Source of the DNA: Alphaproteobacteria bacterium
GTDB lineage: Bacteria > Pseudomonadota > Alphaproteobacteria > UBA7985
Assembly: GCA_965228345.1 (NCBI GenBank)
Contig: CBDDHH010000004.1
Coordinates: 663,133 to 727,132 of the forward strand
Length of the DNA: 64,000 bases
Direction: 5' to 3'
Position numbers and translations under genes: made by a program. The notes beneath the pieces are model-generated. The model was not told the DNA's origin and did no database searches. It worked only from the letters and a program-made list of their open reading frames with translations. Below, piece after piece: positions 1 to 64,000 of the stretch; positions within the stretch are counted from its first letter, which is position 1; each line of letters opens with the position of its first letter.

Positions 1-143
1 CATAGACGAGATAAGCTGAGACTTAAGCGTGCCTGTGGAAGACTGCGGGTCTGCCAATCCTCCCTTACATCGTGGGCAGATCGCCGAGGGCGCGCTGAGC
101 CGCGTGTCTTTCAAGCCAACGCTTTTTGTTAAGGGACCCGCCG
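1..143 (+). promoter_or_regulatory. Putative rplJ (L10) leader / 5' UTR region upstream of rplJ
   Basis: Non-coding stretch directly upstream of the L10 gene with an AAGGGA Shine-Dalgarno-like motif before the ATG at 144. L10 leaders are commonly autoregulatory. No structure was verified. Confidence 0.25.
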
Positions 144-659
144 ATGGATCGCATTCAAAAAGAGGAAATGGTTGCCGAGTTGAAGCATGTTTTCGACAGC
201 GTCGAAATCGTCATCGTTTCCAAACAAACAGGCCTAAGCGTTACCCAGTCCCAAGCTCTGCGTCAAAAAATGCGGGCCGAGGGGGCAACGCTGAAGGTCG
301 TCAAAAATCGGCTCGTTAAAATTGCAGCACAGGAGACGTCCAAGGCGGGTCTGTCAGACTTGATGACTGGCCCGACGGCAATTTCCTACGCTGATGACCC
401 CGTGGCGCCGGCGAAGGTGCTGGCGGACTTTGCCAAAGAGAGCGACAAGATCGAAATCTTGGGCGCGGTCATGGGGGACAAGGTCTTGTCCGCCGCGGAA
501 GTGGGGGCCTTGGCAAAGCTACCCTCGCTCGATCAACTCCGGGGCAAACTCATCGGCTTGGTCCAGGCACCCGCGACCAACGTCGCTGGGGTGGTGCAAG
601 CGCCCGCCGCGCAACTTGCCCGTATTTTTGCGGCCTACGCGGCTAAAGACGCCGCCTAA
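144..659 (+). CDS. rplJ: 50S ribosomal protein L10
   Basis: Translation MDRIQKEEMVAELKHVFDSVEIVIVS...KLPSLDQLRGKLIGLVQAP is typical of L10. The ATG at 144 is preferred over the table's TTG at 126. The gene immediately precedes rplL. Confidence 0.9.
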   Translation: MDRIQKEEMVAELKHVFDSVEIVIVSKQTGLSVTQSQALRQKMRAEGATLKVVKNRLVKIAAQETSKAGLSDLMTGPTAISYADDPVAPAKVLADFAKESDKIEILGAVMGDKVLSAAEVGALAKLPSLDQLRGKLIGLVQAPATNVAGVVQAPAAQLARIFAAYAAKDAA

Positions 660-707
660 TTTTAACGATTCACACATCTACCACGATCACACATGAGGAA
701 CTAGAAA

Positions 708-1088
708 ATGGCTGATCTCGATAAACTTGTAAAAGACTTAAGCACCTTGACGGTTTTGGAAGCCGCCGAACTGGCAACCAAGCTGGAAGAAGAGTGGGGC
801 GTTTCCGCTGCTGCGCCCGCGGCCGTTGCGGTCGCCGCGCCCGCTGACGGCGGGGGTGCCGTTGCCGAAGCCCAGACCGAATTTGACGTTGTCTTGGCCT
901 CCGTCGGGGGCAACAAGATTGCGGTCATTAAAGAGGTCCGCAGCGTCGTCGATGGCCTGGGCTTGAAAGAAGCCAAAGAGTTGGTCGATTCTGCGCCCAA
1001 GGCGATCAAAGAAGGCGTTTCAGAGGCCGAAGCCAACGAAATTAAAGAGAAGTTGGAAGCTGCGGGCGCTTCGATCGAAATCAAGTAA
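708..1088 (+). CDS. rplL: 50S ribosomal protein L7/L12
   Basis: [33 protein letters not shown]...Ala-rich hinge...[40 protein letters not shown] is the canonical L7/L12 architecture. A GAGGAA Shine-Dalgarno precedes it. Its TAA stop overlaps the TA at the MITE boundary. Confidence 0.95.
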
Positions 1089-1286
1089 TACCAACGGCAA
1101 AAAAAGTTGACACGTTTTTTGCCGTTTTATGTCTCGCGGCAGAAACGCTTCGCGTTTCGCCTCCGATGGGGCCTTCGCTTATGCCCCGAGGCGCGTGTCC
1201 GCTGTTCTCGGGCCGCTACGGGGGCCGCAGTCGCGCGGCCCTTATACCAGCGAACATAGGAGTCATTCTCAGTCGCCGCTGGTATA
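1088..1286 (+). mobile_element. MITE copy R1 (IS630-related multi-hairpin element)
   Basis: Left TIR ATACCAACGGCAAAAAAAGTTGACAC and right TIR region ...CGCCGCTGGTATA. Internal hairpins GGCAGAAACGCTTCGCGTTTCGCC and GGGGCCGCAGTCGCGCGGCCC. Sits on the rplL stop codon. Confidence 0.8.
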
Positions 1287-1516
1287 AGCACGCGCGCTTA
1301 GGAATTTATGATTTGGAAGAGGCCGTTTTCGGCCGTAGAGTCCGCGTGTTTTTTGGCACGAGTCGTCTTGTTGATGGGGTGTCCCTTGTGGGGTGACGTT
1401 CTTCCGCGCGGAATCCATCGCGGGTTGGAGACGGTGGAGACCACCTCGTCAGGCTTTGACCTGCCGCCCGTTTAGAGAAGGAAAACGGGAGTTTCATACC
1501 AGTTTTCCTTGAGAAT

Positions 1517-1777
1517 GACTCTTTATGAACTGGTATAATACCAGCGGCGATTTAAAATGACTCTTTTATTCGCTGGTATAAGGGCCGCGACTGCGGCCCC
1601 CGTAGCGGGCTCCAAGCCCGAAGGGCGCAGGGAACGCCAGCGCCAAAAACAAGCGGCCCCGAGATGAGCTAAGAAAGCGCCTCGGGGTATAAGCGAAGGG
1701 GCGGCGAAACGCGAAGCGTTTCTGCCGTGAGACATAAAACGGCTAAAAAAGTGTCAACTTTTTTCGCCGTTGGTATA
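1517..1777 (-). mobile_element. MITE copy R2 (inverted orientation, partial terminal-hairpin duplication)
   Basis: Near-identical to copy R7 (31507..31746). Ends ...TTTTTTCGCCGTTGGTATA. Contains the same GGCGAAACGCGAAGCGTTTCTGCC hairpin. Confidence 0.8.
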
Positions 1778-2002
1778 AGGTGTCGGGGGCGCTTTGTCTC
1801 ATTCCCGAAACGAGTCTGCGATCATGCCAAAGGGCGTTTCACAATTTCGCGCTTCGTGAACCTTGCGCAGGTGTGCGCTCACGAATTTTTCTGAGCCTTT
1901 GGCGAAAGACGCCGCGCCGGGCGCTGGCCCCGCTTGGGTTCCGGAGGCAAAGTGGGGGGCGTCGCAAGTTCGCGGTGCCCTTCAATCTATAGGAGACATG
2001 AC

Positions 2003-2434
2003 ATGTACAAAGCAGCCTTCACTCTTATTTCATCTCTTGCCTTAACTGTCGGTGTGGCCTGGGCCGATACCTTGCAGGTCAAAGTTACGATCCCAGAAGG
2101 CGATCGCAAGCTCGGTGCACTCAGGGTGGGTGTTTTCAAGTCGCAAGCACAATTTGATACTGGAGAGCCCGAGCTTGGGCTGATGCAAGAAGCGGTTCAT
2201 GGCGAAAACACGATCGCGATCGCGGATCTGCCTGCGGGCACTTACGGGCTTTCGGTGTTTCTTGATCGCAACGACGATGAGGAACTGAATAGTGGCCTAT
2301 TTGGCGCGCCCAGCGAGCCTTACGGATTTTCGCGCAACCCCACCATTCGCTTTTCCGCCCCCAAGTTCGATGACTGGAGCTTCCAATATGGTGGAAGCGG
2401 CGGCGAATTGGTTGTCGATTTGCTCGGGATCTAG
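2003..2434 (+). CDS. DUF2141 family secreted protein (signal peptide)
   Basis: AGGAGA Shine-Dalgarno 6 nt upstream of the ATG at 2003. N-terminal signal peptide MYKAAFTLISSLALTVGVAWA. Conserved GAPSEPYGFSRNP...PKFDD core resembles DUF2141. Confidence 0.6.
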   Translation: MYKAAFTLISSLALTVGVAWADTLQVKVTIPEGDRKLGALRVGVFKSQAQFDTGEPELGLMQEAVHGENTIAIADLPAGTYGLSVFLDRNDDEELNSGLFGAPSEPYGFSRNPTIRFSAPKFDDWSFQYGGSGGELVVDLLGI

Positions 2435-2436
2435 TC

Positions 2437-3969
2437 GTGGATCGCCGGACTCTATTGAAAGGCGCGGCGGCAGGAACGCTCGCCGCGCCCGCACTGTCGC
2501 TGCCACTGTGTGCCCAATCGACCCCCGAACAAGCGCGGTTCGATGCCTTTGCTGACGCCTTGGAGGCCAAGCCCTGGCTGCGGGGGTTTGTTGGCGCGCA
2601 GGTGTTGCAAACCCAGACCGCCATGGAAACGGTCCATGGGCAGATGCCGGAGGGTTTGCAAGGGGCCTTATTTCGCAACGGCCCTGCCTACCATGACATA
2701 GGCGGGGAGCGGTTCGGTCACTGGTTCGATGCTCCAGGCATGGTGCAGAAGTACACGATCGGGGCGAACGGAGTGCAGCACAAGGGACGCCTGATCGAAA
2801 CCGCGCGCAATCGCCGTGAATTGACGCAGCAGCGCATGCTCTTTGAGGCCTTTGGTACCAAACGCACCGACCTAGGCTCGGGCGGGTCGGCCGATGGCCA
2901 AAATGTTGGCAACATCAGCATCTTGCACCATGCAGGGGAACTGATGGCTACGTGGGAAGGGGGGTCGGCCCATGTGCTCGATTCCGAAACGCTGGAAACC
3001 GTGGGTCGCAAAGACTGGTCACTCGAGACGACGGGCGCGCCGTTCAGCGCCCATACACGCCATGACCCAGATGGGAATCTCTGGTCGATCGGCTATTCGA
3101 TTGCACCCGCCGGGCTGCTACTCTACCACATCGACGCTGCTGGCGCGCTGCAGCAGGTACGGGCGATCCCGTTCGATGCCGCGCCCATGATCCACGATTT
3201 TGTGGTGACGGCGACCAAGCTGGTGGTGCTGGTGCCACCCTTGCAGGTCGATCACCTCGACGAGGAAGCCAGCATTCTCGGCCTCTATTCCTGGCACGGA
3301 GATCAGCCGACGCGGGCTTTGATATTTGACAAGGCCGACCTGAGCCTCACGCAGGAAATTGAGCTCGACCCCTTTTGGGTATTTCACTTCGGCAATGGCT
3401 ACGATAGCGGTCCCGACGAGATCACCCTGGACCTGACCTTGCACGAAACGCCTGACTTTATGCTGGATACTGCATTCGCAATGATGGATGGGTCTTGGGA
3501 CGGCCACGTTTCGACCGAGGTTGTTTACACCCAGATTCGTCTGAATTTGCGCACGGGCCGAAGCCAGATTGAGACCGTTCCCGAGTTGCAAACGGCAGAA
3601 TTTTTGAAGATCGACCCCCGCGCGAGTCTAGGTGACCATCGCCACACCCTCATGCTAACACTGCGGCAGGCGGAGCGAGACGCCGCCGCGCCGCCGTGGT
3701 TTGGCCAGCTTGCACTCTACGATCGCCATAGGGAACGCCTCCAAACCTATCGAGCCGCTGATACGGAGATGATGGAGGAGCATGTCATGGTTCCCAAGGC
3801 TTCCGGCGGGGACGGCGTTTGGCTCCTGGGCAGCAGTCAAGACTGGGCCGAAGGGGCTACCTACCTGTCTGTTTACGATGGCGCCGCCCTCGCAGCGGGC
3901 CCTGTCTATCGTGCGCGCCTGGAGGGGACTCTGCCGCTAGGACTGCACGGGCACTTTGTCTCGGGTTAG
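2437..3969 (+). CDS. Carotenoid cleavage oxygenase family protein (RPE65/lignostilbene dioxygenase-like) with Tat signal
   Basis: GTG start. Twin-arginine motif RRTLLKGAAAGTLAAPA. His-containing motifs FDAPGMV / HHAG / FHFGNGY / HGHF typical of carotenoid oxygenases. ~510 aa. Confidence 0.8.
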   Translation: MDRRTLLKGAAAGTLAAPALSLPLCAQSTPEQARFDAFADALEAKPWLRGFVGAQVLQTQTAMETVHGQMPEGLQGALFRNGPAYHDIGGERFGHWFDAPGMVQKYTIGANGVQHKGRLIETARNRRELTQQRMLFEAFGTKRTDLGSGGSADGQNVGNISILHHAGELMATWEGGSAHVLDSETLETVGRKDWSLETTGAPFSAHTRHDPDGNLWSIGYSIAPAGLLLYHIDAAGALQQVRAIPFDAAPMIHDFVVTATKLVVLVPPLQVDHLDEEASILGLYSWHGDQPTRALIFDKADLSLTQEIELDPFWVFHFGNGYDSGPDEITLDLTLHETPDFMLDTAFAMMDGSWDGHVSTEVVYTQIRLNLRTGRSQIETVPELQTAEFLKIDPRASLGDHRHTLMLTLRQAERDAAAPPWFGQLALYDRHRERLQTYRAADTEMMEEHVMVPKASGGDGVWLLGSSQDWAEGATYLSVYDGAALAAGPVYRARLEGTLPLGLHGHFVSG

Positions 3970-3976
3970 GGGTCTA

Positions 3977-4168
3977 ATACCAACGGTCATAAAAAGTGAC
4001 CTTTTCATGTCCGTTTCGTGTCTCACGGCAGAAACGCTTCGCGTTTCGCCGCCCCTTCGCTGATACCCCGAGGCGCTTTCTTAGCTCATCTCGGGGCCGC
4101 TACGGGGGCCGCAGTCGCGGCCCTTATACCAGCGAATAAATGAGTCATTTTAAATCGCCGCTGGTATA
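3977..4168 (+). mobile_element. MITE copy R3
   Basis: TAATACCAACGGTCATAAAAAGTGACC left end, ...TAAATCGCCGCTGGTATAAG right end, same internal hairpins. Confidence 0.8.
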
Positions 4169-4519
4169 AGAACGCATCTCGGGGACATAAGCGGAGACTT
4201 CGTCCTGCGGTCGGGCTGAGCACGCAATTGTTAACATGCTAACAATCTCGTTACAAACTTGTGCAATTTGTAGTTTTAAAATGGGACGAGAACTTGTAAA
4301 GTAACGAAGATCGCGGATGGCAGACAACAGGAGGTTGTTCGCACTGCGGTGCGGGAAGTGAACAGTGGATTTTCGAGCGGGAGGCAAGGGTCGGACGACC
4401 TCAGTTTTGCTCGGTCCCTGGCTTGCGACGCCTAGTCGCACAACGCAACGTGCCGTCCGAGGTTTATGGAAACGCGCTTTTGGCATCAATAAGGCGTGAA
4501 TATCTTTGGGAGATTTAGA

Positions 4520-4924
4520 ATGAAACGAAACAGTCGCTTATTCCTGGCCCTGCATACTCTCAGTCATATGGCTGGAGACCCCGATCGGGTGCGCACCTCA
4601 AGTGCCATCGCCGCACACGCAGGCACCAATCCCGTAGTTGTGCGCCGCGTGCTTGGGAAGTTGCGTCATGCTGGTATGCTGGTATCAGAGAAAGGCCATT
4701 CTGGCGGCTGGCGATTGGCCAAGGAGCCCGAAGAGATTAGCCTAGCTGATGTCTATGAGGCCTTGGGCGAGCGATTGGTAGTGGGCAACGACAACGAGCA
4801 TGACGACGTGGACTGCGCCGTGGAGCACGCTGTCCACCAACGTCTTGTTGACGTTCTTAAGACAGCAGAGAAGAACCTGGTTGAAAGCCTTTCCAAGACA
4901 CGCATTTCAGAAGTTCCTGCCTAA
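4520..4924 (+). CDS. Rrf2 family transcriptional regulator
   Basis: MKRNSRLFLALHTLSHMAG...SSAIAAHAGTNPVVVRRVLGKLRHAGMLVSEKGHSGGWRLA matches the Rrf2 winged-helix N-terminus. Lies in lower-GC DNA. Confidence 0.75.
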   Translation: MKRNSRLFLALHTLSHMAGDPDRVRTSSAIAAHAGTNPVVVRRVLGKLRHAGMLVSEKGHSGGWRLAKEPEEISLADVYEALGERLVVGNDNEHDDVDCAVEHAVHQRLVDVLKTAEKNLVESLSKTRISEVPA

Positions 4925-5018
4925 GGCCAATAGACCCGCTTCACGATAAACTGAAAAAGGGCTTTTGCATGCAAACAAGGTCTTGTCGAAGTCAGGTTTG
5001 GCTGATTCTAGCCTTTTT

Positions 5019-5873
5019 ATGAGAACCTTCAAAATCCTTAAGAAGCAACCGCGCCTGTTTTTCCGCTTAAGTGGGATAAGGGTCAGCGATTTTGACGACA
5101 TTGCAGAGAAGATTTTGCCGCTTTGGGAGGCTCACAACCATCAGCGTCTATCTCGCCCCCATCGCCAACGCGCGATTGGGGGCGGGCCAAGCCATAAGCT
5201 AAGCTTTGAGGAGATGCTGCTTTTATGCCTGATCTATTATCGGACTTACATCAATCATGAGTTTCTGGGTTTGATATTTTCGGTTTCAGATAGCACGAGC
5301 ATCCGAACCGCCAATACAATGACCAAGCTATTGGCAGGCCATTTTCAGATGCCCGAGCGCAGGCTTGCTTTAAGTGAGGATGATAAGGAGCAGCTCATAT
5401 ATCTGATTGTCGATGGGACCGAGCGCCCCTGTCAGCGCCCCAAGAAATCGAAGGGCCGAAAGAAGATCTACTCGGGGAAAAAGAAGCGCTTTACTCATAA
5501 GCATCAAATTGTCGTCGATGATAAGAAGCGCATTCGTGCTTGTGGCCCCGTTCACCCTGGGCGCAAGCACGACAAAACCCTTTATGATCAAAGCCATCTG
5601 GACAAGCCACCAGATACCCTGCTCTTGGGCGACTTAGCTTATGTAGGAACCAACTGCGAAGTCCCGATAAAGAAATCCAAGAACCAAAATCTAAGCCAAG
5701 AACAAAAAGACTACAATAAGTGGTTCAGCTCTATGCGCGTGAAGGTTGAGCATGGCATTGGACGCATGAAAAAGTTCAACATTTTCTCTGACATCTCCAG
5801 AGGAAACCGACATGAGAACATGATTGCTAAGAATGTCGCGGCTCTGGCAAACATCAATTTAAAAATTTGCTGA
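5019..5873 (+). CDS. DDE_Tnp_4 (Harbinger/PIF-like, IS5-related) transposase
   Basis: LLCLIYYRTY...YLIVDGTERPCQRP...KHQIVVDDKKRIRACGPVHPGRKHDKTLYD...LLGDLAYVG...VEHGIGRMKKFNIFSD pattern of DDE_Tnp_4 transposases. Low-GC context. Start uncertain. Confidence 0.65.
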   Translation: MRTFKILKKQPRLFFRLSGIRVSDFDDIAEKILPLWEAHNHQRLSRPHRQRAIGGGPSHKLSFEEMLLLCLIYYRTYINHEFLGLIFSVSDSTSIRTANTMTKLLAGHFQMPERRLALSEDDKEQLIYLIVDGTERPCQRPKKSKGRKKIYSGKKKRFTHKHQIVVDDKKRIRACGPVHPGRKHDKTLYDQSHLDKPPDTLLLGDLAYVGTNCEVPIKKSKNQNLSQEQKDYNKWFSSMRVKVEHGIGRMKKFNIFSDISRGNRHENMIAKNVAALANINLKIC

Positions 5874-6268
5874 GATAAGCACTAAGGGACAAGTCCGTCT
5901 GTGCTCTTTCTCCCTATTGCGAATCAGGTCTAGTTTTTCCAAAGAATCGATCACCTGGCCAGGACAGCGCGGATCCTCAAGGCGACCTACCAGCCACGAG
6001 ATGATGTCCGAACGGCCCAGCAGCTCGCGCTGCACAAGGGCACCCCCATCTCCGCCAAGATGCTCGGTCCGGCTCTCCACGGAAAGATTCCGGTTGAATG
6101 ATGTCGTGAATAGAGATAGTGATCCACCCATGGCGTGGCTCGGTCCTAGCGGTCGTTTCTTGTTCTAGAACCCTGATTCTAAAGCCTTTCCCGCGTCACG
6201 CCATACAAATCATCCGATCAACCGTGAATAGGACGGGATCACAGTAATTTTTTTGGAGGAAGTCAGAC

Positions 6269-7432
6269 ATGAAACGTCGTGATTTTTTGGCGACAGCAGG
6301 CGTTGCTGGAGCCGTTGGTGTAGCAGCTGGCGTTGCTATTTCTCGTAGCACTGGCCCCGGGCGAGGCGACGATACTGACGGCCCCAGTGTCGAAGAGACC
6401 AGTCTTTCGACCCCTGCCCTTAACCCGGACCGTGTCCCTGTTGCGTTGGTCTCAACATGGCCGCGCGACTTCCCTGGTTTGGGAACGGGTGCGCAACGCT
6501 TTGCCGAACGGCTTTCGACTCTGTCTGACGGACGCTTCCAGGTGGAGTACTTTGCAGCTGGCGAACGTGTTGGCGCCTTTGATTCCTTTGATGCCGTGGC
6601 GTCGGGCGATGCCCAGGGATATCACGGCGCGGAATACTATTGGAAAGGCCGCCATCCAGGCTGGGCCTATTTCACTGCCGTCCCCTTCGGCCTGACCTAC
6701 ACTGAGCAAAACGCCTGGATCCGCTTTGGCGGCGGGCAAGAGCTATGGGACGAACTGGCCGGTGAGTTTGGCCTCAAAGGCCTCATGTGCGGCAACACGG
6801 GCGTTCAGATGGGCGGCTGGTTCAACAAGGAAATCAACTCCGCCGACGATTTGGCAGGCTTGAAGATGCGGATCCCAGGGCTTGGCGGTGACGTTATGGC
6901 CAAGCTGGGCGCCTCGCCCGTGTCCCTGCCCGGTGGCCAAATTTACGAAAACCTGATTTCTGGTGCCATCGACGCCACCGAATGGGTTGGCCCCTGGAAC
7001 GATGAAATCATGAAGTTCTACGAAGCCACGCAGTACTACTATTTCCCTGGGTTCCACGAGCCGGGCGCAGCGCTGGCTGCCACGTTCAACGCCAGCTGGT
7101 GGAGCGGCTTGAGTGCGACCGACAAGGCCCTAATCGAAGCCGCCGCAGCAACAGAAAACGACGTCATGATGTCTGAATACAATGCCAAAAACGGGGCAGC
7201 CCTTGCACGCCTCATCAACGATCAAGGGGTTGAGGTTCGCAAGTTTACCAATGACACCTATGATGCCTTTGGCGCCGCGTCAGACGAGGTCTTTGCCGAG
7301 GTCCAAGAACACTCTGACTTGGCCGCACGCATCCATGCATCGTTTTTAAAGGGTCGCCAAGATATCGGCGGTTGGACCAGCCTGTCTGACCAAGCCTACG
7401 TGGAGCAGCGCAACCGCGTACTCGGCGTTTAA
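6269..7432 (+). CDS. dctP: TRAP transporter substrate-binding protein, DctP family (Tat signal)
   Basis: GGAGGA Shine-Dalgarno. RRDFLATAGVAGAVGVAA Tat signal. Conserved FAAGERVGAFDSFDAVASGDA...VPFGLT...MGGWF...GLKMRIPGLGG...YENLISGAIDATEW...YYYFPGFHEPG. Confidence 0.85.
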   Translation: MKRRDFLATAGVAGAVGVAAGVAISRSTGPGRGDDTDGPSVEETSLSTPALNPDRVPVALVSTWPRDFPGLGTGAQRFAERLSTLSDGRFQVEYFAAGERVGAFDSFDAVASGDAQGYHGAEYYWKGRHPGWAYFTAVPFGLTYTEQNAWIRFGGGQELWDELAGEFGLKGLMCGNTGVQMGGWFNKEINSADDLAGLKMRIPGLGGDVMAKLGASPVSLPGGQIYENLISGAIDATEWVGPWNDEIMKFYEATQYYYFPGFHEPGAALAATFNASWWSGLSATDKALIEAAAATENDVMMSEYNAKNGAALARLINDQGVEVRKFTNDTYDAFGAASDEVFAEVQEHSDLAARIHASFLKGRQDIGGWTSLSDQAYVEQRNRVLGV

Positions 7433-7505
7433 CCTAATATGGGTTGATGGGGCTGGATGCGTCCAGCCTCATCGCTTTTGCATGTCTCTTTCAAGTTTGT
7501 AACTT

Positions 7506-8471
7506 ATGCCTTCTGCGTCGAAGGCTTTGGTTCCTGCCTTGCTGTCCGAGGCCTGGCATCCCCTTTGTCGCTTTTTTGCCTTGGCAATGGTCTTGGCTGC
7601 GGGCGCCTACGTTCTCAACAACTTCCTAATTCATATGGGCGCTCAGGCGCGGCTTCTGGACGGGGGTCTCCTCACCGCGACCATCTACGCTGTTGCTATG
7701 GGCGGTGCGCTATGGATGTCCTATGCGTGGCGTGATCGCCCGCTTGATCGCGTGTCAGAGGCGCTTTCAAGCGCCAATGAGACATTTATTCGCGGCGCGT
7801 TCTGGGCTGTCTTCCTTGTGGGGCTTGTCGATGCATCCATCTCGCTCTTGCGGATTGAGGGCTTGGCTCCCAACCTGTTCGGCGACGACTTGGCCGCCAA
7901 GCTGAACCGCCAGCACTTTCGCGGGGCCAACGCTCACTTCCCGCTCGTTCTTATCGGTTTTGCCTTGGCCTTTGTGACCCGCGGACTGGGCTTTATATGG
8001 CTGTCGCTGCTCGTCGTTTTTGCCCAGCTGGCCATCGTGATTATGGTGAACGTCTATTCCTATGAGCAAGCCTTCCTATCGGACTTAGTGCGTTTCTGGT
8101 ACGCCGCCCTGTTCTTGTTTGCCACGGCCCATACTCTATTGGCGGGGGGGCATGTCCGCGTCGATGTTGTCTTCGCCAACCTGCCCCAGCGCCAGAAAAA
8201 CTGGGCCAACTTTTGGGGCGTGTTGACGCTGGGTCTGCCGCTGGCCTGGGTCACATTGGTCGCGGGCACTTGGGACAAAACCCGCATTATCAACGCCCCG
8301 ATCCTAAACTATGAAATCGGTCAACAATCGGTCGGCGGGCTCTATATCAAGTACTTGATGGCGGGGTTTTTGCTGATCCTCGCCGTGACCCTCATTGTGC
8401 AATTTACCGCGCTTCTGCTCTCATCCGTGAATGACCAAGGACGCCAACACGCCGAAGGGGTGTCAAGCTAA
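7506..8471 (+). CDS. dctQ: TRAP transporter small permease (DctQ-like, extended)
   Basis: Polytopic membrane protein with the GGHVRVDVV motif characteristic of DctQ. Sits between dctP and dctM and abuts dctM. Confidence 0.7.
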   Translation: MPSASKALVPALLSEAWHPLCRFFALAMVLAAGAYVLNNFLIHMGAQARLLDGGLLTATIYAVAMGGALWMSYAWRDRPLDRVSEALSSANETFIRGAFWAVFLVGLVDASISLLRIEGLAPNLFGDDLAAKLNRQHFRGANAHFPLVLIGFALAFVTRGLGFIWLSLLVVFAQLAIVIMVNVYSYEQAFLSDLVRFWYAALFLFATAHTLLAGGHVRVDVVFANLPQRQKNWANFWGVLTLGLPLAWVTLVAGTWDKTRIINAPILNYEIGQQSVGGLYIKYLMAGFLLILAVTLIVQFTALLLSSVNDQGRQHAEGVSS

Positions 8472-11074
8472 TGGATCCCGCAGCCCTCTTTCTCGGTCTG
8501 CTCGTCATTCTGATGGCCGGGGCGCTCATATCAGGTTTTCCTGTTGCCTTTGCCCTGCCAGGGTCGGCGATTTTGACCATCGCGCTCGCGGCAGCGGCGG
8601 GGCAGATTTTTGCGAACGATGCCACGGCTTACTTCGCTATCAGTGGCGACAACGCCCTCAAAACTTTTTCAACCGGGGTCACCAACTTCCGCGCCATCTA
8701 TTGGGAACCCGATCGCGATACCCTGATCGCCATTCCGCTGTTCATCTTCATGGGCATCATGCTGCAGCGGTCCAAAATTGCCGAGGATTTGCTGATTACC
8801 ATGTCGCAGCTGTTCGGGCCTGTGCCGGGCGGGCTCGGGATTTCAGTTGTCATCGTCGGCGCGCTGCTGGCTGCGACGACGGGAATCGTAGGCGCCACTG
8901 TTGTTGCCATGGGGCTAATTTCCCTACCGCTCATGATACGCAACAAGTACAACATCCCCCTTGCGACGGGAACGATTTGCGCCTCTGGCACCCTTGGCCA
9001 GATCATTCCGCCGTCGATTGTACTGATTATTTTGGCCGACCAGTTGGCTTCGGCAGCCGACGCCGCCCAATCCCTGCGCCAAAATGCCTACGGCGCGGCC
9101 AATGACACCCTCGCCTCCTCGATGCCCACCGACCTAGCGGTGGGAACCGCGAGCGCTGGTGATATGTTCCTGGGTGCGCTCATCCCCGGCGCGGCACTCA
9201 TGGTGCCGATCTATATCCTCTATATACTAATCACCGCCCTCATCCGCCCAACGCTGGCACCGCCCGTGCGCTTCCAGGGGGATCGCCGCGGGTTTTTACG
9301 CGCGGTCCTCATGTCTCTTGTGCCGCCGTTGTTACTGATCGCCTTGGTTCTTGGGTCGATCTTGGCGGGCTATGCGACCGTGAACCAGGCGGGGGCGCTC
9401 GGCGCGTCGGGCGCCATTTTGATGGCCGGCTATCGCCTCATGGGTGCGTCGAAACTGCGCCACTTCGCGCCGGCGATTTTGGCCGTTGCGGCCATCTTGG
9501 GCTTGGGGGTCTTGCAAACGACCTTTGACCTCAACATCCGCGCGCCGCACAAGACCGCCAGCGATGTCCTGGGGTTGCTCATGGCGACGGGCCTGGTCGG
9601 AGTTTTGCTGTTCGCCCTGGCTTGGTCCACCTGGCGGATCTACACCTACGACGATGTGCTGCGCGAGGTTATGGTGGAATCGGCCAAAACTACCTCCATG
9701 GTGTTTTTGATCCTCGTTGGGGCGGCCATGCTGACGGCGGCTTTTCGCGCCTTCGGCGGCGAGCATTGGGTCAGAGACTTCCTCACCGGCCTACCAGGCG
9801 GGTTCATGACGCAGTTTTTGGTAGTAATGCTCGTCATGTTTGTCCTCGGCTTTTTCCTCGACTTTATCGAAATCGCGGTCGTGGTGGTTCCTATCACGGC
9901 GCCGATTTTGCTTGCGGACCCGACGGCTAATATTTCGGCCATCTGGCTTGGCATTATGATCGGCATTAACATACAGACCTCGTTTCTCACCCCGCCCTTT
10001 GGGTTTGCCTTGTTCTATTTGCGCGGGGTTGCCGACGCGTCGGTCAAAACTTTGCAAATCTATCGCGGAGTCGTTGTCTTTATTGCCTTGCAACTTGGCG
10101 CCTTGATGATCGTCGGGGCCAACGAACGCTTGGCGAACTTCATGCCGCGCTACGCTGCCTTGCTACGATCAACGGCGCCGCCGCCGGCACAACCAGCCTT
10201 GCAGCAGTGCCTGGAACCGCTCATGTTCACCGACGCGCTCGCCCGCGAGCCAGCAGCGCGGGCGGCTGCTGCGCAGCTTGAGGCACTCGATCTCTCGATC
10301 CTGCCCACGGATCAGGCTGATAAAATCCTGACCGCCAGCGCCAGCGTGGACAAGTCCTACGAACAGATCGCCCTGCTGCAAACTGCGCAATCGGCCAATG
10401 AAGCGGCCGCGAACCGTACTTGGGACATTGACGGCCAAATGTGGACCTACGCTGACCTCCATGCCCATGTGCGGCGGCGGGAGCGCGACGCCATTCGTGC
10501 GGGGATCGCGCCTAACATACCCGAGGGATGGGCGCAGGCCTTGGCCTTTGCCCAGGCCGCACAAAACGACGAAACCGCGGCCCGCAACGGCTTCCGTCGC
10601 CTTGACAAGGCCTACCGAGACCTTGAAGATGTGTTGACAGACTTGGGTCGCGCCGCGCCTTTAGTCACCCTTACGGACCAGGTCACGGCACTGGGGCGTC
10701 ACCTTGAACGTGCCGCCGGAAGCGAAATTGAAGCACTGCACCAAGAGCTCACGACGCTCAAGTCTGCGCTTTCGGCTATTGGCAACGTGTCGAACGTCAC
10801 AACCCCTTTCAGCAGAATCGATCGCGCCCTGCAAAGCACCCCGCCCGATCTAGAAACCGCGCGTGCGCTCTATAGAGAGATGGCGCAAACCTACGCCCAG
10901 GAAGTCGCATGGCGACAGGCAGGAACGGCAGATCTTGCGGATGCCTTGCAAGCCTTCCTGCGCGAAGTACAGGCGGGCGTAGCGATTCGAACCTTGGACG
11001 CGATCCCGACCCAGTACCGCCGCGACCTGGCTTGGTGCCTCTCGGGTCATCGCGATATTTCCCTTCGTTTCTAG
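8471..11074 (+). CDS. dctM: TRAP transporter large permease DctM fused to a ~300-aa C-terminal soluble Ala-rich helical extension
   Basis: The N-terminal ~560 aa is a typical DctM (many TM segments, ...FYLRGVAD...). The ORF then continues in frame for ~300 aa with high GC3 codon usage and no TM segments. Confidence 0.75.
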   Translation: MDPAALFLGLLVILMAGALISGFPVAFALPGSAILTIALAAAAGQIFANDATAYFAISGDNALKTFSTGVTNFRAIYWEPDRDTLIAIPLFIFMGIMLQRSKIAEDLLITMSQLFGPVPGGLGISVVIVGALLAATTGIVGATVVAMGLISLPLMIRNKYNIPLATGTICASGTLGQIIPPSIVLIILADQLASAADAAQSLRQNAYGAANDTLASSMPTDLAVGTASAGDMFLGALIPGAALMVPIYILYILITALIRPTLAPPVRFQGDRRGFLRAVLMSLVPPLLLIALVLGSILAGYATVNQAGALGASGAILMAGYRLMGASKLRHFAPAILAVAAILGLGVLQTTFDLNIRAPHKTASDVLGLLMATGLVGVLLFALAWSTWRIYTYDDVLREVMVESAKTTSMVFLILVGAAMLTAAFRAFGGEHWVRDFLTGLPGGFMTQFLVVMLVMFVLGFFLDFIEIAVVVVPITAPILLADPTANISAIWLGIMIGINIQTSFLTPPFGFALFYLRGVADASVKTLQIYRGVVVFIALQLGALMIVGANERLANFMPRYAALLRSTAPPPAQPALQQCLEPLMFTDALAREPAARAAAAQLEALDLSILPTDQADKILTASASVDKSYEQIALLQTAQSANEAAANRTWDIDGQMWTYADLHAHVRRRERDAIRAGIAPNIPEGWAQALAFAQAAQNDETAARNGFRRLDKAYRDLEDVLTDLGRAAPLVTLTDQVTALGRHLERAAGSEIEALHQELTTLKSALSAIGNVSNVTTPFSRIDRALQSTPPDLETARALYREMAQTYAQEVAWRQAGTADLADALQAFLREVQAGVAIRTLDAIPTQYRRDLAWCLSGHRDISLRF

Positions 11075-11077
11075 CTC

Positions 11078-12442
11078 TTGCATCCCGCGGCGGCCTTCAG
11101 AAACCTACCCATGGATCAGCTCTTCTTCGTCACGGAACCCGATGGGTTGCCCCCTGGGGTTGCGGCGCAGCTAGCTGCCAACGATTTTCAAGGCCACCCT
11201 GGCCAAGTCCAACGCCTGACCCAAGGGTATGGCAGCACGCACATCTACGTCGGCGCGACGGGAGGCACGCTTGGTTTTTGGACGGGAGCGAAAGCGTGCC
11301 AGGCCGCGCGAGGCTTAGAGACGATCCACGTTCAGAACGCCGACGTCTTGACCGAGACCCAAGTACAGGACTTCGTGCTTTCCTGGTCATTCGACTCGTA
11401 TCGCTTTGAGCGGTTCAAGGCTAAGGCTCGTCCCTGCGTTTGCGTGGGTCTTACTGCCAATGCACGCACCCAGGCCTTGGCCGAGGGCATGGCGTTGGCC
11501 CGCACCCTAATTAATACGCCCGCCAATCTTATGACTCCGGCGGGCTTGCAGGCCGCCGCGGAAACGCTGGCCCGCGACCATGCCGCGCAGATCGAGGTGA
11601 TTGACGGCGCTGATTTGCGCGCGGGCTTCCCGCTCATCGACGCGGTGGGCAAGGCCGCAGGGCCAGGGGACATGGCGCCGCGCTTGATCGATTTGCGATG
11701 GGGGCACGAAGGGCCACGGCTGACCTTGGTGGGCAAGGGCATTACGTTCGACACGGGCGGGCTCAACCTCAAACCTGGTGGATCCATGCGCCTTATGAAA
11801 AAAGACATGGGCGGGGCGGCCCATGCCCTGGGCTTGGCCGCGACGATCATGGCCCTTGCGATGCCCCTGCGTCTGCGAGTCCTGATCCCGGCTGCAGAAA
11901 ACGCGCTGGGTGCCGGGGCGTTCCGCCCTGGCGACGTGATCGCTGCGCGCTCGGGCAGCCACGTTGAAATTGACAATACCGACGCCGAAGGCCGCCTGGT
12001 CCTCGCCGATGCGCTGACCTATGCGGGCGAAGCTGAGGAGGCCGCGGACTTGACGATTAGCCTAGCGACCCTTACGGGTGCCGCCCGAGTGGCTCTAGGG
12101 CCGCACATCGCGCCCTACCTGACCAATCGAACCGACCTGACCTGGCAACTGCTGGCCGCAAGCCACGCCGAGGCCGACCCCCTCTGGCCCCTGCCTTTGT
12201 TCCAACCTTATGAGGCGTACCTGAAGTCCGACGTGGCCGACCTGGTGAACGCCGGCCCCGGCCGTTTTGCTGGCGCCATCACTGCCGCCTTGTTCCTTGC
12301 GCGGTTTGCGGGTGATCGGCCCTGGGCACACTTCGACCTCTATGGTTGGAATCCTGAGGCCAAGCCAGGGCGCCCTAGAGGCGGCGCGGCCCAGGGCCTC
12401 ATGAGCTTGCTGACTTTTTTGGAGTCCTGGGCCCATGACTGA
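11078..12442 (+). CDS. Leucyl aminopeptidase family protein (peptidase M17)
   Basis: VGKGITFDTGGLNLKP and NTDAEGRLVLADAL motifs of M17 aminopeptidases. Start may be the ATG at ~11111 (MDQLFF). Confidence 0.8.
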   Translation: MHPAAAFRNLPMDQLFFVTEPDGLPPGVAAQLAANDFQGHPGQVQRLTQGYGSTHIYVGATGGTLGFWTGAKACQAARGLETIHVQNADVLTETQVQDFVLSWSFDSYRFERFKAKARPCVCVGLTANARTQALAEGMALARTLINTPANLMTPAGLQAAAETLARDHAAQIEVIDGADLRAGFPLIDAVGKAAGPGDMAPRLIDLRWGHEGPRLTLVGKGITFDTGGLNLKPGGSMRLMKKDMGGAAHALGLAATIMALAMPLRLRVLIPAAENALGAGAFRPGDVIAARSGSHVEIDNTDAEGRLVLADALTYAGEAEEAADLTISLATLTGAARVALGPHIAPYLTNRTDLTWQLLAASHAEADPLWPLPLFQPYEAYLKSDVADLVNAGPGRFAGAITAALFLARFAGDRPWAHFDLYGWNPEAKPGRPRGGAAQGLMSLLTFLESWAHD

Positions 12443-13307
12443 GACCAAGCCCCAGCGACTCGCCAAGTGGATCGCGCAGTCGGGCCTCTGTTCCCGCCGC
12501 GTTGCAGAGGATTGGATTTTGGGGGGGCGGGTCTCGCTCGACGGGCGACCAACCCTGGAGCCTGCGCAAAACGTCGACACAGCTGCGCGCATTCGCGTTG
12601 ATGGAGCCGCCCTGCCCGACCCGCAGGCGATCCGCCTGTTTCGCCTGCACAAGCCGCGCGGCCTATTGGTGGCAGAACGTGATCCCCAGGGGCGGGCGAC
12701 TGTTTTTGAGGCCTTGCCCAAATCCTTGCCTCGCCTCCACGCGGTCGGACGTCTCGACCTCAATTCCGAAGGGTTATTGCTGCTGACCACCGATGGCGCG
12801 TTTAAGCGGCGCCTCGAACTGCCCGAAACGGGTTTGCCGCGCACTTATCGCGTGCGCGCCTTCGGGCGCTTGGGGCCACGCGAGGTGCGCCTCATGGCCC
12901 AAGGCCTTACGATCGACGGGCAAGTCTATGGTCCCATTGAGGCGAGGATCGAACCGCGCCCTGGCAAGCCCGAGCCGCCGCCCTACGCGGCCGCCAACCA
13001 TTGGCTGCGCATGACCCTGCACGAGGGTAAAAATCGCGAAATCAGAAAGGTCTTGGCGCACTTTGGCCTGCAGGTTTCGCGCTTGATCCGGGTTTCCTAC
13101 GGTCCCATTTCGCTCGGCAGCCTTAAGACAGGTGAAGTTCGGGAGGTAGGAAAGAAGGAACTGCAGACAGCTTTCGACCTAGGCCCACGGCCCCAAACGG
13201 GCTGGGCCAGAGCCAAACCGCGGCCTAATCGTCCTGGTCAACGCCGCCCCAAGCCATCTGCGAATCGACCAGGACCCGGGCGCACCAACCACAGCCGTGG
13301 CCGCTAA
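12435..13307 (+). CDS. rluB: 23S rRNA pseudouridine synthase, RluB/RsuA family (S4 domain + catalytic domain, basic C-terminal tail)
   Basis: QRLAKWIAQSGLCSRRVAEDWILGGRVSLDG (S4) and HAVGRLDLNSEGLLLLTTDG (PseudoU_synth_2 catalytic Asp motif). Arg/Pro-rich tail. Confidence 0.8.
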   Translation: MTETKPQRLAKWIAQSGLCSRRVAEDWILGGRVSLDGRPTLEPAQNVDTAARIRVDGAALPDPQAIRLFRLHKPRGLLVAERDPQGRATVFEALPKSLPRLHAVGRLDLNSEGLLLLTTDGAFKRRLELPETGLPRTYRVRAFGRLGPREVRLMAQGLTIDGQVYGPIEARIEPRPGKPEPPPYAAANHWLRMTLHEGKNREIRKVLAHFGLQVSRLIRVSYGPISLGSLKTGEVREVGKKELQTAFDLGPRPQTGWARAKPRPNRPGQRRPKPSANRPGPGRTNHSRGR

Positions 13308-13911
13308 ACCGGGGTTCGTCACCCTACGCGCAGGAACCTTCGGCGGCAAACGCCTGCCAATCCCTGCCGACGGGTCTGTGCGCCCGACCACCGACCGCGC
13401 GCGCGCCCAGGCCTTTGATTTGCTCGACCGACACTTCCGCTTTGTAGATGGCCGCGGCCGCTGGTCCACGGCGCACGTTCTCGACGCCTTTGCCGGCACG
13501 GGCGCGCTGGGGTTCGAAGCGCTTAGCCGCGGCGCTAAAACGCTGACCCTTTGGGAGATCAACCCGCGTCAAGCCGCTGCGCTTGCCCAAACCGCCCGCA
13601 GCTTCAAGACTCGGCGGGTGCATGTCAGGGAACAAGATGCTCTCAACGCCCCCGTGCCCGCCACCGCCGCAGATCTGGTGTTTTTGGACCCCCCCTACGG
13701 GCGCGCCTTGGTCGGCCGTGCCCTTGAAGTCTTGGTTCGACAGGGATGGATTTCGGGCCATACCGTGATCTATGCGGAAACCGAAGCCACGGCGCGCCAA
13801 CCAGACGGCTATGAAGTGTTGACCGAACGTACCACCGGAAAGTCGGTAGTTCGGATTCTTATGCGGGCGGTAGCGCCGAAGACTCTCTATACCAGCGGCG
13901 ATTTAAAATGA
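13297..13911 (+). CDS. rsmD: 16S rRNA (guanine966-N2)-methyltransferase RsmD
   Basis: LDAFAGTGALGFEALSRGA (SAM-binding) and VFLDPPY motifs. The last ~7 codons (…TLYTSGDLK*) are supplied by the MITE R4 terminus. Confidence 0.8.
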   Translation: MAAKPGFVTLRAGTFGGKRLPIPADGSVRPTTDRARAQAFDLLDRHFRFVDGRGRWSTAHVLDAFAGTGALGFEALSRGAKTLTLWEINPRQAAALAQTARSFKTRRVHVREQDALNAPVPATAADLVFLDPPYGRALVGRALEVLVRQGWISGHTVIYAETEATARQPDGYEVLTERTTGKSVVRILMRAVAPKTLYTSGDLK

Positions 13912-14086
13912 CTCTTTTATTCGCTGGTATAAGGGCCGCGACTGCGGCCCCCGTAGCGGCCCCGAGATCGGCGCGAAAGCGCCTCGGGGTATAAGCGAAG
14001 GCCCCGTCGGAGGCGAAACGCATCGCGTTTCTGCCGTGAGACACGAAACGGCCATGAGAAGGTCACTTTTTATGACCGTTGGTATA
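13889..14086 (-). mobile_element. MITE copy R4
   Basis: CTATACCAGCGGCGATTTAAAATGACTC...GACCGTTGGTATAAG. Overlaps the rsmD 3' end. Confidence 0.8.
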
Positions 14087-14250
14087 AGACGGGATGAGCG
14101 CATTGCTTCGTGCCTTGTCCCTGTATCAATTGCTCCGATCAGCTTGTTAGCTGCTACAGCCAAGGCCCTCGGGATCGGTGACTTGCAAAACTTCCTTAAG
14201 ATCCTCAGTGTCTAGGGATAGCAACTTGAACGGTCGCTGGTTGTCGCGAC

Positions 14251-14418
14251 TTATTTGATTTTGGCTTCTTTAAACATCACGTGCTTTTTTGCCCGAGGAT
14301 CGTATTTACGCATCTCTAGTTTCTCGGTTGCGGTCTTGGTGTTTTTCTTCTTCACGTAGAAGTAACCCGTGTCGGCGGTTGAAATCATGCGAACGAGGAC
14401 ACTAGCGGGTTTTGCCAT
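14251..14418 (-). CDS. rpmG: 50S ribosomal protein L33
   Basis: Reverse-strand translation [55 protein letters not shown] (55 aa) matches the L33 consensus. Not in the >=60-aa ORF table. Confidence 0.85.
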
Positions 14419-14601
14419 TTGGAAGCACCTTGCAAAATTACGTCGTAGCTTACGTTATGATGCCCAGGACGCCGCCTGTCAACGCTCGATCCATGGCAGC
14501 CATAGTGGATTCCAGTCCGATTGAAACAATCACTCCAGGAACTATCAGCGTCAACAAAAGGGTTAAAACCGTTCAACCGATGCAATTCCCGCACATTTGG
14601 C

Positions 14602-16272
14602 CTAAAACAGCGCTGCCTGGTAAGCGCTGCGCACCGTCAATAGGGCCTCGGCCAGTTCGCGGTCGTGCCGTTTCTGGTTGCGCGTTCTTGCACAGAGGTT
14701 TCGAAAGGTGGTTTGACGCGTCTCTGTCCGAGCAATGGCGGGGAGATTCGGCAGGGTGCCACCGACGGCCAGGCTAACGAGGTCTAAGGCCTTATCGTGT
14801 TGAGCCCCGCAAACGTTAGGTACCACGCCCCAATAGGAAAGCGGGCGACCGTCAGCACGAAATAGGAAAGCGTTTGTGATGGCCAGCGCTCCCCCGTTTG
14901 GCAAGGCGGTGATAATTTGCTGCGATCCCTTGCCAAACGTCGTGGACCCTAAAACCACCGCACGCCGATTGTCCTGTAGAGCGCTGGCCAGCAATTCGCT
15001 GGCAGATGCAGAGTTTTGATTGACCAGAACGACCAGCGGCAAGTCGAGCGGAATCACGGCAGGTCGTTGCGACCGCAAGACGCTTTGGCGACCAAGTCCC
15101 CCAACACGGAACAAAGGTCTGCCAGCCTCTACAAACAAGTCAAGAATTTCTAGAGCTTGGCTGACAGACCCGCCGCTATCATCGCGCAGATCGAGAATCA
15201 GGCCGCTCAAGTTCACTTGAGCGGCCAAGGCAGCATAGGTCTCTGAGACATAGCTTGCGGCGGTTGAATCAAAGACCAGTAGCGGGATATACCCAATAGT
15301 ACCGCGTATTTCGGAGCTCTGAAACTCATTAACGGTCTGTCGTACCCTCACCAGAGTGATGAGGCGGGAGCCTAGCTCGCTTGCAATTTGCAATCGCAGG
15401 GTTTCACCCACCCGTCCCGAGAGCCTTTCTGCTCGCCCTTCAAGGGTGTTGATGTCGGTGAGTCTGACCCCATCGGCATGGGTAATGCGGTCACCTATCC
15501 GTACATTCCACTCAGCAGCTGGGGAGTTACTTCGGACGTTGGTGACAATCAACCCCAAGGGATCGAAGTCAACTTGAATGCCGACGCCGGACATGCCCCC
15601 GATCACGGCATTAAATTGCTGGATCTCGCTGGGGTTGAGATATGTGGTAAAACGCACATCGCCTAGACTGGCTCGCAAACCAGCCTCAAGATAGCTTTCC
15701 ATCGCATCCTGAGGGTTTCTTGCGGCCCAGGGGCCGTTTTGCGTTCGGATCTGGTCCAAGACTCCGCCGACACGTGCACCATCGGTTGGGTAGCGCAGCG
15801 CCAGCCCGCCGAGCCCAACGGCCCTGAGCCCTGCAGTGGTGAAGGCGCTCATATTGAGGGGGGTGACATGAGTAGTCTGCAAGGAATTGTACACAAACCC
15901 TAAGGTCTCGGAAAAGAAGTCGGCGCTTTCTGGAAAGAACTGGCCCTGGTTCGGTGTCGGGAAGTTGGCTGTGAGGTCGGTTCCAGCGCCCGCGTCGGTT
16001 TGCGGATAGCTTGACGAACTCAGCCAGCCTGAGGTGCTAGATTCATAATTCGAAGAGGCGTAGCGAGCCCCGCCGATGCTGGAACTGAGCGAGCATCCTG
16101 CGAGGCTGAAGCTCAAAACCCCGAGCAGAGTCAGTCGGGCAGTGTGAGAACGTCTGTGTTGTGCAGGCAGCTTTGTGCCTGGAATTGCGCGTGCCTTCCC
16201 GCGTTGGCCAGGCAACGCCTGCACAATTTTCTGGCGCGCAGGGCACAAGGGGATCCAATAGCACTGTAACAT
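14602..16272 (-). CDS. S41 family C-terminal processing peptidase (PDZ + peptidase S41), probable lipoprotein
   Basis: LILDLRDDSGGSVSQALEILDLFV and LVVLVNQNSASASELLASAL...GSTTFGKGSQQ motifs. Lipobox-like LAGCS. True start probably downstream of 16272 (non-ATG start near the signal peptide). Confidence 0.75.
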   Translation of the reverse strand: MLQCYWIPLCPARQKIVQALPGQRGKARAIPGTKLPAQHRRSHTARLTLLGVLSFSLAGCSLSSSIGGARYASSNYESSTSGWLSSSSYPQTDAGAGTDLTANFPTPNQGQFFPESADFFSETLGFVYNSLQTTHVTPLNMSAFTTAGLRAVGLGGLALRYPTDGARVGGVLDQIRTQNGPWAARNPQDAMESYLEAGLRASLGDVRFTTYLNPSEIQQFNAVIGGMSGVGIQVDFDPLGLIVTNVRSNSPAAEWNVRIGDRITHADGVRLTDINTLEGRAERLSGRVGETLRLQIASELGSRLITLVRVRQTVNEFQSSEIRGTIGYIPLLVFDSTAASYVSETYAALAAQVNLSGLILDLRDDSGGSVSQALEILDLFVEAGRPLFRVGGLGRQSVLRSQRPAVIPLDLPLVVLVNQNSASASELLASALQDNRRAVVLGSTTFGKGSQQIITALPNGGALAITNAFLFRADGRPLSYWGVVPNVCGAQHDKALDLVSLAVGGTLPNLPAIARTETRQTTFRNLCARTRNQKRHDRELAEALLTVRSAYQAALF

Positions 16273-16319
16273 AGGATGAGAATCCCTTGCGGAGGCACAT
16301 TGCGGAAGGCAAGGACCCC

Positions 16320-18404
16320 TTAGATTTTCGCTGGTTTTTTGCCCGTTTTGTTGCGATTTCGCAGTTTGGTCTGGCCTTTTGCCCCTTTGGCCCGGATTTT
16401 GGAGGGGCGTGTTGACCTGTTGCGCATACCCGACTCGGGCGCGCGCTTAACTGATTGAACTTGTTCGATCAATTCCCCGATCAGGGATCCCGTATGGGCT
16501 GAGGCTTGCCGCAACTTGACGGTGCAAAGATCGCCTAGGGAAAGAACTCTGCGGGAACGGCGCCCGCGCAAAGTTAGGGCTGCAGCGTCGAAGTCAAATC
16601 GATCTGGCCCCATCAGGGAGGAAGGAACGAACGCGTCTCCGCCTGAGGCAGCGAGACGCACAAAAACTCCTGCCTTGGTAAGGCCTGTGATGCGTCCCAG
16701 CAATACATGGTCCAGGTCTGAGGCGTGGTAGGCCGCAAGATAACGGCTATGGGCCTGGCGTTCGGCCAGTTGGGCGCGCCGCTCGGTCTCGCAAAGGTGT
16801 TGCGTGGTCTGTTCAACTTGCGGCAGGTCGGCCAAGTCTTGACCTGCAGGCCCCAGACTTAAGGCGGTGATCAGGGCTCGATGGACCAGCAAGTCGGCGT
16901 AGCGGCGAATCGGGGACGTGAAGTGGGCATAGTCGGGCAGGCCCAGACCGAAGTGGCCGATGTTGACAATACGGTAGAGGGCCATGGACTGGGTGCGTAG
17001 CACCTGTTCCTTCATCGTTTCCTCGTAGGGTTGCCCCCGAACCGCGCGCAAAATGCGGTTAAAATCCTGGGGGTCGAGGGCCTTGGTCTTTTTGGATCGC
17101 TCGGCGGGCGTGTTTTGGAGGATATTGATCAAGGTTTCGATCCGCGCGGGTTCCGGGGCCGGATGCACGCGATAAAGGCCGGTGCAGCCGCGCGCGCTGA
17201 AGACTCGGGCGGCGGCCACGTTAGCCAAAATCATCATCTCCTCAATCAACTGATTGGCCGGTCCTGCGGTCTGCTCGACAAGGGCCTCCACTCGGGTGCC
17301 GTCGGCGCTGATTTGGGCGCGACGTTCGGGCAAGTGCAGGTCCAGCGCGCCACGGCGCTGGCGGGCGGACTTCAACGCCTCGTAGGCCGCGACCAAATGG
17401 GCCATGTGCGGGTGCAGGGCTGGGTCGATGGCGGCTTGGTCTCCCTTCATCCAGGCGTGCACCTGTCTATAGGTTAGACGTGCCTTGGATCGGACCAGGG
17501 CGCGGACAAAACCAAAGGTTTTGAGGGTGCCGCGCGCGTCGATCTGCAACTGCACCAACAAAGAGGCGCGGTCTTCCTGGGGAACGAGCGAACACCAGCC
17601 GTTGGACAGCGCTTCGGGCAACATGGGCACGACATGATCGGGCAGATAGACAGAATTGCCGCGCCGCTGCGCCTCCCGATCCAGGGGCGACCCCGGTTCG
17701 ACATAGGCGGCGACGTCGGCGATGGCGACTTGAATGCGCCAACCGCCCACGACCTTGGGGTCGGGTTCGGCGTAAACTGCGTCGTCAAAATCCTTGGCGT
17801 CTTCGCCGTCGATGGTGACAAAGGGCACGGCGCGCCTGTCCTCGCGGAAGGGGTCTAGGCGCGGCGGGGTCGCGGCCTGCGCTTGGTCAAGGGCGGCGGC
17901 GGGGAAGGCCACGGGAATGCCCGCCTCGGCCAGGGAGAGGGGCGCGATGGCGGCAACGGCGCCAAAATGGCCCAAGACCTCGACGATCTCGACCTCCTGG
18001 CTTGCGCCTCGCCGCGCGCAGCCGGGGCGGGCGACAACCAAATGGCCGTCCTCATGGTTCAAGCCTCCGACGATTCTGTATTGCTTGCGGTCGCGCTTGT
18101 CGGCGGGGCGCAACCAAGTTCCTTCGACCTTGCCTACGAGGGTTTGGGCGTGTGACGCGGGCAGGGTGCTGATCACGGTGGCGGTTAAGGTGCCATCGGC
18201 CTGCGCGGTCCCAAGGCGGCAGCGGGCGAGATCACCAAGTTTGAGTCGATTGAGGTCTTTGCCCGTCGCCAACCAAACTCGTACCGGAGCCTTGTTGCGG
18301 TCAAGAGCCCAGGCCCAAAGGTTTCCGTCGTCGTCCTGCAGATCAACGCGCAGAGCTTGGTCGCGCTTAGCGTCAGCTCGAGGCCTGGCGTGACGCACGC
18401 TCAA
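16320..18404 (-). CDS. rnr: Ribonuclease R (RNB family exoribonuclease with C-terminal S1 domain and basic tail)
   Basis: RNB catalytic domain with S1 domain (…VFVRLAASGGDAFVPSSLMG…) and a Lys/Arg-rich C-terminus. ~694 aa. Confidence 0.85.
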   Translation of the reverse strand: MSVRHARPRADAKRDQALRVDLQDDDGNLWAWALDRNKAPVRVWLATGKDLNRLKLGDLARCRLGTAQADGTLTATVISTLPASHAQTLVGKVEGTWLRPADKRDRKQYRIVGGLNHEDGHLVVARPGCARRGASQEVEIVEVLGHFGAVAAIAPLSLAEAGIPVAFPAAALDQAQAATPPRLDPFREDRRAVPFVTIDGEDAKDFDDAVYAEPDPKVVGGWRIQVAIADVAAYVEPGSPLDREAQRRGNSVYLPDHVVPMLPEALSNGWCSLVPQEDRASLLVQLQIDARGTLKTFGFVRALVRSKARLTYRQVHAWMKGDQAAIDPALHPHMAHLVAAYEALKSARQRRGALDLHLPERRAQISADGTRVEALVEQTAGPANQLIEEMMILANVAAARVFSARGCTGLYRVHPAPEPARIETLINILQNTPAERSKKTKALDPQDFNRILRAVRGQPYEETMKEQVLRTQSMALYRIVNIGHFGLGLPDYAHFTSPIRRYADLLVHRALITALSLGPAGQDLADLPQVEQTTQHLCETERRAQLAERQAHSRYLAAYHASDLDHVLLGRITGLTKAGVFVRLAASGGDAFVPSSLMGPDRFDFDAAALTLRGRRSRRVLSLGDLCTVKLRQASAHTGSLIGELIEQVQSVKRAPESGMRNRSTRPSKIRAKGAKGQTKLRNRNKTGKKPAKI

Positions 18405-20989
18405 AGTTTCGTCGTGGCGGTGCGTTTGGCAGGAGGCTTGTTTGCGGTAGCTCGTTTTTTAGGGGCTTTCTTGGTCGCGCCTTTAGCCGCTCGGGCGATC
18501 AGCAAAGCGACCGCCTGATCGACGGACAGGGTCTCGGGATCTTGATCTTGCGGGATCGTGGCATTGACCTTGCCGTGCTTGACGTAGGGGCCGTAGCGCC
18601 CGCTGTGGCGCGTGATGGGTTTGCCGTCTTCAGGGTGCGTGCCGATCTCAACGCCCGCTGTGGCGGCACCACCGCGCTTTTCGCGCTGCGCGACGATCAG
18701 GTCAACGGCCCGGTTCAGACCCACGGTCAAAACGTCGTCGTCCTTGCCGAGCGAGGCGTAGGTGCTGCCCAACTTGACGTAGGGGCCAAAGCGCCCGAGG
18801 CCCGCGGTAATCGCCTCACCCTCATAGAGCCCAAGATCGCGGGGCAGGGCGAGCAGGTCGAGCGCCGCCGCCAGGTCCATGTCGCTCGCCGACATGCCTT
18901 TGGGCAGGCTGGTGCGCTTCGGCTTTTGCCTGTCCTCATAGTCACCAGGCGTGCCCAGTTGCACATACCAACCGTAGGGACCTTTTTTTAAGAACACGCC
19001 CAGGTGGGTTTTGGGGTCGATGCCCAGGGCTTCATCCCCGCCGCCGCCGGCGGTCAGTTCGCGATGGGCCACCTCGTCCATGACTTTTAATTCCGTGGTG
19101 ATTTTGCACTCGGGATAGTTGGAACAGCCGATAAACCCGCCGGTACGCCCCAGCTTGAGGCCGAGCCGCCCGGTCCCGCAGCCCGGGCAGGTCCGCAAGT
19201 CCGCCCCCGTCTCAGGGAAGAAATGGGGGCCGAGTTGACGGTCAAGCGTGTCGATGACTTCGGTAATGGTCAGCGATTTGGTGCCGTCGAGGGCGGTGGT
19301 GAAATCCTGCCAGAACCGGGACAGCAGGGTCTTCCAGTTGCCGCGCCCGCCTGAGACATCGTCCAGTTGCTGCTCCAGCTCCGCGGTAAAGTCGTAGCCG
19401 ACGTATTTTTCGAAAAAGTTGACCAAAAACGCGGTGACGACGCGCCCACGCTCGGCGGGGACGAAGCGCTTTTTGTCGAGGGCAACGTAAGCCCGGTTTT
19501 GCAAAACTTGAATGATGGAGGCGTAGGTGGACGGGCGGCCGATCCCCAGCTCCTCCATGGCCTTGACTAGGCTAGCTTCGGTGTAGCGAGGCGGTGGCGC
19601 GGTGAAGGATTCCTTGGCGTCGAGTTTTAGGAAATTCAACACCTGCCCTGGTGTTAACGAGGGCAGGGCTTGGGCCTCGTCGCCCTCGTCGCGGTCATCG
19701 TGCCCTTCCAAATACACCTTGATAAACCCGTCGAACGCCATGGTTTGGCCCGTGGCGCGGAATTGGGCGTCGGTGCCCGACAGGGCTATGTCGGCGGTGA
19801 CTTGATCGAAGACCGCGCTGGCCATTTGGCAGGCCATCATGCGTTGCCAGATCAGGCTATAGAGCTTGATCTGGTCGAGCGTCAGCAGGGTACGGATGGA
19901 CTCGGGCGTGCGTGCCGGGTCGGTGGGGCGAATCGCCTCGTGCGCTTCCTGGGCGTTCTTGGCTTTGGACTTATAAACTCGCGCCTGGTCGGGCACATAG
20001 TCTGCCCCGTAGGTGGCTTTGATATGGGATCGGGCTTGGCCGATGGCCTCACTGGAAAGTTGCAGGCCGTCGGTGCGCATATAGGTGATCAGGCCAACGG
20101 TCTCGCCCTTGATCGACACGCCCTCGTACAATTTTTGCGCGACCGACATAGTATGGGCGTTGGAAAAGCCCAACTTGCGCGAGGCCTCTTGTTGCAAGGT
20201 CGAGGTGGTAAAGGGCGGGGCCGGATGGCGTTGGGCTTGTTTTTTCTCCACCATGGTCACGTTGTAGGTGCCGCCGCTGGCGATTTTGGCCTGGATGGCC
20301 TCGGCGCGCGCGCGTGTGCCCACGCTCATTTTTTGCAGCTTTTGGCCGTCGATATGGATCAGGCGCGCGGTCAGGGGGCTGCCCTTGGCATCCAGATGCG
20401 CGGCGAAGGACCAATAGGCCTCGGGTTTAAAAACTTCGATTTCAGCTTCGCGCTCGCAAATTAGCCGCAGCGCGACCGATTGCACGCGCCCCGCCGAACG
20501 GGAGCCGGGCAGCTTGCGCCACAGGACGGGCGACAGGTTAAAGCCTACCAAGTAGTCGAGCGCCCGCCGCGCCAAATAGGCCTCGACCAGGGGGGTATTG
20601 ACGTCGCGGGGCTCGTCGAAGGCAGCGAGAACGGCGCGCTTGGTGATTTCGTTGAAGACCACGCGGCGCACGGGCTTGTCCTTTAAGGCGCAGCGGCGAC
20701 GCATCTCTTGTTCTATGTGCCACGATATGGCTTCGCCTTCACGATCCGGGTCGGTCGCAAGGACCAAGCCATCGGCGGTCTCGAGCGCCGCAGCGATGTC
20801 CTTGAGGCGCTTGTCGGCGCCGCCCTGAACTTCCCACTTCAGGGCAAAATCATCGTCGGGGTCGACGGAACCGTCCTTGGGCGGCAGATCCCGGACATGC
20901 CCGTAGGAGGCGAGGACGGTAAAGTCCTTGCCGAGGTACTTGTTGATGGTTTTGGCCTTGGCAGGAGATTCGACAACGACGACGTGCAT
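18401..20989 (-). CDS. topA: DNA topoisomerase I
   Basis: MHVVVVESPAKAKTINKYLGKDFTVLASYGHVRDLP (Toprim) and C4 zinc ribbon motifs. 862 aa. Confidence 0.95.
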   Translation of the reverse strand: MHVVVVESPAKAKTINKYLGKDFTVLASYGHVRDLPPKDGSVDPDDDFALKWEVQGGADKRLKDIAAALETADGLVLATDPDREGEAISWHIEQEMRRRCALKDKPVRRVVFNEITKRAVLAAFDEPRDVNTPLVEAYLARRALDYLVGFNLSPVLWRKLPGSRSAGRVQSVALRLICEREAEIEVFKPEAYWSFAAHLDAKGSPLTARLIHIDGQKLQKMSVGTRARAEAIQAKIASGGTYNVTMVEKKQAQRHPAPPFTTSTLQQEASRKLGFSNAHTMSVAQKLYEGVSIKGETVGLITYMRTDGLQLSSEAIGQARSHIKATYGADYVPDQARVYKSKAKNAQEAHEAIRPTDPARTPESIRTLLTLDQIKLYSLIWQRMMACQMASAVFDQVTADIALSGTDAQFRATGQTMAFDGFIKVYLEGHDDRDEGDEAQALPSLTPGQVLNFLKLDAKESFTAPPPRYTEASLVKAMEELGIGRPSTYASIIQVLQNRAYVALDKKRFVPAERGRVVTAFLVNFFEKYVGYDFTAELEQQLDDVSGGRGNWKTLLSRFWQDFTTALDGTKSLTITEVIDTLDRQLGPHFFPETGADLRTCPGCGTGRLGLKLGRTGGFIGCSNYPECKITTELKVMDEVAHRELTAGGGGDEALGIDPKTHLGVFLKKGPYGWYVQLGTPGDYEDRQKPKRTSLPKGMSASDMDLAAALDLLALPRDLGLYEGEAITAGLGRFGPYVKLGSTYASLGKDDDVLTVGLNRAVDLIVAQREKRGGAATAGVEIGTHPEDGKPITRHSGRYGPYVKHGKVNATIPQDQDPETLSVDQAVALLIARAAKGATKKAPKKRATANKPPAKRTATTKL

Positions 20990-21020
20990 GGCGCCCTAAA
21001 TCGAGATTTCTAAGGGGAAT

Positions 21021-22157
21021 TCAAGGGGCCAGGGCAATCAAACCGCCGGGGTGACGGACGATCTCGCCCCTGACTTCCAGGTCCGCCAGGACGGCCTGGA
21101 TCGCCGCGGCGGTCCCAGTGCAGGCGTCGGTCAAGGCCTCCAGGCTGATCGGGTCGACGCTAAGCGCCTCCTTGATTTGGGCGCTGAGAAGCGCCTCGCT
21201 CGCATCGTCTGCGGGGGTCTCCCCCAGGTCCTTTGTGGCTTGGGACGCAGGGTCGCGGGAAGTCTTGGGGGCAGGCTCAAGGGGTACGCCATGCGCGGCG
21301 GTGAGCATGCGCAGGCCGTCGATCAAGTCATGGCGATTGCCGATCAGCGTCGCCCCCTGACGAATCAGCCGATTGGTGCCGTCGGCGCGCCCTTCGAGCG
21401 GTGAGCCCGGTATCGCCATGACCTCGCGCCCTTGCTCCCCCGCCAGCCGCGCGGTGATCAAGCTGCCCGAGCGGTCGCTGGCCTCGACCACCAAGGTGCC
21501 GTAGGACAGGCCCGACACCAGTCGATTGCGCAGGGGAAATAGTCTGGCGCTCGTCGGCATGCCAAGGGGTTGTTCGCTCAGGATCAGTCCGTCCGTGGCA
21601 ATTTGGCGATGCAGGTCGGCGTTTTCGCGGGGGTAAACAACGTCCAAACCGCCCGCGACAACGGCGATGGTGCCGGTGGGCAGGGCTGCGGTGTGCGCCG
21701 CGGCGTCGATGCCGCGCGCCAGGCCGCTGACGACGACGAAGCCGGCCTCGCCCAGGGTTTGGGCATAGGTGCGCGCCAGCGATTTGCCGTTGAGGGAGGC
21801 GTTGCGCGCGCCGACCACGGCCAGGCACGGGCGCTGCATCAAGGCCGTGTTGCCCAGAGCTGCGATCAGCGGCGGGCAGTCGGGGATCTGGCGCAACAAG
21901 GCGGGGAACTCGGGTGCGTCGGCGAACAGGAACCGCCCGCCCAAGCGATTGAGCGCCTCGATCTCGCAGATCACCTGGCCCCGGCCCGGGATGGCAAGGT
22001 GTTGCAGACCACGGGCGCGCCGATGCTCGGACACCTGGGCGAGCGCCGCTTGCGCAGTGCCAAAATGTGCCAGCAAATCGGCGTAGGTGGCGGTGCCAAT
22101 GCGCGGCGTGCGCCATAGCCGTAAACGGGCAATTTTTTCTTCCCGGTCGGCGATCAT
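21021..22157 (-). CDS. dprA: DNA processing protein DprA (Smf)
   Basis: Start at MIADREEK... (378 aa) inside a longer read-through ORF. Rossmann-like core LAVVGARNASLNGKSLARTYAQTLGEAGFVVVSGLARGIDAAAH. ATGA overlap with plsY. Confidence 0.85.
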   Translation of the reverse strand: MIADREEKIARLRLWRTPRIGTATYADLLAHFGTAQAALAQVSEHRRARGLQHLAIPGRGQVICEIEALNRLGGRFLFADAPEFPALLRQIPDCPPLIAALGNTALMQRPCLAVVGARNASLNGKSLARTYAQTLGEAGFVVVSGLARGIDAAAHTAALPTGTIAVVAGGLDVVYPRENADLHRQIATDGLILSEQPLGMPTSARLFPLRNRLVSGLSYGTLVVEASDRSGSLITARLAGEQGREVMAIPGSPLEGRADGTNRLIRQGATLIGNRHDLIDGLRMLTAAHGVPLEPAPKTSRDPASQATKDLGETPADDASEALLSAQIKEALSVDPISLEALTDACTGTAAAIQAVLADLEVRGEIVRHPGGLIALAP

Positions 22158-22762
22158 CGCACGCCAATCAGCGGCTCGGTGCCCGCCAGCAAGCGCCTTA
22201 GGTTGCCGGCGTGACGAACCCAAATGAGGGCGCTCACCGCGACCATGAACGCCGTCAAGATGGGGTCGGAGCGCACGAGCAGCGGCGCGGCAAAACTGGC
22301 GCTGAGCGCGGCCAGGGAGGAGCGTCGCCAAACCACTGCCACCACCAGCCAAGCCAGGGCGACGGCGAGCCCGTGCGCGAGCCCCAGGGCCGCCCAAACC
22401 CCGATGAAGCAGGACACCGCTTTGCCGCCGCGAAACGTGAGCCACATGGGAAAGCAATGACCCAAACAGACGCTCAAGGCCATGAGGCCGGGCCACCAGG
22501 GCTCTGTCGGCAACCCAGCGAGCTCCAGCCGGGTCAGGGTAAGGATCGGCAGGGCCGCCTTGCCCACGTCCAGGGCCAGGGTGGCGGCGGCCAGGGTTCT
22601 GTTGCCCGTGCGCAACACATTGGTGGCACCGATGTTGCCCGACCCTAGACGGCGCAGGTCCTGCCCGTCGAAGGCCTGCGTCAGCAAGAGGCCAAAGGGA
22701 ATCGACCCGATCAAGTAAGCGATTGAGGCCAAGAGCGCGCTGGCGAGAATGACCTCGGGCAT
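22154..22762 (-). CDS. plsY: Glycerol-3-phosphate acyltransferase PlsY
   Basis: MPEVILASALLASIAYLIGSIPFGLLLTQAFDGQDLRRLGSGNIGATNVLRTGN is a hallmark PlsY N-terminus. 202 aa. Confidence 0.9.
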   Translation of the reverse strand: MPEVILASALLASIAYLIGSIPFGLLLTQAFDGQDLRRLGSGNIGATNVLRTGNRTLAAATLALDVGKAALPILTLTRLELAGLPTEPWWPGLMALSVCLGHCFPMWLTFRGGKAVSCFIGVWAALGLAHGLAVALAWLVVAVVWRRSSLAALSASFAAPLLVRSDPILTAFMVAVSALIWVRHAGNLRRLLAGTEPLIGVR

Positions 22763-22829
22763 CAGCGCCGTTCGTGCCCATTGTGAATCGGTTGCATGGC
22801 GCGACTCCTTCCCGTGGTGCGATGGATCC

Positions 22830-24146
22830 TCAAGTCGACCCGACGGGGGGGCTGCGGTCGGCGGGCCGTGCTGCGAAGACTTGGCGCCCATCGACCCAGG
22901 TCGCCAGAACCTGCCCTTGGGCGGGGAATTTTTCATAGGGGGTGTTGTGGGCGCGACTGCTCAAGGTTTCGCGGTCGATCAGGACGGGCGCATGGGGGTC
23001 GAATAGGACCAGATCAGCGGGGGCGCCTTCGGCCAGGGTGCCGCCGGGCAAGCCAAACACCTGTGCGGGCCGGGTGGTCAGGCGGTGCAAAAGGGCCGGC
23101 AAACTCATCAGATCGCGATGCACCAGCGTCAGCGATAGGGGCAAGAGGGTTTCCAGGCCAACGATCCCTGGGCTGGTCTCGCCGAAGGGCAGACGCTTGT
23201 TGTCGGCATCGACGGGGCGATGGTCGGAGGCGATGAGGTCGATTTGCCCGCTGGCGACGGCCTCGGCGATGGCCTTGCGGTCGTCTTCGGCGCGCAGGGG
23301 TGGCTGCGTGCGCGCAAACGTCCGATAGCCGTCGACAGCTTGTTCATTGAGCAAGAAGTAGTGCGGCGCGGTCACGGCGCTGCGGCCGTCGAGCATATGG
23401 ACGGATGACTTGAGCGAAACCAGGCCCGCCACGTAGGTTGCCCCCGTCGCCTCGGCGAGACTGAGGTCCCGCTGCAGCATGAGGGTCTCGGCCAAAGGAC
23501 TTTGGCCCTGAAGGCCGAGCGCTAGGGCGCGCTGGCCCGCGTTCATCAGGCCCGCGGAAAAGGCCGCGTCCAGCGGCACATTGACAAAGGGCACAGCCTG
23601 CCCACCCATGTAGGTCATGGCCTGGTGCAGCAGGCGGGCGCTCTGGATCGCCACCGCGCCGTCGGTGAAGGCGACCGCGCCCTCGGCGGCTAAGCGTCGC
23701 AACTCTGCCAAAGCTTCGCCCTGGCATCCGACCGAGAGCGCGCCCATAAGCGCGAGGCGCGCCAGGCCTGCGGCCTTGGCGCGTTCGCGCAAGTAGGCAA
23801 GCGCCGACCGCCGATCGACCACGGGCTGAGTATTGGGCAGGCCGATCAGGGTCGTGACGCCGCCGCGTACCGCGCCGGCGAGGGTTTCCTCCAGTGTTTC
23901 GAGGTGTGTCGCCCCAGGGTCGGACAGATGAACGCGGCTGTCGATCAAGCCCGGTGCCAAGACGTGACCCTGCGCGTCGAGCTGGGCGTCGGGCGGGGCG
24001 TACTTAGCGCTTCCACGGGCTTGACCCGTGGCGAGGTGCGGCCCGAGGGAGGCGATGCGCCCGCCGGCGAGGTGCACGCCGCCGCGTTCGTCGCGACCCG
24101 TGGCGGGGTCGATCAGGCGCGCGTTGAAAATGGTCAAGCGCGACAT
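22830..24146 (-). CDS. pyrC: Dihydroorotase
   Basis: MSRLTIFNARLIDP...APGLIDSRVHLSDPG metal-binding motif. Amidohydrolase fold. Adjacent to pyrB. Confidence 0.85.
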   Translation of the reverse strand: MSRLTIFNARLIDPATGRDERGGVHLAGGRIASLGPHLATGQARGSAKYAPPDAQLDAQGHVLAPGLIDSRVHLSDPGATHLETLEETLAGAVRGGVTTLIGLPNTQPVVDRRSALAYLRERAKAAGLARLALMGALSVGCQGEALAELRRLAAEGAVAFTDGAVAIQSARLLHQAMTYMGGQAVPFVNVPLDAAFSAGLMNAGQRALALGLQGQSPLAETLMLQRDLSLAEATGATYVAGLVSLKSSVHMLDGRSAVTAPHYFLLNEQAVDGYRTFARTQPPLRAEDDRKAIAEAVASGQIDLIASDHRPVDADNKRLPFGETSPGIVGLETLLPLSLTLVHRDLMSLPALLHRLTTRPAQVFGLPGGTLAEGAPADLVLFDPHAPVLIDRETLSSRAHNTPYEKFPAQGQVLATWVDGRQVFAARPADRSPPVGST

Positions 24147-24225
24147 GGCAAAAACCAGCTATAGAAAATCCCAAGTCGAACCGGCCTGAGGCGCCTCTGC
24201 GCAAATACCAACGGCACGACGAACA

Positions 24226-25227
24226 TTAGGGAATTCTGATCAGCGTTTCGGGGTGGGTGCGGGCAGCGTTCATGAGGTCAAAGACGGCCATACGCACGGC
24301 GACGCCCATTTCGACCTGCTCACGAATCTTGGACGTGTCGGCGAGGTCGGCCACATCGCTGGCGATTTCGACGCCCCGGTTCATAGGGCCGGGGTGCATG
24401 ACCAGCGCCCCCTCGGCCGCGAGGGCCAGGCGCAGGCGATTGAGGCCGAAGAAGTCAAAGAATTCGCGGTCGGAAGAGATGAGGTTGGCGCCCATCCGTT
24501 CCTTTTGAACCCGCAACATCATGAGGGCATGGGCCCCAGCAATGCCCGTTTCCATGTCGTGATGCACCTCGGCCCCCAGGGCAGCGAAAGTGCTGGGTAC
24601 GAGGCTGGGCGGGCCGACGAACCGGACCCGCGCGCCCATGGTGGTCAGGAGGTGCAGATTGGACCGGGCAACGCGCGAGTGGGCGATGTCGCCGCAGATA
24701 GCGACGATCAGTCCGTTCAGGCGTCCAAAATGGCGCTTGAGCGTCAGGGCGTCGAGCAGGCCTTGGGTAGGGTGTTCGTGCGCGCCGTCGCCGGCGTTCA
24801 AGATCGAACTGCCGACCTTGCGCGCCAGCAACAGCGGCGCCCCCGCTTGGCTATGGCGCACGACGATGAAATCGGGGCGCATGGCCTCGAGTGTGTAGGC
24901 GGTGTCGAGCAGGGATTCGCCCTTGCTCTGGCTCGAAGTCATGACGTCCATGTTGACCACATCGGCGCCCAGGCGCGCCGCCGCAACTTCAAAGCTGGCG
25001 CGGGTGCGGGTGGAATTTTCAAAAAACACGTTCATGACGGTTTTGCCTTCGAGCAGGGCCGAGGATTTGACGCTTTGGCGGCCAAAATCGACGTAGGCGT
25101 TGGCAGTTTCTAGAACGTGAGCGATCTCGCCCGCGTTGAAGTCGGCTAAGGCCAGCAGGTCTTTGCGATGCCAATGCCGCCCAACGGTGGTGGCGGGGAA
25201 GGCGGCGCGGGGGTCGCCTGCGCTCAT
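24226..25227 (-). CDS. pyrB: Aspartate carbamoyltransferase catalytic subunit
   Basis: Start at MSAGDPRA... (333 aa). NVFFENSTRTRASFEVAA (carbamoyl-phosphate binding STRTR) and HPTQGLLD motifs. ATGA overlap with ruvX. Confidence 0.9.
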   Translation of the reverse strand: MSAGDPRAAFPATTVGRHWHRKDLLALADFNAGEIAHVLETANAYVDFGRQSVKSSALLEGKTVMNVFFENSTRTRASFEVAAARLGADVVNMDVMTSSQSKGESLLDTAYTLEAMRPDFIVVRHSQAGAPLLLARKVGSSILNAGDGAHEHPTQGLLDALTLKRHFGRLNGLIVAICGDIAHSRVARSNLHLLTTMGARVRFVGPPSLVPSTFAALGAEVHHDMETGIAGAHALMMLRVQKERMGANLISSDREFFDFFGLNRLRLALAAEGALVMHPGPMNRGVEIASDVADLADTSKIREQVEMGVAVRMAVFDLMNAARTHPETLIRIP

Positions 25228-25742
25228 GCCTCGTCGAGCTCGTCTGCAGTCGCGAGCGCTGCCTCCCGTGCGCGGCCCAGGGCTTCCAGGGCCGCGCTCA
25301 GGATGAAAGCCGCCGCCACCTTGTCCTCCAGGGCTGCGCGGCGGGCGCGCGACAGGTCCATCTCGCCCTCCAGCACTCGGTTGGCTTGCTGGCTGGTCAG
25401 GCGTTCGTCCCACAGCAATAGCGGCAGCGCCAGACCGTCGGTGCGGTGCAAGTTGCGCGCAAAGGCTTCGGTCGCTTGGGTTCGGCTGTTTTTGCCGCCA
25501 TTGAGGGAGAGGGGGTAGCCTAGGACGATGAAGCCGACTTCGTGCTCACTAATTAGGGCGCGCAAGACTTGGGCATCGGCGGCGAAGGTCCGGCGGCGGC
25601 GCAAAACTTTGTGCGGCATGGCGGTCAGTTGCAACTTGTCGGAGAGGGCAGTGCCGATCCACTTGGCGCCCAAATCGATCCCGAGGATCCGCTGGTAGGA
25701 GGGAACTTGGCGGGGTGGGGGAAGATCCTGATAAATGGGCAT
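25224..25742 (-). CDS. ruvX: Holliday junction resolvase-like protein RuvX/YqgF
   Basis: ILGIDLGAKWIGTALSD...VGFIVLGYPLSLNG matches YqgF/RuvX. Confidence 0.8.
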   Translation of the reverse strand: MPIYQDLPPPRQVPSYQRILGIDLGAKWIGTALSDKLQLTAMPHKVLRRRRTFAADAQVLRALISEHEVGFIVLGYPLSLNGGKNSRTQATEAFARNLHRTDGLALPLLLWDERLTSQQANRVLEGEMDLSRARRAALEDKVAAAFILSAALEALGRAREAALATADELDEA

Positions 25743-25807
25743 TAAAGTCTCGCCCTAGCGACCTTGCCCCTTGTCCGCAAGCTGGCCTGGGGATAGAGCC
25801 GCTGGCC

Positions 25808-26086
25808 ATGACGATTGATGTGCCCAAGGTGGCGAATTTGGCGCGCTTGGCCCTGCCAGCAGAGCGAGTACCAGCCTTAGAGGCGGAGTTGAGCAGCATT
25901 TTGCGGTTTGTTGAGCAACTGTCCGAGGTGGATACGCAGGGCGTGGAGCCCATGACCTCGGTCGTGGCCATGACCCAGCGTTTGCGCCCCGATGTGGTGC
26001 ACGAGGGCGATCAGGCCGCGCAGGTCTTGGCCAATGCGCCCGATCGCGTGGCCGACTTCTTCGCCGTGCCCAAGGTCGTGGAATAG
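25808..26086 (+). CDS. gatC: Asp-tRNA(Asn)/Glu-tRNA(Gln) amidotransferase subunit C
   Basis: MTIDVPKVANLARLALPAERVPALEAELSSILRFVEQLSEVDTQGVEPM is the GatC pattern. Directly upstream of gatA. Confidence 0.85.
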   Translation: MTIDVPKVANLARLALPAERVPALEAELSSILRFVEQLSEVDTQGVEPMTSVVAMTQRLRPDVVHEGDQAAQVLANAPDRVADFFAVPKVVE

Positions 26087-26095
26087 GGACTTCGC

Positions 26096-27571
26096 ATGTC
26101 GGCGCTTCTAAAATTATCCTTGTCGCAAGCGGCGGCCAAACTGCAGGCGCGGGAGGTCAGCGCGTCCGAGCTGGCACAGGCGGCGCTGACCGCCAGCCAA
26201 GACATGGATAACGGTGCCTTTGTAACGCCAACACCCGACTTGGCGCAGGCCATGGCGGCGGCGGCCGACGCCCGCCTGGCCAAAGGCGAGGCAGGGGTGA
26301 TTGAGGGCGTGCCGCTGGGCATCAAGGACCTTTTTGCGACCCAAGGTGTCAAGACGACATGCGGCTCGCGCATCTTGGAAAATTTCGTGCCGCCGTACGA
26401 ATCGACCGTAACGCAAAACCTCCGCGATCAGGGTGCCGTGTTTGTCGGTAAGCTCAATATGGACGAATTTGCCATGGGTTCGGCGAATCTGAACCCAACC
26501 TTCGGCCCCGTGACCAACCCCTGGCGCGGCGCCGACGGCAAGCCCCTGGTTCCGGGCGGATCCTCGGGCGGGTCGGCGGCGGCGGTTGCGGCGGGCCAGG
26601 TCTTGGGGGCCACGGCGACGGACACGGGCGGGTCGATTCGCCAACCTGCGGCCTTTTGCGGTGTGACGGGCCTGAAGCCGACCTACGGTCGCTGCTCGCG
26701 CTACGGCATCATCGCCTTCGCCAGTTCCTTGGACCAAGCCGGGCCAATCGCCCGCACCGTGGCCGACACGGCTTTGTTGCTCCAGGCCATGGCCGGGCAC
26801 GACCCTAAGGATTCGACCTCGGTCGATCACCCGGTCCCCGACTACGCCGCGCAGCTCGGCGGGTCGATCAAGGGCAAGAAGATCGGTGTCCCCGGGGAGT
26901 ACGTGGTCGCGGGCATGTCGGCAGAGATTTCGGCGCTCTGGGACCAGGGAAGGCAATGGTTGGCAGCGGCGGGCGCGCATCTAATCGACATGAACTTGCC
27001 CCACACCAAGTACGCCTTGCCGTGCTACTACATCATCGCCCCAGCCGAGGCGTCGTCGAACCTGTCCCGCTACGATGGCGTGCGCTACGGCCTGCGGGTC
27101 GATCCACCTGCAGACTCCGACGACAAGTTGCACGACATGTACCGCGCGACCCGCGCGGCAGGTTTCGGCGATGAGGTTCAGCGCCGCATCATGATCGGGG
27201 CCTATGTGCTTTCGGCAGGGTTTTATGATGCATACTACAATCAGGCGCGCAAGGTACGCACCTTGATCGCGCGCGACTTCGAACGGGCGTTCGCGGACGG
27301 GATCGATGCTATCCTAACGCCGACAACCCCCAGTCCCGCCTTCGCCATCGGCGACGAACCGAGCGACCCGGTGGAAATGTACCTGAACGATGTGTTCACG
27401 GTCCCCACGTCGATGGCAGGTTTGCCCGGTATCTCGGTGCCGGCGGGCTTGTCCAGCGATGGCAAGCCCTTAGGTCTGCAATTGATCGGCCAACCCTTCC
27501 AGGAAGGCGCACTTATGAATATAGCACAAAAACTTGAAGAAGCCGCCGCCTTCCCCTTTCTGGGGACCTGA
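26096..27571 (+). CDS. gatA: Glu-tRNA(Gln) amidotransferase subunit A
   Basis: Amidase signature [14 protein letters not shown] and ...[20 protein letters not shown]. 491 aa. Confidence 0.9.
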
Positions 27572-27600
27572 GCAAGCCTCCGTCAAAACTATTGCAGGTA

Positions 27601-27634
27601 TAAAAAAAAGACCCGCAATCGCGGGCCTTTCCTT
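27601..27634. terminator. Putative intrinsic terminator (possibly bidirectional) after gatA
   Basis: A-run, GACCCGCAATCGCGGGCC stem-loop, then TTTCCTT. Confidence 0.4.
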
Positions 27635-27661
27635 ACGTGCCAAAGAACGCCGTGAGTCCTT

Positions 27662-27887
27662 ATACCAACTCCGCTAAAAATTGACATTTTTAGCGGAGTT
27701 TTGTCTCACGGCAGAAACGCGTTGCGTTTCGGCTTTTGGGGTTGCGGTCTCACCTCGCTCGCTCAGCCCGACCGCGCCTTCGCTTATACCCCGAGGCGCT
27801 TTCTTAGCTCATCTCGGGGCCGCTACGGGGCCGCAGTCGCGGCCCTATACCAGTTCATAAAGAGTCTGTTTTAAGGAGAACTGGTAT
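27662..27887 (+). mobile_element. MITE copy R5 (variant with CTCGCTCGCTCAGCC segment and alternate terminal hairpin)
   Basis: CTTATACCAACTCCGCTAAAAATTGACATTTTTAGCGGAG...ATACCAGTTCATAAAGAGTCTGTTTTAAGGAGAACTGGTATTAG. Confidence 0.75.
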
Positions 27888-27897
27888 TAGACTTAAC

Positions 27898-28077
27898 CTA
27901 GAGGAACGCGCTGCCGTTTTTGCGGTTGCCGTTGCGGACGGCGCTCCAGATGTCCCCGCGCCCAATGCCCAGATCGTTCAACTCACGGTCGGAAAGCGTT
28001 TGCAATTCACGAGCAGCGCGGGCGTAACCTGCGTTCTCTGCCCAGTTGGTGTATGCGGTGCGTACAGCTTTGATCAT
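27898..28077 (-). CDS. DUF1127 domain-containing small protein
   Basis: Reverse translation MIKAVRTAYTNWAENAGYARAARELQTLSDRELNDLGIGRGDIWSAVRNGNRKNGSAFL contains the LSDRELNDLGI.R.DI signature of DUF1127. Confidence 0.7.
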   Translation of the reverse strand: MIKAVRTAYTNWAENAGYARAARELQTLSDRELNDLGIGRGDIWSAVRNGNRKNGSAFL

Positions 28078-28494
28078 TTTCTAGTCCTTTCATCTGCTCG
28101 TACACCCCTGGTCTTCAGGGGAAGAGGCGGCAGGGCCATGCTTGGGAGGAGATCTTCACCAAGGGTTGGGAGGAGGAGTTTGGTGAAGGGCCCCGCCGTT
28201 CTCTTGAAAAAAGATTTAGGGAGATGGTGGCAGAATTACCAATGCAAAAAATGCAAGGCAAGCCCCACCAAAGTGCAACTTGGCTCTCATTGATGCAATA
28301 TTCGCACAAACAACGAACCTTTCAGGAGAAAGGACCATTCTTTTATTACTTGCACAAACTGCAAGCCTTTCGTCTCCTAGTGTTGAGTGGGCATCTGCCG
28401 TGTCGCGACCTTCTCATTTGGGAGGCGCTGCGCTATGGAAACCTAGGGTTCGAGGGCCCTGGCAGTGTTTTGGGACCAAAAATTAGGAAGCAAC

Positions 28495-29574
28495 ATGGGA
28501 AGACAGCAGGACTGGCGGGTCAGCCGACGCGCGACTTTGGGGCTTGGCCTGGGTGCCAGTGCGGGACTGGCAACCCCGGCCTTGGCCAAAAAGGCAGGCC
28601 AAACTTGGACTCTGGTGACTTCCTGGGGCCGCGATGCGCCAGGCCCGGGCACCACGGCCCAACGCCTGGCGGACCGCATCACCCAAACCTCCAATGGCGA
28701 ACTGACCGTCATCCTGTTCGCGGCGGGGGAACGCGTTGGGGGCTTTGATGTGTTCGACGCCGTGTCCAGCGGGGACGCTCACATGGGCCATACCGCGAGT
28801 TTTTTCTGGACCGGAAAAGTCGGACAAGCCGCCGCCTTTTTCACCACCGTTCCCTTCGGCATGACCGCTGAACCATACGCAGGCTGGCTTTACCACGGCG
28901 GCGGACAGGCGCTGTGGGACCAGCTCTACGCCCCGTTTGGGCTCAAACCGCTTATGGCGGGTAATTCGGGCATGACCATGGGCGGCTGGTTTCGCGCGCG
29001 CCTTGACGGCCTTGGCGATCTTGCAGGTCTCAAGATTCGTGCGAGCGGTCTGGGCGGAGCCGTCTACACCAAGCTCGGCGCCGCCGTCGTTAGCCTGCCG
29101 CCCGCGCAGTTGTACGAAAATCTCAATTCGGGCGCTTTGGACGCCGTGGAATTTCTGGGACCGTTTTCAGACGCTGCCCTTGGGTTTTATCAGGCCGCAC
29201 CCTACTACTATCACCCTGGGTTCAACAAGCCTAATGGGCCCGCCGAAGCGCTGGTGAACCACGACGATTGGCACAACCTCGCGCCGCACTTACGCGAAAT
29301 CGTCGCCCAAGCATGCTTGGCGGAGAGTAGCTATGGCCTAGCCGAGGCGTGGGCCAACAATAGTCAGAAGCTTCGAGAATTGAGCGACCTGGGCGTAGAA
29401 TTGCACGCCTTCCCCGAGGAGGTGATGGCCGCAGCGGAGGCCGCGAACGCCGAGCTGATGCAAGAGCTCAAGCAGGCGTCGTCGCTGGCCGAGGCCATTC
29501 ACGATTCCTATTGGGCCTTCGCCGCGCGCGGCGCCGATCTCATGGCAGTGACCCAAACAAGTTTTCTCCGCTGA
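28495..29574 (+). CDS. Orphan TRAP DctP-family substrate-binding protein (Tat signal), paralog of the 6269 gene
   Basis: AGGAAG Shine-Dalgarno, then MGRQQDWRVSRRATLGLGLGASAGLATPALA. Same conserved blocks as the first DctP (FAAGERVGGFDVFDAVSSGDA...YYYHPGF). No permease genes adjacent. Confidence 0.8.
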   Translation: MGRQQDWRVSRRATLGLGLGASAGLATPALAKKAGQTWTLVTSWGRDAPGPGTTAQRLADRITQTSNGELTVILFAAGERVGGFDVFDAVSSGDAHMGHTASFFWTGKVGQAAAFFTTVPFGMTAEPYAGWLYHGGGQALWDQLYAPFGLKPLMAGNSGMTMGGWFRARLDGLGDLAGLKIRASGLGGAVYTKLGAAVVSLPPAQLYENLNSGALDAVEFLGPFSDAALGFYQAAPYYYHPGFNKPNGPAEALVNHDDWHNLAPHLREIVAQACLAESSYGLAEAWANNSQKLRELSDLGVELHAFPEEVMAAAEAANAELMQELKQASSLAEAIHDSYWAFAARGADLMAVTQTSFLR

Positions 29575-29580
29575 GGCCGC

Positions 29581-30996
29581 GTGTCCATCGCGACCGGTCC
29601 CCTTGTCCATTGCCTTACCAACGCCGTCACGGCAGGGTTTGTGGCGGACTGTGTCGCAGCAGTCGGCGGGCGGCCCCTCATGGCCGAAGACCCGCGCGAA
29701 TGCGCACAGCTGGCCGACTTGGCCGACGCGCTGGTCGTCAATCTGGGTCAACTCGACCCCCGCAAAGAAGAGGCTATTTGGGCTGCGGTGCGCGCGCGCG
29801 GTCATCGCCCCTGGACCCTCGATCCCGTCGCGGTCGGGGTTTTTCCGTCGCGCTTGACCCTTGCCCAGCGCCTTCTCTCCGCGCATCCACCAAACCAAAT
29901 TCGCGGCAACGCCAGCGAAGTATGGACTCTGGCGACGTGCCGCCCGAGCGGGTCGGGAACCGAATCAACCCAGCGCGCGCTAAAAAAACCAAAGCGCTTG
30001 CGCGATAGGCTTGCGGCGCGCGAAATCTGTGTCACCCAAGCGGACCAGCGGCCAGGCAAGCGCGATCTGTGCCTGGCTGGTGACCAGGAAACCTGGTACC
30101 CTGGCGGTTCACCGATTATGGGACAACTGCCCGGGTTCGGCTGCGCCCTATCAGCGGTTGCCGCAACCTTGCAGTCGGGCGACCGGGCCCTTAGTCTGTT
30201 CGGCGAGGTGGGCCGCGCGGCGGGGCGCGCTGGCATGGGTGCCTTCCGCGGGGCCTTTGTCAGCGCCCTAGCCAGCGCTAACCGCAAGACCCGCGCCCGC
30301 GCCGCCCTGCCCCTCTACTTTGTCGCAGGGCCGCAGGATTGCGGCGGTTCGCATGAGCGGCTGTCCAAAATATTGGCGGCGGCCCTCGCGGGCGGGATAA
30401 CCGCTTATCAATATCGCCCCAAGGCAATGAGTTCCAAGGTCGCGCGGTCCGCTGGGAGAACTCTCAGGGCCCAATGCGCGGCGGCGGGCGTGCCATTCCT
30501 GGTTAATGACGATCTCGACTTGGCCCTCGCCCTGGACGCCGACGGACTGCACTTGGGTCAAGGCGACGGGGATCCACAGGCGGCGCGCGCTGCCCTCGGC
30601 CCGCAGGCGATCCTGGGCCTATCAATCAGCAGCCCTGACCATTGGGCCTCTTATCGGGCTGACTGCGTTGACTATGCTGGCCTTGGTCCTTACGCCGATA
30701 CCGTCACCAAACCCGACCATAGGGCCCCCCTTGGTCACAGAGGGATGCAGCGCCTGCGAGCTTTGCGCCCTGAGGTACCCGCTGTAGCAATCGGTGGTGT
30801 TGGATTGTCCAACCTGCATCAAGCGTTAACAACGAGCGTAGATGGGGTCGCAGTCGTCAGCGCTCTGACCTCTGCGGATAAACCTGCAGAGCAAGCCCGC
30901 ACTCTTGCGGCTCTTATTTACGCAACAAAATCACACGGCTCGGAAAGCCGCCAGGCCGCCGATTTTGGGGTAGCTACCGCAAAATCGACGCATTAA
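29581..30996 (+). CDS. Bifunctional hydroxyethylthiazole kinase (ThiM, N-terminal) / thiamine-phosphate synthase (ThiE, C-terminal) fusion
   Basis: N-terminal LVHCLTNAVTAGFVADCVAAVGGRPLMAE...IRGNASEV...GFGCALSAVAA are ThiM motifs. C-terminal LYFVAGPQD...HLGQGDG...AIGGVGLSNL... is ThiE-like. Single continuous ORF, 6 bp after dctP-2. Confidence 0.65.
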   Translation: MSIATGPLVHCLTNAVTAGFVADCVAAVGGRPLMAEDPRECAQLADLADALVVNLGQLDPRKEEAIWAAVRARGHRPWTLDPVAVGVFPSRLTLAQRLLSAHPPNQIRGNASEVWTLATCRPSGSGTESTQRALKKPKRLRDRLAAREICVTQADQRPGKRDLCLAGDQETWYPGGSPIMGQLPGFGCALSAVAATLQSGDRALSLFGEVGRAAGRAGMGAFRGAFVSALASANRKTRARAALPLYFVAGPQDCGGSHERLSKILAAALAGGITAYQYRPKAMSSKVARSAGRTLRAQCAAAGVPFLVNDDLDLALALDADGLHLGQGDGDPQAARAALGPQAILGLSISSPDHWASYRADCVDYAGLGPYADTVTKPDHRAPLGHRGMQRLRALRPEVPAVAIGGVGLSNLHQALTTSVDGVAVVSALTSADKPAEQARTLAALIYATKSHGSESRQAADFGVATAKSTH

Positions 30997-31000
30997 GCTT

Positions 31001-31160
31001 ATACCAGTTTTTATAAATGGTGACCCATTCATGAAGATTTTTGATGTCACGGCAGAAACGCTTCGCGTTTCGCCTCCCCTTCGCTTATGCCACGAGGCAC
31101 TTTCTTAGCTATTCTCGGGGCTGCTACGGGGGCCGCAGTCGCGGCCCTTATACCAGCGGC
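31001..31160 (+). mobile_element. MITE copy R6 (variant left end ATACCAGTTTTTATAAATGGTGACCC), merging into the IS630-family left terminus
   Basis: Shares the GGCAGAAACGCTTCGCGTTTCGCC and GGGGGCCGCAGTCGCGGCCC hairpins. Its right end is the TTATACCAGCGGCGG sequence that also begins the adjacent IS630 remnant. Confidence 0.65.
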
Positions 31161-31460
31161 GGTAGCTTTTGACTCGTAGAAGTGTTTTTTCAACTAGGTC
31201 GTATTGTGATTCGTATTTCCCGCAAACAGGAGATACCTATGGCCATAGCAATCACACGCGCAAACCATAGCGCTAAGGATTTAAGAAAGTTTGCAGCGCG
31301 GAGTAAGGATCCCAAAGTTTCGCGCCGGGTACTAGCCATAGCGATGCTTATTGAGGGTAGTTCTTGTAAGTTTGCCGGTGAATGCTACGGCATGGATCGC
31401 CAAACACTTTGTGATTGGGTTCATCGTTACAATCTCGAACAGCCCTCTGCATAAGGAAGG
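31150..31460 (+). mobile_element. IS630-family IS remnant: left TIR + truncated transposase N-terminus (HTH)
   Basis: ORF 31239..31454 MAIAITRANHSAKDLRKFAARSKDPKVSRRVLAIAMLIEGSSCKFAGECYGMDRQTLCDWVHRYNLEQ matches IS630-family N-terminal HTH regions. Preceded by ATACCAGCGGCGGTAGCTTTTGACTC, which resembles the MITE TIR. Confidence 0.65.
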
Positions 31461-31506
31461 TTTCCAATTCAGGATTCCCGGCGATTGGGGGATGTGCTAT
31501 GTATTT

Positions 31507-31746
31507 GAGACCAGCGGCGATTTAAAATGACTCTTTTATTCGCTGGTATAAGGGCCGCGACTGCGGCCCCCGTAGCGGGCTCCAAGCCCGAAGGGCGTAG
31601 GGAACGCCTGCGCCAAAAACAAGCGGCCCCGAGATGAGCTAAGAAAGCGCCTCGGGGTATAAGCGAAGGGGCGGCGAAACGCGAAGCGTTTCTGCCGTGA
31701 GACATAAAACGGCTGAAAAAGTGTCAACTTTTTTCGCCGTTGGTAT
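31507..31746 (-). mobile_element. MITE copy R7
   Basis: Near-identical to R2. ...GTGTCAACTTTTTTCGCCGTTGGTAT terminus. Truncates the IS630 remnant. Confidence 0.8.
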
Positions 31747-31839
31747 TGGTTTTTTGTTTCTTGACCCAAGAATGCTCTTGCCTTCGACACACTTTTGCCG
31801 TCGGTACTTTAGGTGTTCGAGATTTTGGTGGAGGACTGG

Positions 31840-32652
31840 ATGGCATTTGCCGCGCTCATGGTGAGTGCAGCTCTGGTCGCCGGATTTTTAGCGGGTCTGT
31901 TCGGAGTTGGCGGCGGGGCCGTCATGGTACCAGTTTTTTCTGAAGTCTATGTTTGGGGCGGGACCGACCCGATTGTCGCGCAGTTTGTGGCCGTGGGCAC
32001 GTCCTTGGCCGTCATTGTTCCCACATCTCTGCGCTCAGCGCGGGCGCATCTGGCGGCGGACAACATCGAACGCCATGTCTTGCGGACATATCTTTGGTTT
32101 GTACCGTTGGGCGTCGTTGGCGCGCTCGCCTTCGCCACCTCAGACTGGGTTAAGGGCACCCAGGTGTTGCGGTTCACTTTTGGCGTCACTGCCGCGCTGA
32201 TCGCCGCGTACATGCTGTTGCAAGCCAAGGAGGCTCGCCGGCGCGATACCGGACCCACGCCGCCGCTGACGCAAATTGGGGCGACTGTGATCGGTTTTCT
32301 CTCGCTCTTGATGGGCATCGGGGGGGGCCTTATGAACAACCTGTTTATGATAGTTCAGGGCACGCCGATCAAGCGCGCCATCGGCACCTCAGCGGCGGTC
32401 GGGACCTTGATCTCTTTACCTGGGGCGTTGGGATTCGTTTGGATTGGCTGGGGGACGGCCGGGCTGCCGCCCTTCACTTGGGGCTATGTCAACTGGCTGA
32501 CGGTTCTGCTCGTGATCCCGATCACCGTTCTTGTGGCTCCCAGGGGCGCACGCCTTACCCAGCGCTTACCCGAGGCCCTGACCTCCCGTCTGTTTGGCGC
32601 CTTTCTGTTTCTGGTCGGAACGCGGATGCTCTGGACCGTCTGGCACGCCTAG
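31840..32652 (+). CDS. TSUP (TauE/SafE, DUF81) family membrane transporter
   Basis: Two internal repeats with the GxGGG motifs (LFGVGGGAVMVP and LMGIGGGLMNN). GGAGGA Shine-Dalgarno 4 nt before the ATG at 31840. Confidence 0.7.
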   Translation: MAFAALMVSAALVAGFLAGLFGVGGGAVMVPVFSEVYVWGGTDPIVAQFVAVGTSLAVIVPTSLRSARAHLAADNIERHVLRTYLWFVPLGVVGALAFATSDWVKGTQVLRFTFGVTAALIAAYMLLQAKEARRRDTGPTPPLTQIGATVIGFLSLLMGIGGGLMNNLFMIVQGTPIKRAIGTSAAVGTLISLPGALGFVWIGWGTAGLPPFTWGYVNWLTVLLVIPITVLVAPRGARLTQRLPEALTSRLFGAFLFLVGTRMLWTVWHA

Positions 32653-33587
32653 TGGCCGCGGTGCGAGATTCCCATCCATATCTAAACTCCGTATTGGCAG
32701 CTTGGCGGGTACAGGATTTGTCGTGTCGGCTGCATGCCGAGCGAGAAAACAGAGTCTATGCCGTTGGCGCACCCGCGCGCTACGCCCTCCGTGCCCATCG
32801 TCCAGCCCTTCGAACATCGCGCCAAATTGAGGCTGAGTTGACTTGGATGGCGAGTTTGGCCGACCAGTCCTTGCCCGTCCCGCGCCCGGTCCTAACGCGG
32901 GCGCAGGCATTGGTGCTGGATCGCGATGGTCAGCTCTACTCCCTCGTCACCTGGCTGCCCGGGGCGCCGCTGGGTCGCGGACAGGCCCCGCTCACCCTAA
33001 CCGACCCCTTGGGTACGTTTCGTGCCTTGGGCCGCCTCTTCGCCCGCCTCCATGCGCTTACGCCGCCCGCCGATCTGGACCGGCCCCGCTGGGACACTTT
33101 GGGATTGGTCGGAGAGACGCCGCTCTGGGGCAGGTTTTGGGACCACCCCCACCTCAACCACAGTGAGCGGGACCTGCTATGCGCCGTTCGGGATCAAGCT
33201 CGGCGGGAACTGCAGGCGCTCAATCTGCCCATCCAGCTGATCCACGCCGACCCTTTGCAAGAAAACGTCCTCGTCGAGGGCGATCAGGTTGCGTTGATCG
33301 ACTTTGACGATTGCGCCTACGGCTATCCCCTGTTCGATTTGGCAACGGCGCTGGTGCAACGCCTCCCCGACCCAAGATTCCCCGATCTGCGCGACGCCCT
33401 GATAGAGGGCTATGGTGGCTGCGATCGTCGAGCTTTGGCCCTATTGTTCCTTGTGCGGTGTCTTACTTACCTTGGCTGGATCAAAGATAAGATGACCACG
33501 CCTCAGGGCCAGGCCATGTCGCAGCGCATCCTTACCCGTGCCGTAGGGCAGGCCAGGGCCTATGAAAAGGGCCAAAGTCCGATTTAA
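32652..33587 (+). CDS. Phosphotransferase (aminoglycoside phosphotransferase / homoserine kinase II-like) family protein
   Basis: Brenner motif HADPLQENVLV and IDFDDCAYGYPLFDLA of the APH/choline-kinase fold. Start uncertain (GTG overlapping the upstream stop). Confidence 0.6.
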   Translation: MAAVRDSHPYLNSVLAAWRVQDLSCRLHAERENRVYAVGAPARYALRAHRPALRTSRQIEAELTWMASLADQSLPVPRPVLTRAQALVLDRDGQLYSLVTWLPGAPLGRGQAPLTLTDPLGTFRALGRLFARLHALTPPADLDRPRWDTLGLVGETPLWGRFWDHPHLNHSERDLLCAVRDQARRELQALNLPIQLIHADPLQENVLVEGDQVALIDFDDCAYGYPLFDLATALVQRLPDPRFPDLRDALIEGYGGCDRRALALLFLVRCLTYLGWIKDKMTTPQGQAMSQRILTRAVGQARAYEKGQSPI

Positions 33588-34513
33588 CCCTGGCTTAGGT
33601 TACGGCGGTCTTGGAGCATAGTTGCAAAAGCTTCTTCCACGGGCGTCGGCTGGAAGTCGGGCAAGATCTGTTCAAAGTCTTCTCCTGCGACCGCGTGCGG
33701 GGTGCGCCAAAGGTAGGACATGGCGACGACCCCGCGCAGGCGCGGCGAGACGAGGCTGAGGAGTCGCATGAGCGGCCAAGGAAACCCCCTTAAGGTCAAG
33801 TCCCGACCCATGGCATGAGCGCTGCGACGACACAGGTCTTGTCCAGTTAAGGTGTATCCTGGAAACAGTACTTCGCGATGCCCCGTCTGCGCTCTTAGTT
33901 CTTGACACAAGCCGATGGCAGCGCGCGCCATATCGGGCAGATAGGCAAAGCTATGGTCAAGGCCTGTTGGCCCTGGGTAGGCAAAGCGGCCTTTGGCGAT
34001 ACCCTGGGTCATATAGGTATCAAACCAGTTCCCCGTTTGAACCCCTTCCAAAAAATCCCCACCCCGCAACAGCAGCGTCGAGACGGGGGCGGTCGCCAGC
34101 AGTTGATCGCAGGTATAGCGTACCTGGGCTAGGGTGTTGGACGGCGCTTTGCGCGTATCGGGACCGATGCGCGCGGGCATGGATGGACCGTAGGCATAGA
34201 GATTGCCGACCGAAAGCAATGGAAGATTCAGGGCTTGGCAAGCCGTCAAAACACTTTGGGTAAGCGGAACTAAAGATTTTTGCCACGCTTCGTAGGGCGG
34301 ATTGAGCGCGTTCAAAACCACGTCGGCCCCGGTTCCCGCCGCCGCAATGGCCTCGGGGTCGTGGGCGTCGCCCGTCGTGCGAACGAGGCCTGGGATCGCG
34401 GCGTCACCGTCCCAGGTTCGTGCCAGGGCGATCACTTCATGGTTTTGCGCGAGGGCGGCCTCAACGCTATGGCGCCCGAACCGACCTTTGGCGCCTAAAA
34501 TCAAGATCTTCAT
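33584..34513 (-). CDS. NAD(P)-dependent oxidoreductase, atypical SDR / NAD-dependent epimerase family
   Basis: MKILILGAKGRFGRH Rossmann motif at the N-terminus. ~309 aa. Confidence 0.7.
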   Translation of the reverse strand: MKILILGAKGRFGRHSVEAALAQNHEVIALARTWDGDAAIPGLVRTTGDAHDPEAIAAAGTGADVVLNALNPPYEAWQKSLVPLTQSVLTACQALNLPLLSVGNLYAYGPSMPARIGPDTRKAPSNTLAQVRYTCDQLLATAPVSTLLLRGGDFLEGVQTGNWFDTYMTQGIAKGRFAYPGPTGLDHSFAYLPDMARAAIGLCQELRAQTGHREVLFPGYTLTGQDLCRRSAHAMGRDLTLRGFPWPLMRLLSLVSPRLRGVVAMSYLWRTPHAVAGEDFEQILPDFQPTPVEEAFATMLQDRRNLSQG

Positions 34514-34608
34514 GGTGTTTCCTATTTGGGTAAGAGGGATCAGGCTCACGACTTAACCCACGAATTTTCGGATACTCATAGCCAAAATTTCAATCTATAT
34601 ATTCGTAA

Positions 34609-35526
34609 ATGAATAGATCATCTTTGCCGTGGCATCTGCTACAGAGTTTTTTGTCCTGCCTCGATCAGGGATCGCTGAGCGCGGCGGCGGCGCGCCTCAA
34701 GCTGAGCCAACCCACCCTTTCCCGGCACATTCGCGAGCTGGAAACCTTAATCCAGGGGCGTCTTTTCGTCCGGTCCCGCCAGGGTCTTCAGTTGACCACC
34801 CTGGGGCTAGAATTGGTTGAACCTGCGCGCGCCATGGCCGACGCTGCGGCCCAGATCAGCGCCCGACTGTCGGGAGCGGGGGCGGAGACAAGGGCGAGCG
34901 TACGCCTTACCGCCAGCCAGTACATGGCGACATTCTGGTTGCCCGAGATTCTCGTGGCCTTCCAGGCGCGTCACCCGCACATCCAGATCGAGCTGGTCGC
35001 CAACGATCAGACGCACAATCTGCTGCGGCGCGAGGCCGACATCGCGGTGCGCATGTTCCGGCCGACCCAAGATAGCCTGATCACACGGCACCTAGGCCAC
35101 ATCGATCTGTGCATGTTGACGACGCGCGCCTATTTGGCGACGCGCACGCCGCCGCAAACGCCCGAGGACTTGCGCGCCCATCGCCTGATTGGCGACGATC
35201 AACGCACCCTCATTATCGACGGCTTACGCGCCTATGGGTTGCGCTTTGGGCCCGAAGACTTTGCCTTACGTTGCGACGACCAAGTGACGGCGTTGCATTT
35301 GATCGCCGCAGGTGGGGGCATCGGTTTTGGCCAAGCGCGCCTTGCCGAGCGGTTTCCTAGCCTGATCGCCTTGCCCATCGGCGACGGCGCGCCGAAATTA
35401 CCGCTTTGGCTGACCGCCCACGAAGACTTGCGCAGCAATCGTGCCGTGCGGCTGCTCTATGACTTCTTGGCTGAGCAACTGGTTCAGGTGGTGATACCAG
35501 TTCTGCTTAACAAAGACTCCTTATGA
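34609..35526 (+). CDS. LysR family transcriptional regulator
   Basis: N-terminal HTH (LSCLDQGSLSAAAARLKLSQPTLSRHIRELE) plus LysR substrate-binding domain. Divergent from the oxidoreductase. Last ~10 codons are encoded by the MITE R8 terminus. Confidence 0.85.
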   Translation: MNRSSLPWHLLQSFLSCLDQGSLSAAAARLKLSQPTLSRHIRELETLIQGRLFVRSRQGLQLTTLGLELVEPARAMADAAAQISARLSGAGAETRASVRLTASQYMATFWLPEILVAFQARHPHIQIELVANDQTHNLLRREADIAVRMFRPTQDSLITRHLGHIDLCMLTTRAYLATRTPPQTPEDLRAHRLIGDDQRTLIIDGLRAYGLRFGPEDFALRCDDQVTALHLIAAGGGIGFGQARLAERFPSLIALPIGDGAPKLPLWLTAHEDLRSNRAVRLLYDFLAEQLVQVVIPVLLNKDSL

Positions 35527-35687
35527 ACTGGTGTAGGGCCGCGACTGCGGCCCCCGCAGCGGCCCCGAGACAAGCTAAGAAAGCGCCTCGGGGTATCAGC
35601 CAAGGCCCCGTCGGAGGCGAAACGCGAAGCGTTTCTGCCGTGAGACATAAAACGGCTGAAAATGTCAATTTTTAGCGGAGTTGGTAT
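35494..35687 (-). mobile_element. MITE copy R8
   Basis: ATACCAGTTCTGCTTAACAAAGACTCCTTATGAACTGGTGTAGGGCCGCGACTGCGG...GGAGTTGGTATTAG. Overlaps the LysR 3' end. Confidence 0.8.
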
Positions 35688-35689
35688 TA

Positions 35690-36302
35690 GGGTCCGTGGA
35701 CATTAGGGATTCCCATTTCTGCAAACTTGTGTTTCAAGCTTCCAAAACGGAGGTTTCAATGAACACAGATCGCTTTGTTGTCACAGATCAACTCTGGGAT
35801 AGGATTTCAGGGTTGATTCCAGGCCGCGATGGGGTTCGCGGTGTTACTGGAGAAGATAATCGTCTCTTCTTGGAGGCTGTGCTTTGGCGGGTGCGTGCAG
35901 GGCTCCCTTGGCGAGACTTGCCGCCAGAATTTGGCAAGTGGAATACTCAATTTCGCCGTTTCCGTCGATGGGCCGCAGCAGGTGTTTTTGAGAGACTTTT
36001 TGAAGCTCTAAACCAAGACCCCGACGTTGAATACGCTCTTATCGACGGCACTATGTTAAGCGTTCACCAGAAAGCCAGTGGCGCAAAAGGGGGGCTCAAA
36101 ATCAGTCCATTGGACGTTCAAGAGGTGGATTGACGACCAAGATCGTTGCCTTGGTTGAGGGCTTAGGGAACCTGGCCCGCTTCCTTCTGTTGCCTGGTCA
36201 AGCCCATGATATGCAAGGGGTCAAGCCACTCATAGAGGGCGTCTGTTTTGATGCTCTATTGGCTGACAAGGCTTTCGATGCAGACTGGCTTCTCGAAGAC
36301 TT
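35690..36302 (+). mobile_element. IS5-family (IS427-group) element, 3'-truncated: orfA (35759..36133) and N-terminal part of frameshifted orfB (36130..36300)
   Basis: orfA MNTDRFVVTDQLWDRISGLIPGRDGVRGVTGEDNRLFLEAVLWRVRAGLPWRDLPPEFGKWNTQFRRFRRWAAAGVFERLF (DUF4096-type). orfB fragment ...LARFLLLPGQAHDMQGVKPLIEG...ADKAFDADWL. The 5' ~200 bp is near-identical to the 54827.. copy. Truncated by MITE R9. Confidence 0.75.
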
Positions 36303-36493
36303 ATACCAACGGCGAAAAAAGCTGACACTTTTTCAGCCGTTTTATGTCTCACGGCAGAAACGCTTCGCGTTTCGCCGCCCCTTCGCTGATACCCCGAGGC
36401 GCTTTCTTAGCTCATCTCGGGGCCGCTACGGGGGCCGCAGTCGCGACCCTTATACCAGCGAATAAAAGAGTCATTTTAAATCGCCGCTGGTAT
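36303..36493 (+). mobile_element. MITE copy R9 (inserted into or abutting the IS427-like element)
   Basis: CTTATACCAACGGCGAAAAAAGCTGACAC...AAATCGCCGCTGGTATTATG. Confidence 0.8.
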
Positions 36494-36695
36494 TATGCCC
36501 CAGAACTTAACCCAATGGAGAATGTTTGGGCATATCTGCGCGCAAATAAACTCGCCGTAACTGTCTTCGACACTGTTGAGCAGATCGTCGAAAAGTGTGG
36601 GGATGCCTGGAACTTCTTCACCAATGACAAACCGCCTCTCATGTCAATCACACAAAGAAATTGGATACGCGTCAATTGATCCCGCCGTTGGTATA
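36494..36695 (+). mobile_element. IS630-family IS 3' remnant: transposase C-terminus + right TIR
   Basis: Encodes ...YAPELNPMENVWAYLRANKLAVTVFDTVEQIVEKCGDAWNFFTNDKPP, the (Y)SPELNPIE..W..LK end of IS630/Tc1-type DDE transposases. Terminates CCGCCGTTGGTATAAG, identical to MITE termini. Confidence 0.6.
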
Positions 36696-36723
36696 AGACA
36701 CCCTAGACTTGCAAAAAGTAATG

Positions 36724-38163
36724 TTAGCTGCGCGCGATAGCGATGTTTTTTGTTTGAACGTAGTTCCAAAGCGCCTCGCGCCCTTTTTCGCGGCCATAGC
36801 CCGATTTACCATAGCCACCGAAGGGGGTTTCGACGCCGCCTGCAAACCATTCGTTTATAAAGACTTGGCCCGCGCGCAAACGACCCGCAATGGTCATGGC
36901 ACGATCCAGATCGCGGGTGAATACGCCGCCGACCAAGCCGTAGTCGGTCCCGTTGGCGATTTCCAAGGCTTCGCCTTCATGTCGGGCTTTCATGATCGAC
37001 AAAACAGGCCCGAACACTTCGGTGGTAGCGATTTCCATTTGGGGAGTGACGTCGGCAAACACAGTGGGTTGCAAAAAATGACCCGGGATGTTCAACTTGT
37101 GCCCACCTGCCACCAACCTTGCGCCCTCACTCTGAGCGCGCTGAATGAGGCCGAGGGCGCGGTCACACTGCGCATCAGAGATCAGGGCCCCCATATTGGG
37201 GCCAAAATCGGGACGGTCACGTCCAGGACCAACCGAAATCGACTTGGCCAAAGCACCTGCACGGGTCACCACATCCTCGTAGACGTCCTCCATCACAATC
37301 AGGCGCGATAGGGCCGAGCAAACTTGGCCTGCGCCGAAGATGAAACCCCAGCGCATGTCACTGGTGAGGGCGTCTAGGTCCGCGTCAGGATAGACGATCC
37401 CAGCCGATTTACCGCCAAGTTCTAAAACGCAAGGCACAACGTTTTGTGCCGCCGCCGTGGCAACTGCAATGCCCGTGGCAACCGACCCGGTAAAGACCAA
37501 CTGATTGATGCCTGCGTGACTCGCTAGAGCCGCGCCCGCGTCCTGTCCATGACCGCATATTAGATTAACTGCCCCCTTGGGCAACCCGACGGCCTCGGCC
37601 GCCAAGGCAAAGTACTTATGGGTCAGAGGGTCCAGCTCTGGCGATTTGACGACGCAGGCGTTGCCAGTGGCAAGGGCGGCAGAAAGCGAGCGCCCCGTCA
37701 TCTCCAATGGGTAGTTCCACGGGATGATCTGGGCGCTCACCCCCATGGGCTCATAGACCGTGAAGTCAAAGTATCCCTTGCCCAAAGGAATCGACCGCCC
37801 CTCCACAGTTTCTGCCTGGTTGCCGTAGTACTCAAAGTAGCGAGCTGTCCCCTCCACCTCGATCTGGGCTTCCCACAGGGGCTTGCCCGCTTCCTGAGTG
37901 AGCAAGGGGGCGATTTCCGATACATGGTCGCGCAACCAATCGCCCATTTGGCGGACCATACGACCGCGATCGCAGGGACGCATGTCGGACAAGACGCCGC
38001 TTTCGTGACAGGCGCGCGCGGCAGCAACGCCCTGGTCTATGTCTGCGGCCAGCCCGCGGGCTTGGCGCGCGAAGACCTGACCCGTGCCAGGGTCCTCAAC
38101 GTCGATCCAGCCCCCCGAGCCCCCAACAAACTGCCCGTCGATATAATTCAAGTATTTATCCAT
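36724..38163 (-). CDS. NAD(P)-dependent aldehyde dehydrogenase
   Basis: ELGGKSAGIV (catalytic Glu) and ...FIFGAGQVCSALSRLIV (Cys) ALDH motifs. 479 aa. Confidence 0.85.
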   Translation of the reverse strand: MDKYLNYIDGQFVGGSGGWIDVEDPGTGQVFARQARGLAADIDQGVAAARACHESGVLSDMRPCDRGRMVRQMGDWLRDHVSEIAPLLTQEAGKPLWEAQIEVEGTARYFEYYGNQAETVEGRSIPLGKGYFDFTVYEPMGVSAQIIPWNYPLEMTGRSLSAALATGNACVVKSPELDPLTHKYFALAAEAVGLPKGAVNLICGHGQDAGAALASHAGINQLVFTGSVATGIAVATAAAQNVVPCVLELGGKSAGIVYPDADLDALTSDMRWGFIFGAGQVCSALSRLIVMEDVYEDVVTRAGALAKSISVGPGRDRPDFGPNMGALISDAQCDRALGLIQRAQSEGARLVAGGHKLNIPGHFLQPTVFADVTPQMEIATTEVFGPVLSIMKARHEGEALEIANGTDYGLVGGVFTRDLDRAMTIAGRLRAGQVFINEWFAGGVETPFGGYGKSGYGREKGREALWNYVQTKNIAIARS

Positions 38164-39235
38164 TGTGCGCTTCCCTAATCCAGTCGTGCAAGGCCTTGAT
38201 TGAGTGTTCGGAGTTGACGCCGTTCTTGGGGTCTAGCACAAGGGGCCCAGGCCTGTAGCCGCGAGACTTGAGCCCCCTTTGCACCGATTCGATCAGGCCG
38301 ATGTCTTCCGCAACGGTCGTTTCGCGATCCTGGATCGCCAAGGCGCGGATGACGTCGGATTCTTGGCCCCCAGGGGTGTACCATCCGCGTTTTAGCAGAA
38401 CGTGTCCAGGGTCAATCGGCTCCCAATGGTAAGTGTTCAGGACATTGCCTGGATAGACCTGGAACGACACTGTGGGCCAGAGGTACCAAGACGAATAGCA
38501 ATCCGCGTAGTCGTTGGCGTCGAGATCGACGGGATAGGTCATGTCAGCCAAATTCTGACATTCAGTCGTATGTCGTAGGCAGTAGCCCTGCGGTTGAATA
38601 TCGTAAGTCGCAGGCTTAACCACGCCTTGGGAAAAGGTCGGATGGTTGATCGTGCAGTGGTAGCACTCCGAATAGTTCTCTACCGACACTTTCCAATTAC
38701 AGGCCTCCTGCACCTCCACCCATTCCAGGGGTTTGAGTTCATCAATGTTGGGCACGAACGCCTTTAGCTGCGCGCGTACCCCAGGGAACCAGGCGTCCAT
38801 GGGCGCGGCTTCGGGGTCCAAATTGACAAAGAGGAAACCGTGAAAATCCTCCACCTGAACCGCGGTGAGGCAAATCTGCGTGCGGTCCAGTCCCACGACG
38901 GCTTTCAGGTTGGGACCCTTGAGCAGTTCGCCCGTCAACTTGTAGGTCCAGGCATGGTAGGGACAGACCAACACGGAGGCATGGCCGCTGCCCGCAACCA
39001 ACTGGTGCGCGCGGTGCTGGCAGACATTGTAGTAACAATGGATCGACATATCGCGGTCGCGCACGAGGATCAGAGATTCCCCCGCAACCTCCACCGTATG
39101 ATAGTCCCCTGGGCGTTCGATCACCGATTTGTGCGCGGCAAAGATCCAGGTGCTGGTGAAGACGCGCTCTTGCTCATGGGCCCAGGCTGTATCGGAGAGG
39201 TAGTAGCGCGGCTCGAGCGATGTGATCACACCCAT
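38156..39235 (-). CDS. Rieske (2Fe-2S) non-haem iron oxygenase alpha subunit (GbcA/CntA/choline-monooxygenase-like)
   Basis: Rieske motif CQHRAHQL...CPYHAW. Mononuclear-iron region with ECYHCTINHP. 359 aa. No reductase partner adjacent. Confidence 0.75.
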   Translation of the reverse strand: MGVITSLEPRYYLSDTAWAHEQERVFTSTWIFAAHKSVIERPGDYHTVEVAGESLILVRDRDMSIHCYYNVCQHRAHQLVAGSGHASVLVCPYHAWTYKLTGELLKGPNLKAVVGLDRTQICLTAVQVEDFHGFLFVNLDPEAAPMDAWFPGVRAQLKAFVPNIDELKPLEWVEVQEACNWKVSVENYSECYHCTINHPTFSQGVVKPATYDIQPQGYCLRHTTECQNLADMTYPVDLDANDYADCYSSWYLWPTVSFQVYPGNVLNTYHWEPIDPGHVLLKRGWYTPGGQESDVIRALAIQDRETTVAEDIGLIESVQRGLKSRGYRPGPLVLDPKNGVNSEHSIKALHDWIREAHNG

Positions 39236-40152
39236 GGCGATTGATCCTCCACATAGATTCCCAGGCGATGCCGCCGTTCATGGAATCGGTCTATATCCTC
39301 AATGGTCCTAGCGGGTGCTGCGGCAATGACAAAGGCCATGAGCGTCTCAAGAAAGGCCGTCAACGCCACGGTCGAGGTGAAAAACTGCGGGCCGCTAACG
39401 GGCACTTCAAATCGATGCTTCGCGTCAGTGAAGTGCGGGGCAGCGGGCGAGTCCGAGACGGCAATTAGATCCAGGCCTTGTTCGTGGGCTGCTGCCGCTG
39501 CCTCGACCACCTCGCGTCGGTAGGGCTTGAACGTCATGGCAATCAAGGTATCGCCCGCGCCCGCGCGCACCAGGCCATCGACGGGCTGGGAACCGTCGCG
39601 CGGCAAAGCGACAATATTGTCCAGGGCCATGGCCCCAAGATAGGCAAAGTTCAGCGCCACAGGATTGGCCATGCCAACGCCCAGAACGTAGACCTTGCGC
39701 GCAGCGAGGATGGTTTGCGCCGCCGATTGCAAGGCGGTGGTGGTGGCGCTAACCTCTAGCTGGCGCAGCGTTGCTGCAGCCGCGCTCAGCACCTCATACT
39801 TGAGCGTATCGAGCGTTCCCGCCGCCGTGCGCGCTTGCAAAGCCAAGGCCTGGCGCGAAGGTTGAAAGGACGCGCGCGCCAGGTGCGTCTTGAACGCCTT
39901 GAACCCATCGTACCCCAAGACGCGCGACAACCGCACGAAGGTATTGGGCGTGACGCCCGCCGCAGCGGCGGCCTCTCGCGTTGAGGCCAGTGAAACCCGA
40001 TCAGGATTTTCCAAGGCGTAGGTTGCCGCCTTACGCTGTTCTAAACTGAGATGGGGCAGCTGCGCCCGCAAAGAGTCTTGCGGCGAATTCGGGACGTTTG
40101 TGCTGTTCATGGTTGACGAGGGTACATTTGTACCATAAAACCTGCAAGTCAC
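39226..40152 (-). CDS. MurR/RpiR family transcriptional regulator (HTH_6 + SIS domain)
   Basis: N-terminal HTH LSLEQRKAATYALENPDRVSLASTREAAAAAGVTPNTFVRLSRVLGYDGFKAF. C-terminal SIS domain. Alternative start MNSTN at ~40110. Confidence 0.7.
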   Translation of the reverse strand: MTCRFYGTNVPSSTMNSTNVPNSPQDSLRAQLPHLSLEQRKAATYALENPDRVSLASTREAAAAAGVTPNTFVRLSRVLGYDGFKAFKTHLARASFQPSRQALALQARTAAGTLDTLKYEVLSAAAATLRQLEVSATTTALQSAAQTILAARKVYVLGVGMANPVALNFAYLGAMALDNIVALPRDGSQPVDGLVRAGAGDTLIAMTFKPYRREVVEAAAAAHEQGLDLIAVSDSPAAPHFTDAKHRFEVPVSGPQFFTSTVALTAFLETLMAFVIAAAPARTIEDIDRFHERRHRLGIYVEDQSPWV

Positions 40153-40215
40153 ATCGCGGTCCCTTTTTCAAACTTTGGACTCCACGATTGCAGAAGTGTC
40201 GCCCAAGAAAGGCAA

Positions 40216-42654
40216 GTGACTATGGCCGAACTCCCCTCGCACGCGCGTGTTGTTATTATCGGCGGCGGCATTATGGGCTGCGGCGTGGCCTATCATCTGG
40301 CGCATGAGGGTTGGACAGACCTGGTCTTGTTGGAAAAGGCCGAACTGACCTCGGGGTCCACTTGGCACGCGGCGGGGCAAATCACCCATTCCACCTCCTC
40401 CTACACCCTTGGGGCCTGCGTCGGATACAACATCGACCTCTATCGCACGGTTTTGGAACAAGAGACGGGCCAATCCTGCACGTGGCACGGCTGCGGTTCG
40501 CTGCGGCTTGCCTATACATCGGACGAGGTGGATTGGCTGCTGCAAACTCTTTCGGTGGGGCGCGCGCTTGGGTTTCCTATGGAACTGCTGACGCCCGCGC
40601 AAATTCGCGACCAGCATCCGTTCTATAAACTCGACGGGGTTTTGGCGGCGCTCCATACCCCCGACGACGGCCACGTCGATCCTGCGGGTCCTGCCTTTGC
40701 GCTCGAGAAGGGCGCGCGCCAACTGGGAACCAAAACGATCAAGCGCTGTTTGGCCGAGGCTGTTACGCAGCTGCAGTCGGGGGAGTGGCAAGTCACGACC
40801 AACAAAGGCACGATTCGGTGTGAGCATGTGGTCAACGCGGGCGGCACCTATGCGCGGCAAGTCGCCCTGACCTCGGGCTACGATCTGCCCGCCACCTCCA
40901 TGACCCACCACTATTTGGTGACCGACGCGGTGCCCGAGTTCCAGGATTTGCCCCGCGAATTGCCCGTAGTGCGCGATGATCGGCAGGTGTCGGGCTACAT
41001 AAGGATGGAGCAAAAATCGGGTCTGATCGGCATTTACGAAAAGACCAACCCCAATACAGTTTGGCAGGATTGGTGCCCGTGGGAAGCGGAAAACGAACTG
41101 TTCGAGGCTGACTACGACCGTATCATGCCTTGGCTGGAAAACGCCCTGGACCGCATGCCCGTTTTTGCCGACCTGGGCATCAAGCGCGAGGTCCACGGCG
41201 CCATCTCGCACCCGCCCGACGGCAATCCCCTGATCGGGCCGGCGCCAGGCCTGCAAAATTACTGGGTCAATGCCGGCTGCCAAATCGGGATTGGCTGGGG
41301 GCCAGGCCTCACGCGGGAACTGGCGCGCTGGATGGTCCACGGCGCGGCGGACCTGAACATGCGCGATTTTGACCCCCGCCGCTACGGCGCGTTTGCCGAT
41401 CGAACCTACCAGATCGAAAAAGCCAAGGAGGACTACGTTCTCCGTCACGAAATCCCCTTCCCCCATTTCAATCGCCATGCCCATCGCCCCGTCAAACCTT
41501 CGCCCCTCTACGAAGTTTTGAAGGCCAAAGGCGCGGTCTTCGAAGAAGTCTATGGCTGGGAACGCCCACGCTGGTTCGCCAAAAACGGCGTCGCTCAAGA
41601 GGATCACTACAGTTTCGGCCGCGCGCCATGGTTCGACTTGGTCATGGCGGAGGTCAAGGCCGTGCGCAAGGCGGTGGGCGTGATCGATATCTCTGCCTTC
41701 GCCAAGATTGAAGTTTCGGGCCCAGGGGCCTTGGCGCTGATCGACCGTCTGATTCCCAACCGCGTGCCCAGAGTGGGCCGGGTCGGCCTGACCCACATGC
41801 TCGGGAATTCGGGCCGAATTGAATTGGAAACAACGTTGGTGACCCTGGCTGAGGATCGCTTTTACCTCGTTTGCGCGGCCTTCTTTGAGCAACGCTTGCT
41901 CGACCATCTGACCAAGTATGCGAGCGGCGAAGACGTGACCATCGCCAACCTATCGGAAGCCTACGGCGCCTTGGCGCTGTCGGGCCCACGCGCGCGGGAT
42001 GTTTTAGGGCAAGTGACCGACCACAGCTTGGTCGCGCCCGCGTTCAAATGGCTGGACGCCAAGGAAATTCGCATCGCAGGCCAAAGGTGCTGGGCTTTGC
42101 GCCTGTCGTACGCTGGGGAATTGGGCTGGGAGCTCCATGTCCCCCGCGACGGCTTGGTCGCGGTCTATCACGCTCTTTCGCAAGCGGGCACCGCCCACGG
42201 ACTGACCGACTACGGATCCTTTGCCATGAACATCTTGCGCATGGAAAAAATGTTCAAGGGCTCGGGTGAGTTGACCAACGAAGTGACCCTGCCCGAGGCC
42301 GATGTCATGCGGTTTGTGAAGATGGATAAGGAAGCCTGGGTCGGCCGCGCGGCGACGGACGCGGCCCTGCGCGCACCGTTGCGCTATGTTTGTGTCTATT
42401 TGGAAATTGACAGCAATGGCAAGGCGGACGGCAACGGCGGCGAAACCGTCCTGATGGCGGGTCAAGCCGTGGGGTCGGTCTCCTCCATCGTCTATTCCCC
42501 AACCCTCGATAAGGGGCTCGCTTTTGCCTATGTAAGTCCCGAGGCCGCGCGCACGGGCCAAAGGCTGGAGGTCGTGATTATGAACGACCCGCGCCCTGCC
42601 GTCGTGCGCGATCAGCCTGCCTACGATCCCGCCAGCGAACTGCCACGCGCATGA
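40216..42654 (+). CDS. Dimethylglycine/sarcosine dehydrogenase-family protein (FAD-dependent oxidoreductase fused to GcvT-like folate-binding domain)
   Basis: VVIIGGGIMGCGVAYHLA FAD motif. ~812 aa, as expected for DMGDH-type enzymes. C-terminal aminomethyltransferase-like domain. Confidence 0.8.
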   Translation: MTMAELPSHARVVIIGGGIMGCGVAYHLAHEGWTDLVLLEKAELTSGSTWHAAGQITHSTSSYTLGACVGYNIDLYRTVLEQETGQSCTWHGCGSLRLAYTSDEVDWLLQTLSVGRALGFPMELLTPAQIRDQHPFYKLDGVLAALHTPDDGHVDPAGPAFALEKGARQLGTKTIKRCLAEAVTQLQSGEWQVTTNKGTIRCEHVVNAGGTYARQVALTSGYDLPATSMTHHYLVTDAVPEFQDLPRELPVVRDDRQVSGYIRMEQKSGLIGIYEKTNPNTVWQDWCPWEAENELFEADYDRIMPWLENALDRMPVFADLGIKREVHGAISHPPDGNPLIGPAPGLQNYWVNAGCQIGIGWGPGLTRELARWMVHGAADLNMRDFDPRRYGAFADRTYQIEKAKEDYVLRHEIPFPHFNRHAHRPVKPSPLYEVLKAKGAVFEEVYGWERPRWFAKNGVAQEDHYSFGRAPWFDLVMAEVKAVRKAVGVIDISAFAKIEVSGPGALALIDRLIPNRVPRVGRVGLTHMLGNSGRIELETTLVTLAEDRFYLVCAAFFEQRLLDHLTKYASGEDVTIANLSEAYGALALSGPRARDVLGQVTDHSLVAPAFKWLDAKEIRIAGQRCWALRLSYAGELGWELHVPRDGLVAVYHALSQAGTAHGLTDYGSFAMNILRMEKMFKGSGELTNEVTLPEADVMRFVKMDKEAWVGRAATDAALRAPLRYVCVYLEIDSNGKADGNGGETVLMAGQAVGSVSSIVYSPTLDKGLAFAYVSPEAARTGQRLEVVIMNDPRPAVVRDQPAYDPASELPRA

Positions 42655-43991
42655 GCCTGACCGATCTTTCCCCAGCTTATCCCACCCACGACGCAGATTG
42701 GGTTTCTGAGACCCATGCTGAGGCCTATGTCCAGTCTTGGTCAAAGCAGGGCATCCGCCCCCGGGTCATCGCAGGCGGCCAGGGGTCCTGGTTCTGGGAT
42801 TCCGACGGCAAACGCTACCTCGATTTTCAATCGCAGCTGGTCAATCTCAACTTGGGTCACCAACACCCCAAGATCGTCCAAGCCATCAAAGACCAGGCCG
42901 ATAAGCTGTGCTATATCGGCCCAGCCATGGGCAACGACGCGCGCTCCGAACTCGCGGCGCTGATCCGTGACATTACACCCGCCAATATCGTGAGCACATT
43001 CTTTACCACGGGCGGTGCTGCCGCCAATGAGACGGCGGTCCGTCTCGCCCGCCACTATACAGGTCGGCAGAAGATCATTGCCCGCTATCGTTCCTACCAT
43101 GGCGCCACGGGTGGCGCCCTGACGTTGACGGGGGACCCACGCCACCACTTAACCCGGGGGGACATGCCAGGGGTGGTGCGGATGTTCGACCCCTACCGCC
43201 GCGATTCCGCAGACCCCATTTATCAGGGCGGGCCGCACCTTGAGGAAATCCTCATGTACGAAAACCCCGAGACGGTGGCGGCGCTGATCTTGGAAACCGT
43301 CGTTGGAACCAATGGGATTTTGGTGCCCCCCGACGGCTATCTGCAATCTCTCGCCCAGGTATGCCGCAAATACGGAATCTTGCTGATTATGGACGAGGTC
43401 ATGGCGGGCTTCGGGCGCACGGGCAAGTGGTTTGCCGTGGACCATTGGGACCTGCAACCCGACATGATCACCGCCGCGAAAGGCATCAATTCGGGCTATG
43501 TGCCCCTGGGCACGCTGAGCCTCAGCGCCGACCTGACGCGCTGGTTGCACGACACGCCCTTCCCGGGCGGGCAAACTTATGCGGGCCATCCACTCGCCTG
43601 CGCCTCGGGGGTTGCCGCCATTCGGGCCATGCAAGCCGAAAGCGTTCTGGAGAACGCCGTCACAATGGGCTTGCTCATGCGCACCGAGCTTACAGCCATG
43701 ATTGATCGCCACCCCATCCTGGGCGAAGTTCGCGGCAAGGGCTTGTTCAATGGAATCGAGTTGGTAAAAAATCGGGAAACAGGGGAGCCATTGGTTCCCT
43801 TTGCCGCCAAGGGCGCGGCGGCGGCCCCCATGACGGCCATGATGGCCGCTGCGATGGATCGCGGACTTTACCTTTCATTCTTTTCTAACGTCATTCGTCT
43901 GACACCGCCGCTGAACATCAGCGAGGTAGACTTAAAGTATGGACTTGCGATTTTGGACGAAGTTCTGAGCGTAGGGGATCAATATGTTTGA
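42651..43991 (+). CDS. Class III (omega) aminotransferase, PLP-dependent
   Basis: LIMDEVMAGFGRTGKWFA and ITAAKGINSGYVPLG (PLP-Lys) motifs. 446 aa. Confidence 0.8.
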   Translation: MSLTDLSPAYPTHDADWVSETHAEAYVQSWSKQGIRPRVIAGGQGSWFWDSDGKRYLDFQSQLVNLNLGHQHPKIVQAIKDQADKLCYIGPAMGNDARSELAALIRDITPANIVSTFFTTGGAAANETAVRLARHYTGRQKIIARYRSYHGATGGALTLTGDPRHHLTRGDMPGVVRMFDPYRRDSADPIYQGGPHLEEILMYENPETVAALILETVVGTNGILVPPDGYLQSLAQVCRKYGILLIMDEVMAGFGRTGKWFAVDHWDLQPDMITAAKGINSGYVPLGTLSLSADLTRWLHDTPFPGGQTYAGHPLACASGVAAIRAMQAESVLENAVTMGLLMRTELTAMIDRHPILGEVRGKGLFNGIELVKNRETGEPLVPFAAKGAAAAPMTAMMAAAMDRGLYLSFFSNVIRLTPPLNISEVDLKYGLAILDEVLSVGDQYV

Positions 43992-44040
43992 TCGGAACCA
44001 AACGAAGACACATGGATGTGGGTCGTTCCATGATGCAGTT

Positions 44041-44238
44041 ATACCAACGGTCATAAAAAGTGACCTTTTCATGACCGTTTCGTGTCTCACGGCAGAAACG
44101 CTTCGCGTTTCGCCTCCGACGGGGGCCTTCGCTTATACCCCGAGGCGCTTTCGCGCCATTCTCGGGGCCGCTACGTGGGCCGCAGTCGCGGCCCTCATAC
44201 CAGCGATCATAAGAGTCATTTATAATTGCCGCTGGTAT
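44041..44238 (+). mobile_element. MITE copy R10
   Basis: ATACCAACGGTCATAAAAAGTGACC...ATTGCCGCTGGTATTAG. Its terminal TTA forms the folD stop codon on the opposite strand. Confidence 0.8.
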
Positions 44239-45098
44239 TAGAATGTCCACCCCAGTTCAACCTGACGGCGATGGGCCTTGAGCGCGTTTTGCATGAGCAT
44301 AGAGACCGTGACAGGGCCGACTCCGCCGGGGACGGGCGTGACCCAAGAAGCCATGTCCAGCGCCTCGTCCATCTTCACATCCCCGACAAGGCCGTCAGCG
44401 GTCTGGTTGATGCCAACGTCGATGACGGCGGCGCCGGGCTTGATCATGTCCCCGCCGATCAGCCCAGCCTTTCCCACCGCGACCACGAGGGCATCGGCAC
44501 GGCGGGAATGCGACGCAACAGATCGGGTCATATGGTGACAGACCGTCACCGTCGCGCCTTCCGCCACGAGCATGAGGGCGACGGGCTTGCCGACAATTTC
44601 TGAATGACCGATCATCACAACCTCCAACCCCTTCAGGGTCAGGCCCGTGGACTTGAGCAGTTCGACCGACGCCGCCGCCGTGCAGGGCAGCAGCGCATGG
44701 TCCCCATAAACGATATTGCCGATTGAGGCTGGGTTCATTCCCTCGACGTCTTTGAGGGGGTGAATCGCGCCTTGCAAGGTACGAGGGTTTAAGTGCGCAG
44801 GTACGGGACGCTGTAAAATAATACCTGTGACTTTTGGGTCATCGTTCATCGCCACCAGGCGCGCCTTGGCCTGATCCTGGCTGATATGACCGTTCCAATA
44901 CTGTTCGTCGAACGGAATGCCCACACGCTCGGCCAAGCGGCGCTGGTTACGAATATAAACTTTCACCTCCTCCACCGCACCAATAGCGATGGAACAGAGC
45001 TTCCCGATTGGGGGCAGCGCCACCAAGTCCGCTTGAACTTGTGACATAAGGCGGTCGCGCAGCGGGGCACCGCGCAGCAGTCGAGGGTCATGATCCAT
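44238..45098 (-). CDS. folD: Bifunctional methylenetetrahydrofolate dehydrogenase/methenyltetrahydrofolate cyclohydrolase
   Basis: ...IILQRPVPAHL...VVMIGHSEIVGKPVALML...VIDVGINQ...PVPGGVGPVTVSML are conserved FolD blocks. Confidence 0.85.
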   Translation of the reverse strand: MDHDPRLLRGAPLRDRLMSQVQADLVALPPIGKLCSIAIGAVEEVKVYIRNQRRLAERVGIPFDEQYWNGHISQDQAKARLVAMNDDPKVTGIILQRPVPAHLNPRTLQGAIHPLKDVEGMNPASIGNIVYGDHALLPCTAAASVELLKSTGLTLKGLEVVMIGHSEIVGKPVALMLVAEGATVTVCHHMTRSVASHSRRADALVVAVGKAGLIGGDMIKPGAAVIDVGINQTADGLVGDVKMDEALDMASWVTPVPGGVGPVTVSMLMQNALKAHRRQVELGWTF

Positions 45099-45109
45099 AG
45101 GAGCTTCTT

Positions 45110-45348
45110 ATACCAACGGCGAAAAAAGTTGACACTTTTTCAGCCGTTTTATGTCTCACGGCAGAAACGCTCCGCGTTTCGCCTCCCCTTCGCTGATACC
45201 CCGAGGTGCTTTCTTAGCTCATCTCGGGGCCGCGTGTTTTTGGCGCGGGCGTTCCCTGCGCCCTTTGGGCTTGGAGCCCGCTACGGGGGCCGCAGTCGCG
45301 GCCCTTATACCAGCGAATAAAAGAGTTATTTTAAATCGCCGCTGTTAT
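45110..45348 (+). mobile_element. MITE copy R11
   Basis: CTTATACCAACGGCGAAAAAAGTTGACAC...TTAAATCGCCGCTGTTATTAG, with an extra internal GC-rich hairpin. Confidence 0.8.
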
Positions 45349-45500
45349 TAGCGCAACTCTCAAGAAAGTTGACGCCTTTTGCGAACGTCCGCCGAGGCCA
45401 CGGGGAACCACGACTTGATGCCACAAGTATGGCCGCCGGACTCTGAACGTCCGCGCAACATAAGGATGACAGCGTCACGTTCCCAACCTAAACACACACT

Positions 45501-46622
45501 ATGGTTTCCTTTACCTTAGAAAAAACCGACGGACGGGCCCGGATGGGGCGCTTAGAAACGGTTCATGGTTCCATCGAAACACCCGTATTCATGCCGGTTG
45601 GGACGGCAGGAACGGTCAAGGCCATGACGGCGAGGTCGGTTCGTGCTACGGGCGCGCAGATCATTCTTGGGAATACCTACCACCTCATGCTCCGTCCTGG
45701 GGCAGATCGCGTGGAACGTTTGGGTGGATTGCACACTTTGATGGATTGGCCCGGGCCAATTTTGACCGACTCCGGAGGTTTTCAGGTCATGTCACTGCGA
45801 GGACTGCGGGACATGAACGAAGACGGCGTCACTTTCAAAAGTCACATCGATGGTTCCTTGCATCAACTAACCCCCGAAATTTCCATGGACGTCCAACGCA
45901 AACTTGATGCCACCATCTCCATGGCCTTTGATGAATGCACCCCCTACCCCGCGACCAAGGATCAAGCGGCAAAATCCATGGTGCTTTCCATGCGCTGGGC
46001 TAAGCGGTCGAAAGCTGCCTTTGTGCCGCGGCCTGGATATGGCTTGTTTGGAATCGTTCAGGGTTCCGTCTTTGCCGATCTGCGGCAAGAATCTATCGAG
46101 CGGATCTTGCCCCTGGAAACCGAGGGATTGGCCATTGGCGGATTGGCGGTAGGGGAGGGGCAAGCGCGCATGTTCGAAACTCTAGATGTCACGACACCGC
46201 GGCTGCCGAAGAACAAGCCACGCTATTTGATGGGCGTGGGAAAACCCGACGATCTGGTTGGGGCGGTTGCGCGGGGGATTGATATGTTTGACTGTGTATT
46301 ACCTACGCGTTCGGGCCGCACCGGCCAGGCCTGGACATGGCGAGGGCAAGTCAACGTACGCAATGCACGGCACAAAGACGATCCGCGACCCTTGAGCGAG
46401 GGATGCGCCTGTCCCGCGTGCCAACGACACTCGCGCGCCTATCTACATCATTTGACCCGCGCCGATGAAATCTTGGGGGCTATGTTGCTGACTTGGCACA
46501 ATGTGCAGTTTTTTCAGGACTTAATGCAAGCGATGCGCGCGGCGATCAGCGAGGCATGCTTTTCCGAATTTGAAGCAAGCTTTGCCGCAACATATGGCAG
46601 TGGTGATGTAACGCCCATCTAG
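45501..46622 (+). CDS. tgt: Queuine tRNA-ribosyltransferase
   Basis: ...[18 protein letters not shown]..., DSGGFQV, and zinc site [17 protein letters not shown]. Confidence 0.9.
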
Positions 46623-46655
46623 ACAAGGCCCTCTAATCCAATCAAACGGGACTCT

Positions 46656-46895
46656 ATGGCTGATATCGACACAAACCAAGCCCGCCTAGGGGCCGCCCTC
46701 AAGGCCCTTGAACTACGGATCAGTGTGATGGCCAGCGGGGATCAGGCCATTGGCGCCGAAAACCAGAACCTGATCGCAAAAATTGAAACTTTGGAGGCCG
46801 AGATAGCGCGCTTGCGCCAAGTAGGCACCCAAGCCCTTGAGGAAATCGACGTGGTCCTTGACCACTTGGACAAATGGGAAGCGGACAATGGTTAA
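46656..46895 (+). CDS. DUF4164 coiled-coil protein (ZapA-associated, ZauP-like)
   Basis: 79-aa coiled-coil protein immediately upstream of and overlapping zapA, the arrangement conserved in alphaproteobacteria. Confidence 0.6.
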   Translation: MADIDTNQARLGAALKALELRISVMASGDQAIGAENQNLIAKIETLEAEIARLRQVGTQALEEIDVVLDHLDKWEADNG

Positions 46896-47229
46896 GGTGA
46901 CAGTTGAAATCAATGGTCGCGGCTATGATATGTTTGTCGACAAGGGACAGGAGGCCCATGTTCTACAATTGGGGGAAAAAGTGGGCCGACAGGTCAAGGC
47001 CATGATCAATCAAGTCGGTCAGGTTGGGGAAGGGCGCCTCATCCTCATGGCCGCCCTGCAATTAGCTGACGAAGCTTGGGAGCTAAAAGAACGGTTGCGA
47101 CAGCACGAAGGGGCCGCGACGCAGGCTCCACCCAACGCCGAACTTGTGGAACAGGCCCAAGCTTACGTCGCCGACGCCTATGGTGATTTAGCTGATAAGC
47201 TTGAAACCATGGTTGAAGCTCTCGGTTAA
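46888..47229 (+). CDS. zapA: Cell division protein ZapA
   Basis: MVKVTVEINGRGYDMFVDKGQEAHVLQLGEKVGRQVKAM... is a typical ZapA N-terminal domain followed by a coiled coil. Confidence 0.75.
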   Translation: MVKVTVEINGRGYDMFVDKGQEAHVLQLGEKVGRQVKAMINQVGQVGEGRLILMAALQLADEAWELKERLRQHEGAATQAPPNAELVEQAQAYVADAYGDLADKLETMVEALG

Positions 47230-47235
47230 ACCTGT

Positions 47236-49131
47236 TCAGCCTGTTCGCTTTACATGGCGTAACAAGGCCACGAGAGCGGCGGGCGTGACCCCAGGGACGC
47301 GCGATGCGGCGCCCAAAGTCGGGGGCTGCGCACGAATGAGGCGTTCGCGCATCTCGTTGGAAAGTTCAGGAAGCTGGGCATAGTTGAGCGCGGGATCGAT
47401 CTTCAACCGCTCGTCGCGCTTGAAAGCCGCGACGTCGGCCTGTTGACGGTTCAAATATCCCGCGTAGAGCGCCTGAATTTCCAGATCACGGCGCACATCG
47501 CTCCGTTCAACAGCCAGGGCGGGTAAGGCGCCAACCAATTGGTCCAATGTGACCTCAGGCATGGCCAGCATTTGGAGAGCTGTGCGGCGCGAGCCGTCCA
47601 ACTTGACGTTGAATCCCTTCGCCGCCCAAGCGTTGGGTGTCAGCGCAACCTGCGACCAAACAGCCGTTGCGGCGGCCAAGGCAGCCCGTTTCGCGGCCCA
47701 TGCCGCCTGTCGCCCCGAGCCGATCAAGCCTAGGTCCTGACCCAAATCCGAAAGGCGCTGATCGGCGTTGTCCGCGCGCAGTTGCAAGCGAAATTCCGCG
47801 CGCGAGGTGAACATACGGTAAGGTTCGTCGACGCCCTGGGTCGTGAGATCGTCAATCATGACCCCTATATAGGCTTGCGCACGATCAAGTGTGAAAGTGC
47901 GTCCCGTGCCAGCCGCCGCCAAGGCGGCGTTGGCTCCTGCGATGAGGCCCTGGGCAGCAGCTTCCTCATACCCCGTCGTCCCATTGATCTGGCCGGCGAG
48001 AAACAGGCCCGGCTGGCAGCGGGTTTCCAGAGTTGGCTCCAGCACTCGTGGATCAACGCAGTCGTACTCGATAGCATAACCAGGTTGCAAAATGCGCGCT
48101 CGTTCCAAACCGGCGATGGTGTTTAGCATGGCCTGCTGCACATTTTGAGGTAGGCTCGTCGATATGCCGTTAGGGTAGATGGTTGGGTCATCCAAACCTT
48201 CGGGTTCGAGAAAAATCTGATGTCGGGTCTTGTCGGGAAATCGTACCACCTTGTCCTCGATGGCGGGGCAATAGCGCGGGCCGACCCCATCAATCTGGCC
48301 TGAATAGACCGCCGACAAGGCGATGTTGTCAGAAATCAGCTGGTGGGTTTGGGGATTGGTGTAGGTGACCCCGCAGGCCACCTGTGGGACATGAATTTGC
48401 GTGGTCAGGAACGACAAGGGCACAGGTGCTGTATCGGCTTGCTGCAGCTCCAAGTGACTCCAATCAATGGAGTCGGTATGCAATCGGGGCGGGGTTCCGG
48501 TTTTAAGTCGGCGCAACGCAAGGCCCATGGCTTCAAATCTCCGCGACAAGCGGTTGGCGGGGGCCTCACCCCAACGACCTGCGGGCCAGGTTTTGGCGCC
48601 CAGATGGATCAAGCCGCGCAAAAAAGTCCCTGTGGTGATGACAACCTGGGAACCGCGAATACAACGGCCGTCCTCCAAGACCAGTCCCTCAATTTTCCCG
48701 TCTGCAGAGAGACTCAAGTCGCCGACCGCGCCTGCGATGACCCAGAGGTTGTCGGAATCAGCCAATGTGCGCTGCATGGCCCGGCGATAGAGTTGGCGAT
48801 CGGCCTGGCTCCGCGGCCCCTGTACCGCGGGCCCTTTGGAGGCGTTAAGCAGGCGATACTGAATGCCCGCCTGGTCAATGACGCGCCCCATAAGGCCGTC
48901 GAGCGCATCAATTTCCCGCACCAAATGCCCTTTTCCCAAGCCTCCAATGGCGGGATTGCAGGACATGATCCCGATGGCTTCGAGGTTCAGCGAGATAAGC
49001 GCCGTCTGCGCCCCTAAGCGGGCCGCAGCAGCAGCAGCTTCGCAGCCTGCGTGCCCACCGCCAACAACGAGGACGTCAAAATTGCACCGTTCTGAAGACT
49101 GCAGGGTCGTCATACCTGATCTATAAAGCAA
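47236..49131 (-). CDS. mnmG: tRNA uridine 5-carboxymethylaminomethyl modification enzyme MnmG (GidA)
   Basis: N-terminal FAD motif [16 protein letters not shown]. 631 aa. Conserved GidA C-terminal region. Confidence 0.9.
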
Positions 49132-49175
49132 AACCCGCCCGAGGGGACAGAGAATTGAGTGTTTCCGGGCCGTCC

Positions 49176-50687
49176 TTAACTATCGAGCGATAGAAGAGGC
49201 CGATAGGCGCTGGCCTCAAGCAAATGTGGGCGTTCAATAGCATCGGACCCCGCCAGGTCGGCGATGGTTCGGGCCACACGCAGCAAACGGTAGTAACCGC
49301 GCGCTGTGAGACGAAATCGCTCGGCCATGCGCGCGAGCAGATCCTGATTGTCTGACGAAAGGGGTAGTAAGGTGTCGAGCAGTTCCCCGGCAATTTCTGC
49401 GTTGGTTTCCAGGCCATGGTCTGCCAAACGATGGGTCTGGCGTTTGCGTGCGGCGATGACCCGAATACGCACCTGAGCACTGGGCTCGCCGTTGGCAGGC
49501 GCGCGCAACTCGCCGATCTTCACAGGTGGCATTTCGAGGATTAGGTCGATACGGTCCATGAAGGGTCCGGAGATTTTGGCTAGATAATCCTGAGAACACC
49601 GAATCCCGCGGCTGCACGGTTTGGACAAGGACTGAGTGTTGCCGCAACGACACAGGTTCATGGCCGCCACAAGTTGAAAACGCGCTGGATAGGTTGTTTG
49701 AGCCGCAGCTCGGGACACCGTGACCTCTCCGTTTTCAAGCGGTTGGCGCAAGGCTTCCAGCGCTTGCCGCGAAAACTCGGGCAACTCGTCTAGGAACAAC
49801 ACGCCGCGATGTGCCAAGCTAATCTCCCCTGGCCTAGCGCGGCTGCCACCGCCAACAAGGGCGGGCTGCGAGGCCGAATGGTGCGGATCGCGAAAAGGGC
49901 GGCGAGTCACGAGCCCACCATCGGGCAGCATGCCCGTGACCGAATGGATCATAGAAACTTCCAAGGCTTCGCGCGCATTCAGGTCGGGCATGAGGCCCAG
50001 CAGGCGCTTGGCCAGAAGGGACTTACCTGCCCCTGGAGGGCCGATAAGGGCGATGTTGTGGCCGCCGGCAGCAGCAATTTCGAGCGCGCGCTTGGCGGCC
50101 TCTTGTCCCTTTACATCACGCAGATCGGGGTAGGAGGACGCCACAACTTGGGGGGAAGGTCGCGCGGGACGCTGTAGGCTGGGATCCTTGAAATGGTTGA
50201 GCAGTTGCAGCAGCGTTTCGGGTGCTAAGATCGGCAAGGATCCCGCCCAAGTGGCTTCGGGCCCCTGGGCTGCGGGACAGATCAACCCCATGGCATGGCT
50301 ATTGGCGTGGATCGCAGCGGGAAGGGCTCCCGAAACCGGCATGAGACGTCCGTCGAGCCCGAGTTCGCCCAGAACAACTTGCTCCAACAGATCTTCGGCG
50401 GGTACCAACTCCATGGCAGCCAAGATCCCCAGCGCGATGGGTAGGTCAAAGTGGCTTCCTTCCTTGGCCAAGTCGGCGGGCGACAAGTTCACCGTGATTC
50501 GGTCAGCAGGTAGGGCTAAGCCCATTGCGGCGATGGCCGCGCGAACACGGTCTTTGGACTCTGCTACGGCCTTGTCGGGCAAACCCACTACTGAAAAGGC
50601 CGGCAGACCGGCCGTGATTTGCACTTGGACTTCGACCGAGCGGGTGGCAATGCCCTCAAAAGCGACCGAGTGCACCAAAGAAATCAT
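49176..50687 (-). CDS. comM: YifB/ComM family Mg-chelatase-like AAA+ ATPase
   Basis: Start at [13 protein letters not shown]... Walker [15 protein letters not shown]. Mg-chelatase ChlI-like region. The upstream extension of the table ORF runs into MITE R12. Confidence 0.8.
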
Positions 50688-50741
50688 GGACCACCTATAA
50701 CAGCGACCAAGAGGTGATGCCAGGTCAGAGCACCTTATGTC

Positions 50742-51023
50742 ATACCAGCGGCAAGTATGAGTGACTCTTAATGTTCGCTCATATAGGGGCCGCGACTGCG
50801 GCCCCCGCAGCGGCCCCGAGAATAGCAAGAAAACGCTCATATTCTGAGGCCTCAGCGTAAATCAAAGAATTGAAAATTGACCACAAAATGTAGCGCCTAT
50901 CTCGCTCAAATGACACTACATATTGCGGCTCATTGATCCGAAGTTGAATTATGCTGAGGTCTCATTCCATTAGACAAGACACGAAACGGACATAAAAAGG
51001 TTATTTTTTATGACCGTTGGTAT
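50742..51023 (-). mobile_element. MITE copy R12 (divergent ~150-bp internal segment)
   Basis: ATACCAGCGGCAAGTATGAGTGACTC...GGGGCCGCGACTGCGGCCCCCGCAGCGGCCCCGAG...TTATGACCGTTGGTAT. Central part differs from other copies. Confidence 0.65.
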
Positions 51024-51201
51024 CAAAGGCCATTTGCGGAGATACTATGCACCAATTTTAACACGTCGCGTTTCACCTCTGACGGGTCTCCCGACCTACG
51101 TCGCGGGCGCTTTCGCGCGGATCCACCAATATCCTAGCTGGGACACTTCACTGTTGGATGGGTGCCTCCCAGAACGATTGACGCTTCTGGTCTCTTGAGA
51201 C

Positions 51202-51591
51202 ATGGGATCTAGCATGACCGACCCTGCCAAAGTCCTGATCGTTGAGGATGAAAGCGGCATCGCCGAAGCCTTATCGTTTCTCATGCGCCGTGAAGGGTGC
51301 GAAACGTTTGTCGCGCGCGACGGCGATTTGGCGCTGACGGCCAGCCAAACCGCCAAGTTCGATTTGATTATTCTCGATCTCATGTTGCCGCGCGTGCCCG
51401 GACTCGATGTCCTACGTTTGATCCGTACCCAGGCGCTTAACCAAGATACGCCCGTGTTTGTGTTGACCGCGCGCGGGCAGGAACACGACCAGGAACGCGC
51501 CATGGCCGTGGGGGCGAGTGCCTTCATGGCCAAACCTTTCGTCAACGCCGATCTTGTCCGCACCGCCCTAGCGCTCATGGCGCGGGGCTGA
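51202..51591 (+). CDS. Single-domain response regulator (REC only, CheY-like)
   Basis: VLIVEDESGIAEALSF...FDLIILDLMLP...VFVLTARG...AFMAKPF are receiver-domain motifs with the phospho-Asp context ILDLML. No output domain. Confidence 0.8.
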   Translation: MGSSMTDPAKVLIVEDESGIAEALSFLMRREGCETFVARDGDLALTASQTAKFDLIILDLMLPRVPGLDVLRLIRTQALNQDTPVFVLTARGQEHDQERAMAVGASAFMAKPFVNADLVRTALALMARG

Positions 51592-51595
51592 CCCC

Positions 51596-51766
51596 ATGCG
51601 CGGCCGTCTGGTTGCGGTAGTCTTAACCCTGGGGGGCCTGGCATTGCTGTCTCCTTTGGGGTTCTATGCGATGCGTTCGAACCTTGCTTTGGCATGGATC
51701 TTCGGCCTGTGGACGGTACTGGTGGTCCTCGCCTTCTTCGCCAACCGCGGACAGCGCGGGCCGTGA
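51596..51766 (+). CDS. Small two-TM membrane protein (56 aa), possible SSS-associated small subunit (DUF4212-like)
   Basis: MRGRLVAVVLTLGGLALLSPLGFYAMRSNLALAWIFGLWTVLVVLAFFANRGQRGP. Below the ORF-table size cut-off. Its stop overlaps the GTG start of the downstream SSS-kinase (GTGA). Confidence 0.45.
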   Translation: MRGRLVAVVLTLGGLALLSPLGFYAMRSNLALAWIFGLWTVLVVLAFFANRGQRGP

Positions 51767-54447
51767 CACCAAGCCTAGCCTTAAGCATTGGCGCGGCTTA
51801 CATAGGACTACTGTTCCTCATCGCCTTCATCTCGGACCGTCGGGCGCGGCGGGCGGGGGTACGCGGTCAGGTCTCTGCCTGGGTCTTTACCCTGTCCATT
51901 TCGGTTTATTGCACCTCCTGGACCTTCTACGGGTCGGTCGGGTTGGCCAGCCGCTCGGGCTTGGAATTCACCGCGATTTACTTAGGCCCCACCCTGATCT
52001 TCCTGGGCTGGTGGTTCGTGTTGCGCAAAATCGTCCGCATCACCAAGGAACAACGCCTCACCTCCATCGCCGACTTTATTTCGTCGCGGTTCGGGCGATC
52101 GGCCTCAGTCGCGGCGACGGCAACGCTGATCGCTCTGATCGCTTCGACCCCCTATGTCGCTTTGCAGCTCAAGGCGGTGGCAACTTCGTTTGACCTCATC
52201 GCCGGCCGCCAAGCCGCAGGCGCGGCTTTCTGGCACGATACGGCTTTTTGGGTCGCCGCCGCCATGGCCTTATTTGCCGTTCTGTTTGGTGCGCGCAGCG
52301 GCACTGCGGACGAACACTACCCGGGGGTTATCAGCGCCATCGCCTTTGAGGCGGTGGTTAAGCTGATCGCCCTCATGGGGGTGGGCCTGTTTGTCGTTCT
52401 GCACCTACGCGGCCTAGACTGGCAGAACCTGATTAGCCCGGAGGATTTGCGCCGCATCACCACTTTGCCCGATCAGGCAGGCGGGCGCTGGGTTTCCTTG
52501 CTGGTCCTTTCCGCCATTGCAATCGTGTGCCTGCCGCGCCAGTTTCAGGTTACAGCGGTGGAGGCGGCGGACGAGGAACATTTCCGCACCGCCGCCTGGC
52601 TGTTTCCGCTCTATTTGCTGCTGATCTCGGCCTTCGTGATTCCCATCGCCATCGCCGGTCATGTCTTTGTCGGTGCCAACGCCAACCCAGATCAATTTGT
52701 TCTGACCGTCCCGCTTGCGCTCGGCAACGAATCCATGGCCATGCTCGCCTTCATCGGCGGGTTCTCCTCCGCCACTTCCATGGTCATTGTCGCCTCCATC
52801 GCCCTATCGATCATGATGTCGAACCACATTGTGGTGCCTTTGTTGTTTCGGCTCGCGGCGCAGGAAGGGCGCACCTACCTGGGCCGACGCTTGCTGGCGG
52901 TGCGCCAAGGCACGATCGTCTTCGTCTTGGGCATGGCCTTCCTCTACTACCGCACGGCAGCGCAGTCCGATGCCTTGGCAGCCATGGGCCTGATCGCCTT
53001 CGTCGGGGTCGCCCAGTTCTTTCCGCCGCTGCTCGCCGCCCTGTTCTGGCGTCAAGCAGCAGAGCGTGGCGCGCTCGCCGCACTCGTCATCGGCGGTAGC
53101 CTCTGGGCCTATACTTTGCTGCTGCCAACCCTCCTTCCCGACGCCCGTTGGATTGAGGACGGGCCCTTGGGTCTTGCCTTGCTTCGCCCCCAGGGCCTGC
53201 TCGGCGCGACGGGCCTTGATCCTGTGGTCCACTCGCTGCTTTGGTCGCTGCTCGGCAACACCTTGGCCTTGGGACTCGTGTCTGCCTACGCCCGCCGCAG
53301 CCCGCTAGAGCATTTACAGGAACGCCTGTTCGTTGATGCGTTTCAGCAGAGCGTGGGCGCCGAGAGCCGGGTCTGGCGCCGCTCAGCAGGCCTCGACGAA
53401 CTGCGGGTCTTGGCCCGCGAAGTGCTGGGGGAGGCCTCGGCCAACCGCCTGTTTGCAAAAATCCAAAATCCTTCCGCAGATGGCCAACAGGCAACCTCAG
53501 CCCTGATCTATGCAGTCGAACAAGAAATGGCGGCAACCTTCGGTGCCGCCACGGCTCGTCGCCTGGTGGCGCGCGTGGCACGGGGCGAAAGCTTGTCGAT
53601 GGACGACATGGCCGCGATCCTAGACCAGACTCAACATGCCCTCGACCAGGCCCGCGCACTGAAGGAAAAGTCCGACCAGCTGCAGGAAACCGCCCGATCT
53701 CTGCGCCAGGCCCTAGTGCAGCTTAGGCGCCTCGACCGCTTCAAAGACGACTTTCTGGCACAGGTCAGCCATGAGCTGCGCACGCCCATGACCTCCCTGA
53801 AGGCCTTCACCCAGATTTTGCAGGGCGAACAGGACCTGCCGCCCGCAACGCGGGAGAAGTACTTGAACATTATCGCCCAGGAGGCCGATCGTTTAACAGG
53901 CTTGCTTGACGAATTGTTAGACGTGCAGCACAGCACCGAAACAACCCGGCGGGACAAGGTCGCGCCCATCTCGCTCGACCAACCGCTGACCGCCGCGCTC
54001 AGTGTGTTTGTGGGCGACCAAGATGCGGGACGTTTGGACGTGACCCTGGCCCCCGCCCTAGCCGACATCCACGTGAAGGCGACCAGCGCACGCCTGCGTC
54101 AGGTCTTTATCAATCTGATTTCTAACGCCCTCAAATATGCGAGTGCCGAACAAAAGCCCCTTCGTGTCGATGTTCGCGCGGAACAACGCGATGATCACGC
54201 GATCATCTGGGTGAGCGATTCAGGGCCTGGCATCGATCCCACGTTCGCCGACTCGCTCTTCTTACGCTTTACTCGCGATGGCGCAGCCCAAGTCCCAGGC
54301 AGTGGTCTGGGGCTTGCGATCTGCCGGCAAATCATGCTGGCCATGAACGGGTCGATCAACCTGGCCGCCGACCAGGGCCCAAAGGGCTTTAGCGGCGCGT
54401 GTTTTGAGCTGCGCTTGCCCCTCGCCAAACCCGCAGCACCGACCTAG
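51763..54447 (+). CDS. Sensor histidine kinase with N-terminal sodium:solute symporter (SLC5/SSS) domain (CbrA-like)
   Basis: ~13-TM SSS domain (…FVLRKIVRITKEQRLTSIADFISSRFG…). HisKA H-box SHELRTPMTSLKAF. HATPase_c (…GSGLGLAICRQIM…). No receiver domain. 3' end abuts IS debris. Confidence 0.8.
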   Translation: MTPSLALSIGAAYIGLLFLIAFISDRRARRAGVRGQVSAWVFTLSISVYCTSWTFYGSVGLASRSGLEFTAIYLGPTLIFLGWWFVLRKIVRITKEQRLTSIADFISSRFGRSASVAATATLIALIASTPYVALQLKAVATSFDLIAGRQAAGAAFWHDTAFWVAAAMALFAVLFGARSGTADEHYPGVISAIAFEAVVKLIALMGVGLFVVLHLRGLDWQNLISPEDLRRITTLPDQAGGRWVSLLVLSAIAIVCLPRQFQVTAVEAADEEHFRTAAWLFPLYLLLISAFVIPIAIAGHVFVGANANPDQFVLTVPLALGNESMAMLAFIGGFSSATSMVIVASIALSIMMSNHIVVPLLFRLAAQEGRTYLGRRLLAVRQGTIVFVLGMAFLYYRTAAQSDALAAMGLIAFVGVAQFFPPLLAALFWRQAAERGALAALVIGGSLWAYTLLLPTLLPDARWIEDGPLGLALLRPQGLLGATGLDPVVHSLLWSLLGNTLALGLVSAYARRSPLEHLQERLFVDAFQQSVGAESRVWRRSAGLDELRVLAREVLGEASANRLFAKIQNPSADGQQATSALIYAVEQEMAATFGAATARRLVARVARGESLSMDDMAAILDQTQHALDQARALKEKSDQLQETARSLRQALVQLRRLDRFKDDFLAQVSHELRTPMTSLKAFTQILQGEQDLPPATREKYLNIIAQEADRLTGLLDELLDVQHSTETTRRDKVAPISLDQPLTAALSVFVGDQDAGRLDVTLAPALADIHVKATSARLRQVFINLISNALKYASAEQKPLRVDVRAEQRDDHAIIWVSDSGPGIDPTFADSLFLRFTRDGAAQVPGSGLGLAICRQIMLAMNGSINLAADQGPKGFSGACFELRLPLAKPAAPT

Positions 54448-54790
54448 ATAGTGTAGTCACGAGATGTTTGCCCACAGAGCGATACACCTGATATGGATAG
54501 CTGCCATGAATGAGGCGCGTTTTTGGCATATGGTGTTGCGATTCCCCTCCATCGTTTGAGGTGGAGGAGGGCATTTTCAACCAGATGCCTGATTTTGTAG
54601 AGGTCTTTGTCATGCTCGCGCTGATGCTTGCGGTTCTTTTTGGGCGGGATGACGGGCGTCATGCCCTGGCATTTAGCCTGGTCTAAGATGTCTTGGGTGT
54701 CGTATCCTCTATCGGCCAGCAGATAGTCAGCGCTTAATCCTTCGATAAGCTTCCCAGCTTAAGACCTCTGCATAACTGCGACTTCGATTT
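54444..54790 (-). pseudogene. IS5-family (IS427-group) transposase orfB C-terminal fragment
   Basis: ...LLADRGYDTQDILDQAKCQGMTPVIPPKKNRKHQREHDKDLYKIRHLVENALLHLKRWRGIATPYAKNAPHSWQLSI has the IPPK.NRK...Y..RN.VE....LK..R.IATRY.K pattern. No intact orfA. Confidence 0.7.
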
Positions 54791-54826
54791 CAGGATTCCC
54801 TGAGAGGGGAGTTTTTGTTATTTTCT

Positions 54827-55065
54827 GGCTAGGGTTCGTGGACATTAGGAATTCCCATTTCTGCAAAATTGTGTTTCAAGCTTCCAAAACGGAGGTTTCA
54901 ATGAACACAGATCGCTTTGTTGTCACAGATCAACTCTGGGATAGGATTTCAGGGTTGATTCCAGGCCGCGATGGGGTTCGCGGTGTTACTGGAAAAGATA
55001 ATCGTCTCTTCTTGGAGGCTGTGCTTTGGCGGGTGCGTGCAGGGCTCCCTTGGCGAGACTTGCTG
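54827..55065 (+). mobile_element. IS427-like element 5' fragment (left end + orfA N-terminus 54901..55065), truncated by IS3 insertion
   Basis: Near-identical to 35690..35930 (GGGTYCGTGGACATTAGG...MNTDRFVVTDQLWDRISGLIPGRDGVRGVTG.DNRLFLEAVLWRVRAGLPWRDL). Confidence 0.75.
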
Positions 55066-55105
55066 AACCGTCCCGGGTTTATCGGCGGGTGATTTGTTCA
55101 AATGT

Positions 55106-56302
55106 TAGGCAGGGCTATCGCTTTTGAGAATTTTTAGCCGCCCTGATCATATCGAGCATGAATTCGTCGTTCGATCCGGCGCGTTTTAGCTTGCCCCTCT
55201 TTGATCCCTTTGAGGGTTCGGTTTGGGCAAGGTTTAGTGCCATTCGCCGAAGTGTGGCAAAATTTTCAGGGCCGTTGCCTGTCCTATTTCGTGCGGCATC
55301 TTCGTTCATTGTCACATCCAGCACCCAATGCAAGCTGTTTTCAATCGCCCAATGAGCGCGTGTTATCTCAATTGTGCGCTTGGCTGACACAGGCGTACTC
55401 AAGAGGAAGTAGCGTTCGTGATGACTGATTTTGTCTCCAATCTCACGGCGTGCGCTAACCTTTGCAATTGCCTGAAGTCCAGGCCAGTCATGGCGTTCCA
55501 TGAGCCATTCAACATCATGGCTGATCAAAGCAGTACGAGTTTCGATACGCCCATGACCTGCGCTAATCTCTTCTGCAGTATCACACACCTGAGTATTCGC
55601 ACGATCATCTAAGTACAGCTTCACGTCCTCGTATAAGCTGCCCTGATTGCGTTTGAGGGCGAGCGCGTAATCGCCACCAGCGTCTGTCACAGATTGTGCG
55701 GTATTGCGTTGGGTATGCATGGCGTCTGCTGTAACGATACGCCCCTTGAGCGAGAGCATCTCCAGCAGAGCAGGCAAAGCCGTGATCTCGTTGGACTTTT
55801 CGTCAACGGCGACCTGACCAAGAACCAACTTTTCCTTGACTGAAAAGGCCTGCACCAGGTGCAGGGCGGAGCGAGCTTTGGCGCGATCAAACGAGCGGCG
55901 AAGCGTCTTTCCATCAACGGCAATCACGTCACCAAGTTGATCAGAAAAATCCTCAACAAAACCAAACAGTGCTTTGTGAAGGGACTTTGGATCAAGCGCG
56001 TTAAACAAGTCAGAGAACGCGTCGTGACTTGGAATACCGTGCTTTAGCGACATAAATGTCCGTAAAAACGGCTCCTTCGTCTTTGCAAACAGGGACATAT
56101 CACAGCACCCCTCACCGCCGCTAAGCGTGCATAGAAGCCCGATCATCAGCATCTCGTGCAGATCGTGACGGGTCGCGTTGCTCCTGCGTGGGTCATCAAC
56201 TCCTTCGAATATATGGGAAAACTCTTCCATGGCGCGTCTCCTACATGGGGTTACGCGCTCCTCATGAATCGATTGGCACCTCCTTCATAGATATTTTTTC
56301 AA
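55106..56302 (-). mobile_element. ISAs1-family IS nested inside the IS3 element (transposase CDS 55115..56230)
   Basis: 371-aa H-repeat-associated/ISAs1-type DDE transposase (…VDGKTLRRSFD…ITRAHWAIENSLHWVLDVTMNEDAARNRTGNGPENFATLRRMALNL). IRs AGGGCTATCGCTTTTGAGAA / AGGGGAATCGCTTTTGAAAA. Flanking ~11-bp direct repeat AAATGTTAGGC. Confidence 0.75.
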
Positions 56303-56321
56303 AAGCGATTCCCCTGAAATG

Positions 56322-57233
56322 TTAGGCGGCTAGATCATAGCCATGTTTTTCTTTTAAGTATGTCTCCTCTTTTTGGCTAGGGGTTAGGTATCCGATGGAT
56401 GAGTGGATGCGTTTGGTGTTGTACCACTTGATCCACCTGGCGGTTTGCCACTCGACATCTGCTCTGGATTTCCAGGGGCCGATGCGCTCAACGACCTCTG
56501 TTTTGTACAGGCCGATGGTGCTTTCTGCGAGCGCGTTGTCGTAGCTGTCGCCCACGCTGCCCACCGACATATCAACGCCTGCCTCTTCTAGGCGTTCGCT
56601 GTATTTGAAGGACATGTATTGGCTGCCGCGATCACTATGGTGAATGGGCTTGATGCCATCTACCGATATGGGTCTGCGTTGATGCAGGGCCTGCTCCAGG
56701 GCGTCCAGCACGAAGGCCGTTGTCATAGAGGTGCTGACCTTCCACCCCACCATGCGCCGTGCAAACACGTCGATGACGAAGGCCACATAGACATCTCCCT
56801 ACCAGGTTTTGACGTAAGTGAAATCACAGACCCATAACTGGTTAGGGTAAGAGGCATGGAACGCCCTGTTCACCCGATCCTCTGGGCAGGGCAGTGCCTT
56901 ATCAGGATTGGTGGTGATGACGGGCTTTCCCCGCACCAGGCCTTGATAACCAGCCCTTTGCATCAATCGCTCTACCGTGCACTTGGCGATGGCATAGCCT
57001 TCAGACTTGAGCTGATGCCAAACCTTGCGGGTGCCATAAATGCCATCGCTCTCATCCTGATAGACGCGCTTGATCTCAGCAAGATCAGCCTCATCCTGAT
57101 TTGCCTTACGACTGCGCAGATCAGGGTTGCGCGCCATAGAAGCATGACGGCGATAGGTTGAGGGCGCGATGGACAAAACCTTCGCCATCGGCTCGGCACC
57201 GAACTCTTGGATATGATCGCTCATAAAGCTCAC
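56322..57233 (-). pseudogene. IS3-family transposase orfB with in-frame TAG replacing a conserved Trp codon
   Basis: Reading ...CDFTYVKTW*GDVYVAFVIDVFARRMVGW. IS3 consensus has W at this position (TGG->TAG). Otherwise an intact rve domain. Confidence 0.7.
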
Positions 57234-57565
57234 GACTTGGGAAACGGGCGGCCGAGCTCCGCCTGTGCGAAATAAGCCGAGGCCTTCTTCAAGATCTCAT
57301 TGGCTTGGCGAAGGTGGCGGACCTCACGCTCCAGTTCTTTGATCCGCGCCTTATCTTCCGTGTTCAAACCAGGGCGCTCACCTGCATCCTTCTGGGCCTG
57401 ATGACACCAGGAGCGAAGGCTATCGGGAGAACAGCCTAAGCTGCTGCCAACGGCGATACAGGCCGCTTTATCACTGGCATAGGAACCACGCTGCTCGGAA
57501 AGCATCCGCACAGCACGCTCACGAAACTCCGCATTATAACGGGGGGTGTATCTTTTGTTCGACAT
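57230..57565 (-). CDS. IS3-family transposase orfA
   Basis: MSNKRYTPRYNAEFRERAVRMLSEQ...KARIKELEREVRHLRQANEILKKASAYFAQAEL is a typical IS3 orfA (HTH + leucine zipper). Confidence 0.8.
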   Translation of the reverse strand: MSNKRYTPRYNAEFRERAVRMLSEQRGSYASDKAACIAVGSSLGCSPDSLRSWCHQAQKDAGERPGLNTEDKARIKELEREVRHLRQANEILKKASAYFAQAELGRPFPKS

Positions 57566-57613
57566 GGGTCTTCCTTAGAGAATTGGACCCGCCGATAAAC
57601 CCGGGACGGTTCA

Positions 57614-58468
57614 TTGTTCAGATGCCTGTTGATCGGTCAATGGCATGGTCTAAGCGATCCGAAGCTGGAGCGAGCGCTCAAGGTCCGCCTGGACTTCATG
57701 ATGTTTTGCGGACTTGATTTGAACGCGTCTGTGCCCGATGAGACGACCCCTTGTCGTTTTCGCAACGCGCTGGTGAAGGGCAAGGTTTATGATGACTTGT
57801 TAGCCGAAGTCTGCCGCCAACTCGAAGGCCATGGTCTCAAACTCAAGCATGCAGAGGCTGCGATCATTGACGCCACACTGGTGGAAAGCGCTGCGCGTCC
57901 ACGCAGCTATATCGATGCTCCAAAGGACCGCGAGGAGGGCGAAGAAGCCGAGGCACAGGACGCTATGACCTATAGTGCCGATCCTGATGCGCGTTGGGTC
58001 AAGAAGGGGGCCAAAAGCACCTTGGGCTTCAAAGGATTTGCACGTTGTGATGAGGAGGGCTTTGTTGACCGTGTCCATACTACGCACGCCAATCGCGCAG
58101 AAAGCCCTGAATTTGAGACCATGGCACGCAATGCTAAAGCCGCACGCGTCTTGGCCGATAAGGCCTATGCCGCCAAAGCTAACCGTGCCTTTTTGAAGGG
58201 CAAACACCGCGATGGTATCATGCGAAAAGCTGTAAGAGGACGCCCGCTAAGGGCCTCAGAAAAGCGCTTCAACAAGCTGATCTCAAAGCGCCGCTTTCGC
58301 GTCGAACAGTGCTTTGGCACGATGAAGCGTCTGTTTAGCTTTGCTAGAGCACGATACTTCGGAACGGCCAAAACCCATGCCCAGTTCGTTATGGCCGCCA
58401 TCGCACAAAACCTCTTGAAGGCTGCCAACAAAATCGTCCTCAACCGCCAAATCTTGCAAATCACATAG
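57614..58468 (+). pseudogene. IS5-family (IS5-group, DDE_Tnp_1) transposase, N-terminally truncated
   Basis: ...LLIGQWHGLSDPKLE...RFRNALV...AAIIDATLVESAARPR...DARWVKKGAKSTLGFKGFARCDEEGFVDRVHTTHAN...ADKAYAAKANRAFL...RFRVEQCFGTMKRLFSFARARYFG matches IS5-group transposases. ~70 N-terminal residues missing, displaced by the IS3 insertion/rearrangement. Confidence 0.7.
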
Positions 58469-58693
58469 ACCAAGTCATTCAATCTTAGCGGAACGAACGG
58501 AATCTGGTCCATGAGGAGGCTTCCAATTCTCTGATCTGCAATTCTCGCCTCCAATTCAGCTCTCCAAACAGATCAATCTATGTAAGATTTGGCATCAAGA
58601 CCACAAATGCGCCTCCAATGAAGGGCTTGGGTAATCAGATATGCCTCTGGTTCGCACAAAAAATTGCTCTATCCCCTCATGCAGAGGTCTTTT

Positions 58694-58924
58694 ATACCAA
58701 CTCCGATAAAAATTGACACTTTATCGGAGTCTTGTCTCACGGCAGAAACGCCTCGCGTTTCGCCTCCCCTTCGCTTATACCCCGAGGCGCTTTCTTAGCT
58801 TGTCTCGGGGCCGCTGCGGGGACCGCAGTCGCGACCCTTATACCAACGATCAAAAGAGTGATTTTCAATCGCCGCTGGTATTGTACCAGCGAATATAGGA
58901 GTCACTTTTAATTGCCCCTGGTAT
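58694..58924 (+). mobile_element. MITE copy R13 (terminal hairpin duplicated in tandem)
   Basis: ATACCAACTCCGATAAAAATTGACACTTTATCGGAG...CGCCGCTGGTATTGTACCAGCGAATATAGGAGTCACTTTTAATTGCCCCTGGTAT. Confidence 0.8.
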
Positions 58925-59015
58925 CAGACAAGTGTTGCTCCAGGCCACCCTTGGTATTGAGCTCACAAAACGTCCGACCCAAACATGGACACCGCCGCGA
59001 ACCGCCATGCGTCTT

Positions 59016-59546
59016 TCACGCGCGTTTTGGCTTGACCTTGTTTCCCATCTGCAAGTTTCCGCAGATAACGCCGCCGCGCTCAAGCAGCAATTCGGCGGTA
59101 CTGATGTTCCCTGTAACACGGCCACTTGCGTGGATGATCAGCAGTCCACTAACGGCTAGATCGCCCTCATAGGTGCCAACGATCTCAGCGCTATCGACAG
59201 TTGCGGAGCCAGAAAAACTGCCATCTTTAAGTACCTCAAGGCTTTTGGCCGAATGCAGTTTCACATTTACAACTCCCTCGACAACCAAGCTCTCGCATGA
59301 TTTCAACTCGCCCGTTAGGCAAATGTCTCGACCGACATTGAGGCGCCCGCCGTCGCTTAGTTTAGGCGTCGGGGACTTCGGTTCGGGCTTCTGCGTGGTC
59401 TTGGCCGGCTCTGAAACACGTGGGCCCAAATTGTCCGCAGCCCGTCGCAGAGGCTGATGGACGGGCGCACGCGCCGCCTCGCGCACTTTCGCAGTAGCGG
59501 GGGGGGGCGGGGCACTAGGGCCGCGACGACTGGCTGAACTAAACAT
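59016..59546 (-). CDS. Bactofilin family protein with Pro-rich N-terminal region
   Basis: Beta-helical repeat region ...ICLTGELKSCESLVVEGVVNVKLHSAKSLEVLKDGSFSGSATVDSAEIVGTYEGDLAVSGLLIIHASGRVTGNISTAELLLERGGVICGNLQ typical of bactofilin (DUF583). Confidence 0.7.
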   Translation of the reverse strand: MFSSASRRGPSAPPPPATAKVREAARAPVHQPLRRAADNLGPRVSEPAKTTQKPEPKSPTPKLSDGGRLNVGRDICLTGELKSCESLVVEGVVNVKLHSAKSLEVLKDGSFSGSATVDSAEIVGTYEGDLAVSGLLIIHASGRVTGNISTAELLLERGGVICGNLQMGNKVKPKRA

Positions 59547-59747
59547 GCAATACCTCTAAGTCCGTCAACAGAACAGCGGAGCCAAGCCAATGGGAGTCCT
59601 CACGAAGAATGTCCGTAAATAAGGAAACTCCCAGCCAGATCGTTGTCCTTTGCTTTTGCCTAGTTTGAGTTCTCGGAGGAGTCTAAGTCTATTGCAAGAG
59701 ACCTCCTGCCAATTTTGATTTCAGTGGCTATTTGGCAACCCCGAGAG

Positions 59748-61186
59748 CAGTGTCCCGTGGAGTGGTGTAAGAGCGGGGAGGTTATCGGCGCCAGCTAGCT
59801 GACGGTGATGACCTCCTCGCTCCTGTCTAATCTGGCAGTGGCGGAGCTTTTGTTTAGGGTGTTTTTTGTAACCTACACCGCAAAGGAACTCCGACATGAC
59901 ACACGATCACATCGACACCCCCGCCACCGACCCTCGCTTAGAGCTTCTGGACCTTATTGAAAACCACGCATCGCACGATCTTCTAAGCGACATGCTGACC
60001 TTCGCTGCCTCGCAGCTCATGGAGATGGAGGTCAGTGCCAAGACGGGTGCCTATCTTGGCGAACGCCGCAGCAATGAACGCACCACCCACCGCAACGGCT
60101 ATCGATATCGCCCCTGGCAGACGCGGGCTGGCAGCCTGAACCTTGCCATCCCCAAGCTGCGCAAAGGAACCTACTTCCCCTCGTTCTTGGAGCCCCGCCG
60201 CCTTACCGAAAAAGCCCTGACCGCCGTCATTCAAGAGGCTTATATCAAGGGCGTCTCCACACGCGCCGTCGATAATCTCGTCCAGGCCTTGGGCGGCACA
60301 GGCATCTCCAAGAGCCAGGTATCGCGCCTATGCGAGGAGATTGATGAGCGGGTTCAGGCCTTCCTTAACCGACCCATTGAAGGCACCTGGCCCTACCTCT
60401 GGCTGGACGCGACCTACATCAAGGCGCGAGAGGGCGGACGCATCGTCTCCAAAGCCGCTATAGTCGCCATGGGCGTTAATGATCGCGGTGAACGCGCTAT
60501 CCTGGGCCTGGGCATTGGCCAGAGTGAGGCGGAGACCTTCTGGAAAGACTTCCTGCGCTCACTAGCTGATCGAGGCTTGCGCGGCGTCCAGCTCGTCATC
60601 GCCGATGACCATCGCGGCCTCACTGCGGCGGCGGATAAGGTGCTAAACGCTCCTCGCCAACGCTGCCGCGTCCATTGGATGCGCAACATGGGCGCTTATG
60701 TTGGCGTTAAGCATCGCCCCGTCGTCACGGCCATGATCAAAACCATCTTTGCGCAAGATGAGTTATCAGACGCTGAAGCTCAATGGAGCGTTGTTCAGGA
60801 TTCCTTTGCCAAGCAGTGGCCCAAGCTCGCCGCAGCAATGGAGGCTTCCCGCCATGAGGTGCTGGCCTATATGGCCTTCCCCAAGACACACTGGACCAAG
60901 CTGCACTCCACCAACCCCCTCGAACGCCTCAACAAGGAGATCAAGCGGCGGACCAAAACCGTGGAGATCTTCCCCAACGAGGCCGCCATCATACGCCTCG
61001 TCGGCGCGCTCTTAGCCGAGCAAAACGACGAATGGTGCGTGGCCAGAAACACCTATATCAAATGGCCCGAAAACGGCACCAACATCGAAAGAGAAAATAA
61101 GCCCGTGACAAACACACTCATCAGCGGTTAAACTAAACTAACCCGACCAAGGGCCGAACCGCTTACACCACTCGGCGGGACACTAT
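59748..61186 (+). mobile_element. IS256-family IS element (transposase CDS 59896..61131, ~24-bp imperfect IRs)
   Basis: 411-aa mutator-type transposase (…YLWLDATYIKAREGGRIVSKAAIVAMGVNDRGERAILGL…). IRs AGTGTCCCG(TG)GAGTGGTGTAAG / CTTACACCACTC(GG)CGGGACACT. ~1.44 kb. Confidence 0.85.
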
Positions 61187-61268
61187 CCCTGAAGATTTCG
61201 AACGCGGGCATAGGCGCAGCTTGGATGATATAGAGAATGCGCTTTAATTTGATTAAGGCGAATTCGCT

Positions 61269-61334
61269 ATATCCTTTATTGGCGCTTACTATATCCTTTA
61301 TTGGCGCTTACTATATCCTTTATTGGCGCTTAGC
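61269..61334. repeat. 3 tandem copies of a 22-bp unit ATATCCTTTATTGGCGCTTACT
   Basis: Direct tandem array seen in sequence. The third copy has 1-2 mismatches at its 3' end. Confidence 0.85.
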
Positions 61335-61338
61335 TTTT

Positions 61339-61366
61339 CGTCTTAAAATGTGATCATTTTAAGACG
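61339..61366. repeat. Perfect 12-bp-arm palindrome CGTCTTAAAATG-tgat-CATTTTAAGACG
   Basis: Seen in sequence, immediately after the tandem array. Confidence 0.85.
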
Positions 61367-61537
61367 GCTTGGCTGTACTGAAGGCTTGCTGAACTGGTCA
61401 GAGATTGAGGCGCTTCTATCGTCAATCTATGCCTCGCCCAAAGCTTGGCCTAGCGATCCACTTTTGAATGGGCGACTCAAAACAGCCGAAAAATTCGGTG
61501 AAGGGCTCAAAAACAGCAGGGCTTCGTGGCCCTATAC

Positions 61538-61938
61538 CAATTTTCATGAATGGTGACCCAATTTAACCCGAGTTCTGGATAAGACCATTATTTGGCGTTG
61601 GTGCGAACAGATAGATATCTATCTGTTCGCACCAACGCCCAAAATAGACTGGTGATAGATAGGCTCATGAGGGGTGGCTCGCGTTGTGATAGACAAAAGC
61701 CTAGAATCACAAATTGAACGATTTGTGAATCCCCCTCATCTCAGGTTCCTATCCAGAATCGGGGTAGTTTATGAAAATTCTCGGTCTCACGGCAGAAACG
61801 CGTTGCGTTTCGGCTTTTTTGGGGCGGTCTTTACTCGCTCGCTACGCTCGCTCAGCCTGACCGCGCGACGGGGCCTCCAACCTACGTCGCGGGCCTTATA
61901 CCAGGGCATAAAGAGTTATTCTTAAGGGAAATTGGTAT
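61538..61938 (+). mobile_element. Degenerate MITE copy R14 carrying a ~200-bp internal insert that includes a perfect 23-bp-arm palindrome (61594..61639)
   Basis: Left end ATACCAATTTTCATGAATGGTGACCCAAT (like R6). Right part TCTCACGGCAGAAACGCGTTGCGTTTCGGC...CTCGCTCGCTCAGCC...ATACCAGGGCATAAAGAGTTATTCTTAAGGGAAATTGGTAT (like R5). Internal GGCGTTGGTGCGAACAGATAGAT|ATCTATCTGTTCGCACCAACGCC. Confidence 0.6.
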
Positions 61939-62078
61939 GAGAGCCCAATCCGCCATACGGGAGTCGGCAAAAACTTCTTGGCATGCAGCATACCTTGCCT
62001 TAATTGTGCGTTTAACGCAAAAATAAAACCCAAATTTGGACCTTTTTTAGGGCGAGTTGGACGAGACGAGGGGGACCC

Positions 62079-63026
62079 TTGGATACTTTCTTTGGCATGC
62101 GCTTGTTCGCACAGACCGTTCAGTCTGGCTCGTTTTCTGAGGCAGGTCGTACCTTGGGAATGGCACCCAGCTCGGTTTCCCGCCAAATTTCTATGCTGGA
62201 GGATCGTCTAGGCGTCCGTTTGCTCAATCGGTCGACCCGCCAGTTGCACCTAACCGAGGCGGGTCAAATCTACTACGAGCGGACAACCAACATCTTGCAT
62301 GCGGTTGAGGACGCTAACTTGGCGGTCGCGGAACTGGAGTCGAAACCGCGCGGTCACTTGCGATTGAACATCCCCGTAACCTTTGGCCGTCGCCATATTG
62401 TGCCAGCCCTGTCGGGGTTCATGACGCTCTATCCTGAGGTTGAAATGGACGTCACTATGACCGATGCGATGATTAATGTCATTGAAGATGGGGCTGACTT
62501 GGTGGTGCGGATCGGCGAACTGAAAGACAGTTCGCTGATCGCCAAGAAACTTGCGCCCAACAATCGGGTTGTGTGCTGCTCACCAGACTATTTAGAGAAA
62601 CACAAGAAGCCACAGTCACCCAGGGATCTCACAGACCATCGCTGTCTCACCTATAGGCGCGCTGTCAATCCCGACATGTGGCACTTCGCCGATGCGGCGG
62701 GAAATGTCGAGCATGTTAAGATCAATGCAGCCTTTCACGTCAACAATGGTGAAGCCCTCTTGCCCCTTGCCCGCGATAGCCAGGGGCTGATCTTGCTCCC
62801 AACTTACGTGGTTGGCAACGATTTGCGGCGCGGCACCCTTGTGCCTGTTCTCACCGACTATCAGGCCAGCCCCATTAGCATCGACACAGGCATCTATGCG
62901 CTCTACCCGTCCAACCGTCACATGTCCCCCAAGGTGCGAGCTTTTGTTGACTATGTTTGCGGCCATTTTGGCACCCCGCCCTATTGGGATAACCTAAGTC
63001 CCGCAACAGACGCTGCTGAGGTCTAA
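62079..63026 (+). CDS. LysR family transcriptional regulator
   Basis: N-terminal HTH MRLFAQTVQSGSFSEAGRTLGMAPSSVSRQISMLEDRLGVRLLNRSTRQLHLTEAG plus LysR substrate-binding domain. Lower-GC DNA. Confidence 0.85.
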   Translation: MDTFFGMRLFAQTVQSGSFSEAGRTLGMAPSSVSRQISMLEDRLGVRLLNRSTRQLHLTEAGQIYYERTTNILHAVEDANLAVAELESKPRGHLRLNIPVTFGRRHIVPALSGFMTLYPEVEMDVTMTDAMINVIEDGADLVVRIGELKDSSLIAKKLAPNNRVVCCSPDYLEKHKKPQSPRDLTDHRCLTYRRAVNPDMWHFADAAGNVEHVKINAAFHVNNGEALLPLARDSQGLILLPTYVVGNDLRRGTLVPVLTDYQASPISIDTGIYALYPSNRHMSPKVRAFVDYVCGHFGTPPYWDNLSPATDAAEV

Positions 63027-63617
63027 ATGCGTCGCGACGGCGGGCAGGCGTGGCAACGCATGTTGTCGGGCCGTCGCCTCAATTTGCTCAATCCCAGCCC
63101 GTTCGATATCGAAATTGACGACATCGCCCAGGGCTTGTCAAAGGTTGCGCGCTGGAACGGCCAAACCCTCGGCGATAATGCCTTTTCCGTAGCGCAGCAT
63201 TCCTTGCTGGTGCTGACTTTGCTTGATCAAGAAAGCGGCCCCTATCCTGCCCCCGTTCGGCTAGGGGCATTGCTTCACGATGCCGCCGAATACGTGATCG
63301 GGGATTTGATCAGTCCGTTCAAACGCGCCCTCAATTTGGACTACAAGAATTTTGAGAATCAAATTTTGGCCGCAGTTCGTCAGCGTTTTGGCTTAAAGGC
63401 CTCCATGACACGCATGGAAGCGCGCGCCTTGAAACGGGCCGACTCACAGGCAGCATACCTGGAGGCGACCCAACTAGCAGGGTTTTCGCCCAAAGAAACC
63501 GCCGCGCTATTTCTACGTCCCAAGAGCGAAATTCACCTCACCCCGCTCACGCCCCCCGCCGCCAAGGCTGCATTCCTTGAGGCTTTTGAAGGTCTATGCC
63601 ACACCAGTTTTCCTTGA
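63027..63617 (+). CDS. HD-domain phosphohydrolase (YfbR-like 5'-deoxynucleotidase family)
   Basis: HSLLVL...LLHDAAEYVIGDLISP metal-binding H...HD motif. 196 aa. Start codon directly follows the LysR stop (TAAATG). Confidence 0.65.
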   Translation: MRRDGGQAWQRMLSGRRLNLLNPSPFDIEIDDIAQGLSKVARWNGQTLGDNAFSVAQHSLLVLTLLDQESGPYPAPVRLGALLHDAAEYVIGDLISPFKRALNLDYKNFENQILAAVRQRFGLKASMTRMEARALKRADSQAAYLEATQLAGFSPKETAALFLRPKSEIHLTPLTPPAAKAAFLEAFEGLCHTSFP

Positions 63618-63653
63618 GACTAACTCTTTTAAGACCTCTGCACGAGGGCCTAA

Positions 63654-63801
63654 TACCAGTTCTCTTTAAATAAGACTCCTTATGAACTGGTATAGGGCCG
63701 CGACTGCGACCCCCGTAGCGGCCCCGAGATCGGCGCGAAAGCGCCTCGGGGTATAAGCGAAGGCCCCGTCGGAGGCGAAACGCGATGCGTTTCTGCCGTG
63801 A
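63654..63801 (-). mobile_element. MITE copy R15 (3'-truncated)
   Basis: ATACCAGTTCTCTTTAAATAAGACTCCTTATGAACTGGTATAGGGCCGCGACTGCGACCCCCGTAGCGGCCCCGAG...GGCGAAACGCGATGCGTTTCTGCCGTGAG. Lacks the distal TIR. Confidence 0.7.
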
Positions 63802-64000
63802 GTATCCATGATAAATCAAGGGGCAATTTGTGACCATTTTCTGTTTTCCCGCAAGAGGGCATTTGCCAGCGTGATCAGCTTAGGCATCACGGCGATGAGG
63901 GCGACTTTTTTCGGCTTTCCGGCTTCGACAAGGCGGCTCTAAGAAATCCTTTAGGTCTTCATTGTATCGCATGGCGACCAAGGAAGGCATGTAGAGAGCA

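Follow-up and report, generated by a model that had tools for sequence, protein, structure and literature searches.

The 64,000-nucleotide stretch of DNA analysed here (the window) very probably carries an intact, native three-gene operon that represents a variant type of SLC5 'transceptor' two-component system, one that is widespread and uncharacterised. All three genes lie on the forward strand and encode, in order, a REC-only response regulator (51202-51591), a 56-aa membrane protein with a two-TM hairpin (51596-51766), and an SLC5 (sodium:solute symporter)-type sensor histidine kinase of 894 aa (51763-54447) with a GTG start and a TAG stop.

Pfam analysis of the kinase identified an SSF domain (residues 36-444), HisKA (661-722), and HATPase_c (775-888, 1.1e-21), and no REC domain. 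The GTG at 51763 is the true start: the ORF of the closely related locus L001 (93% amino acid identity) cannot extend upstream, and the N-terminus of the family aligns there. More than 7,900 homologues, each of about 900 aa, were found; the family occurs mainly in Alphaproteobacteria. PDB matching, Foldseek, and the helices of the AF2 model (mean pLDDT 75) delimit a 13-helix SLC5 transporter-like membrane domain at residues 1-510 (51763..53292). Its best match among solved structures was 10ed_A, the CbrA SLC5-STAC cryo-EM structure (E 1.2e-67, residues 7-457), and Foldseek also returned NIS and SGLT. This match, along with the absence of REC, bears out the proposal of a preliminary description of this DNA that the protein is a CbrA/CrbS-like SSS kinase without a receiver. 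The SLC5 domain is clearly homologous to that of CbrA from the CbrX-CbrA/CbrB system of Pseudomonas, and like CbrA the kinase is non-hybrid. The hybrid SLC5/STAC kinases of CrbS/CrbR (MxtR/ErdR), RpuS/RpuR, and PrlS/PrlR likewise have an N-terminal SLC5 sensor fused to a histidine kinase, but these systems possess a PAS domain, a C-terminal receiver, and a LuxR-family DNA-binding regulator, and the window kinase has none of the three.

Beyond the membrane domain, AF2 secondary structure predicts two helical hairpins connected by a loop of ~13 residues at residues 540-606 (53380..53580). These hairpins occupy the place of the STAC domain in CbrA and CrbS, and STAC is defined by a pair of alpha-hairpins around a central loop (PMC5715377). 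Sequence and fold searches gave no match for residues 540-606, which are therefore a putative STAC-like linker. A coiled-coil helix (613-688 in the AF2 model) then runs into the DHp (HisKA) domain, together spanning residues 613-729 (53599..53949), and, in contrast with CbrA, neither Pfam nor the AF2 model places a PAS domain between the linker and the DHp. The phospho-accepting H670 is encoded at 53770-53772. The catalytic ATP-binding domain (residues 734-888, 53962..54426) has intact N, G1, and G2 boxes and matches HK853 in both Foldseek and PDB comparisons. In a 30-sequence family alignment, H670, E671, R673, T674, and P675 of the DHp and N784, N788, D819, G821, G823, G846, G848, and G850 of the catalytic domain were all invariant.

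The regulator (129 aa) matches Response_reg (2.9e-25, residues 11-120), and the Pfam search detected no output or further domain, in agreement with the earlier view that the locus has no regulator other than a single-domain receiver upstream of the kinase. The acidic pocket (E15/D16), the phospho-acceptor D59 (codon 51376-51378), T89, and K111 are all retained, and the protein is 95% identical to its L001 orthologue. CbrB, in contrast, is an NtrC-type partner encoded downstream. Upstream of the regulator gene lies an intergenic stretch (50841..51201, forward strand) presumed to be the promoter region of the operon. This stretch had no match in an Rfam search, and a sigma-70-like scan of 50700-54900 produced only one match, on the opposite strand within 50841-51201 and at chance level. 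By blastn, DNA homology to L001 upstream of the operon starts only at 51177.

We surveyed 86 related loci (38-93% identity) with ~6 kb of flanks fetched, and the partner of the kinase was REC-only in every case. The arrangement of REC-only gene, small ORF, and kinase gene was present in 50 of 74 related loci, with REC-only partners of 122-150 aa directly upstream. No DNA-binding response regulator of the kind once supposed to have followed the kinase lay beside it in any of these 50 loci, nor did their ~6 kb flanks hold a second receiver or DNA-binding response regulator. In distant relatives the gene is found directly downstream of the kinase or ~2.9 kb upstream, and is still REC-only. Repeated in dozens of independent loci, the three-gene arrangement is far beyond chance, and the presumptive phosphorylation partner of the kinase throughout the family is a conserved stand-alone receiver. 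The window and L001 lineages differ at about 13% of nucleotides, and all three ORFs are intact in both. Relative to L001, dN/dS is 0.067 for the regulator and 0.070 for the kinase, compared to 0.037 for the neighbouring ComM gene, and the trio is under purifying selection.

We propose that the small protein would be produced in fixed proportion to the kinase via translational coupling, and would be an accessory subunit that packs on the SLC5 domain, like CbrX on CbrA. The SLC5 domain would bind or transport a small solute and, through the linker and coiled coil, promote autophosphorylation of H670, and D59 of the REC-only protein would then receive the phosphate. The solute would most likely be a short-chain carboxylate or related compound, to judge by the gene neighbours of related loci, which the window locus itself lacks. 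One distant clade adjoins acetyl-CoA synthetase and a PAS...RNase_T protein; the proximity of relatives to acetyl-CoA synthetase or RamB-like regulators suggests a monocarboxylate link similar to that of CrbS/R and RpuS/R, which are associated with acetate and pyruvate, respectively (PMC9100948, PMC5715377). Once phosphorylated, the receiver would act by protein-protein contact as opposed to DNA binding. In most close relatives, its likely target would be the co-oriented upstream ScfR/RamB-like acyl-CoA-type regulator, which would in turn control a divergent ABC transporter, although we infer the link between receiver and ScfR from gene neighbourhood alone. Because the ScfR and ABC genes are gone from the window locus, the receiver in this lineage would need a partner encoded elsewhere, or would have the kinase-transporter complex itself as its target.

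It is also conceivable, but unlikely, that the REC-only protein serves to drain off phosphate or to modulate the system, and that the true target of the kinase is an unlinked OmpR/PhoB-type DNA-binding regulator, for which the scope within the window's own genome was the 64 kb of the window. Single-domain receivers that serve as phosphate sinks are established in other systems, no effector gene is present at the locus, and by NCBIfam the receiver is nearest to those of the PhoB/OmpR family and the DHp/CA core nearest to PhoR/PnpS-type kinases. However, kinase and REC-only gene are strictly inherited together and closely packed throughout the family, most often with the regulator gene overlapping the start of the small ORF by 4 nt, and a DNA-binding response regulator was found directly beside the kinase in none of the 86 loci. 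A longer receiver-containing ORF (219-273 aa, assigned by length and receiver only) occurred elsewhere in the fetched flanks of 5 loci.

The small ORF encodes two hydrophobic helices, and both ends of the protein are basic. The ORF starts 4 nt past the regulator stop codon, and its TGA (51764-66) overlaps the kinase GTG (51763-65) in a GTGA, confirming at the sequence level the previously reported coupled two-TM ORF between regulator and kinase. A homologous two-TM ORF was found in 62 of 74 related loci, mostly a few nucleotides from the kinase start; a candidate kinase start lay -8 to +15 nt from the small ORF stop in 66 of 72 loci, 27 of which had overlaps of 1 or 4 nt. Among the ORFs of the 62 relatives, W39 is invariant and P20 and F36 nearly so. 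Profile searches expanded the family to at least 1,721 database homologues (E down to 1e-18), all labelled 'hypothetical' and none with a Pfam domain.

In being a small hydrophobic two-TM protein encoded directly upstream of an SSS domain, the product resembles the small subunits of SSS transporters, namely DUF3311 with MctP/PanF-like proteins, DUF485/YjcH with ActP, and DUF4212. The likeness to such subunits noted in the preliminary description holds in this general sense, with CbrX as the closest precedent, but does not extend to the named families: the window ORF had no Pfam match, including DUF4212, DUF3311, and DUF485, and the 62 relatives yielded only two weak DUF3311 matches (E 0.05), with DUF485 and DUF4212 not matched at all. 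Among weak Pfam matches in the relatives, DUF6611 was the commonest, but in all three members score-checked it reached only 18-21 bits against a gathering cut-off of 27.

Like CbrX, the small ORF is a two-TM ORF of ~56-58 aa directly upstream of the kinase gene and overlapping its start, and it is an analogue of CbrX in position and topology. Unlike the window family, however, cbrX is reported only from Pseudomonas and Azotobacter (PMC6591292), and no CbrX homology was detectable for the small ORF family, with a best E of 2.7 to 10ed_X for one profile and nothing for three other queries. Since no such homology was detected, the suggested accessory-subunit role draws on position, size, and topology. 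CbrX shows translational coupling to cbrA (PMC6591292), and in the cryo-EM map is physically bound to CbrA, contacting TM3/TM8 of the SLC5 domain (PMC13488458). CbrX is nonetheless dispensable for CbrA function and growth on histidine (PMC13488458), and for this reason the role of the small protein may be minor or purely translational.

In the extreme case, the 56-aa ORF would have no function as a protein, being either a translated leader for a kinase start with a poor Shine-Dalgarno sequence or a chance ORF in G+C-rich DNA. The dispensability of CbrX is consistent with a leader, as is the finding that cbrA expression is driven by translation of cbrX and not by the peptide sequence (PMC6591292). 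Moreover, GTG 51763 is not preceded by a strong Shine-Dalgarno sequence, mean column identity across the small ORF family is low (21%), and the dN/dS of the small ORF relative to L001 (0.31) is more relaxed than that of the neighbouring genes. We nevertheless consider this distinctly unlikely. The hairpin, the basic termini, and P20/F36/W39 are kept even where the kinases share only 38-50% identity, whereas a pure leader would not be expected to keep a membrane-hairpin sequence, and both the number of homologues recovered by profile and the presence of CbrX in the CbrA map argue for a protein product.

The DNA-binding companion that is truly missing here is the ScfR-family regulator normally found upstream. 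Of 41 comparable loci, 31 have a co-oriented ScfR/RamB-like gene (HTH_3, Peptidase_M78, and ScfRs domains) directly upstream, often with a divergent ABC transporter, and 28 loci contain a Peripla_BP_6 ABC transporter. ScfR proteins (RamB, PccR, MccR/PrpR) are regulators of acetate and propionate metabolism that bind CoA thioesters, and in the published ScfR network one gene, Paracoccus Pden_1785, clusters with a two-component system, although the cluster itself was not studied there (PMC10370305). While the relatives of the window operon resemble that cluster in being preceded by an ScfR-family gene, the Pden_1785 cluster is only a putative match, and neither the window locus nor the L001 locus has an ScfR gene or a divergent ABC transporter. 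Searching the window and L001 by tblastn with the ScfR proteins of L003 and L004 found nothing, and 50841..51201, the usual position of ScfR in most relatives, contains no gene remnant. A word-filtered protein search recovered 103 ScfR homologues, among which there was neither an orthologue from the L001 chromosome nor a REC-ScfR fusion; the regulator is apparently gone from the genome of this close relative. Given that the absence is common to L001, which has no IS there, the IS elements in the window are not its cause, and the loss of ScfR and the transporter is old and independent of them.

This loss raises the possibility that the trio is an orphaned remnant, without output and decaying since the ScfR-type regulator and ABC transporter disappeared. 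The prevalence of adjacent ScfR genes in comparable loci, their absence from both the window and L001 loci, the failure to recover an L001 orthologue, and the abundance of IS and MITE sequences in the region are all consistent with such decay. Yet we judge it improbable, given that the three ORFs remain intact in two lineages, the dN/dS of regulator and kinase (0.07) is near that of a housekeeping neighbour, all catalytic and phospho-acceptor residues are retained, and in L007, L039, L045, and L072 the trio likewise has no ScfR gene next to it.

The 3' end of the kinase gene meets an IS5-family (DUF4096/IS427-type) remnant on the reverse strand (54439..54790), corresponding to the C-terminal end of the transposase (NCBIfam transpos_IS5_3). 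Within it, a reverse-strand ORF (54444-54662) aligns to the NCBIfam model for IS5-family transposases (1.3e-11; positions 195-245 out of 258), and the DNA is 66-76% identical to stretches labelled IS5 family transposase in several plasmid records. The preliminary description had placed an IS427-like fragment within 3 bp of the kinase stop; IS5-family debris is indeed there, but it does not merely abut the gene, as its edge at 54439 lies inside the ORF. DNA homology to the L001 kinase gene stops at 54438, and the final two codons, together with the TAG, come from the inserted IS DNA. The L001 kinase is 10 residues longer, and the IS replaced only the non-conserved C-terminal tail, leaving the catalytic domain, which ends at residue 888, unaffected.

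Downstream, a second IS5-family element, of which a left-end piece remains (54830..55063, forward strand; 98% identical to window 35688-35921, with matches to Pfam DUF4096 and the NCBIfam IS5 N-terminus) is cut off by an ISAs1 element (55115-56230, reverse strand). This piece comes first in a pile-up of IS elements that measures about 6.7 kb and extends to about 61.1 kb, in which Pfam and NCBIfam identified ISAs1, IS3, IS5, and IS256 transposases. The IS invasion of the kinase 3' end, the break in synteny with L001 exactly at this junction, the pile-up, and the absence from the window of the L001 genes downstream of the trio might suggest that a cognate DNA-binding regulator was lost from here through IS insertion or recombination, leaving the CheY-like protein in a crippled or rewired pathway as originally suggested, but this is very improbable, as L001, with no IS at its kinase 3' end, has the same trio followed 3 nt beyond the kinase stop by a convergent indolepyruvate-ferredoxin-oxidoreductase-like gene and no regulator, the fetched ~6 kb flanks of regulator-upstream loci hold no such gene, the REC-only partner is kept family-wide, and the genes of the trio are intact and under purifying selection.

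At the other end of the locus, a partial copy of a ~200-bp MITE-like repeat (50736..50836, reverse strand), recognised by blastn against L001 repeats and other copies in the window, sits between the regulator gene and a ComM/YifB-like gene; the alignment of the repeat shows terminal inverted repeats ATACCAAC...GCTGGTAT. The copy lies outside the operon and simply marks its upstream limit.

Intact and unexceptional, the locus belongs to a large uncharacterised variant of SLC5 transceptor two-component systems. All three genes of the preliminary description were recovered by Pfam and ORF coordinates: a REC-only regulator, a 56-aa ORF with two predicted transmembrane (TM) helices, and a receiver-less sodium:solute symporter (SSS) histidine kinase. 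The kinase comprises 894 aa, running from a GTG at 51763 to a TAG at 54445-47, with SSF at residues 36-444 (8e-7), HisKA at 661-722 (8.9e-16) and HATPase_c at 775-888 (1.1e-21); Pfam detected no receiver domain. A mechanical ORF list placed the start at an upstream ATG (51694), which was rejected in favour of GTG 51763: in L001, the closest relative locus, the reading frame does not stay open beyond the corresponding GTG, and the N-termini of the family align at this position. In a comparison with the PDB, residues 7-457 matched the SLC5-STAC chain of Pseudomonas CbrA (10ed_A, E 1.2e-67), and an AlphaFold (AF2) model built on 30 family members (mean pLDDT 75) adopted an SLC5 fold that Foldseek matched to NIS and SGLT. 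Together with the SSF match, these results support the proposal that the kinase is CbrA/CrbS-like, with a sensor-type 13-TM SLC5 domain.

In the model, the 13-helix SLC5 fold is followed by linker helices, a long helix (613-688) that extends into the DHp domain, and the catalytic domain. A STAC domain was defined as a four-helix bundle, made of two alpha-hairpins with a central loop, between the SLC5 and signalling domains; the modelled linker at residues 544-606 consists of four short helices forming two hairpins with a central loop, but gave no sequence or fold match to STAC. There was no Pfam match to a PAS domain between the linker and the DHp domain, where helix 613-688 of the model is continuous. 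The HisKA/HATPase core keeps its H670, along with the residues of the N, G1 and G2 boxes, all of them invariant in the family. CbrA has a PAS domain and an NtrC-type partner (CbrB), whereas the window kinase lacks a PAS domain and is partnered by a stand-alone receiver. CrbS, RpuS and PrlS are hybrid kinases with PAS domains and LuxR-type partners (CrbR, RpuR and PrlR, respectively), and the window kinase has none of these features. Relative to these characterised SLC5 kinases, the family is a distinct variant. None of its more than 7,900 homologues of ~900 aa in the database is listed with a receiver domain.

The regulator ORF (51202-51591, + strand) encodes a 129-aa protein whose sole domain is Response_reg (Pfam, residues 11-120, 2.9e-25), and its receiver is PhoB/OmpR-like according to NCBIfam. 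In its translation, E15/D16 of the acidic pocket, the acceptor D59, T89 and K111 are all in place, as expected of a single-domain CheY-like protein. We surveyed 86 related loci (38-93% kinase identity) by script, 74 of which had sufficient upstream DNA. A receiver gene lies immediately upstream in 50 of these 74, is REC-only and typically encodes 122-150 aa, and no DNA-binding response regulator adjoins the kinase in any of the 50. In more distant relatives, the receiver gene is found directly downstream of the kinase or ~2.9 kb upstream and is still REC-only. Some upstream ORFs appeared long enough (184-480 aa) for a receiver fused to an extra domain; these proved to have over-extended start codons and to contain REC alone.

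The small ORF (51596-51766, + strand) begins 4 nt past the regulator stop. Its TGA (51764-66) overlaps the kinase GTG, confirming the GTGA overlap reported between the two genes at 51763-51766. Across the survey, a small two-TM ORF is located between the receiver and kinase genes in 62 of 74 loci, and a candidate kinase start lies -8 to +15 nt from the small-ORF stop in 66 of 72, with 1- or 4-nt overlaps in 27 of those 66. This overlap or abutment is of the CbrX type, and the small ORF is accordingly predicted, from gene arrangement, to be translationally coupled to the SLC5 kinase. In the 56-aa product, two hydrophobic stretches (residues ~4-26 and 30-49) lie between basic termini (MRGR and NRGQRGP), and the protein would form a two-TM helical hairpin with both termini in the cytoplasm, as in CbrX. 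Its relatives (52-114 aa) align as a single family, with a basic N-terminus, a TM1 closing on a conserved proline, a short loop that often reads G-[IV]-P, and a TM2 of the pattern Y-x-F-x-x-W-x-x-L-I; among these positions, W39 never varies and P20 and F36 rarely do. A profile search found at least 1,721 homologues in Alpha-, Beta- and Gammaproteobacteria and Desulfobacterales, all annotated as hypothetical and none with a Pfam domain. Judged by this alignment and distribution, the predicted small ORF is real and conserved. The similarity to DUF4212, DUF3311 or DUF485 that had been put forward was not borne out: the window ORF has no Pfam or NCBIfam match, and 62 relatives gave only sub-threshold matches to Pfam, with DUF3311 appearing twice at E 0.05 and DUF485 and DUF4212 not at all. 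The commonest sub-threshold match among these relatives was DUF6611, which reached 18-21 bits in the three members checked, below its cut-off of 27.

The closest precedent for the small ORF is CbrX, which is alike in position, size and predicted topology. This Pseudomonas peptide has 58 aa and two helices, and its gene, which overlaps cbrA, drives cbrA translation (PMC6591292). A 2026 cryo-EM study placed CbrX against TM3 and TM8 of the CbrA SLC5 domain with both termini cytoplasmic, and growth on histidine does not require CbrX (PMC13488458). Searches of all PDB sequences with a single sequence and three profiles (A3, A4 and A6) detected no sequence homology between the small ORF and CbrX; 10ed_X scored E 2.7 at best, with a 62-sequence profile, and CbrX was absent from the results with the single sequence and the two other profiles. 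What links the two is therefore their position, size and predicted topology, and not a demonstrated homology.

The preliminary description had proposed that, with insertion sequence (IS) debris abutting the kinase 3' end, a cognate DNA-binding regulator may have been deleted, leaving a rewired or crippled pathway. The C-terminal end of an IS5-family transposase is indeed present there (54444-54662, - strand), covering positions 195-245 of the 258 in the NCBIfam model. Comparison with L001, a metagenome-assembled chromosome labelled Alphaproteobacteria (87% nucleotide and 93% kinase aa identity), showed DNA homology spanning 51177 to 54438 and then ending, indicating that the inserted DNA does more than abut the kinase gene, since it provides the final two codons and the stop. 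Both stop codons at this junction share the palindrome CTAG. The L001 kinase is 10 residues longer, and the extra residues, past the end of the catalytic domain (888), belong to a tail with no conservation across the family. The IS5 piece is a remnant, given that it covers only model positions 195-245, that the window holds no second copy that could define its ends, and that homology to the kinase gene picks up again 6 nt from the stop codon of the transposase; it does not amount to a complete element with both transposase parts and terminal inverted repeats.

Synteny with relatives, chosen beforehand as the test that could overturn the deletion proposal, revealed the same trio without a downstream regulator. 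In IS-free L001, the trio is followed, 3 nt past the kinase stop, by a convergent gene for a 1,146-aa indolepyruvate-ferredoxin-oxidoreductase-like protein, and this finding, together with the absence of an adjacent DNA-binding regulator from the 50 regulator-upstream loci, led us to reject deletion by the IS. The suggestion of a crippled pathway fares no better. The dN/dS values between the window and L001 (regulator, 0.067; kinase, 0.070; small ORF, 0.31; neighbouring ComM gene, 0.037) show that the trio has been maintained, and all family-invariant catalytic residues are retained, so the pathway is not crippled. At the level of the window the result is corrective, with the operon intact and the IS debris incidental.

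Synteny with L001 is gone from 54439 onward, where an IS pile-up of ~6.7 kb (54439-61131) begins with two IS5-family fragments, the remnant from 54439 and a second at 54830-55063. These are followed by ISAs1 (55115-56230), IS3 (56322-57565) and IS5 (57614-58468) elements, a bactofilin-like ORF (59016-59546) amid the pile-up, and an IS256/Mutator-type element (59896-61131). The second IS5 fragment is 98% identical to a copy ~19 kb upstream (35688-35921), indicating that the element was recently active in this genome. A LysR-family regulator gene (62079-63026) lies past the cluster, and nothing ties it to the kinase operon.

The survey also identified the usual companions of the trio. In 31 of 41 comparable loci, the trio is immediately preceded by a co-oriented gene of the ScfR family, which is nearby in several more; it encodes an XRE-type helix-turn-helix (HTH), an M78 peptidase-like domain and a ScfRs C-terminal domain, with RamB as the nearest NCBIfam family. 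An ABC transporter of the Peripla_BP_6 type is present in 28 loci, and in most cases its genes diverge from that for ScfR. Members of the ScfR family are CoA-thioester-binding proteins that control the assimilation of acetate and propionate, and the clustering of the Paracoccus homologue Pden_1785 with a two-component system has been mentioned in passing (PMC10370305); our literature search found no study of that cluster. The ScfR-like proteins closest to the window lineage (L003 3895-5397 and its nearest homologues, P0242-P0252) gave no Pfam HTH_3 match, a divergent XRE-like helix-turn-helix being legible in their N-termini (…VAKGLGVSAGLLSMVLNGQRKPS…); more distant ScfR partners carry a normal HTH_3. 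Members of a distant clade (38-42% identity) have the REC-only gene coupled, by an overlap, to the start of a gene whose ~700-aa product ends in an RNase_T (DnaQ-like) exonuclease domain; the N-terminal region of this product is otherwise without Pfam matches, a PAS domain being detected in one of five examined. These features were noted at L037 (2969-5469), L053 (8796-11305), L054 (922-3480), L069 (2317-4905), L080 (1673-3709 and 7268-9439) and L061 (1021-3099), and an acetyl-CoA synthetase gene adjoins in two of them (L061 and L080). The stand-alone receiver may use the ~700-aa protein as an alternative effector.

Neither the window nor L001 has a ScfR gene or the ABC transporter at the locus, whereas the 71% identical relative L003 retains both. 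No ScfR or BP_6 homologue occurs within the 64-kb window, and tblastn (E<=10) for a ScfR remnant upstream of the regulator returned nothing in the window or L001. When the L003 ScfR was searched against 5.8 billion proteins, none of the 103 matches came from the L001 chromosome (3,254,998 bp), which is indirect evidence of its absence there; the search recovered orthologues at 52-81% identity from other assemblies. As the loss is common to the IS-free L001 lineage, it is older than the downstream IS debris and unrelated to the IS. The upstream neighbour in both genomes is a divergent ComM/YifB-like gene of the Mg-chelatase family, with the window adding a MITE-like repeat. Neither an RNA leader (no Rfam match in 50000-55500, E<=0.1) nor a promoter (sigma-70 scan of the + strand, nothing above chance) was detected.

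The domain anatomy of the trio is conserved across the family, and the most likely mechanism is one in which an SLC5 sensor assisted by the small subunit would signal to H670, H670 would phosphorylate D59 of the stand-alone receiver, and the receiver would act through a protein-protein output. Gene neighbourhoods suggest that the receiver acts via protein partners that differ between clades, and the companions indicate a link to the metabolism of short-chain carboxylates or acyl-CoA. A more ambitious reading, which we regard as speculative and rather unlikely to hold as a whole, gives the family a signalling logic of its own: the CbrX-like two-TM peptide would be a general accessory subunit of SLC5 kinases well beyond Pseudomonas, and the stand-alone receiver would be the sole phospho-partner, contacting effectors that are interchangeable between clades. 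In the near clade the effector would be an acyl-CoA-sensing transcription factor of the ScfR/RamB type, and in the distant one the PAS-exonuclease protein. Were this so, an extracellular carboxylate signal would be joined to an intracellular acyl-CoA signal, and the window copy, selected without ScfR, would demonstrate a self-contained function of the trio, such as phosphorylation-controlled transport.

The significance of the findings is moderate and attaches to the family more than to the window copy. The family is very large (the kinase and small-ORF homologues coming mostly from Alphaproteobacteria and metagenomes), and we found no description of it in the searchable literature. It widens the recently solved CbrX-CbrA arrangement to PAS-less kinases signalling to a stand-alone receiver. 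Its companions (ScfR/RamB-like protein, ABC transporter, acetyl-CoA synthetase and PAS-exonuclease) provide testable leads on the signals of SLC5 transceptor kinases and on the route from an output-less receiver to gene expression, and copies selected yet without a ScfR neighbour are natural experiments in which the core role of the trio can be told apart from its usual output.

We also observed a ~200-bp repeat family that is bounded by terminal inverted repeats (ATACCAAC...GCTGGTAT) and contains G+C-rich hairpins internally; it looks MITE-like and is present in at least 14 copies in the 64 kb (1088-1285, 1538-1779, 3973-4168, 13887-14043, 27768-27853, 31038-31158, 31506-31746, 35491-35690, 36300-36493, 44083-44238, 45101-45348, 50736-50836, 58694-58881 and 63679-63813). 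L001 carries two tandem copies (3317-3670), and the window copy at 50736-50836, just upstream of the regulator gene, is partial.
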